From Bryobacterales bacterium (GTDB lineage: Bacteria; Acidobacteriota; Terriglobia; Bryobacterales; UBA6623), in NCBI GenBank assembly GCA_965205085.1, contig OZ242039.1, positions 2,981,911-3,045,910 of the forward strand: a stretch of 64,000 bases of DNA, written 5' to 3'. Numbering within the stretch: position 1 is the first letter of the stretch; each line of letters opens with the position of its first letter. The notes beneath the pieces are model-generated. The model made no database searches and was not told where the DNA came from. It saw only the letters and a program-made list of their open reading frames with translations. The translations under genes and the position numbers were made by a program. Of this stretch, positions 1 through 64,000 are shown piece by piece.

Positions 1-369
1 GCGTGGGTCTCGGGCATCCCCTACCTGTGGCACATGAAAGGAGATCTCGCGCGCCACGAGGCCTGGTACGCGAGTCTGCTCTACATGGGTCTGCACGCCG
101 TCGGCGCGGACCTGAGGGTGGAGGAGGCCTCCTCGAGAGGCCGGGCGGACATGGTGCTGCGTCACGGCGGGCAGGTCTTTGTGCTGGAGTTCAAGATGGC
201 GGAGAGCGAGGACGGCAGCGAGGCCGCTCTGGATGCGGCGATGGCCCAGATGCGCGGCCGGGGCTATGCGGACAAGTACAGGGGCAACGCCGAGCCGGTC
301 CATCTGATCGGTGTGGTCTGCGGGCGCGAGGCGAGGAACCTGCTGGAGGTTCGTGCCGAGCTGGCTTGA
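1..369 (+). CDS. AAA-ATPase-like / PD-(D/E)XK (PDDEXK_9-type) family protein, array copy 1 (3' fragment, 5' end outside window)
   Basis: Frame-1 translation AWVSGIPYLWHMKGDLARHEAWY...VEEASSRGRADMVLRHGGQVFVLEFKMAE...REARNLLEVRAELA*. It is near-identical to the C-termini of the full copies downstream. D...ExK nuclease-type motif (GRAD / LEFK). TGA stop at 367-369. Confidence 0.85.
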   Translation, partial: AWVSGIPYLWHMKGDLARHEAWYASLLYMGLHAVGADLRVEEASSRGRADMVLRHGGQVFVLEFKMAESEDGSEAALDAAMAQMRGRGYADKYRGNAEPVHLIGVVCGREARNLLEVRAELA

Positions 370-829
370 GGGACCGGGAACGAGCCGTACTCCCAGGGGT
401 TGCGATGCAGTCGCCCGCAGGAGCTTCCCTCGCGAGCATCCTGGAGCGGAGTGCACCGCTCCCTGCAATACACATGGAACACCGCCACCGACCCGCCAGA
501 CGATCGTTGGGAGCGACTTCCCGATACGCCGATGGGGGCACGATGAAGCGACGGTGATTTCCCCTGAAACTCGTAAGGGCAGGCTTTGACATGGACTTGC
601 TAACTTGCCGTAGGCAACCTCCGTGCTCCGGCCCTCCCAGACCTGCCCACAACCCCCATTCACGCCATCTGGCCGCCAAAGTGGGGCTGATCCAAGGGGT
701 GCCGATCACGCAGCAGTGAGCGCAGTGGCGCGCCGGGGTGCCTCCGGCATCCCACCATGCAGACACTCGCGCATCGTCAATGGCAGGGGCTTGCCGAGAA
801 ATCGCATCGGGGCGATTCGCCGCCCGATG
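370..829 (+). repeat. Array spacer S1 (3' module plus part of leader), cut at 829/830 by IS66
   Basis: Almost identical to 8215-8674 and 10335-10794. It ends exactly at the IS66 target duplication. Confidence 0.85.
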
Positions 830-2730
830 GTAACTACCCAGGTTCTCGGCCTGAGTTCGCATTTTTTGGCAGGGCTTGTGTTGGGACGTGCGCACCGTGT
901 GGCGCGTGGCGAGACCGGCTGCCGTCGCAGGCCGTCTACTGCCCGCTGGGCGGGAGGCTCGGGGCCAGGCCCACCCGCTCCAGCAGGGCCGCCGGCCCCT
1001 CGAGCAGGGTCTCGATCGGCTTCAGCCCCTGCTTGCGCGCCGTCGACAGCACACTGCGCAGCGTGACGAACTCCCGCGCCCCTTGCAGCGAACGGAACCC
1101 TCCCGAGATCCTCCTCAGCAGCTTCATCATGCGCAAGTCCCGCTCTCCCAAGTTGTTCGTGAACGGCACACTCAAATCGAACAGGAAAAGCAACACCCAG
1201 GCGCGTCTCCGTTCCAGCCGCAAGGCCAGATTATGGCCGGGCCGACGTTTCGGGCGGCCCCGCCGGCCGGTCGGCAACGGCGGCAGCCCGCTGTGATAGT
1301 CCAGGGCCTCTTGCACCAACTCGTCGTAGCGGCTCTCCATCCGCTTCAACATCTGGGGCGCCACCACCGCGCCCCGTTTGCGGGCCCACTCCGCCACCCG
1401 CTTGGCCGCTCGCAGAAAACGCTGCATCCGCCCGGCCCAGGCTTCCCCGTCGATCTTCACCAGGGCCTCTAACTCGCGCAAATGATGGGCGTTGCACAGT
1501 GCGTGCAGCCCATCCGGCACCTGGAAGTAGGGAGCCCAGTGATCGTGCACCAGGATCCCTCGCAGCCCCGCCAACACCCCGCCCCGCTTCTCACTGATGC
1601 GGTAGTAGGTCAGCAACTGATTACTCAGTCCATGCAGCCACTGTCCTCGTCCCGCCACCCGGAAACCGGTCTCGTCAAGGTGCTTCACCCCGGGGCAAGT
1701 GATGAGGTGCTCCCGGATCCGCTCGACGAAGGGCTCCCAAGCCTCCGCCGCCCGGCGGCGCAGGTTGTTCAGGGTGCCGGGGCACAGGCTCACGCCGAAC
1801 AGGTCCCGCAGGATTTGGGTCAGTCGCTCCTCGGGCACGAAGTGGGCGTTCTGCAAGTAGATCGCCGTGGCCGCCAGACGCGGCCCGTACTGCACCGGGG
1901 CCGTCACGTCCTCCGGAAAGGCGGCCCGGGTCGAGAGCCCGCAGCGCCGGCAGCGACAGGCCAACGCCCGATGCTCGGTCACTTCCGGCTTGGGTTCCGG
2001 GAGATCAAGGACCTGCCGCCGCTTCGCCTCCCCGTCCACATCCGCCCGCCTCAGGGCTTTGCCGCACCGGCCGCAGGCTTGCGGAAAGTGCTCCTGAATC
2101 CGGTCCGGGTGGTCCGTCTGGTGCAGCGTCGTGCCCCGGTGCCCTTTCTGCCCCCCGCTGCGCCGGCCGCTGCGCCGCCGCTGGCTGCGGGTCCGCTGGC
2201 TGGCCGGCGGTTTCGCCAGCCCATCGCTCGACGGGGGTTTCCCGCTGTTGCTGCTGTTCAGGCCCAAGCTCCGCCGCGACTGCTGCCCTTCCTCCTGCGC
2301 GGCCTCCAACTGCTGTGTCCACTGCTTTCGCTCAGCCTCCCACTGGGCTTCTTTCGCTTGCCACTGCTTTCGCTCGGCTTGCCACTGGCCTTCTTTCGCC
2401 TGCCACTGGGCGTCCTTCGCTTGCAAGCGGGAGTTCTCCGTCTGCAACTGGGTGGTTTTCGCCTGCCAGCGGGTGAGTTCGGCTTGCACCTGACCGAGCT
2501 TGGCCTGCAGACGAGTCCTCTCCGCCTGCCAGTGCAGCAGTCGGGACTTGCTCTTGGTGCGCTGCCCCTGCATGACCCGGCCTCGGCTCCGGCTTGGCCT
2601 GAGCCTGCGGCTGGCTCGCTACGGCCTCGACTTCCGGAAAGGACTTCATCCTACGCCTTCTCCGCCCAAAAGTCAAGCGCCCCTCCCCCTGCTGATCCTT
2701 CTCCGGGACCCAAAGTACCTGGGCAGTTAC
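830..2730 (-). mobile_element. IS66-family insertion sequence (single-ORF type), intact
   Basis: Imperfect terminal inverted repeats GTAACTACCCAGGT (830-) and GTAACTGCCCAGGT (reverse complement of -2730), starting with the GTAA typical of IS66. Flanked by an 8-bp direct duplication GCCCGATG (822-829 and 2731-2738). Removing the element plus one TSD restores the spacer sequence seen in the other copies. Confidence 0.9.
936..2573 (-). CDS. IS66-family transposase (TnpC-like)
   Basis: 545 aa. N-terminal coiled coil with WQAK/WQAE repeats. Cys-rich zinc-finger segment (CGRCGKAL...CRCRRCG). DDE core with HLDETGFRV...WLHGLSN...YY motifs typical of IS66 transposases. Confidence 0.9.
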   Translation of the reverse strand: MQGQRTKSKSRLLHWQAERTRLQAKLGQVQAELTRWQAKTTQLQTENSRLQAKDAQWQAKEGQWQAERKQWQAKEAQWEAERKQWTQQLEAAQEEGQQSRRSLGLNSSNSGKPPSSDGLAKPPASQRTRSQRRRSGRRSGGQKGHRGTTLHQTDHPDRIQEHFPQACGRCGKALRRADVDGEAKRRQVLDLPEPKPEVTEHRALACRCRRCGLSTRAAFPEDVTAPVQYGPRLAATAIYLQNAHFVPEERLTQILRDLFGVSLCPGTLNNLRRRAAEAWEPFVERIREHLITCPGVKHLDETGFRVAGRGQWLHGLSNQLLTYYRISEKRGGVLAGLRGILVHDHWAPYFQVPDGLHALCNAHHLRELEALVKIDGEAWAGRMQRFLRAAKRVAEWARKRGAVVAPQMLKRMESRYDELVQEALDYHSGLPPLPTGRRGRPKRRPGHNLALRLERRRAWVLLFLFDLSVPFTNNLGERDLRMMKLLRRISGGFRSLQGAREFVTLRSVLSTARKQGLKPIETLLEGPAALLERVGLAPSLPPSGQ

Positions 2731-2900
2731 GCCCGATGTAGAATGTTGGCAGCGAGCAAGACCCGGCCGCCCCGGAGAGCGGAGGGACAACGGAGCGTCG
2801 CAGTCGCACGGAATAGCGTGCAGGGCCCGGCAGACAACCCTTTCCGCGCTCCCCATTGGCCGGTCTGGTCCACCGTGCGGTGTCGCGAAAGGAAAGAGCG
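2731..2900 (+). repeat. Remainder of spacer S1: TSD, TAGAAT box and long-variant leader of copy 2
   Basis: Continues the spacer consensus immediately after the IS66 TSD. Same long leader variant as 10795-10956. Confidence 0.8.
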
Positions 2901-4466
2901 ATGACCCGACAGTGCCTTCCGATCGGGATCCAGGACTTCAGGACGATCCGGGACGAGGGCTTCTACTACGTCGACAAGACCCCGCTGGTCCGCCGGCTGG
3001 TGGACGAGGGGCGCCACTATTTTCTGTCTCGGCCGCGCCGCTTCGGCAAGAGTCTGTTGCTGGACACCCTGGCGTCGCTGTTCGAGGGACAAGAATCCCT
3101 GTTCCGGGGTCTGGCCATCCACCCGCACTGGGACTGGTCCTCGCCGCACCCGGTGGTACGGCTCAGCTTCGACGGGAAGTACAACCAGCCGGGCGAAATC
3201 GAGGGGGACATTATCGAGCAGTTGGAGGCCGTTGAGCGGGCCCACGATCTAGCACCAGCCCCAACCTCCGACACCGGCCCGAGGCGCCTCCGAAACATTC
3301 TCGACCGACTGCACAGCACCACCGGCCGGCAGGTGGTGGTGCTGGTGGACGAGTACGACAAGCCGATCCTCGACGTGCTCCACGACCCGGACCTCGCGAC
3401 CGCCAACCGGGACTACCTGCGTGGCTTCTACGGCATCGTCAAGGGCAGCGCCAGACATGTTCGCTTCGTCTTCGTTACCGGCGTCAGCATGTTTTCCAAG
3501 GTCAGCCTCTTCTCGGGCCTCAACAACCTGAAGGACATCAGCCTCGACCCGCGCTATGCCACCCTCTGCGGCTACCGGGAGGAAGACTTGGACCGGGTCT
3601 TCGGCCCCGAGCTGGCCGGGCTCGACCGGGAAACCATCCGCACCTGGTACAACGGCTACCACTGGCTGGGCGAAGAGCGGGTCTACAACCCCTACGATGT
3701 GCTCCTGCTGCTGGATACCCGCAAGTTCCGGCCCTACTGGTTCGAGACCGGGTCGCCCAACTTCCTGTTCCGGATGCTGATGGAGAAGTCGGTCAGCCCG
3801 ATGGATATCGAGGGCCGCCTGACGGACAGCACGCTGGTCTCGAAGTTCGATGTCGGCAACATCCATATCGAGGCGCTGCTCTTCCAGACCGGCTACCTGA
3901 CCATCGCGGAGGAACTGCAGCAGGGTCATCGGACCCTCTACCGTCTGGACTATCCCAATCTCGAGGTCCGGCTCAGCCTGAACGACCAACTGCTGGCCTG
4001 GCTGGGCCAGGCGGGCTCCGAGCCGGTGGAACGGGGGCAAGAGCTCTGCGCGCTGCTGGAGGCGCACGACTTCGCCGGCTTCGGCGAGATCTTCCGCGCG
4101 TGGGTCTCGGGCATCCCCTACATGTGGCATATGAAAGGAGATCTCGCGCGCCACGAGGCTTGGTACGCGAGCCTGCTCTATATGGGTCTGCGGGCCGCCG
4201 ACGCGGACGTGAGGGTGGAGGAGGCCTCCTCGCGCGGCCGGGCGGACATGGTGCTGCGTCACGGCGGGCAGGTCTTCGTGCTGGAGTTCAAGATGGCGGA
4301 GGGCGAGGATGGCGGCGAGGCCGCGCTGGATGCGGCGATGGCCCAGATGCGCGGGCGGGGCTATACGGACAAGTACGAGGGCAACGCCGAGCCGGTCCAT
4401 CTGATCGGCGTGGCCTGCGGACGCGAGGCCAGGAACCTGCTGGAGGTTCGCGCCGAACCGGCTTGA
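2901..4466 (+). CDS. AAA-ATPase-like / PD-(D/E)XK family protein, array copy 2
   Basis: 521 aa. MTRQCLPIGIQDFRTIRDEGFYYVDKT...YFLSRPRRFGKSLLLDTL (AAA-ATPase_like N-domain signature). C-terminal GRADMVL...VLEFK nuclease motif. ATG preceded by AAAGGAAAGAGCG. Confidence 0.9.
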   Translation: MTRQCLPIGIQDFRTIRDEGFYYVDKTPLVRRLVDEGRHYFLSRPRRFGKSLLLDTLASLFEGQESLFRGLAIHPHWDWSSPHPVVRLSFDGKYNQPGEIEGDIIEQLEAVERAHDLAPAPTSDTGPRRLRNILDRLHSTTGRQVVVLVDEYDKPILDVLHDPDLATANRDYLRGFYGIVKGSARHVRFVFVTGVSMFSKVSLFSGLNNLKDISLDPRYATLCGYREEDLDRVFGPELAGLDRETIRTWYNGYHWLGEERVYNPYDVLLLLDTRKFRPYWFETGSPNFLFRMLMEKSVSPMDIEGRLTDSTLVSKFDVGNIHIEALLFQTGYLTIAEELQQGHRTLYRLDYPNLEVRLSLNDQLLAWLGQAGSEPVERGQELCALLEAHDFAGFGEIFRAWVSGIPYMWHMKGDLARHEAWYASLLYMGLRAADADVRVEEASSRGRADMVLRHGGQVFVLEFKMAEGEDGGEAALDAAMAQMRGRGYTDKYEGNAEPVHLIGVACGREARNLLEVRAEPA

Positions 4467-4493
4467 GGGACCGGGAACGAGCCGTACTCCCAG

Positions 4494-6016
4494 CAGGCAA
4501 ATTCAATGTTTGCCTGAGAGGGCCTAGGAAAGGCAGCAGCAGGCGCACCGCCGCGTTCGGCTGGAAGCGCAACTGGCTCATGCGGCGCTGGATGTTCTGC
4601 ACTTTCAGCAAGCGCAGCAGCGAGATGGCGAAGTTCGAGATCGCGGCCAGCAAGCGCGGCAGGGCGCCCTTGCGAATGCGGCTGCGATCCTCCCGGAGGG
4701 CTACGTCGCGGACGTAGTGCACGCGGTTCTCGATGCCCCAGTAGTGACGGTTCAGTTGCAGCAGCCGTTGCGGCGTGATCTGGTCCGGGCGCAGACTGGT
4801 GATCAAGTAGATCGTCTCCGGCTGGCGTTGCCGACCGTCCTTCTTGAACTCGACCTCACGGCGCACCTGGGCCACGCAGCGAACCCCGGGAAACTCGAGC
4901 CAGGGCTGCTTCGGATCGAGTTCCTGCGAGACGCGCAAGGTGCGCTGCTCGATGCGTCCGTGGTCGAGACCGGACTCGCTGTGGGGGGTCTGGCCAGCCC
5001 AGTCGATACCGTCCCGGATCGGCTCCAGCAGCGTCGGCTGATTGCCCTTGACGGTCAAGAGGAAGTCGAAGCCATCGGCCAGCAGTTGCGCAGCCGTCTC
5101 ACGCTGGGTGTGCAGCGCATCGGCCAGCACGCACAGTTTGCGCCCGTGGAGTTGCGCGCGCGTCAAACGCCGCAGGGCGGCCGCCTCGGCATCTTCTTTC
5201 TGGCCGCTGAAACCGAGTTGCGCAACGACCGTGCCGGAGTCGATGTCGAGTGCCGAGAGTTGCTGCTGGGGTGGCTTGGCCTGCGGCTGGCCAGCCGCGT
5301 CCAAGTCCCGGTCCTACGACCCGCGCAGCACTTTGCCGTCGATCGCCACGGCCGACAGCAAGGGCTCCGCAGCGCCCTTGCCGGCCGCCTTCGCAGCGGG
5401 CGGGGGCAGAACTTGCGCTGCGGTCCAGGCGGCCAGCAAGCGCTCGACCTGGCACAGCGGTACGACCGGATGGCCTGCAGTGTGGACTGGTCCAGCGCCC
5501 GCCCGAAATCGCTCCATTCGGTGAGACTCTGACAGCCTGCCAGCCCGGCTGGGGCTGGCTGGCAGCCAGTTGCGTCGGCACCTGACGGTGCAGGGGATAG
5601 ACGAAGACCCGCTTGGGCAGGCCATGAGCCTGATAGCCGCGGGGTGCGCCCCGAACCCGTCGGTAGCCTTGGGTCTGACCGATTTCCAGCCAGTTCGCGG
5701 CACGATAGCAGGTGCCGGCAAACCGCCGCGGATCGACGAAAGTCTCAGCCAGCAAGAGCGGTGCCGCAGGCTGGCGTTGCCGCTGAGTCCAGCCAATCCA
5801 GCGCTCGCGCGCGGCACAGTGCCAAGCCGCCGACTGCCAGCCCAGCAGGGCCAGCTCCTGCTCGCCGAGCACGGCGACTTGGCGCAAACGCTGCCCGCAC
5901 AATTGGCGGAATCCGAGATCGTGCTGGGCCCGCATCAAGGCATTCCAGCTCGCTTCTTCCTCGCGCCGGACGGTGCGCACGCGCACCGCCCGCAAGGGAA
6001 TCGGATCCAAGGCCAC
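4494..6016 (-). pseudogene. ISAs1-type DDE transposase with DUF4338-like N-terminal domain; frameshifted and carrying an in-frame TAG
   Basis: Three ORF pieces. 5099-6016 has WIGW...FAGTCYRAANW...VFVYPL, resembling the N-domain of the IS4-like transposase at 54296-56629. 5314-5817 ends AIDGKVLRGS then TAG at 5314-5316. 4288-5304 is in the same frame and has HGRIEQR...HYWGIENRVHYVRDVALREDRSRIRKG, typical of ISAs1. The ORF has no stop inside the element and runs out antisense into copy 2. Confidence 0.75.
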
Positions 6017-6111
6017 TCTGGGTGTTATCGCGCATCCAGCACCTCTTTGTCCACCCCTCCCCGCTGCCCCTTACCCCCACGCCTAGCCAAACCAAGCTTT
6101 GAAAATCCCTG
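4494..6111 (-). mobile_element. ISAs1-like insertion sequence, decayed
   Basis: Imperfect IRs CAGGCAAATTCAATGTTTG (4494-) and CAGGGATTTTCAAAGCTTG (reverse complement of -6111); the CAGG(G) ends fit ISAs1. Flanked by a 10-bp duplication GTACTCCCAG (4484-4493 and 6112-6121). Excision restores the spacer consensus 27 nt after the copy-2 stop codon. Confidence 0.8.
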
Positions 6112-6648
6112 GTACTCCCAGGGGTTGCGATGCAGTCGCCCGCAGGAGCTTCCTTCGCGAGCATCCTGGAGCGGAGTGCACCGCTCCCTGCAATACACAT
6201 GGAACACCGCCACCGACCCACCAGACGATCGTTGGGAGCGCCTTCCCGATACGCCTATGGGGGCACGATGAAGCGACGGTGATTTCCCCTGAAACTCGTA
6301 AGGGCAGGCTTTGACATGGACTTGCTGACTTGCCGTGGGCGACCTCCGTGCTCCGGCCCTCCCAGACCTGCCCACAACCCCCATTCACGCCATCTGGCCG
6401 CCAAAGTGGGGCTGATCCAAGGGGTGCCGATCACGCAGCAGTGAGCGCAGTGGCGCGCCGGGGTGCCTCCGGCATCCCACCATGCAGACACTCGCGCATC
6501 GTCAATGGCAGGGGCTTGCCGAGAAATCGCATCGGTGCGATTCGCCGCCCGATGTAGAATGTTGGCAGCGAACAAGACCCGGCCGCTCCTTCCGCGCACC
6601 CCATCGGCCGGTGTGGTACACGATCCGGTGCTGCGAAAGGAAAGAGCG
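6112..6648 (+). repeat. Array spacer S2 (continuation after ISAs1 insertion), short-variant leader of copy 3
   Basis: Near-identical to 8232-8768. Confidence 0.85.
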
Positions 6649-8214
6649 ATGACCCGACAGCGCCTTCCAATCGGGATCCAGTACTTCCGGCGCCTGCGGG
6701 AGACCGGCAGCTATTATGTCGACAAGACCTCCCTCATCCGGCAACTGATCGAGCAGGGGGACTACTATTTCCTGTCCCGGCCGCGCCGCTTCGGCAAGAG
6801 TCTGTTGCTGGACACTTTGGCATCGCTGTTCGAGGGACAAGAAGCCCTGTTCCGGGGTCTGGCCATCCACCCGCACTGGGACTGGTCCTCGCCGCACCCG
6901 GTGGTGCGGCTTAGCTTCGACGGGAAGTACAACCAGCCGGGCGAAATCGAGGGGGACATTATCGAGCAGTTGGAGGGCATGGAGTGCGAGTACGATCTCG
7001 CGCCGGCCCGGTCCTCCGATACCGGCCCGACGCGTCTCCGCAACCTGCTCCGGCGGCTGCATAGCAGCACTGGCCGGCAGGTGGTGGTGCTGGTGGACGA
7101 GTACGACAAGCCGATCCTCGATGTGCTGCACGACCCGGAGCTGGCAACCGCCAACCGGGACTACCTACGCGGCTTCTACGGCATTGTCAAGGACAGCGCC
7201 AGACATGTTCGCTTCGTCTTCGTTACCGGCGTCAGCATGTTCTCCAAGGTCAGTCTCTTCTCGGGCCTCAACAACCTGAAGGACATCAGCCTCGACCCTC
7301 GCTATGCCACCCTCTGCGGCTACCGGGAGGAAGACCTGGACCGGGTCTTCGGCCCCGAGCTGGCCGGGCTCGACCGCGAAACGATCCGCACCTGGTACAA
7401 CGGCTACCACTGGTTGGGCGAAGAGCGGGTCTACAACCCCTACGATGTGCTCCTGCTGCTGGATACCCGCAAGTTCCAGCCCTTCTGGTTCGAGACCGCA
7501 TCGCCCGAGTTCCTGTTCCGGATGCTGATGGAGAAGTCGGTCAGTCCGATGGAAATCGAGGGCCGCCTGACGGACAGCACGCTGGTCTCGAAGTTCGATG
7601 TTGGCAACATTAGTATCGAGGCGCTGCTCTTCCAGACCGGCTACCTGACCATCGCGGAGGAGCTGCAGCAGGGTCATCGGACCCTCTACCGTCTGGACTA
7701 TCCCAATCTCGAGGTCCGGCTCAGCCTCAACGACCAACTGCTGGCCTGGCTGGGCCAGGCGGGCTCCGAGCCGGTGGAGCGGGGGCAAAGGCTCTGCGCG
7801 CTGCTGGAGGCGAACGACTTCGCCGGCTTCGGCGAGACCTTCCGCACGTGGGTCTCGGGCATCCCCTACCAGTGGCATACGAAAGGGGATCTCGCGCGCT
7901 CGGAAGCCTGGTACGCGGGCATGCTCTACATGTGCCTGCGCGCCGGCGACGCGGACGTGAGGGTAGAGGAGGCATCCTCGCGCGGCCGGGCGGACATGGT
8001 GCTGCGTCACGGCGGGCAGGTCTTCGTGGTGGAGTTCAAGATGGCGGAGGGCGAAGATGGCGGCGAGGCCGCGCTGGATGCGGCGATGGCCCAGATGCGC
8101 GGCCGGAGCTATGCGGACAAGTACGGGGGCAACGCCGAGCCGGTCCATCTGATCGGCGTGGCCTGCGGACGCGAGGCCAGGAACCTGCTGGAGGTTCGCG
8201 CCGAACCGGCTTGA
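6649..8214 (+). CDS. AAA-ATPase-like / PD-(D/E)XK family protein, array copy 3
   Basis: 521 aa. MTRQRLPIGIQYFRRLRETGSYYVDKT...RPRRFGKS...GRADMVL...VVEFK. The upstream in-frame extension to 6463 lies in the spacer and is rejected. Confidence 0.9.
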   Translation: MTRQRLPIGIQYFRRLRETGSYYVDKTSLIRQLIEQGDYYFLSRPRRFGKSLLLDTLASLFEGQEALFRGLAIHPHWDWSSPHPVVRLSFDGKYNQPGEIEGDIIEQLEGMECEYDLAPARSSDTGPTRLRNLLRRLHSSTGRQVVVLVDEYDKPILDVLHDPELATANRDYLRGFYGIVKDSARHVRFVFVTGVSMFSKVSLFSGLNNLKDISLDPRYATLCGYREEDLDRVFGPELAGLDRETIRTWYNGYHWLGEERVYNPYDVLLLLDTRKFQPFWFETASPEFLFRMLMEKSVSPMEIEGRLTDSTLVSKFDVGNISIEALLFQTGYLTIAEELQQGHRTLYRLDYPNLEVRLSLNDQLLAWLGQAGSEPVERGQRLCALLEANDFAGFGETFRTWVSGIPYQWHTKGDLARSEAWYAGMLYMCLRAGDADVRVEEASSRGRADMVLRHGGQVFVVEFKMAEGEDGGEAALDAAMAQMRGRSYADKYGGNAEPVHLIGVACGREARNLLEVRAEPA

Positions 8215-8768
8215 GGGACCGGGAACGAGACGTACTCCCAGGGGTTGCGATGCAGTCGCCCGCAGGAGCTTCCTTCGCGAGCATCCTGGAGCGGAGTGCA
8301 CCGCTCCCTGCAATATACATGGAACACCGCCACCGACCCGCCAGACGATCGTTGGGAGCGACTTCCCGATACGCCTATGGGGGCACGATGAAGCGACGGT
8401 GATTTCCCCTGAAACTCGTAAGGGCAGGCTTTGACATGGACTTGCTGACTTGCCGTGGGCGACCTCCGTGCTCCGGCCCTCCCAGACCTGCCCACAACCC
8501 CCATTCACGCCATCTGGCCGCCAAAGTGGGGCCGATCCAAGGGGTGCCGATCACGCAGCAGTGAGCGCAGTGGCGCGCCGGGGTGCCTCCGGCATCCCAC
8601 CATGCCGACACTCGCGCATCGTCAATGGCAGGGGCTTGCCGAGAAATCGCATCGGTGCGATTCGCCGCCCGATGTAGAATGTTGGCAGCGAACAAGACCC
8701 GGCCGCTCCTTCCGCGCACCCCATCGGCCGGTGTGGTACACGATCCGGTGCTGCGAAAGGAAAGAGCG
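8215..8768 (+). repeat. Array spacer S3: about 315-nt 3' module (candidate structured RNA) plus about 240-nt leader
   Basis: Complete, uninterrupted spacer. Strong hairpins at 8288-8307 (GGAGCGG/CCGCTCC), 8580-8598 (GGGGTGCC/GGCATCCC) and 8645-8662 (AATCGCA/TGCGATT). Long-range pairing 8422-8428 with 8487-8493. Confidence 0.85.
8675..8680 (+). promoter_or_regulatory. Possible -10 box TAGAAT for the downstream array copy (equivalents at 2739, 6555, 10795)
   Basis: TAGAAT is conserved 89-157 nt upstream of each ATG. I could not find a convincing -35, so this is weak. Confidence 0.2.
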
Positions 8769-10334
8769 ATGACCCGACAGCGCCTTCCAATCGGGATCCA
8801 GTACTTCCGGCGCCTGCGGGAGACCGGCAGCTATTATGTCGACAAGACCTCCCTCATCCGGCAACTGATCGAGCAGGGCGACTACTATTTCCTGTCCCGG
8901 CCGCGCCGCTTCGGCAAGAGTCTGTTGCTGGACACTTTGGCATCGCTGTTCGAGGGACAAGAAGCCCTGTTCCGGGGTCTGGCCATCCACCCGCACTGGG
9001 ACTGGTCCTCGCCGCACCCGGTGGTACGGCTCAGCTTCGACGGGAAGTACAACCAGCCGGGCGAAATCGAGGGCGACATTATCGAGCAGTTGGAGGGCGT
9101 GGAGTGCGAGTACGATCTCGCGCCGGCCCGGTCCTCCGATACCGGCCCGACGCGTCTCCGCAACCTGCTCCGGCGGCTGCATAGCACCACCGGCCGGCAG
9201 GTGGTGGTGCTGGTGGACGAGTACGACAAGCCGATCCTCGACGTGCTGCATGACCCGGACCTCGCGACCGCCAACCGGGAGTACCTGCGCGGCTTCTACG
9301 GCATCGTCAAGGGCAGTGCCAGACATGTTCGCTTCGTCTTCGTTACCGGCGTCAGCATGTTCTCCAAGGTCAGTCTCTTCTCGGGCCTCAACAACCTGAA
9401 GGACATCAGCCTCGACCCTCGCTATGCCACCCTCTGCGGCTACCGGGAGGAAGACTTGGACCGGGTCTTCGGCCCCGAGCTGGCCGGGCTCGACCGGGAA
9501 TTGATCCGCACCTGGTACAACGGCTACCACTGGCGGGGCGGAGAGCGGGTCTACAACCCCTACGATGTGCTGCTGCTGCTGGATACCCACGAGTTCCAGC
9601 CCTACTGGTTCCAGACCGGCTCGCCCAACTTCCTGTTCCGGATGCTGATGGAGAAGTCGGTCAGCCCGATGGAAATCGAGGGCCGCCTGACGGACAGCAC
9701 ACTGGTCTCGAAGTTCGATGTCGGCAACGTCGATGTCGAGGCGCTGCTCTTCCAGACCGGCTACCTGACCATCGCGGAGGAGCGGTCGGACGATTTCGAT
9801 ACCCTCTACCGTCTCGACTATCCCAATCTCGAGGTCCGGCTCAGCCTGAACCGGGGATTGCTGGCCTGGCTGGGCCAGCGGCGCGCCGAGCAGCTGGTGC
9901 AGGGACGGAAACTCTGTGCGCTGCTGGAGGCGAACGACTTCGCCGGCTTCGGCGAGACCTTCCGCGCGTGGGTCTCGGGCATCCCCTACCTATGGCATAT
10001 GAAAGGGGACCTCGCGCGCTACGAGGCCTGGTACGCGAGTCTCCTCTACATGGGTCTGCACGCCGTCGGGGCGGACCTGAGGGTGGAGGAGGCCTCCTCG
10101 AGAGGCCGGGCGGACATGGTGCTGCGTCACGGCGGGCAGGTCTTTGTGCTGGAGTTCAAGATGGCGGAGGGCGAGGACGGCGGCGAGGCCGCGCTGGATG
10201 CGGCGATGGCCCAGATGCGCGGGCGGGGCTATGCGGACAAGTACAGGGGCAACGCCGAGCCGGTCCATCTGATCGGCGTGGTCTGCGGGCGCGAGGCGAG
10301 GAACCTGCTGGAGGTTCGTGCCGAGCTGGCTTGA
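8769..10334 (+). CDS. AAA-ATPase-like / PD-(D/E)XK family protein, array copy 4
   Basis: 521 aa, same N- and C-terminal signatures. The middle block IAEERSDDFDTLYRLDYPNLEVRLSLNRGLLAWLGQRRAEQLVQGRK is shared only with copy 5. Confidence 0.9.
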   Translation: MTRQRLPIGIQYFRRLRETGSYYVDKTSLIRQLIEQGDYYFLSRPRRFGKSLLLDTLASLFEGQEALFRGLAIHPHWDWSSPHPVVRLSFDGKYNQPGEIEGDIIEQLEGVECEYDLAPARSSDTGPTRLRNLLRRLHSTTGRQVVVLVDEYDKPILDVLHDPDLATANREYLRGFYGIVKGSARHVRFVFVTGVSMFSKVSLFSGLNNLKDISLDPRYATLCGYREEDLDRVFGPELAGLDRELIRTWYNGYHWRGGERVYNPYDVLLLLDTHEFQPYWFQTGSPNFLFRMLMEKSVSPMEIEGRLTDSTLVSKFDVGNVDVEALLFQTGYLTIAEERSDDFDTLYRLDYPNLEVRLSLNRGLLAWLGQRRAEQLVQGRKLCALLEANDFAGFGETFRAWVSGIPYLWHMKGDLARYEAWYASLLYMGLHAVGADLRVEEASSRGRADMVLRHGGQVFVLEFKMAEGEDGGEAALDAAMAQMRGRGYADKYRGNAEPVHLIGVVCGREARNLLEVRAELA

Positions 10335-10956
10335 GGGACCGGGAACGAGCCGTACTCCCAGGGGTTGCGATGCAGTCGCCCGCGGGAGCTTCCCTCGCGA
10401 GCATCCTGGAGCGGAGTGCACCGCTCCCTGCAATACACCTGGAACACCGCCACCGACCCGCCAGACGATCGTTGGGAGCGACTTCCCGAAACGCCGATGG
10501 GGGCACGATGAAGCGACGGTGATTTCCCCTGAAACTCGTAAGGGCAGGCTTTGACATGGACTTGCTAACTTGCCGTAGGCAACCTCCGTGCTCCGGCCCT
10601 CCCAGACCTGCCCACAACCCCCATTCACGCCATCTGGCCGCCAAAGTGGGGCTGATCCAAGGGGTGCCGATCACGCAGCAGTGAGCGCAGTGGCGCGCCG
10701 GGGTGCCTCCGGCATCCCACCATGCAGACACTCGCGCATCGTCAATGGCAGGGGCTTGCCGAGAAATCGCATCGGGGCGATTCGCCGCCCGATGTAGAAT
10801 GTTGGCAGCGAGCAAGACCCGGCCGCCCCGCAGCGCGGAGGGACAACGGAGCGTCGCAGTCGCACGGAATAGCGTGCACGGCCCGGCAGACAACCCCTTC
10901 CGCGCTCCCCATTGGCTGGTCTGGTCCACCGTGCGGTGTCGCGAAGGGAAAGAGCG
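10335..10956 (+). repeat. Array spacer S4, long-variant leader of copy 5
   Basis: 3' module near-identical to S1 and S3. The leader carries the roughly 68-nt extra segment also seen upstream of copy 2. Confidence 0.85.
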
Positions 10957-12522
10957 ATGACCCGACAGCGCCTTCCAATCGGGATCCAGTACTTCCGGCG
11001 CCTGCGGGAGACCGGCAGCTATTATGTCGACAAGACCTCCCTCATCCGGCAACTGATCGAGCAGGGCGACTACTATTTCCTGTCCCGGCCGCGCCGCTTC
11101 GGCAAGAGTCTGTTGCTGGACACCCTGGCGTCGCTGTTCGAGGGGCAAGAATCCCTGTTCCGGGGTCTGGCCATCCACCCGCACTGGGACTGGTCCTCGC
11201 CGCACCCGGTGGTGCGGCTCAGCTTCGGCGGGAAGTACAACCAGCCGGGCGAAATCGAGGGGGACGTTATCGAGCAGCTGGAGGGCGTGGAGTGCGAGTA
11301 CGATCTTGCGCCGGCCCGGGCCTCCGATACCGGCCCGACGCGTCTCCGCAACCTGCTCCGGCGGCTGCATAGCAGCACCGGGCGGCAGGTGGTGGTGCTG
11401 GTGGACGAGTACGACAAGCCGATCCTCGATGTGCTGCACGACCCGGAGCTGGCAACCGCCAACCGGGACTACCTACGCGGCTTCTACGGCATCGTCAAGG
11501 ACAGCGCCAGACATGTTCGCTTCGTCTTCGTTACCGGCGTCAGCATGTTCTCCAAGGTCAGTCTCTTCTCGGGCCTCAACAACCTGAAGGACATCAGCCT
11601 CGACCCTCGCTATGCCACCCTCTGCGGCTACCGGGAGGAAGACCTGGACCGGGTGTTCGGGCCCGAGTTGGCCGGGCTCGACCGGGAATTGATCCGCACT
11701 TGGTACAACGGCTACCACTGGTTGGGCGAAGAGCGGGTCTACAACCCCTACGATGTGCTCCTGCTGCTGGATACCCGCAAGTTCCAGCCCTACTGGTTCC
11801 AGACCGGCTCGCCCAACTTCCTGTTCCGGATGCTGATGGAGAAGTCGGTCAGCCCGATGGAAATCGAGGGCCGCCTGACGGACAGCACGCTGGTCTCGAA
11901 GTTCGATGTCGGCAACGTCGATGTCGAGGCGCTGCTCTTCCAGACCGGCTACCTGACCATCGCGGAGGAGCGGTCGGACGATTTCGATACCCTCTACCGT
12001 CTCGACTATCCCAATCTCGAGGTCCGGCTCAGCCTGAACCGGGGATTGCTGGCCTGGCTGGGCCAGCGGCGCGCCGAGCAGCTGGTGCAGGGACGGAAAC
12101 TCTGTGCGCTGCTGGAGGCGAACGACTTCGCCGGCTTCGGCGAGACCCTCCGCGCGTGGGTCTCGGGCATCCCCTACCTATGGCATATGAAAGGGGACCT
12201 CGCGCGCTACGAGGCATGGTACGCGAGCCTGCTCTACATGGGTCTGCACGCCGTCGGTGCGGACCTGAGGGTGGAGGAGGCCTCTTCGCGAGGCCGGGCG
12301 GACATGGTGCTGCGTCACGGCGGGCAGGTCTTTGTGCTGGAGTTCAAGATGGCGGAGGGCGAGGACGCCAGCGAGGCCGCTCTGGATGCGGCGATGGCCC
12401 AGATGCGCGGCCGGGGCTATGCGGACAAGTACGGGGGCAACGCCGAGCCGGTCCATCTGATCGGCGTGGCCTGCGGACGCGAGGCGAGGAACCTGCTGGA
12501 GGTTCGTGCCGAGCTGGCGTGA
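10957..12522 (+). CDS. AAA-ATPase-like / PD-(D/E)XK family protein, array copy 5 (last)
   Basis: 521 aa, same signatures, TGA at 12520-12522. Confidence 0.9.
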   Translation: MTRQRLPIGIQYFRRLRETGSYYVDKTSLIRQLIEQGDYYFLSRPRRFGKSLLLDTLASLFEGQESLFRGLAIHPHWDWSSPHPVVRLSFGGKYNQPGEIEGDVIEQLEGVECEYDLAPARASDTGPTRLRNLLRRLHSSTGRQVVVLVDEYDKPILDVLHDPELATANRDYLRGFYGIVKDSARHVRFVFVTGVSMFSKVSLFSGLNNLKDISLDPRYATLCGYREEDLDRVFGPELAGLDRELIRTWYNGYHWLGEERVYNPYDVLLLLDTRKFQPYWFQTGSPNFLFRMLMEKSVSPMEIEGRLTDSTLVSKFDVGNVDVEALLFQTGYLTIAEERSDDFDTLYRLDYPNLEVRLSLNRGLLAWLGQRRAEQLVQGRKLCALLEANDFAGFGETLRAWVSGIPYLWHMKGDLARYEAWYASLLYMGLHAVGADLRVEEASSRGRADMVLRHGGQVFVLEFKMAEGEDASEAALDAAMAQMRGRGYADKYGGNAEPVHLIGVACGREARNLLEVRAELA

Positions 12523-12835
12523 GAGACCGGGAACGAGCCGTGCTCCCAGGGGTTGCGATGCAGTCGCCCGCGGGAGCTTCGCTCGCGAGCATCCTGGAGC
12601 GGAGTGCACCGCTCCCTGCAATACACCTGCAACACCGCCAGACGATCGGTGGGAGCGGCTTCCCAGAACGCCGATGGGGGCACGATGAAGCGGCGGTGAT
12701 TTCCGCCGAAACTCGTAGGGGCCGGCTTCGACCTGGACTTGCTGCCTTACCGTAGGGGGACTTCCGTGCTCCGGCCCTCACAGACCCGGCCACTACCCCC
12801 AATCACGCCACCTCATCTGTCCGCCGAAAGGTGCC
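12523..12835 (+). repeat. Terminal, diverged copy (S5) of the 3' module only
   Basis: Alignable block by block with 8215-8530 (GGGAACGAG, GTTGCGATGCAGTCGCCCGC, GGAGCGGAGTGCACCGCTCC, GACGATCGGTGGGAGCGGCTTCCC, CGATGAAGCGGCGGTGA). It has many substitutions and indels and no leader part. Confidence 0.8.
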
Positions 12836-12980
12836 TACTCCCCCTGCGCACGGGGTCGTCGGGATGCGAATAGCGGACGTACTCGATGTCGGTCCCGTCG
12901 GCAGCCAAGGTAACTCGGAAAGGTGTGCCTCGCTGCTCCGGAACACATCCAGTCCGACGCACGCTGCCGAACCTGTGCGG

Positions 12981-13466
12981 CTAGGCAGTCGCCTTGGCCA
13001 TCCGTTGCCTGATCTCCTCCGGCGAGACATCCTCGACGTGGGTGGCGATCGACCATTGATGGCCGAACGGGTCCCGCACCATGCCCGACCGGTCTCCATA
13101 GAACTGGTCCTGCATCGGACGCACTGCGGTCGCTCCATTGGCAATCGCTTTGGCGAAAACCCCATCGGCATCTTCCGTGTACAGCAGCAGCGACACGGCG
13201 GTTCCTCCTAGTGTGCCGGGTGAGACCGCGCCGATGCCGGGGTGCTCGCTGGCCAGCATCACGACCGAATCGCCGATCTCCAGTTCCGCATGCCCGATGC
13301 TGCCGTCAGGTGCTTCCATTCGCAGACGCTCCCTGGCCCCGAACGTCTCCTCGTAGAACTTGATGGCGGCAGGTCCGTCGTCCACGATCAGGTACGCGGT
13401 GACGGAGCCGTACCCGTCGGGAACGGGATTCACGGCCGCGGGGATTTCCTCCTGCATGCCGACCAT
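12981..13466 (-). CDS. VOC/glyoxalase-family protein (PhnB-like)
   Basis: 161 aa. SVTAYLIVDDGPAAIKFYEETFGA...GHAELEIGDSVVMLASE...DQFYGDRSGMVRDPFGHQWSI is typical of this family. TAG stop. Confidence 0.8.
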   Translation of the reverse strand: MVGMQEEIPAAVNPVPDGYGSVTAYLIVDDGPAAIKFYEETFGARERLRMEAPDGSIGHAELEIGDSVVMLASEHPGIGAVSPGTLGGTAVSLLLYTEDADGVFAKAIANGATAVRPMQDQFYGDRSGMVRDPFGHQWSIATHVEDVSPEEIRQRMAKATA

Positions 13467-13535
13467 CGTAGCTCACCAGCACTGGCGGTCAGGCAAGTGA
13501 GGGCCCCACCCAACAATGTCCAGTAGACTCGAACC

Positions 13536-14525
13536 ATGTACCGAGTCTGGAGCGAGAGGGCGATCCTGCCCGATTGCGTGGCCCTTCTTGACGGCGTAGC
13601 CGAGCCGGTCGGCCCCGGTGCCGCAACTCCCGGCAACTTCTTGTCTGCGTTCCCCAACGCCGACTGTATCCTCGCCGGCGGAATGCGGTACGACGGGACA
13701 ACCATGGATCTGGCCCCTAATCTGCTCGCAATCTCCCGAATGGGTATCGGCTACGAGAATGTCGACGTGCCGGCCGCATCCGCACGCGGCATTGCGGTCA
13801 CCTATACGCCCGACGGCCCGACGATCGCGACGGCTGAGCACGCGGTAGCACTGATTTTCGCAATGGCGAAGGACCTCAAAAAGGCGGCTCACGATCTGGC
13901 ACATAACCCGAGCCCCGACCACTACGCACGGCACGCCGCGGTCGAGGTATTCGGATCCCGGGTCGGCCTGGTCGGCCTGGGGCGGATCGGTTCACGGACC
14001 GCCACGATTCTGCTGGCGGCCGGTGCCCGGGTCATTGCCTACGATCCCTACGTTGACGAGGACCGGGCCGAGACGCTGGGCGTGGAGCGGGCCGAATCGC
14101 TGGAGGGTTTGCTGAGCAGTTGCGACATCGTTTCCCTGCACCTGCCGCTGACTCCCTCCACCCGCCATCTGATCAGTTCCGCAACGCTGGCGAGCATGAA
14201 GGCCGGCTCGATTCTGGTGAACGTCTCCCGAGGGGGGCTGGTCGACGAAAAGGCCTTGCTGGATGCACTTGAGAGCGGGCACCTTCGGGGGGTGGGCCTG
14301 GATGTCACGGATCCGGAGCCCGCCGCTCCGGACAACCCTCTGCTGCATCGCAATGACGTCATTGTGACACCCCATGTCGGATCCGCAAGCGCCGCCGGCA
14401 AGCGCCGAATCCTGTCCATGGCGATCGACAACATCCGGAGTGTGCTGAACGGGGCCCAGCCGCAGCATCTCCTGAACCCGGAGGTCTGGCCGCGGGTGAT
14501 TGGACGGCTCAGGGCCCGGTCCTGA
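13536..14525 (+). CDS. D-isomer-specific 2-hydroxyacid dehydrogenase family protein
   Basis: GLVGLGRIGSRTA (GxGxxG), HLPLTPSTRHLI, VNVSRGGLVDEKAL, GLDVTDPEP, TPHVGSAS. Confidence 0.85.
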   Translation: MYRVWSERAILPDCVALLDGVAEPVGPGAATPGNFLSAFPNADCILAGGMRYDGTTMDLAPNLLAISRMGIGYENVDVPAASARGIAVTYTPDGPTIATAEHAVALIFAMAKDLKKAAHDLAHNPSPDHYARHAAVEVFGSRVGLVGLGRIGSRTATILLAAGARVIAYDPYVDEDRAETLGVERAESLEGLLSSCDIVSLHLPLTPSTRHLISSATLASMKAGSILVNVSRGGLVDEKALLDALESGHLRGVGLDVTDPEPAAPDNPLLHRNDVIVTPHVGSASAAGKRRILSMAIDNIRSVLNGAQPQHLLNPEVWPRVIGRLRARS

Positions 14526-14589
14526 CTGTCACCGGGGCGGTATCTGCTATCTTTGGTGAAGTCTTGGTCGCGCCCCCCCGTCGCCTGAC

Positions 14590-15405
14590 GTGTCGCAGGC
14601 GGTCGACGCGCTGGCGACTGGATGGTATTGGGCCCTGCGAGTTTCCGTTCTAGGCAGTGGGTCGAGAGGGAACGCGACGTTCGTCGCGACGGACCGGGTC
14701 CGAGTGCTGTTCGACGCGGGATTCAGTTGCCGCCAGATCCAATTGCGCCTCGAAGCCATCGGAGAGGACTTCCGCGAACTCGACGCCATCGTCATCTCGC
14801 ACGAGCACTCCGACCACATCAACGGGCTGGCGGTCCTGTCGCGCAAGACGAATGCCGCGATACGCATGACCCGACAGACCCTGAGTGCAATGCCTGGCAA
14901 CTTCCACGACGCCGAGATCGTGCCGTTCGAGGCGGGGGGCGGGTTCGCAGTCGAGGACCTGGAGGTCGAGACCTTCACCGTCTCTCACGATGCGATCGAC
15001 CCCGTTGGCTTCTGCATCCGCCACAGCGGAAAGAAGCTCTCACTCGCCACTGACTTGGGGTACATGACGGACTCGGTCCGCCACCACCTCCAAGCATCCG
15101 ACATGCTCATTCTCGAGTCGAACCATGACCTCGACATGCTGAAGTCGGGGCCCTATCCGTGGGAATTGAAGCAGCGAGTCATGAGCAGGGCCGGACACCT
15201 GTCGAATGCCTCAGTGGCAGAGTACCTGCTTCAGGACTGGGACCGTCGCTCCCGGCAGATTGTCCTCGCCCACCTGAGTGCGAACAACAACCATCCTGCG
15301 ATTGCGGAAATGGACGCCAAGGGTGCCTTGGAATCGGCCCGGGCCGGGGCTACGGACGTCTATGTGGCCTCGCAGGACCAGCCCACTCCGGTCTTCGCGC
15401 CGTAA
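14590..15405 (+). CDS. MBL-fold metallo-hydrolase (YycJ-like)
   Basis: VSVLGSGSRGNATFV and VISHEHSDHINGL (HxHxDH). GTG start, exact start uncertain. Confidence 0.8.
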   Translation: MSQAVDALATGWYWALRVSVLGSGSRGNATFVATDRVRVLFDAGFSCRQIQLRLEAIGEDFRELDAIVISHEHSDHINGLAVLSRKTNAAIRMTRQTLSAMPGNFHDAEIVPFEAGGGFAVEDLEVETFTVSHDAIDPVGFCIRHSGKKLSLATDLGYMTDSVRHHLQASDMLILESNHDLDMLKSGPYPWELKQRVMSRAGHLSNASVAEYLLQDWDRRSRQIVLAHLSANNNHPAIAEMDAKGALESARAGATDVYVASQDQPTPVFAP

Positions 15406-15471
15406 GCGCCGGACTCGGGCGGTGCGCCCGGTGACGGGGCCCAGCGGACCATACCTCCCGTGTCCGGTGGA

Positions 15472-16440
15472 TCAGGAGCAGCGTTGCCGGTCATCAGGCG
15501 CACTCAGGCCGCCACAAGTTCGCAACGACGGCAACCGGGGGCACGGCAAACCCAGCAATCGTGTTACCAATACATGCATGGCGAAAGCCTGAGCACCGAA
15601 GAACGGCATGATGGCATAGGCCGCGAGCGGCAATTCAAGAACGCTGAGCGAGGGACCAAGGCTCCAGATGCAGTACCAGCGCGATTCCGCCAGCCCGTTC
15701 AAACCGTCGGCGAGCAGACCGCAGACTAGGCCCGACTTGGCGAGGGCCGCCAGTCGTGAGCGCCGGCCGTCAGTCCAGTCCCGCCAGAGGCTGGGGTAAC
15801 CCCGGACAGCGTTCCAGGGATCAGCCACGAGCAGGAATCCCACGCTGACGAGGGCCAGCAGGTGCTCACCCAGGCCGAGCCTGGGAAGTAGCAGCGGGAG
15901 GGCAAGGCAGGCTGCTCCAGCCACGACCAGAGGCACTGCCTTGCGAATCGACACCGTGCCGGCCCCTCCGGCGCGCACCGTGCGGTTACGGCTCGTTGCC
16001 TGCAGGAGGTCGGCTGTCTCGAACAGGGCGGGCCAGACGCAGGCGAACGCCCAGCCGAGGACCAAGTACCGGGCCAGTCCGCTCGGCAGACCCGCACGAT
16101 ACCATGCCGCCAGGCGCAGGTTGTACCATTCAAACGGCATCCACAGGAACAGCGAGAGGATCACCAGCCAAACGAAGCTCTCGGGACAGGACCGCATCAG
16201 GGAGCGACCACGAATCGCGAGGACCGCCGCATCGACGGCGAGCACGTATCCGGTCCAGGCGAGAGGCACGAGCCCGACGGGTTCATCCCGGAGACTCCCG
16301 AGCAGCACAGTGCTGGTTGCAAGGACGGTCAGGCCGAGCCAGCCCGTGCCTCCGAGCCGGGACAACCGTTCGGAGCGGAGGTAGGCTACCACCAGTCCCG
16401 AGACGGCAATCGTGATTGCAGCGAGCCCCGCCAACCGCAT
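15472..16440 (-). CDS. Polytopic membrane protein, function unknown
   Basis: 322 aa with multiple long hydrophobic segments. No motif recognised. Confidence 0.55.
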   Translation of the reverse strand: MRLAGLAAITIAVSGLVVAYLRSERLSRLGGTGWLGLTVLATSTVLLGSLRDEPVGLVPLAWTGYVLAVDAAVLAIRGRSLMRSCPESFVWLVILSLFLWMPFEWYNLRLAAWYRAGLPSGLARYLVLGWAFACVWPALFETADLLQATSRNRTVRAGGAGTVSIRKAVPLVVAGAACLALPLLLPRLGLGEHLLALVSVGFLLVADPWNAVRGYPSLWRDWTDGRRSRLAALAKSGLVCGLLADGLNGLAESRWYCIWSLGPSLSVLELPLAAYAIMPFFGAQAFAMHVLVTRLLGLPCPRLPSLRTCGGLSAPDDRQRCS

Positions 16441-16478
16441 TGGGATACTGTAGCGACAGTCCCCCTGCGCGGCGCTTG

Positions 16479-17630
16479 ATGTCTGGATTTGTCGAACTCA
16501 ATGACTGGCATGATGCGTCGTCCCTGCTTGCCGTGCCCGCCAGACAGGGAATACTGCGAGTGGATCTCCACGCCGGCCCCCCCTACCTGGGCAGGACAGT
16601 CGACTTGCGGAGACGCCTGCGTCGCCTCCTCCTGCATCCGCAGGGGGTGTCCCGACGTCTCTCGCTCCGGGATGCCGCGCGCAGCGTTCGGTACCGTCAC
16701 ACCGGATCCCGTTTCGAATCGGACCTCCTCCTGTATCGGGCAGCTCAGGAGTACCGGCCGGAACGGGGCCGCGACTTCCTGAAGCTCCGTCAGCCGCTCT
16801 TCGTGAAGGTGCTCATGGGAAATCGCTATCCGCGAGCGTGCGTAACCCGGCGATTGACCCGTAGCAGGGCGACCTTCTACGGTCCGTTCCCCACACGAAC
16901 CTCTGCGGAGCGTTTCCTCGATGCTTGTCTTGACCTGTTCCCGGTCCGTCGCTGCACCGAGAATCTGGCTCCAGCGCCGGACCATCCGGGCTGTGTCTGG
17001 GGCGAGATGCGGCTCTGCCTCCGCCCCTGCCAGGCCGTGTGCGACGACAAAGACTATGCAGCGGAAGTCGGACGCCTGACAGAATTCCTCGCCACCGACG
17101 GCCGGTCGTTGCTGGGCGAAACCGCACAGGCCAGAGACCACGCCAGCGCAGCACTGAACTTCGAGGAGGCGGCGCGTTATCATCGCGTCCTGACCAAGGC
17201 CAAGGACGCTCTGCGAATGCGAGGCGAACTCTCGCGAGATCTGGGTTCGCAGTGCGGACTGGTGCTGCAACTGTCAGCGGAGTCCTCTGCGCTGGAACTG
17301 ACACCGCTTCACAAGGGGACGTTGCAGCGCACCGTACGGGTGCGCTGGCACGGCGAGCCTGCACTCGGCATCCTCGGCCGTGCGATTCGTGACCACCTGG
17401 CGAACCTTGTCTGGGCCGAAGGGCCTCCGCGGGAAAAGGAGGATCATCTGGCGCTGCTCCAGAGATGGTACGGCAGCAGTTTCCGGAAAGGCGAGTTCGT
17501 GGCCTGCGAGCGTCTGGATGCCCTGCCCGGACGAAAGCTTGCGGCCGCCGCCGTTCGCGTGGCCAAGGGCGAGGATTCCGAGCCCGCTGCGCCCACTCTG
17601 GCGGAGGCCTCTTGGACCGGACAGTCCTAG
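16479..17630 (+). CDS. UvrC N-terminal-half homologue (GIY-YIG-like + Cys-rich + UVR domain), lacking the C-terminal endonuclease/HhH half
   Basis: GILRVDL..PYLGRTVDLRRRLRRLL, FYGPFPTRTSAERFLDACLDLFPVRRC, CVWGEMRLCLRPCQAVC, LNFEEAARYHRVL. Start chosen at ATG 16479 to avoid overlap with the upstream gene. Confidence 0.6.
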   Translation: MSGFVELNDWHDASSLLAVPARQGILRVDLHAGPPYLGRTVDLRRRLRRLLLHPQGVSRRLSLRDAARSVRYRHTGSRFESDLLLYRAAQEYRPERGRDFLKLRQPLFVKVLMGNRYPRACVTRRLTRSRATFYGPFPTRTSAERFLDACLDLFPVRRCTENLAPAPDHPGCVWGEMRLCLRPCQAVCDDKDYAAEVGRLTEFLATDGRSLLGETAQARDHASAALNFEEAARYHRVLTKAKDALRMRGELSRDLGSQCGLVLQLSAESSALELTPLHKGTLQRTVRVRWHGEPALGILGRAIRDHLANLVWAEGPPREKEDHLALLQRWYGSSFRKGEFVACERLDALPGRKLAAAAVRVAKGEDSEPAAPTLAEASWTGQS

Positions 17631-17770
17631 GACACCTGACCCGGGCTTTCGCTGCCGGTAGCCACCCGATCGGAAATCCCACGCGGGCTCAGACGCGCGG
17701 TATGGCATTGTGCCTCCGGCCGCCGCCGCTCCACGGGAAACCTGGGCCTTCGAGAGCGTATCCTGATGCC

Positions 17771-19394
17771 ATGCGACCATATCGCGAGATTCCGGGCCGT
17801 GCAACCCGGGGGACCGCGCTCGCTTTCCGGCAGACACGTTTGGCGCTGGTTGCCGGCAGCATCGCAGCCGGCATCGCGGGCGGCCATCCGTTGGCCGCTG
17901 AATCGCACCGACCGAACCTCCTGCTGATCTATACCGATGATCAGGGCTATGGGGACGTGAGCGCCCTGAACCCCGAATCGAAGTTCCAAACCCCCCATCT
18001 GGACCGACTGGTTCGGGAGGGTATGGCCTTCACCGACGCGCACTCCGCCGACACCGTGTGCACTCCGTCCCGATATGGCCTGCTGACCGGCCGCTACAGC
18101 TGGCGGACCCGCCTGAAGCGGGGCGTGATGGAGGCCGAAGGCAAGGGCCTCATCGCCCCCGGCCGGACCACACTGGCCTCTTTCCTGCGAGATTCCGGCT
18201 ATCAGACGGCGATGGTCGGCAAGTGGCACCTGGGCATGACGTTTCACGGGACAAAGGGGAACCGCGACTGGTCCCAACCGGTGGTCGACGGTCCGGTCGA
18301 CAAGGGTTTCGACTACTTCTACGGGATGCCGGCATCGATGAACTACGGAGTCCTCACCTACATTCGAAACCGTCGAATCCTTGATCCCCCAACCCTGTGG
18401 ACGCGCAAGAAACCGAACGATGTCGCCCTCTCCGATTACCGGATCACCCCTCCGTACGAGACATCGAGAACCGGTGGAGATCTGGAGGTCGCACCAGGCT
18501 TTGACGACCGGGCAGTCCTGACGATCCTCACTCAACATGCCGTCCGATGGATCGAGGATTTCGCCGCAGGCGAGAATGATGAGCGTTTCTTTCTCTTCAT
18601 CTCCTACACCTCACCCCACAAGCCCGTGATCCCGGTGAAGCAGTTTCAGGGGTTGTCCGGTGCGGGAGCGTACGGCGATTTCATGATGGAGACCGATGCT
18701 CACATAGGGAACCTGCTCGCGGCACTGGACCAGAACGACCTGACCCGGGACACGCTGGTGCTCGTCACGAGCGACAACGGTCCGGAGACAACCTACCGGG
18801 AACGGTTGAAGCGGTACGGTCACGCGAGCGCGGGCGGGTTGCGGGGCGGCAAACGCGACCTGTATGAGGGTGGACATCGGGTGCCGTTCGTCGTGCGGTG
18901 GCCGGCTGTCGTGCCAGCCGGGCAGCGTCCTCGCGACCTCGTATGTCAGACGGACGTAATCGCAACCATGGCGGACATGCTGAATCGCCGCCTCGGTCAC
19001 GACGAAGGTGAGGACAGCGTGAGTTTCCTGCCCGTGCTTGAGGGTGCACGCCGGCGGGAGCGTGCACCGGTAATCCATCACTCCGCCAGCGGCTACTTCG
19101 CGATCCGTGCCGGGCAATGGAAGCTCAACATGATCCGGGGTTCCGGTGGAAGCCTCGCCCCGCGCCGAGCCGGAGGCCGGCGAACCGCAGTTCGAGCTCT
19201 ACGACCTGGAGGCGGACCTGGCCGAAACCCGGAACCTCGCTGCTCGAAGACCGGCCATCGTCGCCCGGTTGCAGGACGAGATCACGCGGATCGTTTCCGA
19301 CGGGCGGACCATGACAGGCCCGCCGGCTCGCAATGACGGGCCCCGGTGGTGGCCAGAGTTGACCTGGCTGGACCGGCAGGCCGCCGAGCGCTAG
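17771..19394 (+). pseudogene. Arylsulfatase-family (sulfatase) gene with an apparent 1-nt frameshift near 19145-19160
   Basis: PNLLLIYTDDQGYGDV...CTPSRYGLLTGRY (CxPxR). After RGSGG the frame degenerates, while the +1 frame (ORF 19146-19394) reads EPQFELYDLEADLAETRNLAARRPAIVARL, the canonical sulfatase C-terminus. Confidence 0.75.
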
Positions 19395-19877
19395 CGGGCT
19401 GGCGTCGACGAAGGTGTCGGCGGCGGCCCCCCTGCGACGGCCCCTCCACATGCCGTATCATCGGAGAACAAGGGCCAACTCGGCCGGTTGCCGTGAGCGT
19501 CCCGGCCCCACGCAGTGGCCCTTGACTTGGCCCCGAAATGGAATTCACAGAGCGGGCACAGCCGCGCCTTGCGGCTCCGTTACGGCCAGACTGGGCCCCA
19601 CGGCCTGTACACTGAGCATTCCTTGGCCCCTTTGGGTGGGAGAGTGGCCGGGACGGCTGACCGGATACGTGCTGAAGACAATCAGGCTGTGTGGACCGGA
19701 ACGATGGGCGCGGAGTTGGCGCTTCCCGGCCGGGAGATGCGCAAGGCCGCCGGTCTGCGCCCGTCACCTCAGGATCTTGGGGAACCAGCCGCCACTCTCC
19801 GGGAACCCTGGCGGGCCAATCCTTCGCAGGACAGTTCGACATCCATGGTTTCTCGAATCACATTGTCGACCTTGAAC

Positions 19878-20870
19878 ATGGGTGAGCGCCCGGCGCCCGG
19901 CGACTCCTGTCGTGCCGAGGGGCCCTCTGCATGCCTGGTCGTGGTGGGGCCCACCGCATCAGGCAAGAGCGATCTGGCGATACGGCTCGCCGAACGTCTT
20001 GGGGGCGAGATTGTCAGTTTCGATTCGATTCAGGCCTACCGGCACTTCGATATCGGAAGCGCCAAGACGCCGGTAGGCCAGCGGCGCGGCGTCCCCCACC
20101 ACCTGCTGGACCACGTCGCGCCGGATCAGGGCTACTCCGCTGGCGAGTTTGCCCGTGACGCCAGAACTGTCCTGGATCGACTGAAATCCAGAGGCATTCT
20201 TCCGGTACTGGCAGGAGGAACCGGGCTCTATCTCGAAGCCCTGCTCAGGGGGCTCTTCGAGGGCCCGACAGAAGATCCGCTGCTTCGTCAGCGGCTTAGG
20301 CACCGAGCTGTCAATCGACCGGACGGATACCTCTGGCGGATTCTGGCGAGGGTCGATGCAGAATCGGCCGCGAGACTCCACGCGAACGATACTCCGAAGA
20401 TCATCCGGGCAATCGAGGTTAGCCTGCTAGGAGGTCGGCCCATGGCCGAACAATGGCGCGACCCGAGGAAGCCTCTCGACGGATTCGATGTCCTGTGCCT
20501 TGGCCTGACCCCACCGCGGGAAGCGCTGTACGAACGCATCAAGGTCCGCACCCGACGGATGTTTGCCGATGGACTGGCCGAGGAGACACGTCAGCTCCTT
20601 GGTGAGGGAGTACCGAGAACGGCGAGGCCCTTCGGGGCCTTGGGCTATGCACAATGTGTGTGCTACGTGGATGGCCAGTGCAGCCTCGAGGAGGCCGTGG
20701 AGTCGGCTGTCGTCGAGACGCGGCGGTATGCAAAACGCCAACTCACGTGGTTTCGGAACAGGTTGCCGGAAGCCCGGTGGTGGAACGGCTTCGGGGATAC
20801 CGAGGAGGCCTTCGGTTGGGCGGAGACCGAGTTCCGGAAGGGCTTTCCGTACCGGCAGGAGGGCGACTAG
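19878..20870 (+). CDS. miaA: tRNA dimethylallyltransferase
   Basis: VVVGPTASGKSDLAIRLAERLGGEIVSFDSIQAYRHFDIGSAKTP. ATG at 19878 gives about 330 aa. Confidence 0.9.
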   Translation: MGERPAPGDSCRAEGPSACLVVVGPTASGKSDLAIRLAERLGGEIVSFDSIQAYRHFDIGSAKTPVGQRRGVPHHLLDHVAPDQGYSAGEFARDARTVLDRLKSRGILPVLAGGTGLYLEALLRGLFEGPTEDPLLRQRLRHRAVNRPDGYLWRILARVDAESAARLHANDTPKIIRAIEVSLLGGRPMAEQWRDPRKPLDGFDVLCLGLTPPREALYERIKVRTRRMFADGLAEETRQLLGEGVPRTARPFGALGYAQCVCYVDGQCSLEEAVESAVVETRRYAKRQLTWFRNRLPEARWWNGFGDTEEAFGWAETEFRKGFPYRQEGD

Positions 20871-20871
20871 G

Positions 20872-21717
20872 GTGCAAGACGGACCGAGAAGCGCGCTCAT
20901 TCTTGGCTGCGGGTTCACCGGCACCAGGGTCGCACGCCTCCTCCTCGATGGGGGCTGGAGCGTTACCGCCACAACCCGGAATCCGCAGTCACTTGCGCAA
21001 TTGCAGACGTTGGGGGCGAGGATCGTGGCCTTCGACGCCGGTCTCGACGTCCGGGCCGGAGCATCCGCAGAGGGAGCCGTCGTGCTGCTGTCGGTCCCGA
21101 CTCTCCGGCTGGACGGGCGTCTTGAGGAGGTCACGCCGAAGGTGCTGGCGGAACTGGATGGACGTCCCGAGCACATCGTGTATCTCTCGACAACCGGTGT
21201 GTACGGGCGAACCGCCGTCGTGGACGAGTCCACGCCGGTGGCACCCGAGACAGAACGCCAGACGCTCCGGACGGCAGCCGAGAGTGCGGTTCAATCTATG
21301 CCCTGTGGCTCGCTGGTGTTGCGGCCAGCCGCGATCTACGGACCGCACCGCGGTGTGCACGAGAGCATGCGCAGCGGCCGGTTTCGACTTGCCGCCGGGT
21401 CCCCGAAACCGGTCTCGCGAATCCACGTCGACGATCTGGCGGTGATCGTGGCGACTGCGATGACAAGCCAGCTGAAGGGAGCGTTTCCTGTCGCCGACCG
21501 CCGGCCGGCCTCCTCCGAAGAGGTAGCCAGGTTCTGCGCGGACCTGCTGGAGGTTCCCGTGCCGGCGCGGGTCGAGGCCGGGCATCTGGCCGAGACCCGA
21601 CAGGCTGGCCGAAGTGTCGACGGGAAAGCGGTCCTGGAGACGCTGGGTCTGGACCTGCGCTACCCGACGTTCCGCGAAGGCATTCCGGCAAGCATCCTGG
21701 CCGAGCGGATGGCATGA
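20872..21717 (+). CDS. NAD(P)-binding SDR/epimerase-family protein
   Basis: GTG 20872 directly after the miaA stop. ALILGCGFTGTRVARLLLDGGWSV Rossmann motif. Confidence 0.65.
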   Translation: MQDGPRSALILGCGFTGTRVARLLLDGGWSVTATTRNPQSLAQLQTLGARIVAFDAGLDVRAGASAEGAVVLLSVPTLRLDGRLEEVTPKVLAELDGRPEHIVYLSTTGVYGRTAVVDESTPVAPETERQTLRTAAESAVQSMPCGSLVLRPAAIYGPHRGVHESMRSGRFRLAAGSPKPVSRIHVDDLAVIVATAMTSQLKGAFPVADRRPASSEEVARFCADLLEVPVPARVEAGHLAETRQAGRSVDGKAVLETLGLDLRYPTFREGIPASILAERMA

Positions 21718-21907
21718 CCGGCAATCGATTGCCGCACCGGCGCGGGTCGAGGCTCCCCCGGAGCGATAACTCGGGATTGGCGCGAACGGGTGAGACCCTG
21801 GAGAACGCCGCGGGGCAGGGCGGCTTGGCGGTCTTCCCTGTCCGCGTTCCGACAGACCACAACGGGTACCGGTTCCGACATCTGCGTGTCCCCGGGACCT
21901 GCCCTGG

Positions 21908-22513
21908 TCAGGGTGATTTCCCGCCTGTGGCGATCAGACGGTGGACATGCTTGGCCAGCATGTCGCATTCGACATTGACGACGTCGCCCGACCGGAGAGT
22001 GCGGAGCGCCGTGACCTCGTAGGTATGGGGGATGATCGCAACGCCAAGAGTGGAACCGTCAAGCGTCGCGATGGTCAGGCTGATGCCGTCGATCGCGACA
22101 CTGCCCTTGTAGACGAGAAACTTCAGGAGATCGGCGGGAATGGTCACGGAAAGCCACCAGTTTCCGTCGCCAACGGCGTCGAGGGCACTGACCTTTCCCG
22201 TTCCATCCACGTGTCCCAGAACGAAATGCCCACTCAGGCGGCTGGTCGGCAGCAGCGGCCGCTCCAGGTTGACGAGGGCACCGGGATGCAGTCGGCCGAG
22301 ATTGGTGCGGACCAGGGTCTCGGGGGAGAGGTCAGCAGCGAACGACCCCGGCCCGACTTCAATTGCCGTCAGGCAGCACCCGTTGACGGCGACACTGCCC
22401 CCTGGCGCCAGATCCCCGAGCACCCGGTTGGCCGCAATCACCAGCCGTCCTCCGGCACTCGAAACCGAGAGTTCCAGAACGCTGCCGGTCTCCTCCACGA
22501 TGCCGGTAAACAT
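21908..22513 (-). CDS. ribE: Riboflavin synthase
   Basis: MFTGIVEETGSV...GDSVAVNG-type repeats, 201 aa. Confidence 0.9.
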   Translation of the reverse strand: MFTGIVEETGSVLELSVSSAGGRLVIAANRVLGDLAPGGSVAVNGCCLTAIEVGPGSFAADLSPETLVRTNLGRLHPGALVNLERPLLPTSRLSGHFVLGHVDGTGKVSALDAVGDGNWWLSVTIPADLLKFLVYKGSVAIDGISLTIATLDGSTLGVAIIPHTYEVTALRTLRSGDVVNVECDMLAKHVHRLIATGGKSP

Positions 22514-22543
22514 CTCGCCTCCCCCGCCGCGGTCCGGTCCCGT

Positions 22544-23674
22544 TCAGCCGGCCGAAGCCGGCTCCTTGACGACCTCGGCCTCGACGGCGAACTCGTCGGT
22601 GGCCACCATATAGGTTCGAAGGTTGCGCAACTGCATGGCTCCCGCACGGGAACTGCGTCCGGGGCCTCCGACCATGGGCACGGCCCTGTTACCGCCCAGA
22701 ATCTTGGGTGCATAGTACAAGAGCACCTTGTCGGCAACCCCGGCCTCCAGCATCGACCAGTTCAGGATGGCACCTCCCTCCACCATCAGCGAGACGATCT
22801 GGCGCGAGCCGAGCCAATCGAGGAGGCTCTCCAGGTCGACCCGCCCGGGAGGCAGGTTGAACGTCTCGACGGGTATCTTGCGCGTAGCAAGGATCGTGCG
22901 CTTCTCGTTGGGAGCAACCGCCGACGTGGCGACAAGCAGGTCGTCCCGGAAAGACTTGACGAGACGTGACTTCAGCGGCAGTCTCAACTGCGAGTCCGCG
23001 ACGATTCGAAGGAGGCGCCTCCGTCGGGGCAGGCCTGTCCGGTCTGTCAGGAGGCAATCGTCGGTCAGCACCGTACCGATGCCGGTCATGATGGCGTCGT
23101 GCCGATGCCGGACGGACTGCACGTGCTGCCGGGCGACTGCGCTCGTGATCCACCCTCGATTATCATCCGGTGCGGCAATCTTGCCGTCAAGAGTGAGGGC
23201 CGTCTTGAGGGTGACGAGCGGTCGGCCGGTTCGGGCGAAGTGAAAGAACGGCTCGTTGATTCTGGCGGCCTCCTCCTCAAGAGCCCCCTTCGCCTCCTCG
23301 ACGGACAGGCCGGCCTTGCGCAGTGCGGCGAGCCCCGATCCGTCAACGGACGGATTCCTGTCGCGCGTAGCCACAACCACTCTGGCGATACCGGCTTCGA
23401 CCAACGCCTCGACACAGGGAGGGGTGCGGCCACGGATACTGCAAGGCTCGAGGGAGACATACATCGTGGCGTCGCGAGCGAGGCCGCCGGCCTGCTCGAG
23501 TGCCAGCACTTCCGCGTGTTTCCTGCCGGCGTAGGTGTACGTCCCCTCACCGGCCTTGCGCCCCCCCCCTTCCACGACGACGGCTCCGACCTGGGGGTTC
23601 GGGCTCGCCAGGGCATCCCCCTTGCGGGCCAGGGCCAGGGCCTCGCCAAGCCAGCGCTGATCGGTCTCCCTCAT
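22544..23674 (-). CDS. ribD: Bifunctional riboflavin biosynthesis deaminase/reductase
   Basis: HAEVLALEQAG...PCSIRGRTPPC deaminase zinc motif plus C-terminal reductase domain. ATGA overlap with ftsY. Confidence 0.9.
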   Translation of the reverse strand: MRETDQRWLGEALALARKGDALASPNPQVGAVVVEGGGRKAGEGTYTYAGRKHAEVLALEQAGGLARDATMYVSLEPCSIRGRTPPCVEALVEAGIARVVVATRDRNPSVDGSGLAALRKAGLSVEEAKGALEEEAARINEPFFHFARTGRPLVTLKTALTLDGKIAAPDDNRGWITSAVARQHVQSVRHRHDAIMTGIGTVLTDDCLLTDRTGLPRRRRLLRIVADSQLRLPLKSRLVKSFRDDLLVATSAVAPNEKRTILATRKIPVETFNLPPGRVDLESLLDWLGSRQIVSLMVEGGAILNWSMLEAGVADKVLLYYAPKILGGNRAVPMVGGPGRSSRAGAMQLRNLRTYMVATDEFAVEAEVVKEPASAG

Positions 23675-24636
23675 GCCGTGGACCGGCCCTCGAACAGCGA
23701 CCTCACGAACAGGTTGGCGTCAAACGCTACGAGATCCTCGGCCCGCTCCCCCACTCCCACCCAGCGAATCGGCAATCCGAGTTCCCGGGCGATCGCCACG
23801 ACGATGCCCCCCTTGGCCGTACCGTCAAGCTTCGCCAGAACCAGCCCTGTAACACCGGCTGTAGCCGTGAACTGGCGGGCCTGCTCGAGTCCGTTCTGTC
23901 CGGTAACCGCATCGACAACCAGCAGCACCTGATGGGGAGCTCCAGGTACGAGTCGGCCCGCCGTGCGCCGGATCTTCTGAAGTTCGGCCATCAGCCCAGC
24001 CTTGTTATGCAGTCGACCGGCCGTGTCTACGAGAACGGCATCCACCGATCGGGCCTTCGCGGCCTCCAGTCCGTCGTAGAGGACTGCACTGGGATCCGCA
24101 CCCGCTTGCTGTCGGACAACAGGACAGTCGGCGCGGGAACCCCAAATCGCGAGCTGCTCGGCTGCTGCGGCGCGAAACGTGTCGGCAGCGCACAGGAGGA
24201 CCCGGCGGCCGTCCTGCCGAAAGCGACTCGCCAGCTTGCCGATCGTGGTAGTCTTGCCGACGCCGTTCACCCCCACGACCAGGATGACTTCCGGGCCTTG
24301 CCCGGCAGGCGGGGCACCGCGATCGTTGCCGGTACAGTCCAGAATCTCAAGCATCTTGCGTGCGATGAGCTCCTGGACGGCGGCACTGTCCCGAACCTGG
24401 TCGCGGCGCAGCCCGAGTCGGATGTCCGCCAGAATTTCGCTGGTTGTGCGGACGCCAAGATCGGCCGCGATCAGCGTCATCTCGAGGTCGTCCAGCAGCT
24501 CCGGATCGATCTCGCGACGCCCCTCGAACACCTCCCCCAGCTGCTCGACAAGGGCTGCGCGGGATTTCGAAACGGCGCGGCGAAACCTCCGAAAGAGACC
24601 GGCCTCCTCGGGAGGACTGTCAAACAGGGTCTGCAT
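23671..24636 (-). CDS. ftsY: Signal recognition particle receptor
   Basis: VILVVGVNGVGKTTTIGKLA, DTAGRLH, LAKLDGTAKGG. Confidence 0.9.
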   Translation of the reverse strand: MQTLFDSPPEEAGLFRRFRRAVSKSRAALVEQLGEVFEGRREIDPELLDDLEMTLIAADLGVRTTSEILADIRLGLRRDQVRDSAAVQELIARKMLEILDCTGNDRGAPPAGQGPEVILVVGVNGVGKTTTIGKLASRFRQDGRRVLLCAADTFRAAAAEQLAIWGSRADCPVVRQQAGADPSAVLYDGLEAAKARSVDAVLVDTAGRLHNKAGLMAELQKIRRTAGRLVPGAPHQVLLVVDAVTGQNGLEQARQFTATAGVTGLVLAKLDGTAKGGIVVAIARELGLPIRWVGVGERAEDLVAFDANLFVRSLFEGRSTA

Positions 24637-24720
24637 CTTGTCGGCAACGGGCTAAGTGCCCGAAGCAACGATGATATCAGCCGCCCCGGAGGGTAGGGCT
24701 GCGGAACGGCCGCCGGCCAC

Positions 24721-25134
24721 TCAGGACTGTACGGACACCCAGACGGGACTGGACCGGGCGAGTTCGCCGTCTTGCTGCTCCAAGCGAACGTAGTACCAGT
24801 GCTCGCCGGGCGAGGCTTCCACGTCGCGATACTCGAACTCCTCTTCCTGTCGACCCGGGTCGGCCTGGAATATGTAGCCTGCGTCCCGGATCAGGTGGAT
24901 GGCTGCGATCGGAGCCGTTCCCCGGGCACGCACCCGGATGCGGGGCGGCTCAAGGGTGACGGTTTCTCCTCTCATGAAGGCGTCTCCGACTCGAAAGTTA
25001 AGCACGATGTTGTCGGTCGCACCGTACGTCCTGCGCTGGCGGATGCTGTCGTGGATCGCCTCGCGGATCGGGCCGGGGGTGGGCGCTACGCGAGAGCGAC
25101 AGCGGGATCGGGCCCGAAAAGGCGGCCGGACCAC
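24721..25134 (-). pseudogene. Probable 5'-truncated gene remnant abutting the IS30 remnant
   Basis: Only a C-terminal-looking 137-aa ORF with no plausible N-terminus. It is immediately adjacent to the IS30 fragment. Confidence 0.3.
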
Positions 25135-25209
25135 AGGAGCGCTGGCGGGCTGGGCCCGCCAGCTCGAGACGGGGAAGTGCGTCGGGGAGGGGCCGCGTTG
25201 CAGCCCTGA

Positions 25210-26177
25210 TCAGAGAGGACCGGGGGCCGGAGCTGCGGGTAGCAGGTCGATGCCGGCCGCAAGACAGTCGTCGCGGAAGACCTCATACGGGGTGCGGTAG
25301 CCCAGCACGTTGCGGGGGCGGTGGTTGAGCCGGTTGACGGCTTCCTGCAGCCGTTGCGGGTCGAGCGTGCGCAGGTTCTCGGTCTTGGGTACGAACTGGC
25401 GCAGGAGGCCGTTGGTATGTTCCTTGAGGCCCCGCTCGCAGGAGCGGTAGAGTTGGGCAAAGAAAATGTCGGTGTTAGGCACCTCTGCGGTCTGGAGGTG
25501 GCCGGCGAACTCCTTCCCGTTGTCGCAGGTCACGGACAGGACCAGGGCCGAGAAGGGCTGCAGCAGGTTCTGCATCGCGTCGCCCACCAAGGCGGCGGTA
25601 TTCCGTCTAACTGTCTGAACAAGCACGTACTTCAACTTCCGTTCCACCAGTGTGACAGCGGCTCCTTTATCGGCCTTGCCTAGGATCGTGTCGGCCTCCC
25701 AGTCCCCGCAGCGCTGCTTCGAGTCGAAGATCGCGGGGTGCTCGCCGATGTCCCTGCAGCCCGGGATGCAGCCGCGGCCGGCGCTGCCCCGGCTGGCCTT
25801 GCAGCGGCGCGGCTTGCCGCGCTGCCGCAGGTAGGTATACAGCGAGCCGCCCTGGGCGCGGTCCTGGCGAATCCGCTGGTAGAGCCACGAGAAGCTGACC
25901 GACACCGCTCCGACCCGCTTCAGGTAGCCGGCCACTTGCTCGGGGCTCCAGACGCGCTGGAGCCGGTCAGAGATGAGGTTCCAGATCGGCGGCTGGAGCT
26001 TGCGCGGGCCGGTGACGGCCCGCTGGCGCGCTCTCGAGCGAGTTGCTGGGCCTGCCAATGGTGATGGCCGGAGGGGCCGGCGTTGCGCTGGAGTTCGCAA
26101 CAGACGGTGGACTTGGGACGCTGGAGTGGAGCGGCGATGGCGGTGACCGAGAATTCCCGCTGGTGCAGATAGGCTAA
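25210..26177 (-). pseudogene. IS30-family transposase, 5'-truncated and frameshifted (IS remnant)
   Basis: WSPEQVAGYLKR...TCDNGKEFAGH...LNHRPRNVLGYRTPYEVF in ORF 25210-26100. The HTH part (REFSVTAIAAPLQRPKSTVCCELQRN) lies in another frame at 26100-26177 and starts right after a stop. Element ends not defined. Confidence 0.75.
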
Positions 26178-26309
26178 TCAGGACCTTAGGCCCCTCCGCC
26201 CGCTGTTGCGCTTCCTAGTGCAAGCGGCAAGATAATACCACAGAAATTCCCGTGTCCCCCGGCAGCATCGGCACCGTGCCTGCCTACGGGAACGTCGCGC
26301 AGAGTCGCT

Positions 26310-27434
26310 TCACTGGAGCCCCACCTCGACCCAGCGCCGCTCGGCAGCGGACCGCTCGACGGCCGAGAGCACCCGTTGGACGGCCAGACCGTCTTCGAAA
26401 GTTGGTAATGCAGACTCGCCGGTGTCCAATCCGATAAGAAAATCCGCAAGAGAACTTATGAAGGTGTGCTCGTAGCCGATGGGATGGCCGGACTTCCAAT
26501 AGTGCGGGTCGGCTGGCGGGCCCGGTGGCGGCGCAGGCATCCTTCGCCGACCTCGGAGGTCCGGTTCGTCCGCTGCATCCGCGTAGGTGAGAAAATTCAT
26601 GTCCTCGAAGTGAAACTCGACCATTCCGTGCTCCCCGTGGACTGCAAAGCCGTTCTCGTTCTGGTAGCCGGTCGCGAATCGGGTCGCCTCGAACGACCCG
26701 AGCGCTCCGCACCGGAAACGCGCCTGCAGCAGCACCGCATCATCAATGTCAATCGAGTACCTGTGACCCGGCCGGTCTGGATCGGGTTTCTCCGGCAGGA
26801 ATGTCTCGAACGTTGCGGACAGTTCGGCAATCGGCCCCAGCAACATCATGGAGGTATCGAGGAGATGCGAGTTGAGATCGCCGTTCACTCCGGACCCAGC
26901 CGTACTTCTGGCCATCTTCCAGTTCCGCGGGCGGCTCAGGTCCGGTCCCCACTGTTGGAGGTACGCCGCCCGATAGTGGTAGATGCGGCCCAGCCGGCCT
27001 TCGGCGATCAGGCGTCTGGCCAGTTCGACGGCGGGAACCCGGCGGTAGTTGAACCAGACGAAAGTCGGCACACGGGCAGCTGCCGCCACCATGGCCTCCG
27101 CCTCTTCGAGCGAATTCGCCAGCGGCTTTTCGCACAGCACCATCTTGCCGGTTTCCGCCGCAGCCATGGCAACGGGTGCGTGCAGGTGGTTGGGTGCACA
27201 AATATCGACCATGTCAATGTCCTTCCGCTCGACGACTCGGCGCCAGTCGGTCTCGGTTTCCTCCCAGCCCCACGCACCCGCAAGAGCCTCAAGTCCGGCA
27301 CGGCCCCGGCCACAGACCACACGCCGCCGGACTGCGGGAACGTCCGGAAAGAAGTGTCCGACCTGGGCGTAGGCGTTGCTGTGGGCCTTGCCCATGAAGC
27401 CGTAACCGATCATCGCAACATTGAGGGCAGACAT
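26310..27434 (-). CDS. Gfo/Idh/MocA-family oxidoreductase
   Basis: MSALNVAMIGYGFMGKAHSNAY N-terminal Rossmann motif. Confidence 0.85.
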   Translation of the reverse strand: MSALNVAMIGYGFMGKAHSNAYAQVGHFFPDVPAVRRRVVCGRGRAGLEALAGAWGWEETETDWRRVVERKDIDMVDICAPNHLHAPVAMAAAETGKMVLCEKPLANSLEEAEAMVAAAARVPTFVWFNYRRVPAVELARRLIAEGRLGRIYHYRAAYLQQWGPDLSRPRNWKMARSTAGSGVNGDLNSHLLDTSMMLLGPIAELSATFETFLPEKPDPDRPGHRYSIDIDDAVLLQARFRCGALGSFEATRFATGYQNENGFAVHGEHGMVEFHFEDMNFLTYADAADEPDLRGRRRMPAPPPGPPADPHYWKSGHPIGYEHTFISSLADFLIGLDTGESALPTFEDGLAVQRVLSAVERSAAERRWVEVGLQ

Positions 27435-27477
27435 AGTCGCAGAGCGTAGCACTCCGGGCCAGGCCCGGCACATGATG

Positions 27478-28971
<1,494 letters not shown>

Positions 28972-29037
28972 TTGTCGCGCAACGACGCCACCACTGACAA
29001 GCCCGACCGCAGCGGCCCGGGACACTACGCTGGAGAC

Positions 29038-29928
29038 ATGGCTCCGGTTGCGTGGAAGGTCTCCCTGCACGGCGGACACTCCGGGGAATTCTGCGAACAC
29101 GCAACCGGCACTCTCCGCCAGACCCTCGCGGCGGCGGTCGGGGCGGGATTCGGCACCTACGGCCTCTCCGAGCATGCGCCGCGGGCAGAGGCTCGTTTCC
29201 TCTATGCATCGGAACGGAAAAAGGGATATTCCGTCGATCTCCTCGAGCGCCGGTTCGAAGCCTATGCGACAGAGTCCCTGCGCCTACAGGCGGAATTCAG
29301 CGACCGCGTGTCCGTACTGCGGGGGTTCGAAACGGAGGCGGTCCCCACCAGCACCTATGCGGCGTTCATGCACAGCTTGCGGAATCGGTACGGATTCGAC
29401 TACACCGTCGGCTCCGTGCACCACGTCAATGAGATTCCTGTCGACGAGTCACCGGAACAGTTCCGGGCTTCCGCCGAGGCATCGGGCGGTCTCGAGGCGT
29501 TCTTCGAACAGTACTATGCGCTGGTCCGCAACATGATCCTCGACCTGCGCCCCGAGGTCGTCGCTCATCTCGACTTGCCGAAGCGGTTCGTCCCGCCCGG
29601 AACCGATCTCGGCACGAGCCGGATCCGGCGGGCAGCTGAATGTGCACTCGCCGCAGCGAAGGACTGTCAGTGCATCCTGGACCTGAACACGGCCGGGTGG
29701 CGCAAGGGTCTTGGTGAGCCCTATCCGGCTCCCTGGCTGGTTCAGATGGCAGCCGGTCACGGCCTTGAATTCTGTTTCGGTGACGACAGTCACGGACCCG
29801 AGCAGGTCGGCTTCGGACTCGACAGGGCCCGGAAGTACTTGCGCTCGAACGGAGTCCGCGCCGTAACGGTCCTCGCAAGACAGGGTCGGGGGCTGACCCG
29901 CCAGAGAATCCCTCTGCCAGCGAACTGA
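29038..29928 (+). CDS. PHP-domain histidinol-phosphatase (HisJ) family protein
   Basis: SLHGGHSGEFCEHA, GLSEHAPR, GSVHHV, VAHLDL. The upstream part of ORF 28138-29928 is antisense to the kinase and is rejected. Confidence 0.7.
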   Translation: MAPVAWKVSLHGGHSGEFCEHATGTLRQTLAAAVGAGFGTYGLSEHAPRAEARFLYASERKKGYSVDLLERRFEAYATESLRLQAEFSDRVSVLRGFETEAVPTSTYAAFMHSLRNRYGFDYTVGSVHHVNEIPVDESPEQFRASAEASGGLEAFFEQYYALVRNMILDLRPEVVAHLDLPKRFVPPGTDLGTSRIRRAAECALAAAKDCQCILDLNTAGWRKGLGEPYPAPWLVQMAAGHGLEFCFGDDSHGPEQVGFGLDRARKYLRSNGVRAVTVLARQGRGLTRQRIPLPAN

Positions 29929-30047
29929 CCCCTTGGGCGCATAGTACAATAGGGGTTGTATGCCTCACCAACGGGTGGGGCGTCACACGTGGGTTCCCGT
30001 TTGCGGTAGCGTATTCCCCGTCGCGGGACCCATTCGGAACTCGTTCC

Positions 30048-31991
30048 ATGCTGAAGCTCTTCCAGAATCAGGGCAAGGCCGTACGTTGGCTCATGGGAAT
30101 CATCCTTGTTCTCGTCGCGGGATCAATGGTCATCACCCTGATTCCCAACGTCTTCGGTCCAGCCGATCCGACCAGTGGCGACGTTCTCGCCGAAGTGGAC
30201 GGCTTCGCGGTCACGACCCGGGATATTGAGTTGGAACTCCGGCAGCAACGTGCCGGCGGCGTACCCGTCGAGGCCATCGCGATGATGGCCGGCGGCGTAC
30301 TGGAGAACCTGATCGCGGAGCGGGTGCTGCTTTCGGAGGCTGGCCAACTCGGCCTGATCCCCTCTGACGAAGACTTGGCCGCCTGGCTGCGCGAGTACCT
30401 GCCGGATGTACTCTTCCCCGACGGCAACTTCATCGGCGGGCCGGCCTACGAAGGATTCGTTCGGCAGCAGTTCCGTCGGACCGTGCCCGAGTTCGAGCGT
30501 GAGGTTCTCCAGAGCATCGCCATCGACCAGCGACTCCGGAGAATGGTGACAGACGGCGTCAGGGTTACCGAGGACGAACTCAAGCGGCGATACCACGACG
30601 AACGCGACAGCATCCGCATCGAATGGGTGGGCGTCGATGCCGACCGATTCCGCCAATCCGTTTCCCCCACGGAGGACCATCTCCGAGAGTACTTCGACGG
30701 CAACAAGCTGCGTTACCGCCACGCCGAGCGCCGGACGCTAAGGCTGATCACGATTGCACCCGACGCAGCGGCAGCCGGGGGGGATGTCGACGACGCGGAG
30801 ATCGAACTGTACTATTCCCAGAACCAGTACCGTTTCGAGCAGCCCGAGCGCCTCAAGGTCCGCCATATCCTGTTCATGACGATGGACAAGACGGAGGAGG
30901 ACACCGAGCAGGCTCGCCGGAAGGCAGAGGAGATCCTTGCCCAACTGGAAGACGGTGCGGATTTCGAAGCACTTGCGAAGGAGCATTCCGAGGACCCCGC
31001 GAATGCGAACACCGGCGGGGAGCTCCCGTGGTTCGGTCGTGGCGAGATGGACCCGGCCTTTGAAGAGGCCAGTTTCGGCCTTCAGGTGGGTGAGCTCGCC
31101 GACGCCCCGGTCCTGTCGCAGTTCGGCTACCACCTGATCCGGCTGGACGACCGAGAGAGCGGAAGCGTCAAGCCTCTGAGCGAGGTGCGGGACGTGATCC
31201 GGGACGACCTGCTCGCAGAGCGATCGCAAACCGAGCGGTACGCCCTTATGGAACGGGCGATGGAGCAGGCCGAAGCAGCGGGTCCGGCTCTTGAGTCGGT
31301 GGCGGACAGGCTCGGACTGCCGTTCCAGGAGTTCCCCGCATTCAGCCGGGCCGACCTACCGGACGCGCTGCCCAAGGAATCCGCCCTGGTGCAGGCGATC
31401 TTCGAAGAGCCGATCGGCGAGGTATTCAGCATTTCCAGCGAAGCCACCCTGTACCTTGGCATCGTCACCGCGATGGAGCCGGCTCGGGACGCGCTGTACG
31501 ACGAGGTCGAACCGACCGTGCGGCGGGATTTCATCGACACCGAGTCTGCCAGTCTGGCAAGGCAGCGGTCCGAAGACCTTGCGACGGAGGCCCGGGATGG
31601 CAACGCCAGCCTGGCCGTGGCCGCCCGGAAATACGGCCTGGTTCCCGAGACGACCGACTACGTGCAGCGAGACGGGGATATCGAGGGCATCGGACCGGTT
31701 GATGCACTCGGTGAGGATGCGTTTGCCAAGACCAACGGTGAGGTGATGGGCCCAACAGCTGTCGGGAACCGCTGGATCGTGTTCCGGACCCTGGATCTGC
31801 GCGTCGCCGACGAAGCCGGTATCGCGACCGAAGGGGAGGCTCTTCGCCGGACAATCCTGAACGAAAAGCGGCGCGACGTATTCGAGTATTTCCGCCAGAC
31901 CAAGGTCCGCGAGTACACCGAGAACCGGCAGCTGCGCCGCTACGACAACCGCATCCAGTCCTACTTGCAGTCGATGCGAAGCGCCATCTAG
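30048..31991 (+). CDS. ppiD: Periplasmic chaperone / parvulin-type PPIase (PpiD-like)
   Basis: N-terminal membrane anchor WLMGIILVLVAGSMVITLI. Parvulin domain VRHILF...GGELPWFGRGEMDPAFEEA...FGYHLIRL. Confidence 0.8.
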   Translation: MLKLFQNQGKAVRWLMGIILVLVAGSMVITLIPNVFGPADPTSGDVLAEVDGFAVTTRDIELELRQQRAGGVPVEAIAMMAGGVLENLIAERVLLSEAGQLGLIPSDEDLAAWLREYLPDVLFPDGNFIGGPAYEGFVRQQFRRTVPEFEREVLQSIAIDQRLRRMVTDGVRVTEDELKRRYHDERDSIRIEWVGVDADRFRQSVSPTEDHLREYFDGNKLRYRHAERRTLRLITIAPDAAAAGGDVDDAEIELYYSQNQYRFEQPERLKVRHILFMTMDKTEEDTEQARRKAEEILAQLEDGADFEALAKEHSEDPANANTGGELPWFGRGEMDPAFEEASFGLQVGELADAPVLSQFGYHLIRLDDRESGSVKPLSEVRDVIRDDLLAERSQTERYALMERAMEQAEAAGPALESVADRLGLPFQEFPAFSRADLPDALPKESALVQAIFEEPIGEVFSISSEATLYLGIVTAMEPARDALYDEVEPTVRRDFIDTESASLARQRSEDLATEARDGNASLAVAARKYGLVPETTDYVQRDGDIEGIGPVDALGEDAFAKTNGEVMGPTAVGNRWIVFRTLDLRVADEAGIATEGEALRRTILNEKRRDVFEYFRQTKVREYTENRQLRRYDNRIQSYLQSMRSAI

Positions 31992-32042
31992 GCATTGGGG
32001 GGTACAGGCCGCGCGCGGGACTCCGGGCAGGGGGTGGCAATC

Positions 32043-33332
32043 ATGAGGATTCAGAAGTTCGTACCAATCCACCGGGAACTCCCCATCCGCCGCCTTCCGA
32101 ACCTGGTCGGGGCCGTGCACGAGGAGATGGAGCGCTCCGAGTGGGCGCGACGGGTCGCCCCTGGCAGTCGAGTCGCCGTGGGGGTCGGGAGCCGCGGAAT
32201 CCGGAACATCGACTCGATCACGAAAGCGGTCGTCGATTTCTGGCTGTCGCGGGGTGTGAAACCGTTCATCATTCCGGTGATGGGGAGCCACGGGGCTGCC
32301 ACAGCGGAAGGCCAGGCCGACGTCCTCGACCACTACGGCATCAATTCCGCCACCATGGGCGTACCGGTCAAGAGTTCGCTCGACGTGGTGCACGTTGGCA
32401 CCACCCCGGAAGGAATCGACGTCTCCATGGACCGGCACGCTTTCGAAAGCGACGGGGTCATGCTGTGCAGCCGGATCAAGTGGCACACAGACTTCGAGGG
32501 CCCTCTGGAGAGCGGCCTCCACAAGATGATGGCGATCGGCCTTGGGAAATGGGCTGGCGCGAAGCGCTACCACCAGTGGGCCCTTCGAATCGGCATGGAG
32601 CAGGTGATCCGCAGCGTAGGGTCTGCGATGCTTGCCAGCGGCAGGATGCTCGGGGGAGTGGGCATTCTGGAGGACGCCCACCACAACACGGCCGAGGTGC
32701 ACGCCGTCGGGGCGGATTCGATGGTCGAGCAGGAGGAACGCCTCCTTGATCGGGTCAAGAACTGGAAGCCGAACCTGCCTACCAATGAGATCGACCTGCT
32801 GATCGTCGACGAGATCGGCAAGGACATCAGCGGCGCCGGCATGGATACGAAAGTGGTTAACCGTGGCGGACCCCAAGGCCCGAACAGTTGGAGCGGAGTA
32901 CCCGTCGTTCATCGGATTTTCGTCCGCGATCTCACGGCCAACACGTACGGCAACGCTATCGGGATGGGATTCGCCGACGTGGCTCACGACAGGCTGGTCG
33001 ACAAGGTCGATTTCAAGGCAACCTGGGTTAACGCACTAACGTCGTCCGTCACCTATCCCGGCTTCACCCCGCTGCACTTCCCGACCGACCGCGAGTGTCT
33101 GGAGCGGATCCTGGAAACGTGCGGCAAGATGGACACTGCGGACTGCACCGTGGCCTGGATCCGCAACACGCTGCAGTTGTCGAGCCTCCTCGTAAGTGAG
33201 AACCTCCTGCCCGAGATCGAGAGGGATCCCGCGATCCGGGTCATGGGTTCTGCGACGGCCTTGACATTCGATCCTGACGGCAACCTTGCCAGCCCGTTCC
33301 AAGCTGCTACGGCGACTCGACCAGCGGCATGA
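32043..33332 (+). CDS. Lactate-racemase-domain (DUF2088/LarA-N-like) protein
   Basis: VAVGVGSRGI...PVMGSHGAATAEGQADVLDHYGI...KWHTDFEGPLESGLHKMMAIGLGK. Family assignment is from memory of this motif. Confidence 0.5.
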   Translation: MRIQKFVPIHRELPIRRLPNLVGAVHEEMERSEWARRVAPGSRVAVGVGSRGIRNIDSITKAVVDFWLSRGVKPFIIPVMGSHGAATAEGQADVLDHYGINSATMGVPVKSSLDVVHVGTTPEGIDVSMDRHAFESDGVMLCSRIKWHTDFEGPLESGLHKMMAIGLGKWAGAKRYHQWALRIGMEQVIRSVGSAMLASGRMLGGVGILEDAHHNTAEVHAVGADSMVEQEERLLDRVKNWKPNLPTNEIDLLIVDEIGKDISGAGMDTKVVNRGGPQGPNSWSGVPVVHRIFVRDLTANTYGNAIGMGFADVAHDRLVDKVDFKATWVNALTSSVTYPGFTPLHFPTDRECLERILETCGKMDTADCTVAWIRNTLQLSSLLVSENLLPEIERDPAIRVMGSATALTFDPDGNLASPFQAATATRPAA

Positions 33333-33396
33333 ACAGAGAATCACCCGCGCCGCAGTTCAACCGCGCGGTGAGAACGCACACGCAGGCTCAAGTCCC

Positions 33397-34269
33397 ATGG
33401 ACCTGTTCCAAGCGGTAGTTCTGGCTCTGGTCCAGGCGCTGACCGAGTTCCTGCCCGTCAGCAGTTCTGCACACCTTGTCCTGGTCCGGTGGCTGCTCGG
33501 ATGGGACGACCCGGGGCTTGCCTTCGACATCGCGCTGCATGTCGGCACCCTGTTGGCTCTGTCTGTCTACTTCGCACGGACCTGGATCCGCATTCTGGGG
33601 CTGGCTGTGGGCAGGAAGCTGCTCGAACCTCGGCCCGGCCACCCGGACCGGGATCTGTACGAGACTCCCCGTCTCCTTTGGTTCCTGGTGGCGGGAACGC
33701 TTCCTGCGGGCATCGCCGGCATCGCCATGCAGGACCTCATCGAATCGCATCTGCGTGGTCCAGCTGTGATCGGCTCGATGTTGATCGGAATCGGAGCCCT
33801 GATCTGGTGGACGGACCGTACGGGTCGGATGAATCGGGGACTCGAATCCCTTCCGTTCGCTGGGGCTCTCCTGATCGGCTGTGCACAGGCTGTGGCGCTG
33901 GTACCCGGGACCTCGCGGGCTGGGATAACGATCGCGGCAGGACTCTTCCTGGGCCTGACGCGGCAGGCCGCAGCCCGCTTCTCGTTCCTGCTGGCGATGC
34001 CGGTGGTGGCGGGAGCCGCTCTCAAGGCCGGGCTGGACTCGCTCTCGGCAACCGGGCCGACTCCAACAGATCCGGCTTGTCTGGCGGCAGGGGTGGCAGT
34101 GAGTGCACTGGCCGGCTACGGCGTGGTCGCGGCGTTCCTGCGATACGTCCAGAGTTCGACGATGGCTCCCTTCGTATATTACCGGTGGGTATTTGGCATA
34201 ATTGTGCTGGTACTTGCCGGGATCGCAGGGCCCACGGCCTTCTGGGCGGAAGGCGCGCCAAGCCAATGA
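33397..34269 (+). CDS. uppP: Undecaprenyl-diphosphate phosphatase
   Basis: MDLFQAVVLALVQALTEFLPVSSSAHLVL...PGTSRAGITI. Confidence 0.9.
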   Translation: MDLFQAVVLALVQALTEFLPVSSSAHLVLVRWLLGWDDPGLAFDIALHVGTLLALSVYFARTWIRILGLAVGRKLLEPRPGHPDRDLYETPRLLWFLVAGTLPAGIAGIAMQDLIESHLRGPAVIGSMLIGIGALIWWTDRTGRMNRGLESLPFAGALLIGCAQAVALVPGTSRAGITIAAGLFLGLTRQAAARFSFLLAMPVVAGAALKAGLDSLSATGPTPTDPACLAAGVAVSALAGYGVVAAFLRYVQSSTMAPFVYYRWVFGIIVLVLAGIAGPTAFWAEGAPSQ

Positions 34270-36602
34270 GAATCAAGCTCTTGGTTGACAACCCCCGGCT
34301 CAGCGAAATCGTCGGGGTCCTGATGTTCCTGCTGGCGGTGGGGCTGCTGCTTTGCCTGGTCTCCTACTCACCGGCAGACCCGTCCGCCAATGTTGCCACG
34401 GACCGGCCAACGGCCGGAAATTGGATGGGGCTGTCGGGGGCCTTCAGCGCGGACCTGATCCTTCAGTCGCTTGGCCTGGCAGGCTTTCTGCTGCCCATCT
34501 GGCTCGGGTTCGTCAGCTGGAACCGCATCCGCAATGCACCCTTCGAAGGCGTCCTCCGCAAGGGAGCGGGCGGCACGACCCTGACGATCGTATTCTGCTG
34601 CGGCCTGGAACTGGCCAGCCCGCTGGTCATGCACATGATGCCGGTGCGGTGGGACGCCAGCGTCCGACCCGGAGGAGTGCTCGGCAAGGTCCTGACGGAC
34701 CAGTCCACATCGGTGCTCAACGTCGGCGGAACCATCCTTCTGCTGCTGGGCGGAGCGGCTGTTGGCATTTACCTGCTGACGTCGCTGCGCATGAGCGACC
34801 TGGGTCGCCCGCATGCGGCCCGAGGCCCCGGTGAAGCCGCCGAGGACCAACCCGACGCTCCTGACCCTGACGAGGAGCCCAGATCCTTCGGGCAGCTCGC
34901 GGAGCAGCAGGACAGAACGAAGCCCCTCCCCGCCAAGGAGTCAGTTGCCAAGGGCGAGGGCTCCGCTGAGTCGGGAGAGTCCGATTCGCATGCGAACGCC
35001 ACTGAGGGCTCTCCTCCGATCGTGCCGTACCGTGAGGCCCCGGACGAGACGTCGTCGGGGGCCCGCCGAACCCGGGCGGGAACAGCCACCTCGCATGGCA
35101 GCATACGGTTTTCCTCTGAGGTCAAGATCCAGAAGCAGCGATACACGCTCCCCTCAACGGCCCTTCTGAACCCGCCGAGGGCGAAGGAACCCTACGACGA
35201 GCTCCAGTTGCAGGCGACCGCGCAGCAGATCGTCGAGAAGTTCGAGGAATTCGGTGTGGGCGGCACCGTTCACCAGATCAATCCGGGGCCCGTGGTCACC
35301 ACATTCGAGTTCAAGCCGGATCGGGGCATCAAGGTCAGCAAAGTCGTCAATCTCTCGGAAGACCTCTGCCTGGCCCTCGAATGCGAGTCGGTCATCGTCG
35401 AGCGGATCCCTGGCAAGGCGACGGTCGGCATCGAGGTGCCCAATCGCCGCCGGGAAGTGATCTTTCTGCGGGAAGTGGTCGAGTCGTCATCCTTCCAGGA
35501 CTTCCGGTCGACACTGACGTTCGCCCTGGGCAAGAACGCCTACGGGAGAATCCAGTGTGCCGACCTCGCTTCGATGCCACACTTGCTCGTTGCGGGACAG
35601 ACCGGGTCGGGCAAGAGCGTGATGGTGAATTGCGTGATCATGTCGATGCTGCTTCGCGCCACGCCGGAGGACCTGAGGCTGATCCTGGTGGACCCGAAGA
35701 CGGTGGAGCTCGGCCTGTACCGGGAGATCCCCCACCTGCTGACTCCTGTTATCACCGACATGAAGCTGGCGACGAACGCCTTGAAGAACGCGACCCGGGA
35801 AATGGAGCGGCGGTTGCAGTTGCTGGCCAAGGTGGGGGCCAGGAACATCACCCAGTACAACGAGCGAATCGAGAGGGAGACCCAGACCTCCGAAGGGTCC
35901 GAAGCGACGGGCAGACCGGAGCGGCTGCCATACATTGTGATCATCGTTGACGAACTGGCGGACCTGATGATGGTCGCGGGACGACAGGTGGAAGAGTCCA
36001 TCCAGCGCCTGGCACAGATGGCCCGAGCCGTGGGTATCCACCTGCTCCTCGCAACACAGAGACCGAGCGTGGACGTGATCACGGGGCTGATCAAGGCCAA
36101 CATTCCCGCTCGGCTCTCCTTCCTGCTGGCGTCCCGGGTCGATTCCCGAACCATCCTGGACTCGATGGGAGCGGAATCCCTGCTGGGCAAGGGCGACATG
36201 CTGTACCTGCCACCGGGATCCGGGCGGAGACTCCGGTTGCACGGCCCTCTTGTGTCGGAGGACGAGATCTCGGCTCTTGTCGCACATTGGAAGGAGCAAT
36301 CGAAGCCGGAGTACAACACGTCCTACCTGGAGTCGGTCGACGGTGATCAGGACGACAAGGGGGACGACGACGCAGGATTTGATGACCCCATGTACCACGA
36401 CGCCGTGCGGCTGGTCATCTCGCAAGGAAAGGCGTCCACCTCGACTCTGCAGCGTCGGCTGCGACTTGGATACGGGCGGGCAGCGCGCATTCTGGATGCG
36501 ATGGAAAGCGACGGCATCATCGGACCGCCAGACGGAAGCCGACCGCGAGAGGTGCTCAAGAGGCCGGACTGGCTCGACGAGGTTGCCCCGGAATCGGAGT
36601 GA
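34266..36602 (+). CDS. ftsK: DNA translocase FtsK
   Basis: N-terminal TM segments. HLLVAGQTGSGKSV Walker A, IVIIVDELADLMM Walker B, C-terminal gamma domain ASTSTLQRRLRLGYGRAARILD. ATGA overlap with uppP. Confidence 0.9.
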   Translation: MRIKLLVDNPRLSEIVGVLMFLLAVGLLLCLVSYSPADPSANVATDRPTAGNWMGLSGAFSADLILQSLGLAGFLLPIWLGFVSWNRIRNAPFEGVLRKGAGGTTLTIVFCCGLELASPLVMHMMPVRWDASVRPGGVLGKVLTDQSTSVLNVGGTILLLLGGAAVGIYLLTSLRMSDLGRPHAARGPGEAAEDQPDAPDPDEEPRSFGQLAEQQDRTKPLPAKESVAKGEGSAESGESDSHANATEGSPPIVPYREAPDETSSGARRTRAGTATSHGSIRFSSEVKIQKQRYTLPSTALLNPPRAKEPYDELQLQATAQQIVEKFEEFGVGGTVHQINPGPVVTTFEFKPDRGIKVSKVVNLSEDLCLALECESVIVERIPGKATVGIEVPNRRREVIFLREVVESSSFQDFRSTLTFALGKNAYGRIQCADLASMPHLLVAGQTGSGKSVMVNCVIMSMLLRATPEDLRLILVDPKTVELGLYREIPHLLTPVITDMKLATNALKNATREMERRLQLLAKVGARNITQYNERIERETQTSEGSEATGRPERLPYIVIIVDELADLMMVAGRQVEESIQRLAQMARAVGIHLLLATQRPSVDVITGLIKANIPARLSFLLASRVDSRTILDSMGAESLLGKGDMLYLPPGSGRRLRLHGPLVSEDEISALVAHWKEQSKPEYNTSYLESVDGDQDDKGDDDAGFDDPMYHDAVRLVISQGKASTSTLQRRLRLGYGRAARILDAMESDGIIGPPDGSRPREVLKRPDWLDEVAPESE

Positions 36603-36718
36603 ACGGGCCGACAGCGCCTGGCGACAGACCGTCGCCCCGCCCCATCGACTCTAGTGCGACCGGCACAATCATGGCCAGATCAACCTAACGACGGGCACCA
36701 GAGGTCCAGCAAGACTAT

Positions 36719-36743
36719 TCAGGCTATGGGGACACTAGCCTGA
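36719..36743. terminator. Perfect 8-bp hairpin between convergent ftsK and glmM
   Basis: TCAGGCTA-tggggacac-TAGCCTGA. No clear U-tract, so a terminator function is only a guess. Confidence 0.25.
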
Positions 36744-36912
36744 TTAGCCCGTGCTGAGTCGTTACGTCCATCGCAAATCGAGCTACCCTCCGGTCTCACA
36801 GTGTTCAGCGCCACACTGGAGAGTCTCGCGCCGGCGGGGCAGGCGAACTCCACCGCCAGACTTCCTAGCCGATCATTCACCCTGCGAGGTCGATGCACTT
36901 GTGCCGGAGGAC

Positions 36913-38262
36913 CTATTGGCCGAGGTGTTTCTCGAAGAGGTCGGCAATCGCGGTGCCGTGCCGCAGAACCTCCCTGTTGTCTTCCGCCTCAACCATGATC
37001 CGTGCCACCGGTTCAGTACCGGAGTACCGAACCAGGATTCGGCCTCGTCCGGCCAGTTCGAGTTCCCTGTCAAGCACGGCCTGCTGGATTTCCGGCAGAT
37101 CCCTGAGTGGCCGCTTCTCACTGACCCGCACGTTGATCAGTTGCTGGGGATAAACCTGAAGACGCTTGCGCAGCTCGCTGCAGGGCACAGCCGCTTCAGC
37201 GACGATCCCCAACATCATCAGCATCGTCAGCAATCCGTCCCCTGTCGTCGTATGGTCGCCGAAGATCACGTGCCCTGACTGTTCGCCACCGAGCGTCGCA
37301 CTGCATCGGAGCATCTCCCGGATTACGTGCCGATCACCCACGGGCGTACGAATGAGGCGGACTCCCCTGTCCCGCAGCGCAATCTCCAGGCCAAGGTTGG
37401 ACATGACTGTCGCCACGACCTGACGATCACGCAACAGGTCGCGGTCTTGCAGGCTGGCCGCAGCGAGGAGCAGGAGGTTGTCACCATTCAGCAACTCGCC
37501 GTTCTCGTCGACCAGAAGGCAGCGGTCCGCATCACCGTCCAGAGCCGCCCCGAAGTGACCTCCGGAGGCGATGACCTCCTTGGCCAGCAGCTCCGTGTGC
37601 AGCGCTCCGCAACCCTCATTGATGTTGCGACCGTCCGGTTCGCGGCTGACGTACCTGACGTCCAGCCCGAGCCCTTCGAGGGCCAGGGGCGCAACATGCG
37701 AGGCGGCACCGTTCGCACAGTCGACCACGACCCGCAGACCGCGCACGGACGCAGGCACACGGCTGGCCTGCAGCAGGTGTCGAGCATAGTCGAGAGCGAT
37801 ATTCGCGCTCGGCTCCGACAACGCCCTGGCCTGTGGCGCGATGTTCTCACGCAGAGAGAGAATTCGCCTTTCCAGCTCCGTTTCCGTTGCGTCGGGCAGC
37901 TTGTATCCGAACGGCCCGAATACCTTGATGCCGTTGTCATCAAAAGGGTTGTGCGAGGCCGACACCATGACCCCGAGCGCAAAGTCGCCGCAGCGTGTCG
38001 CGTACGCGATTGCTGGTGTGGGTACGATCCCGGCATACTCCCAGAGAACGCCCCCCTGATCGAAACCCGCGGCCAGCAGACTGGCGATCTCGGGACTCGA
38101 CTCCCGCGGGTCCATTCCAATCAGGATCCTGGGGCTGCGGCTGGCCTGGACCTGGTGCGCCAAGGCCATGCCGATGGCATACAAGGTCCGTGCATCCAGC
38201 GGATACGAACCATAGCGGCCGCGAATGCCATCGGTCCCGAAGAGTTTCCTGGAATCAGGCAT
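36913..38262 (-). CDS. glmM: Phosphoglucosamine mutase
   Basis: LFGTDGIRG, VMVSASHNP, GGEQSGH. Confidence 0.9.
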   Translation of the reverse strand: MPDSRKLFGTDGIRGRYGSYPLDARTLYAIGMALAHQVQASRSPRILIGMDPRESSPEIASLLAAGFDQGGVLWEYAGIVPTPAIAYATRCGDFALGVMVSASHNPFDDNGIKVFGPFGYKLPDATETELERRILSLRENIAPQARALSEPSANIALDYARHLLQASRVPASVRGLRVVVDCANGAASHVAPLALEGLGLDVRYVSREPDGRNINEGCGALHTELLAKEVIASGGHFGAALDGDADRCLLVDENGELLNGDNLLLLAAASLQDRDLLRDRQVVATVMSNLGLEIALRDRGVRLIRTPVGDRHVIREMLRCSATLGGEQSGHVIFGDHTTTGDGLLTMLMMLGIVAEAAVPCSELRKRLQVYPQQLINVRVSEKRPLRDLPEIQQAVLDRELELAGRGRILVRYSGTEPVARIMVEAEDNREVLRHGTAIADLFEKHLGQ

Positions 38263-38622
38263 GGGCAGACTCTCCGGGAGGAACTCTCGCTCCGAAGCTC
38301 TTTCAATTGTATGACATCTGATTTGCCTTCGATTTCATCGGGTGGAGCGGAAACGTCAATGGCGCGGCCGGGAGCCGTCGGAAATCCTTGTGGGCGGTCC
38401 GAAACGGGGAACCCGCCTGCCGGCCCCGGCTACAGGGCACGCCATACGACGCCCCGTACGCAACGGCGCACCCCGATGCTCATGCCCGGACTCCCTTCCA
38501 GAGGAGGGTCCCGGCTCGGCCGGAGAGATCGGCCGGTAGCCGCACCGGCGAGCTCCACCATGCCGTACAGACGCCCCCTGATGACAATCCCCCCGCCCAC
38601 GGGCGCCGTCGTGCACCAAGGT

Positions 38623-39609
38623 CTAGGTCTCGAACCCGTGCATTGACCGATAGAGCGGACCGTCATAGCGCTGCGTCGACTTGAAGTGCTCGTGCCTTCC
38701 GTCACCGGCCTCTGGAGCGGCCAGGGCCATGATGCGGTCCCGCTCTTCGGCGTCCAAGGGGCGGAACCCCCGGGCGATCCTGACATCGGCCATCAACTGG
38801 TCCATCCTGAGGTAGCCCCTGACGATCGAGGATACCGGCAGGCTCAGCGCCCAGCGTACACACATCTCGGCAGAAACACTGGTCGTGGAGGGAATCTCCG
38901 CTACCCGCGGCCCCCCGCCGAGACACTTCATCCCGATCACGCCGACATCCTTCGCAAGGCACAGGGGCACAACCTCCCGCTGGAAGGAGCGGTAGAAATG
39001 ATCCATGGGGTTGATCGGCATCTGGGACGTCGCCCAGTCGAATCCCTTGTTCAGCATCCTGACGTGGATCCCCGGGTGCTTGTGGCCGGTGAACCCGATG
39101 TAGCGTACCTTGCCGGCCCTCTGCGCCTCCAAGGCCACCTTCAGCCCACCTCGGTCGAAGACCCAGTCCGGGTCGTTGTCGTAGTTGATTTCGTGAAACT
39201 GCCAGAGATCAATGTAGTCGGTCCGGAGCCTCCGGAGACTGTCGTCCAGACACTGCCGCGAGAGCTTCTCGTCGCGCCCGGAGTTCTTCGTCATCAGGAA
39301 GACCCTGTCCCGACGCCCCTCCAGGGCCTTGCCCATGAACTCCTCGGCATAGCCGTCGTGATACATCCAGGCGTTGTCCCAGAAGAAGACGCCGTTATCG
39401 ACCGCAGCGTGCGCAAGGCGCATGGCTGTCGCCTCGCCATCGTCCTGGGCCGCGCGTCCAAGGTGGGCACCTCCCACACACAGAATGGAGACCTGCTCGT
39501 CTGTTCGTCCCAGTCGCCGGGTCGGGACACCGCCTCCGCTATCGTCCTGGGCGACAGATTCGGCGGCCAAGGCCGCGGCAACATCGTGAACGAGCCCTTC
39601 GGTCGACAT
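38623..39609 (-). CDS. Aldo/keto reductase
   Basis: RRLGRTDEQVSILCVGGAHLG, DYIDLWQFHEI, RYIGFTGH. Confidence 0.8.
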   Translation of the reverse strand: MSTEGLVHDVAAALAAESVAQDDSGGGVPTRRLGRTDEQVSILCVGGAHLGRAAQDDGEATAMRLAHAAVDNGVFFWDNAWMYHDGYAEEFMGKALEGRRDRVFLMTKNSGRDEKLSRQCLDDSLRRLRTDYIDLWQFHEINYDNDPDWVFDRGGLKVALEAQRAGKVRYIGFTGHKHPGIHVRMLNKGFDWATSQMPINPMDHFYRSFQREVVPLCLAKDVGVIGMKCLGGGPRVAEIPSTTSVSAEMCVRWALSLPVSSIVRGYLRMDQLMADVRIARGFRPLDAEERDRIMALAAPEAGDGRHEHFKSTQRYDGPLYRSMHGFET

Positions 39610-39630
39610 ACGGAAACAGTATAGGGAAGT

Positions 39631-40149
39631 CTACTTGCCCGGCAAACCCCGTGCCTGGCGCGACGGCACCGGAAGTGCGGCAAAGAACGACTGCGGCTCC
39701 AGCCGCACGATCCGCCACTTCTCCCGCCTCTTCCGCACAGTCACGGTCAGGGTCGCCTTCCGCCGTTCCACCGGGCCCGGATCGATCTTGTGGGTAAGGT
39801 CGAGCAGCCAGTCGACGCGGACGGTCCACTCTTCGGGTCCGCCTACAGGGAGGCTGCTCTCGACAGACGAGGCGATTCGCCGCTGGGCCGTAAGGGCGGC
39901 CAGAGCCTCCCCGAACGCCTCCATCCCAGGAAACTGCTCCCGGTCTAGGGCTGCCAGGAACAAGGGGGCATTGCCGGCCTGCAGCGCCCGGCTCGCGTCC
40001 CGAATCAACCGACGAATCGCTGCAACGTCATCCGGCGGCTGGCTGCGGGCCGGCTGTGGCCCGAAAGCCGCCCCCAGCACCAGTTGAGCGATGCACTGCC
40101 GGCGGGACAGGGACTGACAGGCTGTCGCTGAACCTCTCGGGAATCGCAT
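39631..40149 (-). CDS. Hypothetical secreted protein
   Basis: 172 aa with a signal-like N-terminus. No motif recognised. Confidence 0.45.
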   Translation of the reverse strand: MRFPRGSATACQSLSRRQCIAQLVLGAAFGPQPARSQPPDDVAAIRRLIRDASRALQAGNAPLFLAALDREQFPGMEAFGEALAALTAQRRIASSVESSLPVGGPEEWTVRVDWLLDLTHKIDPGPVERRKATLTVTVRKRREKWRIVRLEPQSFFAALPVPSRQARGLPGK

Positions 40150-40178
40150 GCATGGGCCGAAATGCCGATCCCCCTGCG

Positions 40179-40886
40179 CTAGGCGTCGCGAAACGGGCTG
40201 CGACCGGTGGCGTAATCGATAGCCTCCTGCGGCACCTTGTACTCCGAATGGGAGGCGTTTCCGACGAACCCCAGGTCGAGGATACCCGCCGGACTCGTGT
40301 AGTAGGCATCCACGATCAGCTGCCTTGCCCAGCCGAAGAACGGCAGTCCGAGACGCATACCTGACGGTCTCTTCACGCCGAATACCGAGAAGCGGGCGTA
40401 TTCTGTCGTCGGGAACCGGGTCTCGGTGCCCGTCTCCTTGCGTTCCGCATCCACCAAGGCGTCCAGAATCGCCAGTTGGCCCTGCTCATCAGCCTCGATG
40501 AACGAACTGCCGTTCCGAGCCCGTGAGGTGGCGTCCAGCCACAGCATTCCCCCGGTGAAGATATCCGCCAACTCCCGGTTTTCGCTCGCCAGAAGGTCGA
40601 TGAACTCGGGAGCGCCACCGTCGCGGCCGCTGGGACCGCCGTCGTCAGCGGGCAAGACCAGCTCGGCGAGCCGCTCCAACGTCCGGAACTCATGGTCGTT
40701 GAAGAGCTTGACCGTATATTCACCTCTGAAAGTGCGCTCGTCCTCGACCTGCCCGTGCACCTGCGCCGCAGCGGCGGGAACCATGCCCCGGCCCAGGCCG
40801 GCGGCCGTCACGGCCAATGCGACGTGTCGCAGGGCCTCACGCCTGGAAAGCTGGTCGGGCGGAGAGCCCCCCCGGATTTCAGACAT
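40179..40886 (-). CDS. Gluconate 2-dehydrogenase subunit 3-like protein (Tat signal)
   Basis: SRREALRHVALAVTAAGLG twin-arginine leader. It overlaps the upstream GMC oxidoreductase by 8 nt; this pairing is common. Confidence 0.6.
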   Translation of the reverse strand: MSEIRGGSPPDQLSRREALRHVALAVTAAGLGRGMVPAAAAQVHGQVEDERTFRGEYTVKLFNDHEFRTLERLAELVLPADDGGPSGRDGGAPEFIDLLASENRELADIFTGGMLWLDATSRARNGSSFIEADEQGQLAILDALVDAERKETGTETRFPTTEYARFSVFGVKRPSGMRLGLPFFGWARQLIVDAYYTSPAGILDLGFVGNASHSEYKVPQEAIDYATGRSPFRDA

Positions 40887-42579
40887 TGCCCTTCCTCAAC
40901 TCCTCGGCGAGGTACTCCGCGGTGCGCCAGGAGAGCGCGTTGATGGTCAGCGTCGGGTTCTTGTCCGGGTTGCTGACGAATGTCGAGCCGTCTGCAAGAA
41001 ACAGGTTCTTCACGTCGTGGGCCTGGCAGTACGGGTTGACCACCGAAGCCGCGGGCTTGTCTCCCATGCGGGCCGTCCCGACCTCGTGAATGATCGAACC
41101 CGGCACGGCAATCCCTTCGCGTTCGCGTTCCGGATTGCCGATTCCCAGAACCCTGCCTCCAGCGGCTTCGATCAGTTCCGTGAACGTGCGTTCCATGTGC
41201 CGTGCCTGCTTCCACTCGTAGTCGCCGAACGAAAAATGGAAGCGAGGTACGGGTATGCCCCAGCGGTCCACCACATCAGGGTCAATGTCCATGTAGCTCT
41301 GGTCGTTTGGAACCATCTCGCCCCGTCCCGAGAGCCCGATCGAGGTACCGTACTGTTCCCGCACCATGCGCTTGATGTCTTTCCCGTACCCGGCCGAGCG
41401 GGCGACGCCGGCGAAACTGCCCGGGCCCGGCATGCGGAACCCGCCGCCCATCTCGATGTGGTACCCGCGCGGAAAATCCAGCTTGCCATGGTCCTCCCAC
41501 AGCCACCATGGCGCATACAGATGGGCACCTCCGAAACCGTCCGTGTCGTACCGTGGCATGCCCTCCAGGGCAGGCAGTGTTCCCCGGAGGCTGAATCCGA
41601 CAGTGTCCATCAGGTAACGTCCGACCAGGCCCGAGCTGTTGGCGATTCCGTTGGGGAAGTGTCTCGACCTGGAGTTGAGCATCAGCCGCGCCGTCTCGCA
41701 CGACGAGGCGGCCAGCACGACGGCGCGGGCCTGAATCCTCTTCTCGGTTCGGGCATCCTTGTCGATGTAGACCACCCCGCGGGCGAGGCCTGACGGGGCA
41801 ACCTCGACCTCTCGGACCATCGCGTTGGTGATGACCGTCAGGTTGCCCGTCTTCATGGCCGGGAAGACATCCACCTGCGATGCCGAGTAGTTCGACTCCG
41901 TAAGGCAACCACGCCCACACTGGCCGCAGTAGTGACAGGCGGCCCGCCCGTTGACTGGCCGGGTGAGTACGGCGCGACGATTGGCGATGAAGGGCACACC
42001 CAGTTCCTTCCCGGCGGCCCGCACCAGCCGTTCGTGGACCTTTGGCTCGGGAGGGGCGTGGAACTTGCCGTCCGGAGCACTTCGGATGCCCTCGATGGAG
42101 CCCGTCACCCCGATGTAGTCCTCGGCCCGGTCATACCACGGAGCGACATCCTCATACGAGATGGGCCAGTCCCAGCCGACGCCGTCGCGGGAGTGCGGCT
42201 TGAAGTCCATGTCCGAAAACCGGAAGGACATGCGACCGTAGTGGTTGGTGCGGCCGCCGACGATGCGGGACCGGAACCAGTGGAATCGGGTTCCGGGGGC
42301 GGACGTGTACGGTTCGCCCTCGAGTTGCCACCCGCCGCTGACAGTGGTGAAGAACCCGAAGTCGGTGCCTTGGCCGAAGTAGGCCCTCCCGCCAGCCTCG
42401 GCGGCCCTGTGGCCGTAGTCGTGGGGCCACTGGTGGGTCTTGAAGTCCCTTTGAGGATCAAGCATGGGGCCGGCCTCGACCAGCGCGACCTTGATGCCTT
42501 TCTCGCCCAGCACACGCACCATGGTTCCGCCCCCGGCTCCGGCCCCGACGACGACCACGTCGTATTGCGTCTCCGGCAT
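40879..42579 (-). CDS. GMC-family oxidoreductase
   Basis: YDVVVVGAGAGGGTM FAD motif, 566 aa. Confidence 0.85.
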   Translation of the reverse strand: MPETQYDVVVVGAGAGGGTMVRVLGEKGIKVALVEAGPMLDPQRDFKTHQWPHDYGHRAAEAGGRAYFGQGTDFGFFTTVSGGWQLEGEPYTSAPGTRFHWFRSRIVGGRTNHYGRMSFRFSDMDFKPHSRDGVGWDWPISYEDVAPWYDRAEDYIGVTGSIEGIRSAPDGKFHAPPEPKVHERLVRAAGKELGVPFIANRRAVLTRPVNGRAACHYCGQCGRGCLTESNYSASQVDVFPAMKTGNLTVITNAMVREVEVAPSGLARGVVYIDKDARTEKRIQARAVVLAASSCETARLMLNSRSRHFPNGIANSSGLVGRYLMDTVGFSLRGTLPALEGMPRYDTDGFGGAHLYAPWWLWEDHGKLDFPRGYHIEMGGGFRMPGPGSFAGVARSAGYGKDIKRMVREQYGTSIGLSGRGEMVPNDQSYMDIDPDVVDRWGIPVPRFHFSFGDYEWKQARHMERTFTELIEAAGGRVLGIGNPEREREGIAVPGSIIHEVGTARMGDKPAASVVNPYCQAHDVKNLFLADGSTFVSNPDKNPTLTINALSWRTAEYLAEELRKGNV

Positions 42580-42655
42580 GACGGCTGACTCCCCCGCTAG
42601 GGCCTCGGGCCCTGTCCGGGCACCCCGCGATCAGGCGATGGCACGGTCCGAATCC

Positions 42656-44623
42656 CTACAGTCCGTCCGGCAGCGGGTCCGGCTGCTTGCTGACGACGCC
42701 TTCATACGCCTCGGTGATCGAGATATTGTGCGCTGTCAGGGTATGCCCCGTGGACTGGTCCAGATTGATTTGCGCATTGATGTACTCATTCATGGTCGCA
42801 ATCACGCTGGTTCGGGCGTTGGCCAGGTCCCGCTGGGCCTGAACGACCTGGAAGATGGTTGATGCCCCCAGGTCATAGCGCTTCTGCTCAGCTTCCAGCG
42901 CGGCTCGCTGAAGTTCCTGCGACTTGATGGCGGCGACGTAGCGGGCACGCGCCTGCTGGATGCGGATCACTGCCGATTGCACTTCAGACCGGATCGCGTT
43001 CTCGGCCTGCACCAACTGGATCTCCTGCTGCCGCTTCTCAAGCAGGGCTGCCGTGTAGTCGGCCCGGGCCTGGCGGTTCTTCAGCGGAATGTTGAGTTGC
43101 AAGCGAAGCTGGTAATCGGGGAAGTTCCGGCGCAGCAGCTGGGACATCGCGTTGCCGACACCGCCGAGAAAGAACGGGGACACGTACGAACTCTGTCCGG
43201 GACTTGGCAGGAAGAGCTCATTGAACGATCCGGCCAGGGCGTTGTTCGTAAGGTCTACAGTGAGGTCGGCGCTCGGTCGCATGCCGTTCTTGACACCGAT
43301 CAGGCCGAGATCCGTATTCTTCATCCGGATGCGATTCTGGGCCATGTCGGCCCTGGCGCTCAGGGCGAGATCCATCAGCGCCGGCAGCGGCTCGACCTGC
43401 GACTCGATATCGACGCGAATTTCGTCTGTCGGCACGATCTCCGCATGCAGGAGCGTGGGACTGGCGATCCCGTTCACGCTGATAGCGTCTTTCAGCAGGG
43501 TCTCCTGCAGCTGGACCTCGGTCTGGGCAGCCGTGAGGTCCGCCTCGCGGGCCGCGACCTCGGCTTCCGCGCGAATGATCTCAATGGGGGCGAGAGTGCC
43601 AACTTCGACGCGCCGCTTGTTGTCGCTGTAGAGCTTCTTGGCCAGTTCCAGATTCTGGCGCTGGCTCTCCAACTGCGAGTGGAGCGAAACCAGCCCCCAG
43701 TAGATGCCCGCCACCCGCGTGACCACCTCCTCCACCTGCCTCTTGAACTGGAGGTTGGAAATCTCGTGGTTGTTGCTGGCTACGCGGATGTTGCGGGTGT
43801 TGACCGCAATTCCGAACCCTTGCAGCAAGGGCTGGGTAAGCCTCAGCGTCAGAGCACTGACCAAGGAGGGGTTGAAGTTGGTGCGGAGGCTGTTGGTCTC
43901 CGCTCGGGAATTCGCCCAGACCAGCGCCATCGTGGCTCCCGTCACGAAGCCCTGGCGCACGCCCACCTGGGAGTTGGCGATTTCCCTCACCAGCGTGCTG
44001 GTGCCGGTCACCAGGTCGCTGGTTTGAGGATTCGAGAAGTGTCCCCAGTCGAGGCTGCCGAACATGGAAGGATCCAGATTCACGGCCTGGGTTCCGAAGA
44101 ATGTGCTGGCATCTCCTATGCTCGCCGCACCACCGCCACCGCCGCCGGCTCCGGCACCCGCCAAGCCTGCGCCACCGCCGCCAGCCCGCTGGGTGATGCC
44201 GGTAGCCTGCCCGACTGGCCTGTTTCCGCCGGTGTCGCCGAGGCCCGTGGAGAGGGTGCTGATCTGGTTCTGCACACCCCGGAGTTGTGCCCCGGACTTC
44301 GCCCTCAGAAGGTCGTTGGCGGCGCTCCGGGGGCCGTAGCGGGACCATGCTATGTCGAGATTGTTCTCGATCGCCAACGCAAGGGCATCCGACAACGACA
44401 GGTACAGCTTCGCGTCGTGAAGGAGTGCCTCGAGACGTCCAGAGTTGCCCAGGGAAATCTCGGGAACGTCCGGAGCGTCGAAAATGTTCAGGAACGGCGG
44501 CCAGCCCGAGACCCCCTCACTGTAGTCAATCGGTCTCGAACGAATGGTCTGCGCACTGGCCGACGGCTGCAGGAGCAGGGTCGCCACCAGGAGGAGCGAC
44601 AGTTCAACACACCGGTTCTTCAT
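42656..44623 (-). CDS. TolC-family outer-membrane efflux protein
   Basis: Signal peptide LLLVATLLLQPSASAQ. Two TolC-type repeat halves with coiled-coil segments, and a Gly/Ala-rich insert. Confidence 0.8.
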   Translation of the reverse strand: MKNRCVELSLLLVATLLLQPSASAQTIRSRPIDYSEGVSGWPPFLNIFDAPDVPEISLGNSGRLEALLHDAKLYLSLSDALALAIENNLDIAWSRYGPRSAANDLLRAKSGAQLRGVQNQISTLSTGLGDTGGNRPVGQATGITQRAGGGGAGLAGAGAGGGGGGAASIGDASTFFGTQAVNLDPSMFGSLDWGHFSNPQTSDLVTGTSTLVREIANSQVGVRQGFVTGATMALVWANSRAETNSLRTNFNPSLVSALTLRLTQPLLQGFGIAVNTRNIRVASNNHEISNLQFKRQVEEVVTRVAGIYWGLVSLHSQLESQRQNLELAKKLYSDNKRRVEVGTLAPIEIIRAEAEVAAREADLTAAQTEVQLQETLLKDAISVNGIASPTLLHAEIVPTDEIRVDIESQVEPLPALMDLALSARADMAQNRIRMKNTDLGLIGVKNGMRPSADLTVDLTNNALAGSFNELFLPSPGQSSYVSPFFLGGVGNAMSQLLRRNFPDYQLRLQLNIPLKNRQARADYTAALLEKRQQEIQLVQAENAIRSEVQSAVIRIQQARARYVAAIKSQELQRAALEAEQKRYDLGASTIFQVVQAQRDLANARTSVIATMNEYINAQINLDQSTGHTLTAHNISITEAYEGVVSKQPDPLPDGL

Positions 44624-44743
44624 TGGGGGTAGTCAAACGAGGCACTGCCGGCTAGGGTACAGTATCCCAAAGTAGCTAGACGTTTGGCGGTACTCGCTGG
44701 TTACTGGATCCGGCACGGGTCCGCACTGCTGCCCTTTAAGGTA

Positions 44744-45541
44744 ATGCAACCTGTCCGTACGTGGAAGCTGACCCTATCGTACGACGGAACGGACTTCGCT
44801 GGCTGGCAGGTCCAACCGCAGCAAAGAACGGTCCAGGGGCTGCTGGAAAGTTCGCTCGCGCGCATTGAAGGGGCACCGGTCAGGGCCACCGGGTCCGGGC
44901 GAACCGACGCCGGTGTCCACGCGATCGCACAGGTCGCTTCGTGCGCGATGCGCAACCCGATTCCGCCGGACGGGCTGTTGAAGGCGCTCAACCGCTTGCT
45001 CCCGGCCGAGATCAGGATTACCGCGGTGCGTGAGGCGCACCACGGTTTCCATGCCCGACACACCGCATTGGCGAAGACCTACGAATACCGGATTCACCGC
45101 GGGGCGATCTGCCCGCCATTCGAATCGCGCTACACCCACTGGCACCCCTATCCGCTGGACGAGGTGACCATGGCGCTTGCGGCGACACGCTTCGAAGGCG
45201 AACTGGACTTTCGCTCGTTCGCATCTGCGAGCAATATGCCGGTTGCGTCGACAGTGCGAACGGTCTTTTCCTCGTCACTGCGCCGCGAGGGAGACCGCCT
45301 GCTCTTCCGTGTCCGAGGATCCGGTTTTCTCTACCGGATGGTCCGCAACCTGGCCGGAACCCTGCTTGAGGTCGGGCGCGGCAATCTCAGCCCCGACGAC
45401 ATGGACCGCATCCTCAACGCCGGGGAGCGCCAGGCTGCCGGCCCGACCGCACCGGCTTGCGGCCTGTTCCTGCATAGCGTCGAGTATCCGTCGGGCAGGG
45501 CCCCTGAGAGAGGCGGCCCTAGTTCGATCTCGACACGATGA
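44744..45541 (+). CDS. truA: tRNA pseudouridine(38-40) synthase
   Basis: WKLTLSYDGTDFAGWQVQP, GSGRTDAGVHA. Confidence 0.9.
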   Translation: MQPVRTWKLTLSYDGTDFAGWQVQPQQRTVQGLLESSLARIEGAPVRATGSGRTDAGVHAIAQVASCAMRNPIPPDGLLKALNRLLPAEIRITAVREAHHGFHARHTALAKTYEYRIHRGAICPPFESRYTHWHPYPLDEVTMALAATRFEGELDFRSFASASNMPVASTVRTVFSSSLRREGDRLLFRVRGSGFLYRMVRNLAGTLLEVGRGNLSPDDMDRILNAGERQAAGPTAPACGLFLHSVEYPSGRAPERGGPSSISTR

Positions 45542-46397
45542 ACTGGGCGATCTCGCGCAGCATTCGGCCGGAATCGCCCAGGCAGTGAATCGCGTCGAGG
45601 GCATCCCGCAGACACTGGCGAGCCCTTTCCAGCGCCCCCCCGATCCCATACAGGGCTGGATAGGTGGCCTTGTCCTGCGAGATGTCCTTGCCAGCGGTCT
45701 TGCCGAGTTCGTCCGATGTGGACACCACATCGAGCACGTCGTCAACGATCTGGAAAGCCAGCCCGATGCGCCCCCCGAACTCTCCTAGCGCCGCCAGCCG
45801 CAGCGGGTCGGTTTCCGCACAGATGCCCCCGAACCGGACGGAGGCGCGAATCAGCGCAGCTGTCTTCCTGCGGTGGATGGACTCCAGCCAGCCAGCCGTC
45901 GGCTGCACACCGACAGCTTCGAGATCGGCAACCTGCCCTCCGATCATTCCCTCGGGCGTCCCGCTGGCAGCAGCCAATTCCGCGACCAGCGCAGTCCGGG
46001 TACTGAATGACAGGCCGAGCCTTGCGAGTATCTGGAACGCCAGCGTTTGCAGGGCGTCGCCGGCGAGAATCGCGACCGCCTCGCCGTAGGCCTTGTGACA
46101 GGTCGGCCTTCCCCGTCGCACATCGTCGTTGTCGAGCGCCGGCAAATCGTCGTGAATCAAGGAGTAGGTGTGAATACACTCGAGCGCGCACGCGGCCGGC
46201 AGGGCCGCCTGTGCGTTGCCGCACGCTTCGGCTGCAGCGATGGCCAAGATCGGCCGGACCCGCTTGCCGCCAGCGAACACGCTGTGGCGTATCGCCGCAT
46301 GGATGGTGCCTGGCGGCTCGTCAGCCGCGGGCAGCAACCGGTCGAGTTCTGCGTTGACCGCATCCCGGTGGCTGCCCAGATAATCCTGCAGGTTCAC
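45519..46397 (-). CDS. ispA: Polyprenyl (farnesyl/geranylgeranyl) diphosphate synthase
   Basis: HTYSLIHDDLPALDNDDVRRGRPTCH and FQIVDDVLD Asp-rich motifs. Sits downstream of xseB as in the conserved xseB-ispA arrangement. 23-nt convergent overlap with truA. Confidence 0.85.
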   Translation of the reverse strand: MNLQDYLGSHRDAVNAELDRLLPAADEPPGTIHAAIRHSVFAGGKRVRPILAIAAAEACGNAQAALPAACALECIHTYSLIHDDLPALDNDDVRRGRPTCHKAYGEAVAILAGDALQTLAFQILARLGLSFSTRTALVAELAAASGTPEGMIGGQVADLEAVGVQPTAGWLESIHRRKTAALIRASVRFGGICAETDPLRLAALGEFGGRIGLAFQIVDDVLDVVSTSDELGKTAGKDISQDKATYPALYGIGGALERARQCLRDALDAIHCLGDSGRMLREIAQFIVSRSN

Positions 46398-46409
46398 GGG
46401 CGGGAACTG

Positions 46410-46667
46410 TCAGGACGGCACTTCGAAACCATCGGTGCGGGAGTACGGCTCCGGCTCGTACCGGTCGTTCTTCCGGGTCAGCACCTCAACCCTGGACTCG
46501 GCCGAGTCGAGTTGCTTGCGGAGTCCCTGGCTGAGCTGAACACCCTCCTCGAACAGCTTCAGGGACTGCTCCAGGGCGACATCTCCTGCCTCAAGCTGCT
46601 TGACAATCCCTTCGAGTTTCTCTAGGCCCTGCTCGAACGACAACGGGCCTTGCGGCTGATCAGACAT
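46410..46667 (-). CDS. xseB: Exodeoxyribonuclease VII small subunit
   Basis: LSFEQGLEKLEGIVKQLEAGDVALEQSLKLFEEGVQL. Confidence 0.85.
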   Translation of the reverse strand: MSDQPQGPLSFEQGLEKLEGIVKQLEAGDVALEQSLKLFEEGVQLSQGLRKQLDSAESRVEVLTRKNDRYEPEPYSRTDGFEVPS

Positions 46668-46903
46668 CGGATACCTGGCAATCATGGGGCATTATATCGG
46701 ACCGCGGGGACGAACGCCGACTGCGCGGCACCACCCTTCACTCCCTGACCGCGACCACCGAGTGACGATGAGCCGATGGTCCGGCCGACCGTGGCTGTGC
46801 AGTTGATGTGGCGGGCATCTGTCGGGGACAGGGCCCCTGTACTGGACTGCAAGACGGAATCGCGCGGTCCGGTGCGACAATGGCATGTCGCCGGGAGCTG
46901 TCG

Positions 46904-48181
46904 ATGCCGCCATTTCCGTGGTCGCTGTTCGAGATCGAGTCGCTTGCCGGAAGCGGCGCGCTGACGGCCGAGAGCATGCTCCAAGCCACCGAGGACGCCA
47001 TCCACGCCTCGGAACCCGCGATCCACGCCTGGGTGCATCTCGACGTGGACAAGGCAAGGCGGCGCGCCGACATGCTGACGCACACCGGCCCGCCCCCGGT
47101 GGCGAGCCCGCTGCAAGGGGTTCCCTACGGGGCCAAGGACATCTTCGACACCGCCGAGATGCCCACCGAATGGGGCTCGGCGACGCAGCGGGGCCGGAGC
47201 GTGTCCAGCGACTCCGAACTCGTGGCGAGACTGGAATCCCTAGGCGCCGTTCTGGTCGGAAAGACTCATACGACGGCATACGCATTCCTCGATCCGGCAC
47301 CCACGAGGAATCCCGCCAATCCAGCCCATACTCCCGGCGGTTCGTCCAGCGGGTCGGCAGCCGCCGTCGCGGCAGGCATGGTGCCTCTGGCCATCGGCAG
47401 CCAGACCCAGGGATCGGTTCTGCGGCCCGCGTCCTATTGCGGCATCGCCGGATTCAAGCCAAGTTTCGGTAAGCTGCCGCTCGGCGGGGTAATGCCGTTT
47501 GCCCCAATGCTCGATCACGCGGGTTTGTTCGCCCGGGATGCAAGAGATGTCCAGATCGTCTGGCGAGCCTTGGGATTCGATGTCGTCCGGGCCTTCGCAC
47601 CGGCCATCACCGTTCTGGACTGGCCACCCGTCGGTCGAGTGGAACCGTCGATGGCCGCAACGTTCCGGACGGCCATGCAAACACTGTCTGCCCAAGGCGT
47701 CCGCATCACCCGGTCGCCTCGCCCGCGATGGTTCGAGGAACTACCCGGAACCCTGCGTACAGTGATGGCTTGGGAAGCGGCCCAAGAGCATTGGGAACGC
47801 TACCGAGCGTTCGGCAAAGCAATCGGAACCAGCCTTGCGGCCTTGCTCGAGGAGGGGCACGGGATTGTCGTCGAGGACTATCGCGTCGCCGTCGACACCC
47901 TGCTTGCGATCCGACGGAAATTCGCCGAGTGGTCCTTCAACCATCCCGTGATCGCCACACCGGCAGCAATGGGTCCGCCCCCGCCCGGCCTCGGGTCCAC
48001 GGGGGATCCGCGGTGCAATGCGCCGTTCACCGCACTCGGAGTCCCGGCGATCTCGATTCCTATGCCAGTCGCAGAGGGGGAGCTTCCCCACGGGCTGCAA
48101 CTGGCGGCACCCATCCACAAGGATGCGGCCCTGCTGGCTGCCGCTGTCGTCTGCGAGGCCCTACTCCGCGGCGACGCCTAG
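46904..48181 (+). CDS. Amidase-signature family protein
   Basis: GVPYGAKDIFDT, GGSSSGSAAAVAAGMVPLAIGSQTQGSVLRPASYCG. Confidence 0.85.
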   Translation: MPPFPWSLFEIESLAGSGALTAESMLQATEDAIHASEPAIHAWVHLDVDKARRRADMLTHTGPPPVASPLQGVPYGAKDIFDTAEMPTEWGSATQRGRSVSSDSELVARLESLGAVLVGKTHTTAYAFLDPAPTRNPANPAHTPGGSSSGSAAAVAAGMVPLAIGSQTQGSVLRPASYCGIAGFKPSFGKLPLGGVMPFAPMLDHAGLFARDARDVQIVWRALGFDVVRAFAPAITVLDWPPVGRVEPSMAATFRTAMQTLSAQGVRITRSPRPRWFEELPGTLRTVMAWEAAQEHWERYRAFGKAIGTSLAALLEEGHGIVVEDYRVAVDTLLAIRRKFAEWSFNHPVIATPAAMGPPPPGLGSTGDPRCNAPFTALGVPAISIPMPVAEGELPHGLQLAAPIHKDAALLAAAVVCEALLRGDA

Positions 48182-48284
48182 CTGCGGAAGGCAAACCAGT
48201 GACCCGCGAGGCTCGATGCTCGGCAGGGAGTCCAGGTTCGGGCTCAGGCTAACTGCCCGTCCCAAGACGCAGGCTACCGCTTGG

Positions 48285-48593
48285 AGTAGCCCCTTTGGGT
48301 AGACAGATGAGGTAGCGTGAATGGGAGTAGCCGGCAGGCCTGTGAGATCTGGGGCAAGGAGGCCCAAAGCGATAGGCATCAAGCCAGTGTCCAAGGCCCG
48401 CCCGCATGGGTCTCGGGAGGAACTCACTCTCATTTCATCGGGCCGGCATCGGCGTATCCGGAGTCGCCCTCAGCGATCGTCCAGCGGGCCGGGGAGCTTC
48501 CAGTGCTACTGCAGTTACCGGCCCGGCACTGAGGGTAGCCACCTCTGGCAAATGCACCACAACCTCCTGCGAGAATGACTCGTTCCCTTCCTC
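48285..48593 (-). repeat. Diverged, inverted sixth copy (S6) of the array 3' module
   Basis: The reverse complement aligns block-wise with 8215-8530 (GGGAACGAG, GTTGTGGTGCA, CTGCAGTAGCACTGGAAG, GACGATCGCTGAGGGCGACTCCGGATACGCCGATG, CGATGAA, CCCATTCACGCTACCTCATCTGTC). Confidence 0.75.
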
Positions 48594-48850
48594 TCACGGC
48601 GGCTCTGCTCGAACGTCCAGCAGGTTTCTCGCCTCGCGTCCGCAGGTCACACCCATCAGATGGACCGGCTCGGCGTTGCCGCCGTACTTGTCCACATAGC
48701 CCCGCCCGCCGCGCCTCTGGGCCATCTTGAACTCCAGAACGAAGACCTGCCCGCAGTGACAGACCGCCATGTCCGTCCGGCCGCGGGAGGAGGCCTCCTC
48801 CACCCTCAGGTCCGCGCCGCCGGCCCGCAGGCAAATGGCGAGCGGTGCAC
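48594..48850 (-). pseudogene. 3'-terminal remnant of an AAA-ATPase-like / PD-(D/E)XK array-type gene
   Basis: CLRAGGADLRVEEASSRGRTDMAVCHCGQVFVLEFKMAQ..RGYVDKYGGNAEPVHLMGVTCGREARNLLDVRAEPP*. It has an internal deletion relative to the array copies and an upstream in-frame stop. Confidence 0.8.
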
Positions 48851-48959
48851 GTCGGTCAGCTCAGCGTGCACGATGTGTCGGAGGCTGTGGCGACCTCGAC
48901 CGATTCGGTGCGACCGGGCGTGCAGTAGGCCGAGCGCGACCAGGGTACCCGGCGGGGTG

Positions 48960-49640
48960 GTTTTGGGGAGCAAGGAACGTGCGGAGCTGGTGCAATTGCG
49001 GCGGCAGTTGGACCGGATGGATAGGGGGATCATGGCAAGGGCAATAGCCTCGTTCGCTCCGGAAACCGTTTCGATACCCCGAGTGTGTTCGAATTCGTAC
49101 GGGCTGGCCCGGGGCAGAATCCAATTGCCTGCCAGTACCGGCTGCCGAGCGTCGCCCCCGGTGGGACAACCCGCCTGGAACTTCGGGCGAAGCCGCCAGC
49201 GAACCTTGTGTGGCGACAGTTCCGGGTCAGTCGGCCGGATGGGTTGGGGTGGCGAGATCACGAATCTCCCTGCCCGGCTTTGGGTTACCTGTCTGGTGGT
49301 GCTGATGGACGTCTTCAGACGCAAGATCGCGGGGTAGGCGGAGAGCAGCCGTCGGAGCGTGGAGTTGGTGCAGGCGGCGTTGCGTCCGGCCATCGCCATG
49401 CCTCTTGCGCCGACAGTTCTCCTGTCCCGCACCACTCTGGCTGCTATTGCCGATCAACCACGGCTCCGTCCACCCCTCGGGCGCAGTGCTCTGTCCGACG
49501 CAGGGTTCGAGATGCCTTGGCAGACAGATTCCGGCACCAGCATGAAAGCGACAATCGTGAATGTCTTGCCTGATGTGGCCGACTCGTCCCGATTGGCTGT
49601 GCCCAACCGTGACTCTGCATTGCGATTGTTGGGCGGGGAC
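48960..49640 (+). mobile_element. Heavily decayed IS3-family remnant
   Basis: Scattered over three frames: KERAELVQLRRQLDRMDRGIMARAIASFAPE (OrfA end), EITNLPARLWVTCLVVLMDVFRRKIAG (OrfB TDITY...YLxxVxDxFSRKIVG-like), and later TVLLSRTTL...SMKATIV. Limits approximate. Confidence 0.5.
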
Positions 49641-49686
49641 GCGAGGATGTCTGCAGATCCGGGGACCCGCCGGTCACCGTCAAGGC

Positions 49687-50385
49687 CTACCAGTTGTAGG
49701 TGTCGCCCGGCTTCAGGTCGGGTACGGTGACGGGGCTGTCCGGCCCCAGTTTCGCCCGGAGTTCCTGTGGGGTGCCCGTGAGTGCAGGGAAGGTCCCCCA
49801 GTGCATCGGCAACACGACCTGGGGGGCCAGGAACTCGCAGGCCAACACGGCCGATTCCGGTCCCATGGTGTAGAGGTCACCGATCGGAAGCATGGCCAGT
49901 GAGGGCTGGTGCAGTCGCCGGATCAACTGCATGTCACCGAACACGTCGGTATCCCCTGCACAGTAGAAGGTCCGCTGGTCGGGTTGGCGAATCACGAATC
50001 CCGCGGCCACGCCCCCGTACAGTGGCTTGCCGCCCTCGTCGATCGAACTGCTGTGCAGTGCCTGCGTCATGGTGATGCGGAGGCCTTGCGTATCCAGGCT
50101 ACCGCCGAGATTCATCCCCGTGACTCTCGCAATGCGCTTCGAGCCCAGCCAGCCAGCGACTTCGAATGTGCACAAGACTTCGGGGGCGTGCTGCCGCGCC
50201 ACTTCCACAGCGCCGCCGATATGATCGAAATGCCCGTGCGTTACCAGCAGAAGGTCGATTCTCGGGATCTTGAATCCGTCCGGAAAGGATGGATTGCCTG
50301 AAAACCACGGATCAATGAGGATGACCGGCCCATCGCCGACCTCGATGAGGAACGTCGAGTGACCCAGCCAGGTGAATCTCGTCAT
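49687..50385 (-). CDS. MBL-fold metal-dependent hydrolase (UPF0173-like)
   Basis: MTRFTWLGHSTFLIEVG...LLLVTHGHFDHIGG. Confidence 0.8.
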   Translation of the reverse strand: MTRFTWLGHSTFLIEVGDGPVILIDPWFSGNPSFPDGFKIPRIDLLLVTHGHFDHIGGAVEVARQHAPEVLCTFEVAGWLGSKRIARVTGMNLGGSLDTQGLRITMTQALHSSSIDEGGKPLYGGVAAGFVIRQPDQRTFYCAGDTDVFGDMQLIRRLHQPSLAMLPIGDLYTMGPESAVLACEFLAPQVVLPMHWGTFPALTGTPQELRAKLGPDSPVTVPDLKPGDTYNW

Positions 50386-50422
50386 GCCCACGGAATTCTC
50401 GCCGACGCAGACCTCGATTCTA

Positions 50423-50902
50423 TCACCCGGTCCGAGTTTTCGGTTTCGCTGTCGGCACTCCGGCGAGGGTGTCCCGCTCGAGTGTCGGCGGCTTCCGGCG
50501 CTGCCCCTGATCGACCGGTGCAAGTCTCAGAACCGCCTCGACCAGGTCGAACTGTTCGTGCGGCCCTTTCTCCAGCACCAGATCGGCTCCCGTCGACTCG
50601 GGAGTCAGCGAAAGTTGGTTCGCCAGGCCCGTCAGGAGTACGAGCGGCACCTCCGGTGCGACCGACCGCAGCTTGGCAATGACTTCGTCTCCATACATTC
50701 CTCCGGGCATGCGATAGTCGGTCACTGCCAGGCTGAACGGCGCGCTCCCCGCAGATGAGCGGAAGAGCTCCAGCCCCTTCTCCCCGCTGGTAGCCGTCAC
50801 GACCTCATACCCGAGGTTCCTCAGAATGAACTTACGCGCTGCTAGTCCACCGCAGTTATCGTCAATCAGCAGGATTCGAACCTGTCCCTCGTTTCCACGC
50901 AT
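50423..50902 (-). CDS. Response regulator receiver-domain protein
   Basis: VRILLIDDN...LAVTDYRMPGGMYGDEVIAKL...PLVLLTG. Confidence 0.8.
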   Translation of the reverse strand: MRGNEGQVRILLIDDNCGGLAARKFILRNLGYEVVTATSGEKGLELFRSSAGSAPFSLAVTDYRMPGGMYGDEVIAKLRSVAPEVPLVLLTGLANQLSLTPESTGADLVLEKGPHEQFDLVEAVLRLAPVDQGQRRKPPTLERDTLAGVPTAKPKTRTG

Positions 50903-51009
50903 GGCAGGAATTCAATATAGCGCCTACCGCAGCCCCTGTTTGGGAGACCGCAAATCGGCACCTGGAGCGAGGCTGGCTTCATCTCCGGGAGCCCTCCGGG
51001 AGGGCCCCG

Positions 51010-52176
51010 TCACTCGACCTCACGGGGTGCCGTATAGCCCTTCCGTGCAACGATCTTGTATTTGATCCGCTTGCCGTTCTTCCCGGTCATCCGGAGTTCC
51101 TTGTTGCTTGTCGGATCCACGAGCCGCACCTGGATCTCCCTGAACGAGCCGTCACGCTTGGTGTTCGACGGCTGGTAGACGGCGGTGTACTGGTTGCGCA
51201 TCAGGTAGTTGAGGCTCTGGAAGATGGTCGGGAATTGTCCGTAGAAGCGGGGAAAGAACGCGAAGCCGCCCGTCTCGCTCGTGAACGTCCGCAGCTGGTT
51301 GTCCGCCTGGAGCCAGCCGATGCGGGTGGCCCCGCCTACGGCCCCCCACGAGTCGAGGAGTTCCTTGAGCATCTGGCCGAGGCCGATGGCGTGCACCGTC
51401 ACTCCGGCCTCCTGCACAATCTTGCGGGCCTGCGCGAAGTTGAGCCGGCTGAATGTGTCCTCGCCGCTCGAGAGCAACACCACCGCCTTGCGCCCCTCGA
51501 TGCTCGACATTCGCTGGACTGTGTCGGCGAGCGCGTCGAAGAGATTGGACTCGCGGTACGCCGCGATCCGCAGTCGCTGCAGGGCGCTCTCAATCTCTCG
51601 CCGGTCCTGCGTGAAGTCGGCCAGGATCTCCGGCCGGAGGTCATAGGCGATCACCGCAACCCAGTCCTCCGGCTGCAAGGTCTCCACGAAGCCGTACGTC
51701 GCTGTCAGGGTCTGGTACCAAGTCTCGGACCAGTATTGTTGCCACCTGTTGCTGAACTCGATCAGGAGCGCGACGGTTGCCGGAGCCTGCGTCGGCCCGA
51801 TGCTGACGATCTTCTGGGGGACGCCGTCCTCGAGGATCTGGAAGTTGCCTGAAGGAATGTTCGGAATGAACTGGCCCTTGTTGTCGAGCACGGCGATGTC
51901 GACCGTGACGGCATTGGTGTCGACCGTGAACAGGGGCTGGTCCTGGGGCAGCCGCTGGGGTGCCCGGGTCTGCACGGGCGGCACGTTCGCGGGCGAGTCA
52001 GGGACACCCCCCGGTCCGGGAACCGAACCGGGTGATCGCGGGTTTCCGGGGACCGGCCGCCGGGGTCGGTCCCCGATCGGCCCCTGCGCATTCGACAGCG
52101 GGATGGCGGAAGCAAGGACGGCCAGCACCGCAACCACCAGACCCATGGTGCGAAGAAGCCGTTGCGTACCGTTCAT
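51010..52176 (-). CDS. VWFA-related (Acidobacterial-type) von Willebrand factor A domain protein
   Basis: Signal peptide. FTVDTNAVTVDIAVLDNKGQFIPNIPSGNFQILEDGVPQKIVS followed by a VWA domain (AVVLLSSGEDT...VHAIGLG). Confidence 0.75.
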   Translation of the reverse strand: MNGTQRLLRTMGLVVAVLAVLASAIPLSNAQGPIGDRPRRPVPGNPRSPGSVPGPGGVPDSPANVPPVQTRAPQRLPQDQPLFTVDTNAVTVDIAVLDNKGQFIPNIPSGNFQILEDGVPQKIVSIGPTQAPATVALLIEFSNRWQQYWSETWYQTLTATYGFVETLQPEDWVAVIAYDLRPEILADFTQDRREIESALQRLRIAAYRESNLFDALADTVQRMSSIEGRKAVVLLSSGEDTFSRLNFAQARKIVQEAGVTVHAIGLGQMLKELLDSWGAVGGATRIGWLQADNQLRTFTSETGGFAFFPRFYGQFPTIFQSLNYLMRNQYTAVYQPSNTKRDGSFREIQVRLVDPTSNKELRMTGKNGKRIKYKIVARKGYTAPREVE

Positions 52177-52324
52177 GCTGTGCCTCCAGGCGGGCCTTGC
52201 GGCCGGCCGATATCGCACCAGCCACGAAACGCCCATTTCATGGTACCCCTCAGCAGGGGCCGACGATCGCCCGCACCGGTTCCGGCAAGCTCCCGACGGG
52301 GGCGATCCCCACCGGTTCCCGGTC

Positions 52325-52693
52325 CTACTCGGGCACCTTCAACTCGAAGTTGTATATGAGTTCCGTGCGACTGTCAAAGGTGGACACGGTTCTGGTCTTG
52401 CTCTGGAATCCATCGGCCAGCGCCTTGATCTCGTAGTCGACGCCAAGGTCGAGCCCGTTGAAGTAGTACTTGCCCTCGTCGTTCGTATGAAAGGACTTCA
52501 TTTCCTGTGTGCGCAGGTTCTTCAGTTGCACAACCGCACGGATTCCGACCTCGTGCTCGTCCATGACCTGACCTTTCACGGTTCGCGTCGGATCTTCCTT
52601 CTTCTTCTTGCCGAAGCCCGGGAACTGGGCGCGGGCGGGCGGAAGCAGAGCGAACGCGGCAATCAGGAGCAGGCTTCGACGGTCAGTTTGCAT
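52325..52693 (-). CDS. Carboxypeptidase-regulatory-like domain protein
   Basis: Signal peptide plus VKGQVMDEHEVGIRAVVQLKN...TNDEGKYYFNGL...YEIKALADGFQS. Confidence 0.7.
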   Translation of the reverse strand: MQTDRRSLLLIAAFALLPPARAQFPGFGKKKKEDPTRTVKGQVMDEHEVGIRAVVQLKNLRTQEMKSFHTNDEGKYYFNGLDLGVDYEIKALADGFQSKTRTVSTFDSRTELIYNFELKVPE

Positions 52694-52706
52694 GGCACTT
52701 CCTATG

Positions 52707-53120
52707 CTAAGGCGGAACCGAGCCCGGGGTCTTGTCCTTTCGCGGCCTGCGAGGCTGAAGGATCAGGTTGGCGACCGATTTCTCGATACCGAAAACCTGA
52801 ACCGTGCGATACGCTTCAGCGAACCCGGGCGCTCTCGCGGTGATTACGAAGGTGGCGTCTCCGGCCGGCACGTAGATCCTGAATTCGCCCCGGTAGTTGG
52901 TGACGGCCCTGTACTTCCTGCGGGGATTCCCTTCCCTGTACGCAAACACGCGGGCTCCAGGCAGTGCGAGATAGCTGTCCTGAAACACCGTCCCAAACAC
53001 GAGCGCCCTCGGTTCGGACCGCTCCTGCTGTGCCGGCAGGAGGGCGTGGCACAGGACAATTCCCGGCAATGCTCGTATCCACGCCCGGCGCGTCACCGCC
53101 AGCTTCCCCCGTCGTTCCAT
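52707..53120 (-). CDS. Carboxypeptidase-regulatory-like domain protein
   Basis: ATG 53120. VFGTVFQDSYLALPGARVFAY...TNYRGEFRIYVPAGDATFVITARAPGFAE. Confidence 0.65.
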   Translation of the reverse strand: MERRGKLAVTRRAWIRALPGIVLCHALLPAQQERSEPRALVFGTVFQDSYLALPGARVFAYREGNPRRKYRAVTNYRGEFRIYVPAGDATFVITARAPGFAEAYRTVQVFGIEKSVANLILQPRRPRKDKTPGSVPP

Positions 53121-54272
53121 AGAGTGTCGCACACGGACGTTCGCGGCTCCCGGCCCCAGATCGCCCGGGCTGCATTGCCCTGGACACCCAACTCGTGCTC
53201 GTTCCCTGCCGGCACGCGATTCCGAGGCTCGCCGTGATGCCGGAGGTCGATGTTGGGTTCCAGAACCGGCTTGCAAACCTGCCGTCGGTCGCGGCTGGGG
53301 CCGTGTCCCACCGTCGTGTTGCCTGCGGGCAACACGGTCTGCCTGGCCTTGGAGAGTAGGCTGCGTGGCTGGGAGCACCGGCGCAAGGCCTCGGGTCGCA
53401 GTACAAGTTCCGTCCGGGTTGCTGGTTTCCCACAGGTCTGAGGCAGCGTGGACTGCAGTACCTGGAGGTCTCGGCGGAACTTCTCCCAATGGGGTGCGTT
53501 GCGGTGAGCCGGACAGGATCGATCTGAAGGAGAACTCTGAATGAAACGTAACTGGCTTGGGTGGCTTCTGGTTGTCGCACTCTGTGCCGCGCCGTTTTTC
53601 GCGGCAGCCCAGGACGCCATGGACGAGATGCACATGATGGGCCCGATGGCACCGTCATCAATGAAGGCCGTGCTCTGGACCGACCAGCTCGGCTATGCGA
53701 CGGGCGAGCAGATGAATGTGTACCTGAGCATCGATGCCATGGGTGACAGGCACGACTACACCTGCTTTGTCTACCGCGAGAACATCGAAACCGGGGAGCG
53801 CCAGTACCTGCCGCTGACTCCTGGCGGATCCCTGACCGACGAAGTCGTCGACTCGGCAGGCATGGTGCAAGGCGACTTCCACGCAACTTCGGTCAACAAC
53901 ATGGACAAGGCCCGTATCTGGAGTGGCAGCGTCCCCGAGCCCGGCCTGTGGCAGTGGGTCGGCGAACTGCGCAATGCCGACGCCACTCAGGTGCCGAAGA
54001 AGATGCACGCCAAGTTCGTGGTCTCTTAGCAGCCCCGCCAGCAACTCGGCTTCGATGGTACCGACACCGAGAACTCAACCGACACCACCTGGACCAACGA
54101 CACCAACTATCAGATCCGCCACCAGGTGTTCGTCAACCCGGGCACCACCTTGACGACCGAGGCCGGTACACTCATCCTGGCGAGCGGCCAGAACGCCGTC
54201 ATCGTCGTCGAGAAAGGCGGCAAGATCATGGCAGAGGGCCGGCGCGAAGCTCCCATCGTGATGACCTGCGAC

Positions 54273-56688
54273 CTGCCTATGCCCCATAAGTGAAGTCAGG
54301 GCTCCTCGATCGAGACGCTGGCAGGTGGCTCGCAGGAATCGCGCAGGGTATAGGCTTCGCTCATGATCGACAAGCGGTTCCAGCCCTCCCAGGTCTTTTG
54401 GTGTCCCGGGGGCGGGGCGTTGGCGCGGTACTGGTAGCCACCCAGAATCGCCATCGTGCGCAGCGCCAGGCCGAGGTTGCGGGGCGGGTCCAGTCGGCGC
54501 TGGGTCGCGAAGTCGTGCAGGACGCGCAACTGCTGGGAGGTGAAGCAAACCGTGGCGGGCAGCTCGGGGGTAGCCCGGCCCAGCAGCGTCAGCACCGCCA
54601 GGCGCCAAGCGATGACGGCTTTGATCGTGACCGCCCGCGTGATGCGCTGACCCGTGCGGTGGCCCAAGGACTCGGCCTTGCAGCCGGACTTGAGAATCCG
54701 GTGCCAGTCCTCGATGCGCCAGCGGAGCCGGTACCAGCGCAGGACGCGCTCGGCATCCGCCAGCGAGGTGACCGGGAGCGTGGTCAGCAGGAACCACTCG
54801 AGGGCCTCGCCGGCGGGGGCTGGGGAGCGCTCCCAAACGTGCACACACTGCAAACGCAAGGGTTCCTGGCTGGGGGCGGGCGGCAACTCGACCGTCTGCC
54901 AGCGCACCTCGGCGCAGGCCGTGCGGGCCTCCCGGAGCGGCTTGGCCGCCTGCTGGCGGCTGCCCCGGCGCGCCGAACTGCGCGGCACCTCGATCTCGAT
55001 CTGAGCCCGGGCCGCTTGGGCCCGGAGGTGATCGAACAGCTTGGGCTGGTCGGGTCCCAGGCTGCGGTTGTGCCGGGCCCGCACCAGCAACTCGACCCGC
55101 CGTAGCTGGCGTTGCTCGGCGAACAGGGCCTGCACATCCGCCTCGCGGTCCAGCACCGCAACCAATTGCGTGTCCGACAGTTGGCGCGCGACAGCGGCGC
55201 AGTCGCGCAAGCCCTGGATCCACTGGAAGGTCTTGCGCTCCTCGAGCGGTCGTCCGGGCTCGGCCTGCCCGTCGGGCGTCGCATACTGAATCTTGAGCAG
55301 GCCCAGCGGGAGGCCTTCCGGGTTCAGCGCCATGGTCGTATGCATGTGGATTCCGAGCGTGCCCTCCGCCCCGCGGTTCTTGCCGATCAGGCCCAGCCCG
55401 GCACAGCCGGGATGCGTGGCGAAATTGAGATCGGTGCCGTCCTGTACGCATAGCACCACCCGCTCGGCCTGCATCCGCCGCAGGGTGCGCTGGCGGTGGG
55501 GCTCGAGAATGTTGTCGGGGGTCACCGCCGAGTCGTCCGGCTGGTCGATGAGCCGGTAGTGGCCCTTGATGGCGGCGCGCTGGCCTTGGGCGGCGGTGGG
55601 GATCGAGGCCATCGGAGCGGCGGCTTGCATCTGCGCGGTCTGCACCAGCCGCTGGGACCAGCGTACATCCCCCAAGCGCGCCCCGCCCAGTTCGTTGGAG
55701 GCGAACTCGTCGAGGGCGAGTCCTGCGCCCGCCTCCAGCGGCTTCGCCGGCGGTGGGGCGCTGGCACCCAGTTGCTGCCGCCAGTCGCGCTGCAGCGGGT
55801 AGACGAAGATGGCCTTGACCGGCACACGTTGGTCGGGGGCGGCGAAACGGCCGCGTCCGGTGGTCTGGCCGACATAGGTCCAGTTGGCGGCACGGAAGCA
55901 GGTACCGGGATGCTGCCGGGGGTCACAATAGGTTTCCAGCAGCACGGGCCGGTAGCGATAGCGCTGCTGGAAATCGGCGGGCAGGCGGCGCAAGACCAGC
56001 CCGAGCACCTTGGAGGCGAGGCCGTCACAGCGTACGCCAGGCCGGATCAGGAACCGGCTCAGGTTCAGCACACCGTGCAGCCGCTTGCGGCGCATGGCCG
56101 CCGACCAGCCGATCCATTCGTCGCGCGCGGCGACCGCGAGGGCCGCTGCGGCAAAGCCGAGCGCACCGAGCACACCGTTTTCCGATTCAACCAGATAGCG
56201 TACTTGGGCCCCGACATGGAGGACGGCCCCATAGGGGTGCTCGCGGGCCATGAGTTCGTTCCAGACCTGGCGCTGCTCGGCCGTCGTGACCAGACTCAGT
56301 TGCAAATCCACCACGTCCGCGACACGGGCCGGCACGGCCTGCGCGGCGGGGACCGGCTGGTCCAGGCCCCGGGGGCGGCCCGGTCCGCGCCGGCCACAGG
56401 GACGGGCCGCTGGCAAACGGAGATGGCCTTGGTCTTCCAGACCGCGCAAGGCTTGCTTGCAAGTCGCCAGTTGCCACTGGCCGCGACTGTCGCGCAAGTC
56501 GAAGGCTTGGCACACCTGACGCACGAAGGCGGTCCGATTGACCTCGCCAGCCTGCGCCCGCAGGGCCTGCAGAGTCGCTAGCGAGGCGGGCTGCGAGAGG
56601 GTCTCCAGAATGCAATGTTGATCGAGCATGTCCTAGACATGCCACAACGACACTAAAAAGTCAACTGCTTTCTGTGGGGCATAAGCAG
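54273..56688 (-). mobile_element. IS4/Tn5-like insertion sequence, intact
   Basis: IRs CTGCCTATGCCCCATAAG (54273-) and CTGCTTATGCCCCACAGA (reverse complement of -56688). 8-bp TSD CCTGCGAC (54265-54272 and 56689-56696). Excision restores the host reading frame. Confidence 0.85.
54296..56629 (-). CDS. IS4/Tn5-like DDE transposase with DUF4338-like N-terminal domain
   Basis: 777 aa. N-domain WIGWSAAMRRKRLHGVLNLSRFLI...GTCFRAANWTYVGQTTGRGR...IFVYPL. C-terminal Tn5-like DDE region (VLCVQDGTDLNF...LVAVLDREAD...WRIEDWHRILKSGC). Confidence 0.85.
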   Translation of the reverse strand: MLDQHCILETLSQPASLATLQALRAQAGEVNRTAFVRQVCQAFDLRDSRGQWQLATCKQALRGLEDQGHLRLPAARPCGRRGPGRPRGLDQPVPAAQAVPARVADVVDLQLSLVTTAEQRQVWNELMAREHPYGAVLHVGAQVRYLVESENGVLGALGFAAAALAVAARDEWIGWSAAMRRKRLHGVLNLSRFLIRPGVRCDGLASKVLGLVLRRLPADFQQRYRYRPVLLETYCDPRQHPGTCFRAANWTYVGQTTGRGRFAAPDQRVPVKAIFVYPLQRDWRQQLGASAPPPAKPLEAGAGLALDEFASNELGGARLGDVRWSQRLVQTAQMQAAAPMASIPTAAQGQRAAIKGHYRLIDQPDDSAVTPDNILEPHRQRTLRRMQAERVVLCVQDGTDLNFATHPGCAGLGLIGKNRGAEGTLGIHMHTTMALNPEGLPLGLLKIQYATPDGQAEPGRPLEERKTFQWIQGLRDCAAVARQLSDTQLVAVLDREADVQALFAEQRQLRRVELLVRARHNRSLGPDQPKLFDHLRAQAARAQIEIEVPRSSARRGSRQQAAKPLREARTACAEVRWQTVELPPAPSQEPLRLQCVHVWERSPAPAGEALEWFLLTTLPVTSLADAERVLRWYRLRWRIEDWHRILKSGCKAESLGHRTGQRITRAVTIKAVIAWRLAVLTLLGRATPELPATVCFTSQQLRVLHDFATQRRLDPPRNLGLALRTMAILGGYQYRANAPPPGHQKTWEGWNRLSIMSEAYTLRDSCEPPASVSIEEP

Positions 56689-56956
56689 CCTGCGACCAAC
56701 CGCTCGGGCGGCGCGAGTCGGGTAGCTGGGCCGGATTGATCGTCTTGGGCAATGCCCCGATGACCCGTGGAACGGGCTTGGCCGAGGGCGTGATCCCGGA
56801 GACGCGTCCGACCTACGGCGACGATGATCCGATGGATTCCAGCGGTGTGCTGCGCTACATGCGCGTAGAGTTCGCCGGCGTTGACTTCAATCCCGAGACA
56901 CAGCCGAACGCTTTCGGCTTCCACGGCGGTGGTTCCGGCACGGTGATCAACCACAT

Positions 56957-58045
56957 CTAGTGTATCTCGCTAGAAATTCCTTCACAGTAGGATTTCAGTG
57001 ATTTCAGGATATCGTCAGCGCTCTTGGTCCAGATCAAGGGTTGGGGGTCTTCGTTGTAGACCTGCAAGTACTCCCTGATGGCCGCTTCCAGCGCCTGGGT
57101 GCTGCGAAACGTTCCGCGCCGAATCCGCCGCCGTGTGATCTCCGCAAACCAACGCTCCACCTAGTTCAACCACGAGGCACTGGTCGGTGTGAAGTGCAGG
57201 TGGTAGCGCGGCCGCCGTCGCAGCCAATTCTGGATCTGCGCAGTCTTGTGGGTCCCGTAGTTGTCGAGGATCAGATGCACATCGTGGGTCTCTGGCACCG
57301 CCTTGTCGATCCGCGCCAGGAACTTCTTAAACTCGACGGCGCGGTGGCGCCGATAGCACTTGCCGGTCACCTCGCCGGTCGCGATATTCAGGGCCGCAAA
57401 CAGGGAGGTCGTCCCATTGCGCTTGTAGTCGTGGGTCTGCCGCTCGGGGACTCCCGGTTGCATCGGCAACACCGGCTGGGTGCGGTCCAGGGCCTGAATC
57501 TGTGATTTCTCATCCACACAAAGCACCACCGCGCGCTCGGGCGGATGGAGGTACCAACCGCCGATATCCCGTACTTTCTGCACAAACTGCGGGTCCTGCG
57601 ACAGCTTGCATGTCTCGCTCCGATGTGGCTGGAGACCGAACGCACGCCAGATGCGGCCGATGGTGGAGGGACTCAGTCCCGAGGCTTGGGCCATCCACTT
57701 ACGACTCCACTGGGTTGCCCCTCGGGGACGTGTCTGCAAGGTCCGTACCACGACCTGCTCCACATCGGCATCCGTCACCGTCCTCGGCGCACCGGAGCGG
57801 GGTTGGTCCAGCCAGCCGTCGCAGCCGTCCTCAAGGAACCGACGCCGCCATTTCCCGACCGTGACGCGAGTGGTATGCAAGCTGTCTGCGACTTGCTGGT
57901 CACTGCGGCCTTGGGCTGACTGAAGGATGATGCGCGCCCGCAAGGCCAGCGCCTGCGAGGTCTTCTGCCGTCGCAGCCAGCGATTCAGTTCCTGGCGTTG
58001 CGGGTCCGAGATTTGGGGGGATACTCGCGTATGTTGATTGGCCAT
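56957..58045 (-). pseudogene. IS630-family transposase interrupted by an in-frame TAG
   Basis: ORFs 57161-58045 and 56957-57160 are in one frame, separated only by TAG (57161-57163) inside the conserved motif SWLN*VERWF (normally SWLNQVERWF). The terminal stop TAG is supplied by the flanking CTAG target. Confidence 0.8.
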
Positions 58046-58118
58046 CTCTGCCTCCCGAGTCTGCTACGACGGTACCAGAACCCCCATCCGGTAGCAACAA
58101 ATTTCTAACGAGGGACAC
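56960..58118 (-). mobile_element. IS630-family insertion sequence
   Basis: IRs GTGTATCTCGCTAGAAATT (56960-) and GTGTCCCTCGTTAGAAATT (reverse complement of -58118). TA duplication (56958-59 and 58119-20) within a CTAG target. Confidence 0.85.
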
Positions 58119-59447
58119 TAGGCACACGAAGGCGAGGACGATGGCATTGAGTTCTTCGGCGGCACCGCCGATTGCAGGTACTGCGTGTCGAGCGGTTCCA
58201 AGGATGATTCGCTCGACTGGGCCTTCGGCTGGCAGGGCACGGCCCAGTACGTGTTCATCCAGCAGGATCCGCAGGGTGACAACGGCATCGAGGCCGACAA
58301 CGACAGCCTAGGCTTCGACCGGATGCCACGCTCCCATCCGAAGCTCTACAACGTGACACTGGTGGGCGGTTATGCGCAGGACGAGACTTCCCAGCATGGC
58401 GGCGACGGCATGCGGCTTCGCGTGGGGATGGCCGTCACGGCACGCAACCTGCTGCTGACCGGCTTTGGCGGAAACGCTCTGGACGTGCGCGACAACTCGC
58501 TGGCGCTGTTCGCCGATGGCACCAGCAGCATCATGAACGCGATCATCCATGCCAATGGCAACATGATGGGCGACGATCAGATCAGGGGTGGCGTGGCCTG
58601 CTCGGTGCACTACATGGATGTCGCTCCGATGTTGGTCAACGTGCGCTACGAGGGCAACCCCGATCCGCGCCCGATGCTCGGACCGCCGGCACTTCTGGTT
58701 GGCAACGCTGCCACGCCTCCCAGCGACATGCACCTGCTCGACACCAGCGCGCAGTTCATCGGTGCCTTCGGCACTGAGAACTGGCTGGAAGAATGGACCT
58801 TCTTCGGTGACGAGTTCGACTAAGACACGTCCTACTAGCACGGCTCCGCCATCAAGCCCGCAGCCGATTTGCCCAAGCTGATGAATTTCGCCCCCGGACG
58901 CCTTTCCTCTCGACGGAGGAACGGTCTGCTTCGGTACGGCCCCTCGAACGGTCCCCAGTTCCGCAGCCTGTGCGCCGAACGCGTAGCAGCCGAGCCACGG
59001 TTCTTGCTTCATCGCGGGACGGACAGCGGCTGTTGCCAGCGCCAAGCAACGAACACGCTGCTGCGGCTTCCACGGGCGGTCACCGGTCCCAACTGTTCGA
59101 AGCAGCCCGCCAGCGCGTTCAAACCGTAGCAGGTTTTCGGCACTACACGTCCACGACGCGCAATACACTCCCGCCAATGCGCACAGTGCAGCGTCGCAAG
59201 CGCCAGCCACTGGCGCTTGCAGCCTGTCTTGATAACAGCTGACCGAGGTGTTGCTGATGACGAATGCCGATTTGGCGCTGGGTCAGAGATTACCGTTAGG
59301 CACCACGTCCTGCATTCGCCTCCCTTCTTCGAGGCAGTGCGCCCACACGGGCCAGATTTCATCCCGCTCGCGTCGCCAGTACTGACACGGACCACAGTCT
59401 CATTGCACGAATTACGTCCACGCACGAAACTTGCCAAAGCACTTCCT

Positions 59448-59957
59448 CTAGGCCGATACCGGATCTCCGCTGTGTTCAATTTCCATGTCGGCCTTCCGTA
59501 TCGCCTGCCAAAACTGGATCACGAAGAGTTCGAGCGAACGAGGTGGTTCATCGAATATCTCGCATAACTTGTCAAATCCACCATGCGCATACATATTGAA
59601 CTCACGCACTCCCCTGTCAGTCAAGTAGTTGCGTGAACTCGAATCCACGAATTTTCCAATCTGCTCATGGACAGCGGTTCTCTCATTGAGTGCAATACCC
59701 AATCTCCTCAATTCGCTACTGATGAACAGTGCAACATAGAGTCGGCCATAATTCTTGTAATTTCCAGGATAATAGTCGATAATGTCGGTAGTATCAGATG
59801 TCTTCATTTCCTTCCTCCGCTGCCAATGAATACCTGTCAGAAAACAGAAATAGAAGACATCAAACTCGAGCTCGAAGCGAGGTCTAGATCTATTGCTAGT
59901 ATCCTTCCGGATTCTTGCGAACCAATCCTGTGCGTCCTTTCTTATTGTGAAATACAT
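59448..59957 (-). CDS. 169-aa protein of unknown function (island gene 4)
   Basis: ATG shares one nt with the upstream TGA (TGATG). GAGGAG lies 5 nt upstream. No recognisable motif. Confidence 0.7.
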   Translation of the reverse strand: MYFTIRKDAQDWFARIRKDTSNRSRPRFELEFDVFYFCFLTGIHWQRRKEMKTSDTTDIIDYYPGNYKNYGRLYVALFISSELRRLGIALNERTAVHEQIGKFVDSSSRNYLTDRGVREFNMYAHGGFDKLCEIFDEPPRSLELFVIQFWQAIRKADMEIEHSGDPVSA

Positions 59958-61957
59958 CAGTTCTCCTCAAGATCCAATTGGAACTCGTTGAAAAACCCCT
60001 CGTCGATCACACTTAATCCATCCACCGACTTAGCACACGACTCGAAAGCGCTGGCCTTGGTGTCATAGTGGCTGACTCCAGATCGAAATAACGTAATATA
60101 TCGAATCTCGCCACAGCTTGCCTCACGCAGACTAGGCAGAAACTTCTCCCGTTCTGATGAAATCACAAAGGCGATAAATTGTTCGGTCAATTTCGGCACA
60201 AGCTCACCGATACTGGACCGAATTGCAAGGTCAATCGGATTGGCTGGGCTATCCACAATAAATGGGAGGCTATGCTCGTTTGCTCGATTGAAGAGTGTGG
60301 CGAGAAAAGCGTACCCGACTGACAGAGTCTCACCGACACTACCTGCACTCTGACCACTTAACTTCAAGCAGCCATCAATACTTGCGATGCGAATCTCATT
60401 GTGAGGCATGAGCTCTGTGATTCTGCTGTTTGCACAGTCGCGAATATCATTCAAGATCGCTGCCCGTGCGTTCTGTTGAGCACGCGTCAAGATCCAGTGC
60501 AACCTATCTCGACATTGAGTCAATTCGTACGACTTGCTGGCATCATTAACCAGATCAGTTAACCGATCAATGCCCTTCTTAACTGTCTTGATTGCGACGA
60601 TCCGCCGAGGGTCCTGCTTGTTGATTGTGTCCAACGAAAAACCGCTGTCTTCTTCGTCATACCGTCTCAACTCGCCCCTCAGTTGTCGTATCTCTGCTTT
60701 CAATTGCTCAATGTCTTGTCGCAGAATTCTGACCTTTGGGTCTGCTTTCTCGGCGGTCATCGTGAGTGCATCCAATCTATTGTGAGCGGCTGGAAGGTGG
60801 TCGCTACAGAGAGTTGAAAGTTTCCTGATCTCGTCAGATAGATTTTCGTGCTCGATACTCTGACTTGAGCCAAGAGCGTCGACAATGCTGGTCTTCATCG
60901 CGTTCAAGAACGATACGTCATCTGTACCAAGATAGTGATGCGACCTATCTTTAATGATCTCCTTGATGAACTCATCAATAGGGCGTCCACAGACACACTC
61001 CGGTTCACTCGCAAGCTCTTGGAAGAACTCTCGCGCAGCGCCCTCAGGTAGCTTCACTCGGTCAAGTCCGTCTTTCAGATCAGACAGTGTATGCGAAAAG
61101 TCCGGTGTAACCGAATGTGGTGCTCTCATCTTGTCAACCACGCGCTTCGATAGATCAGCCACTTCCTGTGTTAGCTTCCCCACCTCTCCTCTAGCCTCCT
61201 CGATTTCCTTGCAGAGCGCTTCGTGCTTGGCGATCTGCTGTCGATGACTGAGCAAAAGGTCTTGTAATTTGTCCTCGTTAGCAGACAAGGCCGCTGCTGC
61301 TTTAGACCTTGCTTGAAGGAGCTCTTTCAGTCTGGCTTCCCACAGTCTTAGTTGTGCTTCTCGTCTGGTCACACCTCGATCTGTTTTCGCTGTTGAATTC
61401 TTGGTTTGTTCGTCCCAGTACTCCCGTACTTTTCCCCGCATTCTTTCAAGCAGATGAATCTGGAACAGGCTCTCCACAGCCCGCTCCGCATGGGTTTTCT
61501 CATGATCCAATAAATCTTGAGCCAGTTCGCCGTCGAAAACATAGAAGTTCACAAACTCCTTGGTCATAAATTTTCTCACCTCGGATGAAGGATGAAAACC
61601 GCTTTGCTGACCTAAGCCCTTAGTCGTCTTATATATGACTCTCCCCAATCCAAAGTCAAATTTCATTAAGATCGTTATTCTACTCTCATTTATCGCAAGG
61701 TCGAGCCTGAATTCCCCAGATTCATTCGAACATCCTCGCTTTTGAAATGCTTTGACACAATTGGGATTCCAAGATTCAGCTGCTCCTGATAAAGCAGCCC
61801 GAAGTAGCGCTAAAGTTGTCGTTTTTCCAGTACCATTCGGCATCTGAATGAGTGTCGCCGCATATGGCCTTCCCATTGAACCACAACAGTCGATTCTGTG
61901 GTCCGGACAGCGTAGACCGACTGATTTCCATCCGAGTACTCGCATCTTAGTTGCCAT
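59957..61957 (-). CDS. SMC/DndD-like ABC ATPase with long coiled coil (island gene 3)
   Basis: Start at ATG 61957, with GAGGAG 7 nt upstream. Walker A MPNGTGKTTTL. About 350 aa coiled coil with a central ECVCGRP motif. C-terminal SVGETLSVGYAFLATLF...LPFIVDSPANPIDL (signature / Walker B-like), then QFIAFVISSE. Confidence 0.8.
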   Translation of the reverse strand: MATKMRVLGWKSVGLRCPDHRIDCCGSMGRPYAATLIQMPNGTGKTTTLALLRAALSGAAESWNPNCVKAFQKRGCSNESGEFRLDLAINESRITILMKFDFGLGRVIYKTTKGLGQQSGFHPSSEVRKFMTKEFVNFYVFDGELAQDLLDHEKTHAERAVESLFQIHLLERMRGKVREYWDEQTKNSTAKTDRGVTRREAQLRLWEARLKELLQARSKAAAALSANEDKLQDLLLSHRQQIAKHEALCKEIEEARGEVGKLTQEVADLSKRVVDKMRAPHSVTPDFSHTLSDLKDGLDRVKLPEGAAREFFQELASEPECVCGRPIDEFIKEIIKDRSHHYLGTDDVSFLNAMKTSIVDALGSSQSIEHENLSDEIRKLSTLCSDHLPAAHNRLDALTMTAEKADPKVRILRQDIEQLKAEIRQLRGELRRYDEEDSGFSLDTINKQDPRRIVAIKTVKKGIDRLTDLVNDASKSYELTQCRDRLHWILTRAQQNARAAILNDIRDCANSRITELMPHNEIRIASIDGCLKLSGQSAGSVGETLSVGYAFLATLFNRANEHSLPFIVDSPANPIDLAIRSSIGELVPKLTEQFIAFVISSEREKFLPSLREASCGEIRYITLFRSGVSHYDTKASAFESCAKSVDGLSVIDEGFFNEFQLDLEEN

Positions 61958-62189
61958 TATTGATCTCCTCAGTGCAGGCGGTCGAGTTGGATGGAAGCGG
62001 TACCCGATGATTTGTGGCGTTGTACACCAATTCGGCACGGAGACTGACGGAGTTAGGGCTGCCTAGTGATTCGTTGCCGGACGCCACTTCCGTGAACCAA
62101 GCCAGCAGCTTCTGGGCTAGGCTGTCGTTCTGTCCGGCTTCCCGAACTGCATCGGTCAGTGCGGTCTGGATCGTTGCGTCAGGCTTCAT
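61947..62189 (-). CDS. 80-aa protein of unknown function (island gene 2)
   Basis: ATG 62189 lies inside the last codons of the helicase gene (11-nt overlap), with GGGGAG 7 nt upstream. Its stop overlaps the ATPase start by 11 nt. Confidence 0.55.
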   Translation of the reverse strand: MKPDATIQTALTDAVREAGQNDSLAQKLLAWFTEVASGNESLGSPNSVSLRAELVYNATNHRVPLPSNSTACTEEINNGN

Positions 62190-64000
62190 GTCGTTGCTCC
62201 CCTGGTGGTCTTACTCGTGACAGTTGAGTTAGCCACTCACAGCGGTCTCTGTCAGCGCTAGACTCATTTGGCAAGTTCTTGGTGTGGACAAAGTCAAGGA
62301 TATTGGCTATTTTGTGCGGATCTGCTTGATTCGTTCTCAAACAGCGTCCTATCCGTTGAACTGTCTCAAGACGTGTAGCGTCCGAGGACAGGAGCATTAC
62401 TGTATTGAGTGACTTTATATCGATTCCCTCCGAAAGGCGATGACAGGTTATCAGGCATTCCAAGTCGCCACGGGCGAAGGCCCGAAGGCACTCTTTGTCT
62501 TCTCCTGAGAAATATGTATGGAAGTCAGATCTATGTTGGTGTACGATCTCCAGTGCTTGTTTCCCAAACTCTGTAGTCTCTGCGAAGATGATACATCTAG
62601 TCAAGAGCTCTGGATTTTTATTCAAGAACGCGGAGAAAAGTGGTAGTTTAGCAGCTGAAGTCTTATAAACTCGTGCAATCTCTATCGCCACTTCTTTTTC
62701 GGACATTGGATTACCTTCTCGTTTGCGACCTGCTTTCTTCTTATAGACTTTAGAAATTCGTTCCCGATCGGAGTTAGTTAAGCTAAAGTATTGAGGGTAG
62801 TATCTGAATGGAGCAAGTATGCCATGCCGGATAGCTGGCTCAAGACCGAATGTCATCAGAACAGGGCCTATATGGGTAGTTATAAAGTTACTCCCTTCTT
62901 GGTCATATGCTCTTTCTGGTGTAGCACTGAGGCCCAACCGGAAACGTATGGAATCCGACAGCCCATCTAGTAATGCTCGGTTGCCTGGGCTTCCAAGTCC
63001 ATGTACTTCGTCGTGGATCAAGAGTGTCCTTCTAGCCTGATGCTTGCTCAAGCGGCGTAGCGGCGTAGCGAGTGGTTTTCTTGATGACAGCAAGACAGCT
63101 TTTGCTGGACGCAAGAGGAATTCAATGCTTTGCTTCCTGTCGCGGTAGTGACGGAAGACACGAAGGTGGCGTCCGTCAATCTGGCGCATTTGCAGGATTT
63201 GCTCGTACCACTGGTCAAGCAGATCGTTTCCATCGGTCGATATGATCGTCGTATCAATGGCATTTTTCTTGAATAGTGTGCGAACGATCATGAGTGCGGT
63301 TCGAGTCTTACCTGTACCTGTTGCCATGTTGAGAACTCCACGCTCTGCCTTGATGAATTTCTCTAGTGCCTCATCCTGATGGTGCCATTTATTGAGAAAT
63401 CTAGGTTGGCACTGAGGCATCACTGTTGTGCGCCGTGAGGCGCGAATGAGCTTCTCTTTGACAGCATCAGGGAACGTGAAGGTATCGACACCCTCTTCGT
63501 CGTTATTCCACAAAACCTCGAAATGATGTCGCTTGCGATCCGCTCGTTCGGCATCCTTCCAAGACGGGTAGACGTCGATGCACTCCCGGTTGTTCTCGAA
63601 AGCGGTGCGACTCTCGTTCGATGATCCCGTGAAGGCGACGAAATCGCGGTCGTCGATGAATAATCCCAGCTTCTCATGGTAGATACCCGTACCTACTCTT
63701 GGCACTGCCAGTCGGATCTCCAAGCGCCCTATCTCGAGCAGCTTAGTGAGACGAGACACCCCATCGCCCACGCCGTCAGTAAATTCCTTCTCAATTATCT
63801 GCTCAAGGCGGACAGTGCAAGCTTCTTGCTTGCTGGTGCCGTTCTCAATCGCCCGTATGTCTGCCTCTGACAGCTCGACCGAGGTAACAAGACGAATAGA
63901 ACCTTCGTTCCGGAGGAAGGCACCCAGGGGGTCACCGAACGCTTCAAGGGACGAACTCGAGAAGTATCCGACTGCTCGACAGTATTCCCGAGACTCACTC
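62179..64000 (-). CDS. HKD (PLD-like) nuclease domain fused to SF2 (DEAD/DEAH, ResIII-type) helicase (island gene 1), 5' end outside window
   Basis: The frame is open to the window edge (SESREYCRAVGYFSSSSLEAF...). HKD motif HEKLGLFIDDRDFVAFTGSSNES. Helicase motifs NMATGTGKTRTAL, LIHDEVHGLG, GLSATPER, ITCHRLSEGIDI, QRIGRCLR. Confidence 0.85.
   Translation of the reverse strand, partial: SESREYCRAVGYFSSSSLEAFGDPLGAFLRNEGSIRLVTSVELSEADIRAIENGTSKQEACTVRLEQIIEKEFTDGVGDGVSRLTKLLEIGRLEIRLAVPRVGTGIYHEKLGLFIDDRDFVAFTGSSNESRTAFENNRECIDVYPSWKDAERADRKRHHFEVLWNNDEEGVDTFTFPDAVKEKLIRASRRTTVMPQCQPRFLNKWHHQDEALEKFIKAERGVLNMATGTGKTRTALMIVRTLFKKNAIDTTIISTDGNDLLDQWYEQILQMRQIDGRHLRVFRHYRDRKQSIEFLLRPAKAVLLSSRKPLATPLRRLSKHQARRTLLIHDEVHGLGSPGNRALLDGLSDSIRFRLGLSATPERAYDQEGSNFITTHIGPVLMTFGLEPAIRHGILAPFRYYPQYFSLTNSDRERISKVYKKKAGRKREGNPMSEKEVAIEIARVYKTSAAKLPLFSAFLNKNPELLTRCIIFAETTEFGKQALEIVHQHRSDFHTYFSGEDKECLRAFARGDLECLITCHRLSEGIDIKSLNTVMLLSSDATRLETVQRIGRCLRTNQADPHKIANILDFVHTKNLPNESSADRDRCEWLTQLSRVRPPGEQRHEA

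Follow-up and report, generated by a model that had tools for sequence, protein, structure and literature searches.

Four overlapping genes of low G+C content at the end of the 64,000-nucleotide stretch of DNA analyzed here (the window) are, judged by their sequences, an unremarkable copy of PbeABCD, an anti-virus module that already has a name, and not an undescribed system. PbeABCD was described by Xiong et al. (Nat Commun 2019, PMC6459918) as a "phosphorothioate-blocked DNA exclusion" module. Aravind's group, citing an earlier report of their own, declared the CxC ABC-ATPase system identical to PbeABCD and re-annotated its components (NAR 2024, PMC10853773). The PbeABCD of Xiong et al. and the CxC ABC-ATPase-centred system of Aravind and co-workers are two names for one system. 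We consider the cassette very probably to be a horizontally acquired pbeABCD operon; its gene content is read directly, and the functions are those that we take from the literature or infer. The four genes and the block of low G+C with which they coincide are:

62179..64000, minus strand: pbeA, its 5' end cut off where the window stops; encodes an SF2 (ResIII/DEAD-type) helicase joined to an HKD (PLD-type) nuclease domain
61947..62189, minus strand: pbeB, small protein of 80 aa (the "SP" of CxC systems); Pfam PF20304, Sp-CxC
59957..61957, minus strand: pbeC, ABC ATPase of 666 aa; PADLOC PbeC models and full-length homology
59448..59957, minus strand: pbeD, 169 aa; candidate DndE-like protein of the divergent ("clade-2") type, cognate to the ATPase
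59400..64000, no strand: low-G+C block coinciding with the operon, approximately 0.42-0.52 in composition profiles

The operon occupies positions 59448-64000, and its genes overlap by 11, 11, and 1 nt. pbeA and pbeB share the 11 nt at 62179-62189, and a GGGGAG at 62197-62202 lies 7 nt 5' of the pbeB ATG. pbeB and pbeC share the 11 nt at 61947-61957, with a GAGGAG at 61965-61970 that is 7 nt 5' of the pbeC ATG. The junction between pbeC and pbeD is a TGATG at 59955-59959 with a 1-nt overlap, and the pbeD GAGGAG (59963-59968) is 5 nt 5' of its ATG. These overlaps support the original prediction of one translationally coupled operon. A Shine-Dalgarno site had also been predicted for every gene; this holds for three of the four, and the pbeA site falls outside the window. 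No terminator-like site was found within the operon on the minus (coding) strand. The overlaps, the lack of an internal terminator-like site, and the order kept in relatives place A-B-C-D in one transcription unit. An upstream GTG at 62038 was rejected as the start of pbeC, since homologues beginning MATTMRILGWK favor the ATG at 61957.

The G+C content of the operon is approximately 49 % versus approximately 65 % for the remaining window; values range from 0.62 to 0.70 across the window outside 59-64 kb and from 0.49 to 0.52 inside that interval. At the downstream boundary of the low-G+C block, the fall starts within approximately 50 nt of the pbeD stop codon. G+C at the third codon position is approximately 0.50 in the pbe genes versus 0.79-0.87 in native-looking ORFs that were picked for this comparison by their high third-position G+C. 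Transposase genes in the window are:

54296-56629: Tn5-like transposase, directly downstream of the cassette
56957-58045: IS630-type transposase, directly downstream of the cassette
936-2573: IS66 transposase

Both the foreign composition and the IS elements adjoining the cassette had been predicted, and both were found. The source genome contains 30 IS66 transposase variants and 11 Tn5-like ones, with many full and fragmentary copies. An unassigned and possibly truncated ORF is also located directly downstream of the cassette.

The pbeA product in the window is 100 % identical to a full protein of the source genome (P0003) that is 634 aa long. The window thus misses 28 pbeA codons, which fall past base 64000, and by calculation the start codon is at approximately base 64083, outside the window. 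PbeA matched the PADLOC model PDLC02703 (E = 6.9e-228) over profile positions 28-620 of 626. With Pfam, ResIII, DEAD, and Helicase_C all exceeded their cut-offs, and PLDc_2 scored 25.7 bits, slightly below its cut-off of 27. The catalytic motifs were read from the sequence:

63616..63678, minus strand: HKD catalytic motif HEKLGLFIDDRDFVAFTGSSN, with H136, K138 ... G153-S-S-N156 (P0003 numbering)
63001..63327, minus strand: helicase motif I to motif II, with MATGTGKT at 63304-63327 and DEVH at 63001-63012

Alignment showed that H136, K138, G153, S154, S155, and N156 are invariant across 23 PbeA homologues. The helicase motifs GTGKT, DEVH, SAT, and QRxGRxxR, together with HxK...GSxN, are likewise invariant columns of the PbeA homologue alignment. 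Gene 1 thus encodes the fusion of an HKD/PLD nuclease to an SF2 helicase that characterizes PbeA, as had been predicted, on the evidence of PADLOC, Pfam, and the invariant motifs. The copy has its nearest relatives in metagenomes, in an Alphaproteobacteria MAG, and in Rhodomicrobium.

PbeC models account for 18 of the 25 PADLOC matches listed for the product of gene 3 (best E = 3.9e-16), with a moderate score of 57 bits; LmuB (E = 6.8e-12) and DndD (1.4e-5) matched more weakly. The protein is 47-57 % identical over its full length to PbeC of six cassettes. Three motifs were located in it:

61814..61840, minus strand: Walker A PNGTGKTTT, residues 40-48, invariant in the PbeC alignment
60989..60997, minus strand: CxC motif C321-V-C323 followed by G-R, a putative zinc hook, invariant in the PbeC alignment
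60242..60268, minus strand: Walker B and D-loop LPFIVDSPA, residues 564-572, conserved in the PbeC alignment

C321, C323, G324, and R325 are invariant among seven PbeC sequences. The CxC motif, which is the defining trait of the CxC clade (PMC10853773), lies near the middle of an insert of approximately 350 aa that separates the Walker A half from the signature/Walker B half, and we infer that it sits physically at the coiled-coil apex and binds zinc. The product of gene 3 therefore has the traits on which PbeC was tested, namely matches to PbeC models, Walker A and B, and CxC, in agreement with the prediction of a coiled-coil ABC ATPase with cysteines at its apex.

Both small proteins had been taken for ORFans without motifs, which proved wrong. 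PbeB matches Pfam PF20304 (Sp-CxC; E = 2e-8) with 34.5 bits, above the curated cut-off of 27.5, and is 46-52 % identical to the same-position gene of three homologous cassettes (L001-L003); the same-position gene in relatives likewise bears PF20304. It is thus the small, rapidly evolving Sp-CxC protein encoded between the helicase and ATPase genes. PbeD shares 50-56 % identity with the fourth-position gene of the same three cassettes and, with an HMM score of 236 bits, is clearly orthologous to that gene. A profile search recovered 388 homologues, and the family comprises at least 328 clusters at 50 % identity. PbeD had no match in Pfam, NCBIfam, or PADLOC. No PADLOC model matched either PbeB or PbeD, and the same was true of PbeB and PbeD from dnd-linked relatives, so the missing matches reflect the library and not the locus.

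The AlphaFold2 model of PbeD (pLDDT 86.5) contains a strand-helix-helix unit twice, followed by two C-terminal helices. The topology published for clade-2 DndE is two strand-helix-helix (ribbon-helix-helix) units and a long C-terminal helix (PMC10853773), with which the predicted topology of PbeD agrees. Profile-profile comparison (hhalign) did not recover a link between PbeD and clade-1 DndE (probability 0.08), nor did a profile search of PDB sequences recover a link to DndE. Comparison of the model with E. coli DndE (4LRV) using Foldseek was non-significant (E = 5-8), with a target-normalized TM of 0.43-0.45 that was the top TM in the list.

The four proteins line up collinearly with homologous cassettes, with identities of 65-72 % for PbeA and 52-57 % for PbeC. 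Matches to PbeA, PbeC, and PbeD occurred in order and on the same strand in all 17 related loci with enough downstream sequence, and PbeB was detected in 15 of the 17. The cassette stands up to the co-occurrence check proposed with the original prediction: the same gene order recurs in many unrelated contigs. The cassette abuts dndBCDE in 11 of the 17 related loci.

The best-characterized relative for comparison is DndCDEA-PbeABCD of Haloterrigena jeotgali A29 (PMC6459918), which we compared through the PADLOC PbeA and PbeC models and its description. Its four pbe genes have the same order and are co-transcribed. The PbeABCD gene set consists of a large PLD/helicase protein, a protein of 66-90 aa, a coiled-coil ABC ATPase of approximately 660 aa, and a protein of 150-170 aa. 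By contrast with the H. jeotgali system, the window copy is bacterial-type, and no dnd partner is seen with it in the window. CxC systems likewise comprise an HKD nuclease-SF2 helicase fusion, "SP" (Sp-CxC), a CxC zinc-hook ABC ATPase, and a cognate clade-2 DndE; some carry a cytosine methylase or MTaX1 (PMC10853773), neither of which was seen with the window cassette. PbeC also shows weak matches to DndD models of the DndBCDE module. An assignment as DndD was rejected: TIGR03185 scored 32.9 bits versus a cut-off of 245.85 and covered residues 127-275 only, and PbeC has a CxC hook, which DndD lacks. DndFGH, the PT-dependent restriction module, resembles Pbe in being found beside dnd modification genes and in using ATP to translocate DNA, but its proteins are unrelated to Pbe, and no DndF, DndG, or DndH model was among the PADLOC matches listed.

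We propose that PbeC would probably dimerize via its CxC zinc hook, at the coiled-coil tip, and that PbeD, with a predicted pair of ribbon-helix-helix-like repeats, may be the small partner of PbeC that binds DNA. The two would assemble into a Rad50/SMC-like complex able to load on DNA and scan it. PbeA would be the effector, combining ATP-driven translocation by its SF2 helicase with an HKD phosphodiesterase site, and the rapidly evolving PbeB is probably a regulator or invader sensor. The self mark would most likely be phosphorothioate (PT) modification of host DNA by DndA and DndBCDE, and replication of unmodified incoming DNA would be stopped. The sole experimental test, carried out in haloarchaea, found a block to replication with no visible degradation and a contribution from each of the four genes (PMC6459918). 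Deletion of pbeB, pbeC, or pbeD abolished protection; deletion of pbeA left weak residual resistance (PMC6459918). PT-dependent protection from viruses has been shown experimentally for the H. jeotgali system only (PMC6459918). The mechanism is disputed: a replication block without cleavage is reported in one paper (PMC6459918), whereas HKD-mediated cleavage or suicide is proposed in the other (PMC10853773). Conservation of the HKD site suggests a part for nicking or cleavage as well.

Partner dnd genes would most likely sit upstream of pbeA, beyond the window edge. Of nine relatives in this PbeA subfamily whose upstream sequence extends for at least 7.4 kb, eight have dndBCDE there, and in four relatives (L004, L006, L007, and L009) dndA ends approximately 215 nt ahead of pbeA. 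The original prediction of further components upstream is reasonable, although in relatives these are dndA and dndBCDE and not the methyltransferase that had been suggested. The same observations argue against a PbeABCD copy that has no adjacent dnd genes, is PT-independent, and uses another mark (e.g. cytosine methylation) or invader-triggered abortive infection or suicide, a reading that we judge unlikely. Its appeal is that no dnd gene was found in the 59 kb downstream of the cassette (window positions 1-59447; no DndB, DndC, or DndA) and that one relative (L001) lacks any dnd gene for 10 kb to either side. Linkage to dnd is not obligatory for PbeABCD because, of 553 PbeAC pairs, only 42 % have dndCD within 10 kb and 58 % do not; 155 of 320 solitary PbeAC pairs are near methyltransferases (PMC6459918). 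Aravind's group also emphasizes that CxC systems are found independently of DndD systems (PMC10853773), and IS activity beside the cassette could have parted it from its partners. However, no methyltransferase was seen among the scanned window proteins adjoining the cassette, and the upstream side of this copy falls outside the window. We give a rather low probability to the fuller form of this reading, a truly solitary, PT-independent copy in a deeply branching, IS-rich, high-G+C bacterium without dnd or ssp, which would pair another self-mark or a PbeB-sensed cue with the HKD effector. A truly solitary PbeABCD would be a clean model in which to settle replication block versus DNA cleavage.

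The identification as PbeABCD has also to be weighed against the original prediction that gene content and order could not be mapped onto a named system and that the genes form an undescribed defense system partly resembling Lamassu, Septu, DISARM, or Hma. This is now extremely improbable. Lamassu likewise pairs a coiled-coil SMC/Rad50-like ATPase with a nuclease effector, and DISARM, with DrmC and a helicase, likewise has a PLD nuclease and a helicase within a system linked to modification. Gene 3 has its weak LmuB match, gene 1 has weak PADLOC matches to PLD_Helicase and HamB, and gene 4 is without a match in Pfam, NCBIfam, or PADLOC. However, PbeA, PbeC, and Sp-CxC are matched far more strongly, the order is identical to that of published PbeABCD, and the same cassette recurs beside dndBCDE. 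Lamassu was rejected because its LmuB matches (E = 6.8e-12 or worse) fall below those of the PbeC models and no LmuA or LmuC match was found with PADLOC for the four proteins. The 25 best PADLOC matches to gene 1 include no Drm model, and both Lamassu and DISARM differ from the window cassette in gene order and in the small partner proteins. Because the whole cassette matches PbeABCD/the CxC ABC-ATPase system with confidence, the outcome that the original prediction had itself set against novelty, the claim of novelty fails; its view of the cassette as a defense module stands. That this PbeABCD copy is an inactive remnant, a stranded piece of a decayed defense island in an IS-rich genome, we regard as very unlikely. 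The two IS elements and the possibly truncated ORF directly downstream, and the many full or fragmentary copies of the same IS families in the genome, are in keeping with such decay. However, none of the four reading frames is disrupted, all have a normal length, the operon keeps its overlaps and ribosome-binding sites, and all of the catalytic or invariant residues checked are present.

We found four reading frames on the minus strand at 59448-64000, arranged as the original prediction had described:

62179 to past the window end, minus strand, gene 1 (pbeA), read as an open reading frame
61947-62189, minus strand, gene 2 (pbeB), 80 aa
59957-61957, minus strand, gene 3 (pbeC), 666 aa
59448-59957, minus strand, gene 4 (pbeD), 169 aa

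The genes are intact and translationally coupled. They overlap by 11, 11 and 1 nt along the operon, and GGGGAG or GAGGAG lies 5-7 nt upstream of each start codon visible in the window (n=3), which agrees with the predicted overlaps and ribosome-binding sites. No terminator-like hairpin was found inside the operon on the coding strand. A pbeC start at an upstream GTG (62038) was ruled out; the homologues start MATTMRILGWK, and the ATG at 61957 is where their alignment begins. The 606 visible residues of gene 1 are 100 % identical to P0003, the full-length PbeA of the source genome. Since P0003 is 634 aa long, gene 1 lacks no more than 28 codons here, along with its promoter region. The composition of the operon is foreign, as also predicted, with a G+C content of 0.49-0.52 versus 0.62-0.70 in the remaining 59 kb and the shift lying no more than about 50 nt from the stop codon of gene 4. 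At third codon positions, G+C is approximately 0.50 in the pbe genes versus 0.79-0.87 in native-looking ORFs, which were chosen by their high G+C at these positions.

Comparison with protein families showed that the catalytic motifs of the cassette are intact. Gene 1 matched the PADLOC PbeA profile PDLC02703 (E = 6.9e-228, profile positions 28-620 of 626) and the Pfam families ResIII, DEAD and Helicase_C, with PLDc_2 slightly below the cut-off. Its HKD motif (H136-x-K138 ... G-S-S-N156) is invariant in 23 homologues and kept here, as are helicase motifs I, II, III and VI. More than 5,000 PbeA homologues were found at E ≤ 1e-20 among 8,000 candidates scored. Gene 3 matched many PbeC models in PADLOC (best E = 3.9e-16), followed by LmuB (6.8e-12) and DndD (1.4e-5); with the DndD equivalog model it stayed below threshold (32.9 bits, cut-off 245.85). 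Alignment of gene 3 with six homologues showed that the Walker A motif PNGTGKTTT (residues 40-48), the Walker B and D-loop LPF[IV]VDSPA (residues 564-572) and C321-x-C323-G-R are all invariant. The last of these lies near the middle of an insert of about 350 residues between Walker A and Walker B.

The two small genes had been predicted to be ORFans and neither is. Gene 2 matches Pfam PF20304 above the cut-off (34.5 bits against 27.5), a family described as 'small protein from certain CxC ATPase-based DNA modification systems'. Gene 4 had no match in Pfam, NCBIfam or PADLOC; a profile search recovered 388 homologues of 150-170 aa, and when 1.84 billion representatives were searched exhaustively with phmmer, 328 clusters were found at E ≤ 1e-3, with 151 at E ≤ 1e-10. 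The profile search was needed for the 388, a single-sequence word search with PbeD having returned one homologue only. Lamassu, DISARM, Septu, Hma and type I/III restriction were considered as identities for the cassette and rejected, the matches to these being weak and generic (helicase or ABC-ATPase) only.

Haloterrigena jeotgali contains a conserved, co-transcribed four-gene cassette, pbeABCD, located beside dndCDEA and encoding PbeA with PLD and helicase domains, a PbeB of 66 aa, an SMC-like ATPase (PbeC) and a PbeD of 152 aa (Xiong et al. 2019, PMC6459918). A 2024 reappraisal identified PbeABCD with the CxC ABC-ATPase-centred system described earlier by Aravind and co-workers, and characterized PbeB as a small, disordered protein that evolves fast and PbeD as a cognate clade-2 DndE that has two RHH repeats (PMC10853773). 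The cassette in the window, originally proposed to be an undescribed defence system, maps one to one onto this PbeABCD/CxC system (PMC6459918, PMC10853773). The literature description covers every feature on which that proposal was based, including the 'Cys-containing coiled-coil apex'. The operon is real, but what it encodes is an already known system that has a name, is widespread and has been characterised experimentally.

We examined how the cassette is distributed by building HMMs for PbeA-D and DndA-E and scanning 88 loci, 8 obtained by exact-protein look-up of PbeA homologues and 80 by a metagenome scan. PbeA identity to the query was at least approximately 31 % in 23 distinct loci (HMM score 426-1254 bits), and 17 of these had enough downstream sequence to be informative. 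The predicted co-occurrence of these genes elsewhere was observed: PbeC and PbeD matches followed in order on the same strand as PbeA in all 17 informative loci, and in 15 of them a PbeB was detected as well. Identities of the window proteins to their counterparts in the three nearest cassettes are 65-72 % for PbeA, 46-52 % for PbeB, 52-57 % for PbeC and 50-56 % for PbeD. For PbeA homologues at a greater distance (identity about 30 %), the next gene usually encodes a DndD/CxC-type ATPase; in about three quarters of these loci it had a weak match to the DndD or PbeC HMM. No relative was found in a PbeA-based scan of genome contigs.

The cassette is conserved beside dnd genes. Directly upstream, dndBCDE is present in L003, L004, L006, L007, L009, L011, L014 and L022 (L numbers denote loci carrying PbeA homologues). 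Upstream sequence of 7.4 kb or more was available for nine loci, and eight of them carry dndBCDE there. In four loci (L004, L006, L007 and L009), the end of dndA is about 215 nt ahead of pbeA. Three other loci (L020, L021, L025) have dndBCDE directly downstream in convergent orientation, and no dnd gene was found within 10 kb to either side in L001. Published counts place dndCD within 10 kb of 42 % of all PbeAC pairs (PMC6459918). We searched window positions 1-59447 by tblastn with the relatives' DndA-E, 493-aa and SBD-HNH proteins, together with an HMM scan, and found nothing else. Partner modification genes, if present, would lie upstream of pbeA, beyond the window edge. Judging from the relatives, dndA and dndBCDE are probably located just upstream of pbeA.

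Other genes were observed near these cassettes. L001 (3884-4813, minus strand) and L002 (2560-3477, minus strand) each contain, a few kb upstream of pbeA, a gene for an HNH nuclease of the ScoMcrA type that carries a sulfur-binding domain (PF26340 and HNH_2), and both loci are without visible dnd genes. This HNH protein is predicted to be a restriction enzyme that recognises phosphorothioate (PT) DNA modification, which is made by DndA and DndBCDE. The presence of these genes suggests a PT-related conflict even without adjacent dndBCDE. There is a GmrSD-type (DUF262/DUF1524) type IV restriction gene directly after pbeD in L006 (14651-16489) and L007 (14574-16412), with an integrase close to it in L007, and one on the opposite strand about 5 kb downstream of pbeD in L002 (13820-15565). 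The GmrSD-type genes and the L007 integrase indicate that these cassettes travel in composite defence islands. In L003 and L006, dndE is followed by an unannotated conserved gene encoding 487-493 aa; the L003 copy had no PADLOC match. In L002 a gene of similar length (493 aa) is upstream of pbeA, and in L007 a 487-aa gene with a weak Methyltransf_23 match lies about 1.3 kb beyond dndE.

By position and sequence, the orthology of gene 4 to PbeD is not in doubt. At the level of sequence there is no link between PbeD and DndE: hhalign with four clade-1 DndE sequences gave a probability of 0.08, a profile search of PDB sequences gave noise only, and Pfam gave no match at E up to 10. An AlphaFold2 model of PbeD built with 62 sequences (pLDDT 86.5, pTM 0.82) has two strand-helix-helix units (E4-6, H7-20, H30-44; E56-58, H67-86, H93-103) and then a long C-terminal helical extension (H114-134, H142-163), with a low-confidence loop between helices 1 and 2. 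This modelled topology is consistent with clade-2 DndE as described in PMC10853773. Foldseek found no significant match to the model in the PDB; among the matches listed, E. coli DndE (4LRV) had the highest TM score, a non-significant 0.43-0.45 when target-normalised (E = 5-8, probability 0.06).

The H. jeotgali cassette gave approximately 10^4-fold protection from the virus SNJ1 that was dependent on PT modification. Protection was lost on deletion of pbeB, pbeC or pbeD, and weak residual resistance remained without pbeA; viral DNA replication was blocked and degradation was not visible (PMC6459918). PT-dependent antiviral activity to which all four genes contribute is taken from this literature (PMC6459918). 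By inference, PbeC would form a Rad50/SMC-like dimer held by the CxC hook, PbeD would be its DNA-reading, kleisin-like adaptor, PbeA would act as translocase and nuclease effector, and PbeB would be a regulator. The mechanism is contested, with a replication block without cleavage (Xiong et al.) opposed to HKD-dependent cleavage or suicide (Aravind's group), and part of the residual value of the locus lies in this continuing disagreement.

The correct label for the locus is pbeABCD (CxC ABC-ATPase system), and it has little value beyond the right annotation. PADLOC v2 models miss both PbeB and PbeD, and Pfam and NCBIfam miss PbeD too. Automated pipelines therefore report PbeB and PbeD as hypothetical proteins, which explains how someone reading carefully might think the cassette new. 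A profile of PbeD made from the 388 homologues would fill this annotation gap.

The IS elements predicted to adjoin the cassette are directly downstream of it, and other features lie farther away:

936-2573, minus strand, IS66 transposase inside the tandem array, from a family with 30 variants in the source genome
1-12522, plus strand, tandem array; its four paralogous genes encode 536-583 aa and lie at 2856-4466, 6463-8214, 8583-10334 and 10912-12522
54296-56629, minus strand, Tn5-like transposase of 777 aa, downstream of pbeD
56957-58045, minus strand, IS630-type transposase with DDE_3 and HTH domains, frameshifted into 294-aa and 67-aa ORFs
58122-58823, plus strand, open frame of 233 aa with native high third-position G+C and no Pfam match

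The 777-aa protein has an N-terminal DruA-like domain (PF14236, E = 2.5e-34, residues 103-263), and the remainder is a complete Tn5-type transposase (Tnp_DNA_bind, DDE_Tnp_1, Dimer_Tnp_Tn5). There are 11 sequence variants of it in the 5.67-Mb source genome, two full length and the others fragments. This makes it a multicopy IS, and its transposase bears a domain that takes its name from a Druantia defence protein. Possibly the 233-aa frame is what is left of a host gene that was cut short by the insertions separating it from the pbe island. The array units are spaced about 2.1-4.1 kb apart with 84-100 % nucleotide identity, and a partial repeat at the window start represents a fifth copy. Both array paralogues scanned contain 'Predicted AAA-ATPase' (PF09820) and PD-(D/E)XK nuclease (PF08011) domains. 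Among the 15 billion proteins of one collection, five of housekeeping type from the window (an outer-membrane efflux protein, a GMC oxidoreductase, a SurA-like PPIase, an FGGY kinase and an unassigned 328-aa protein) each stand as a singleton at 90 % identity, so the host is without a close sequenced relative in that collection.
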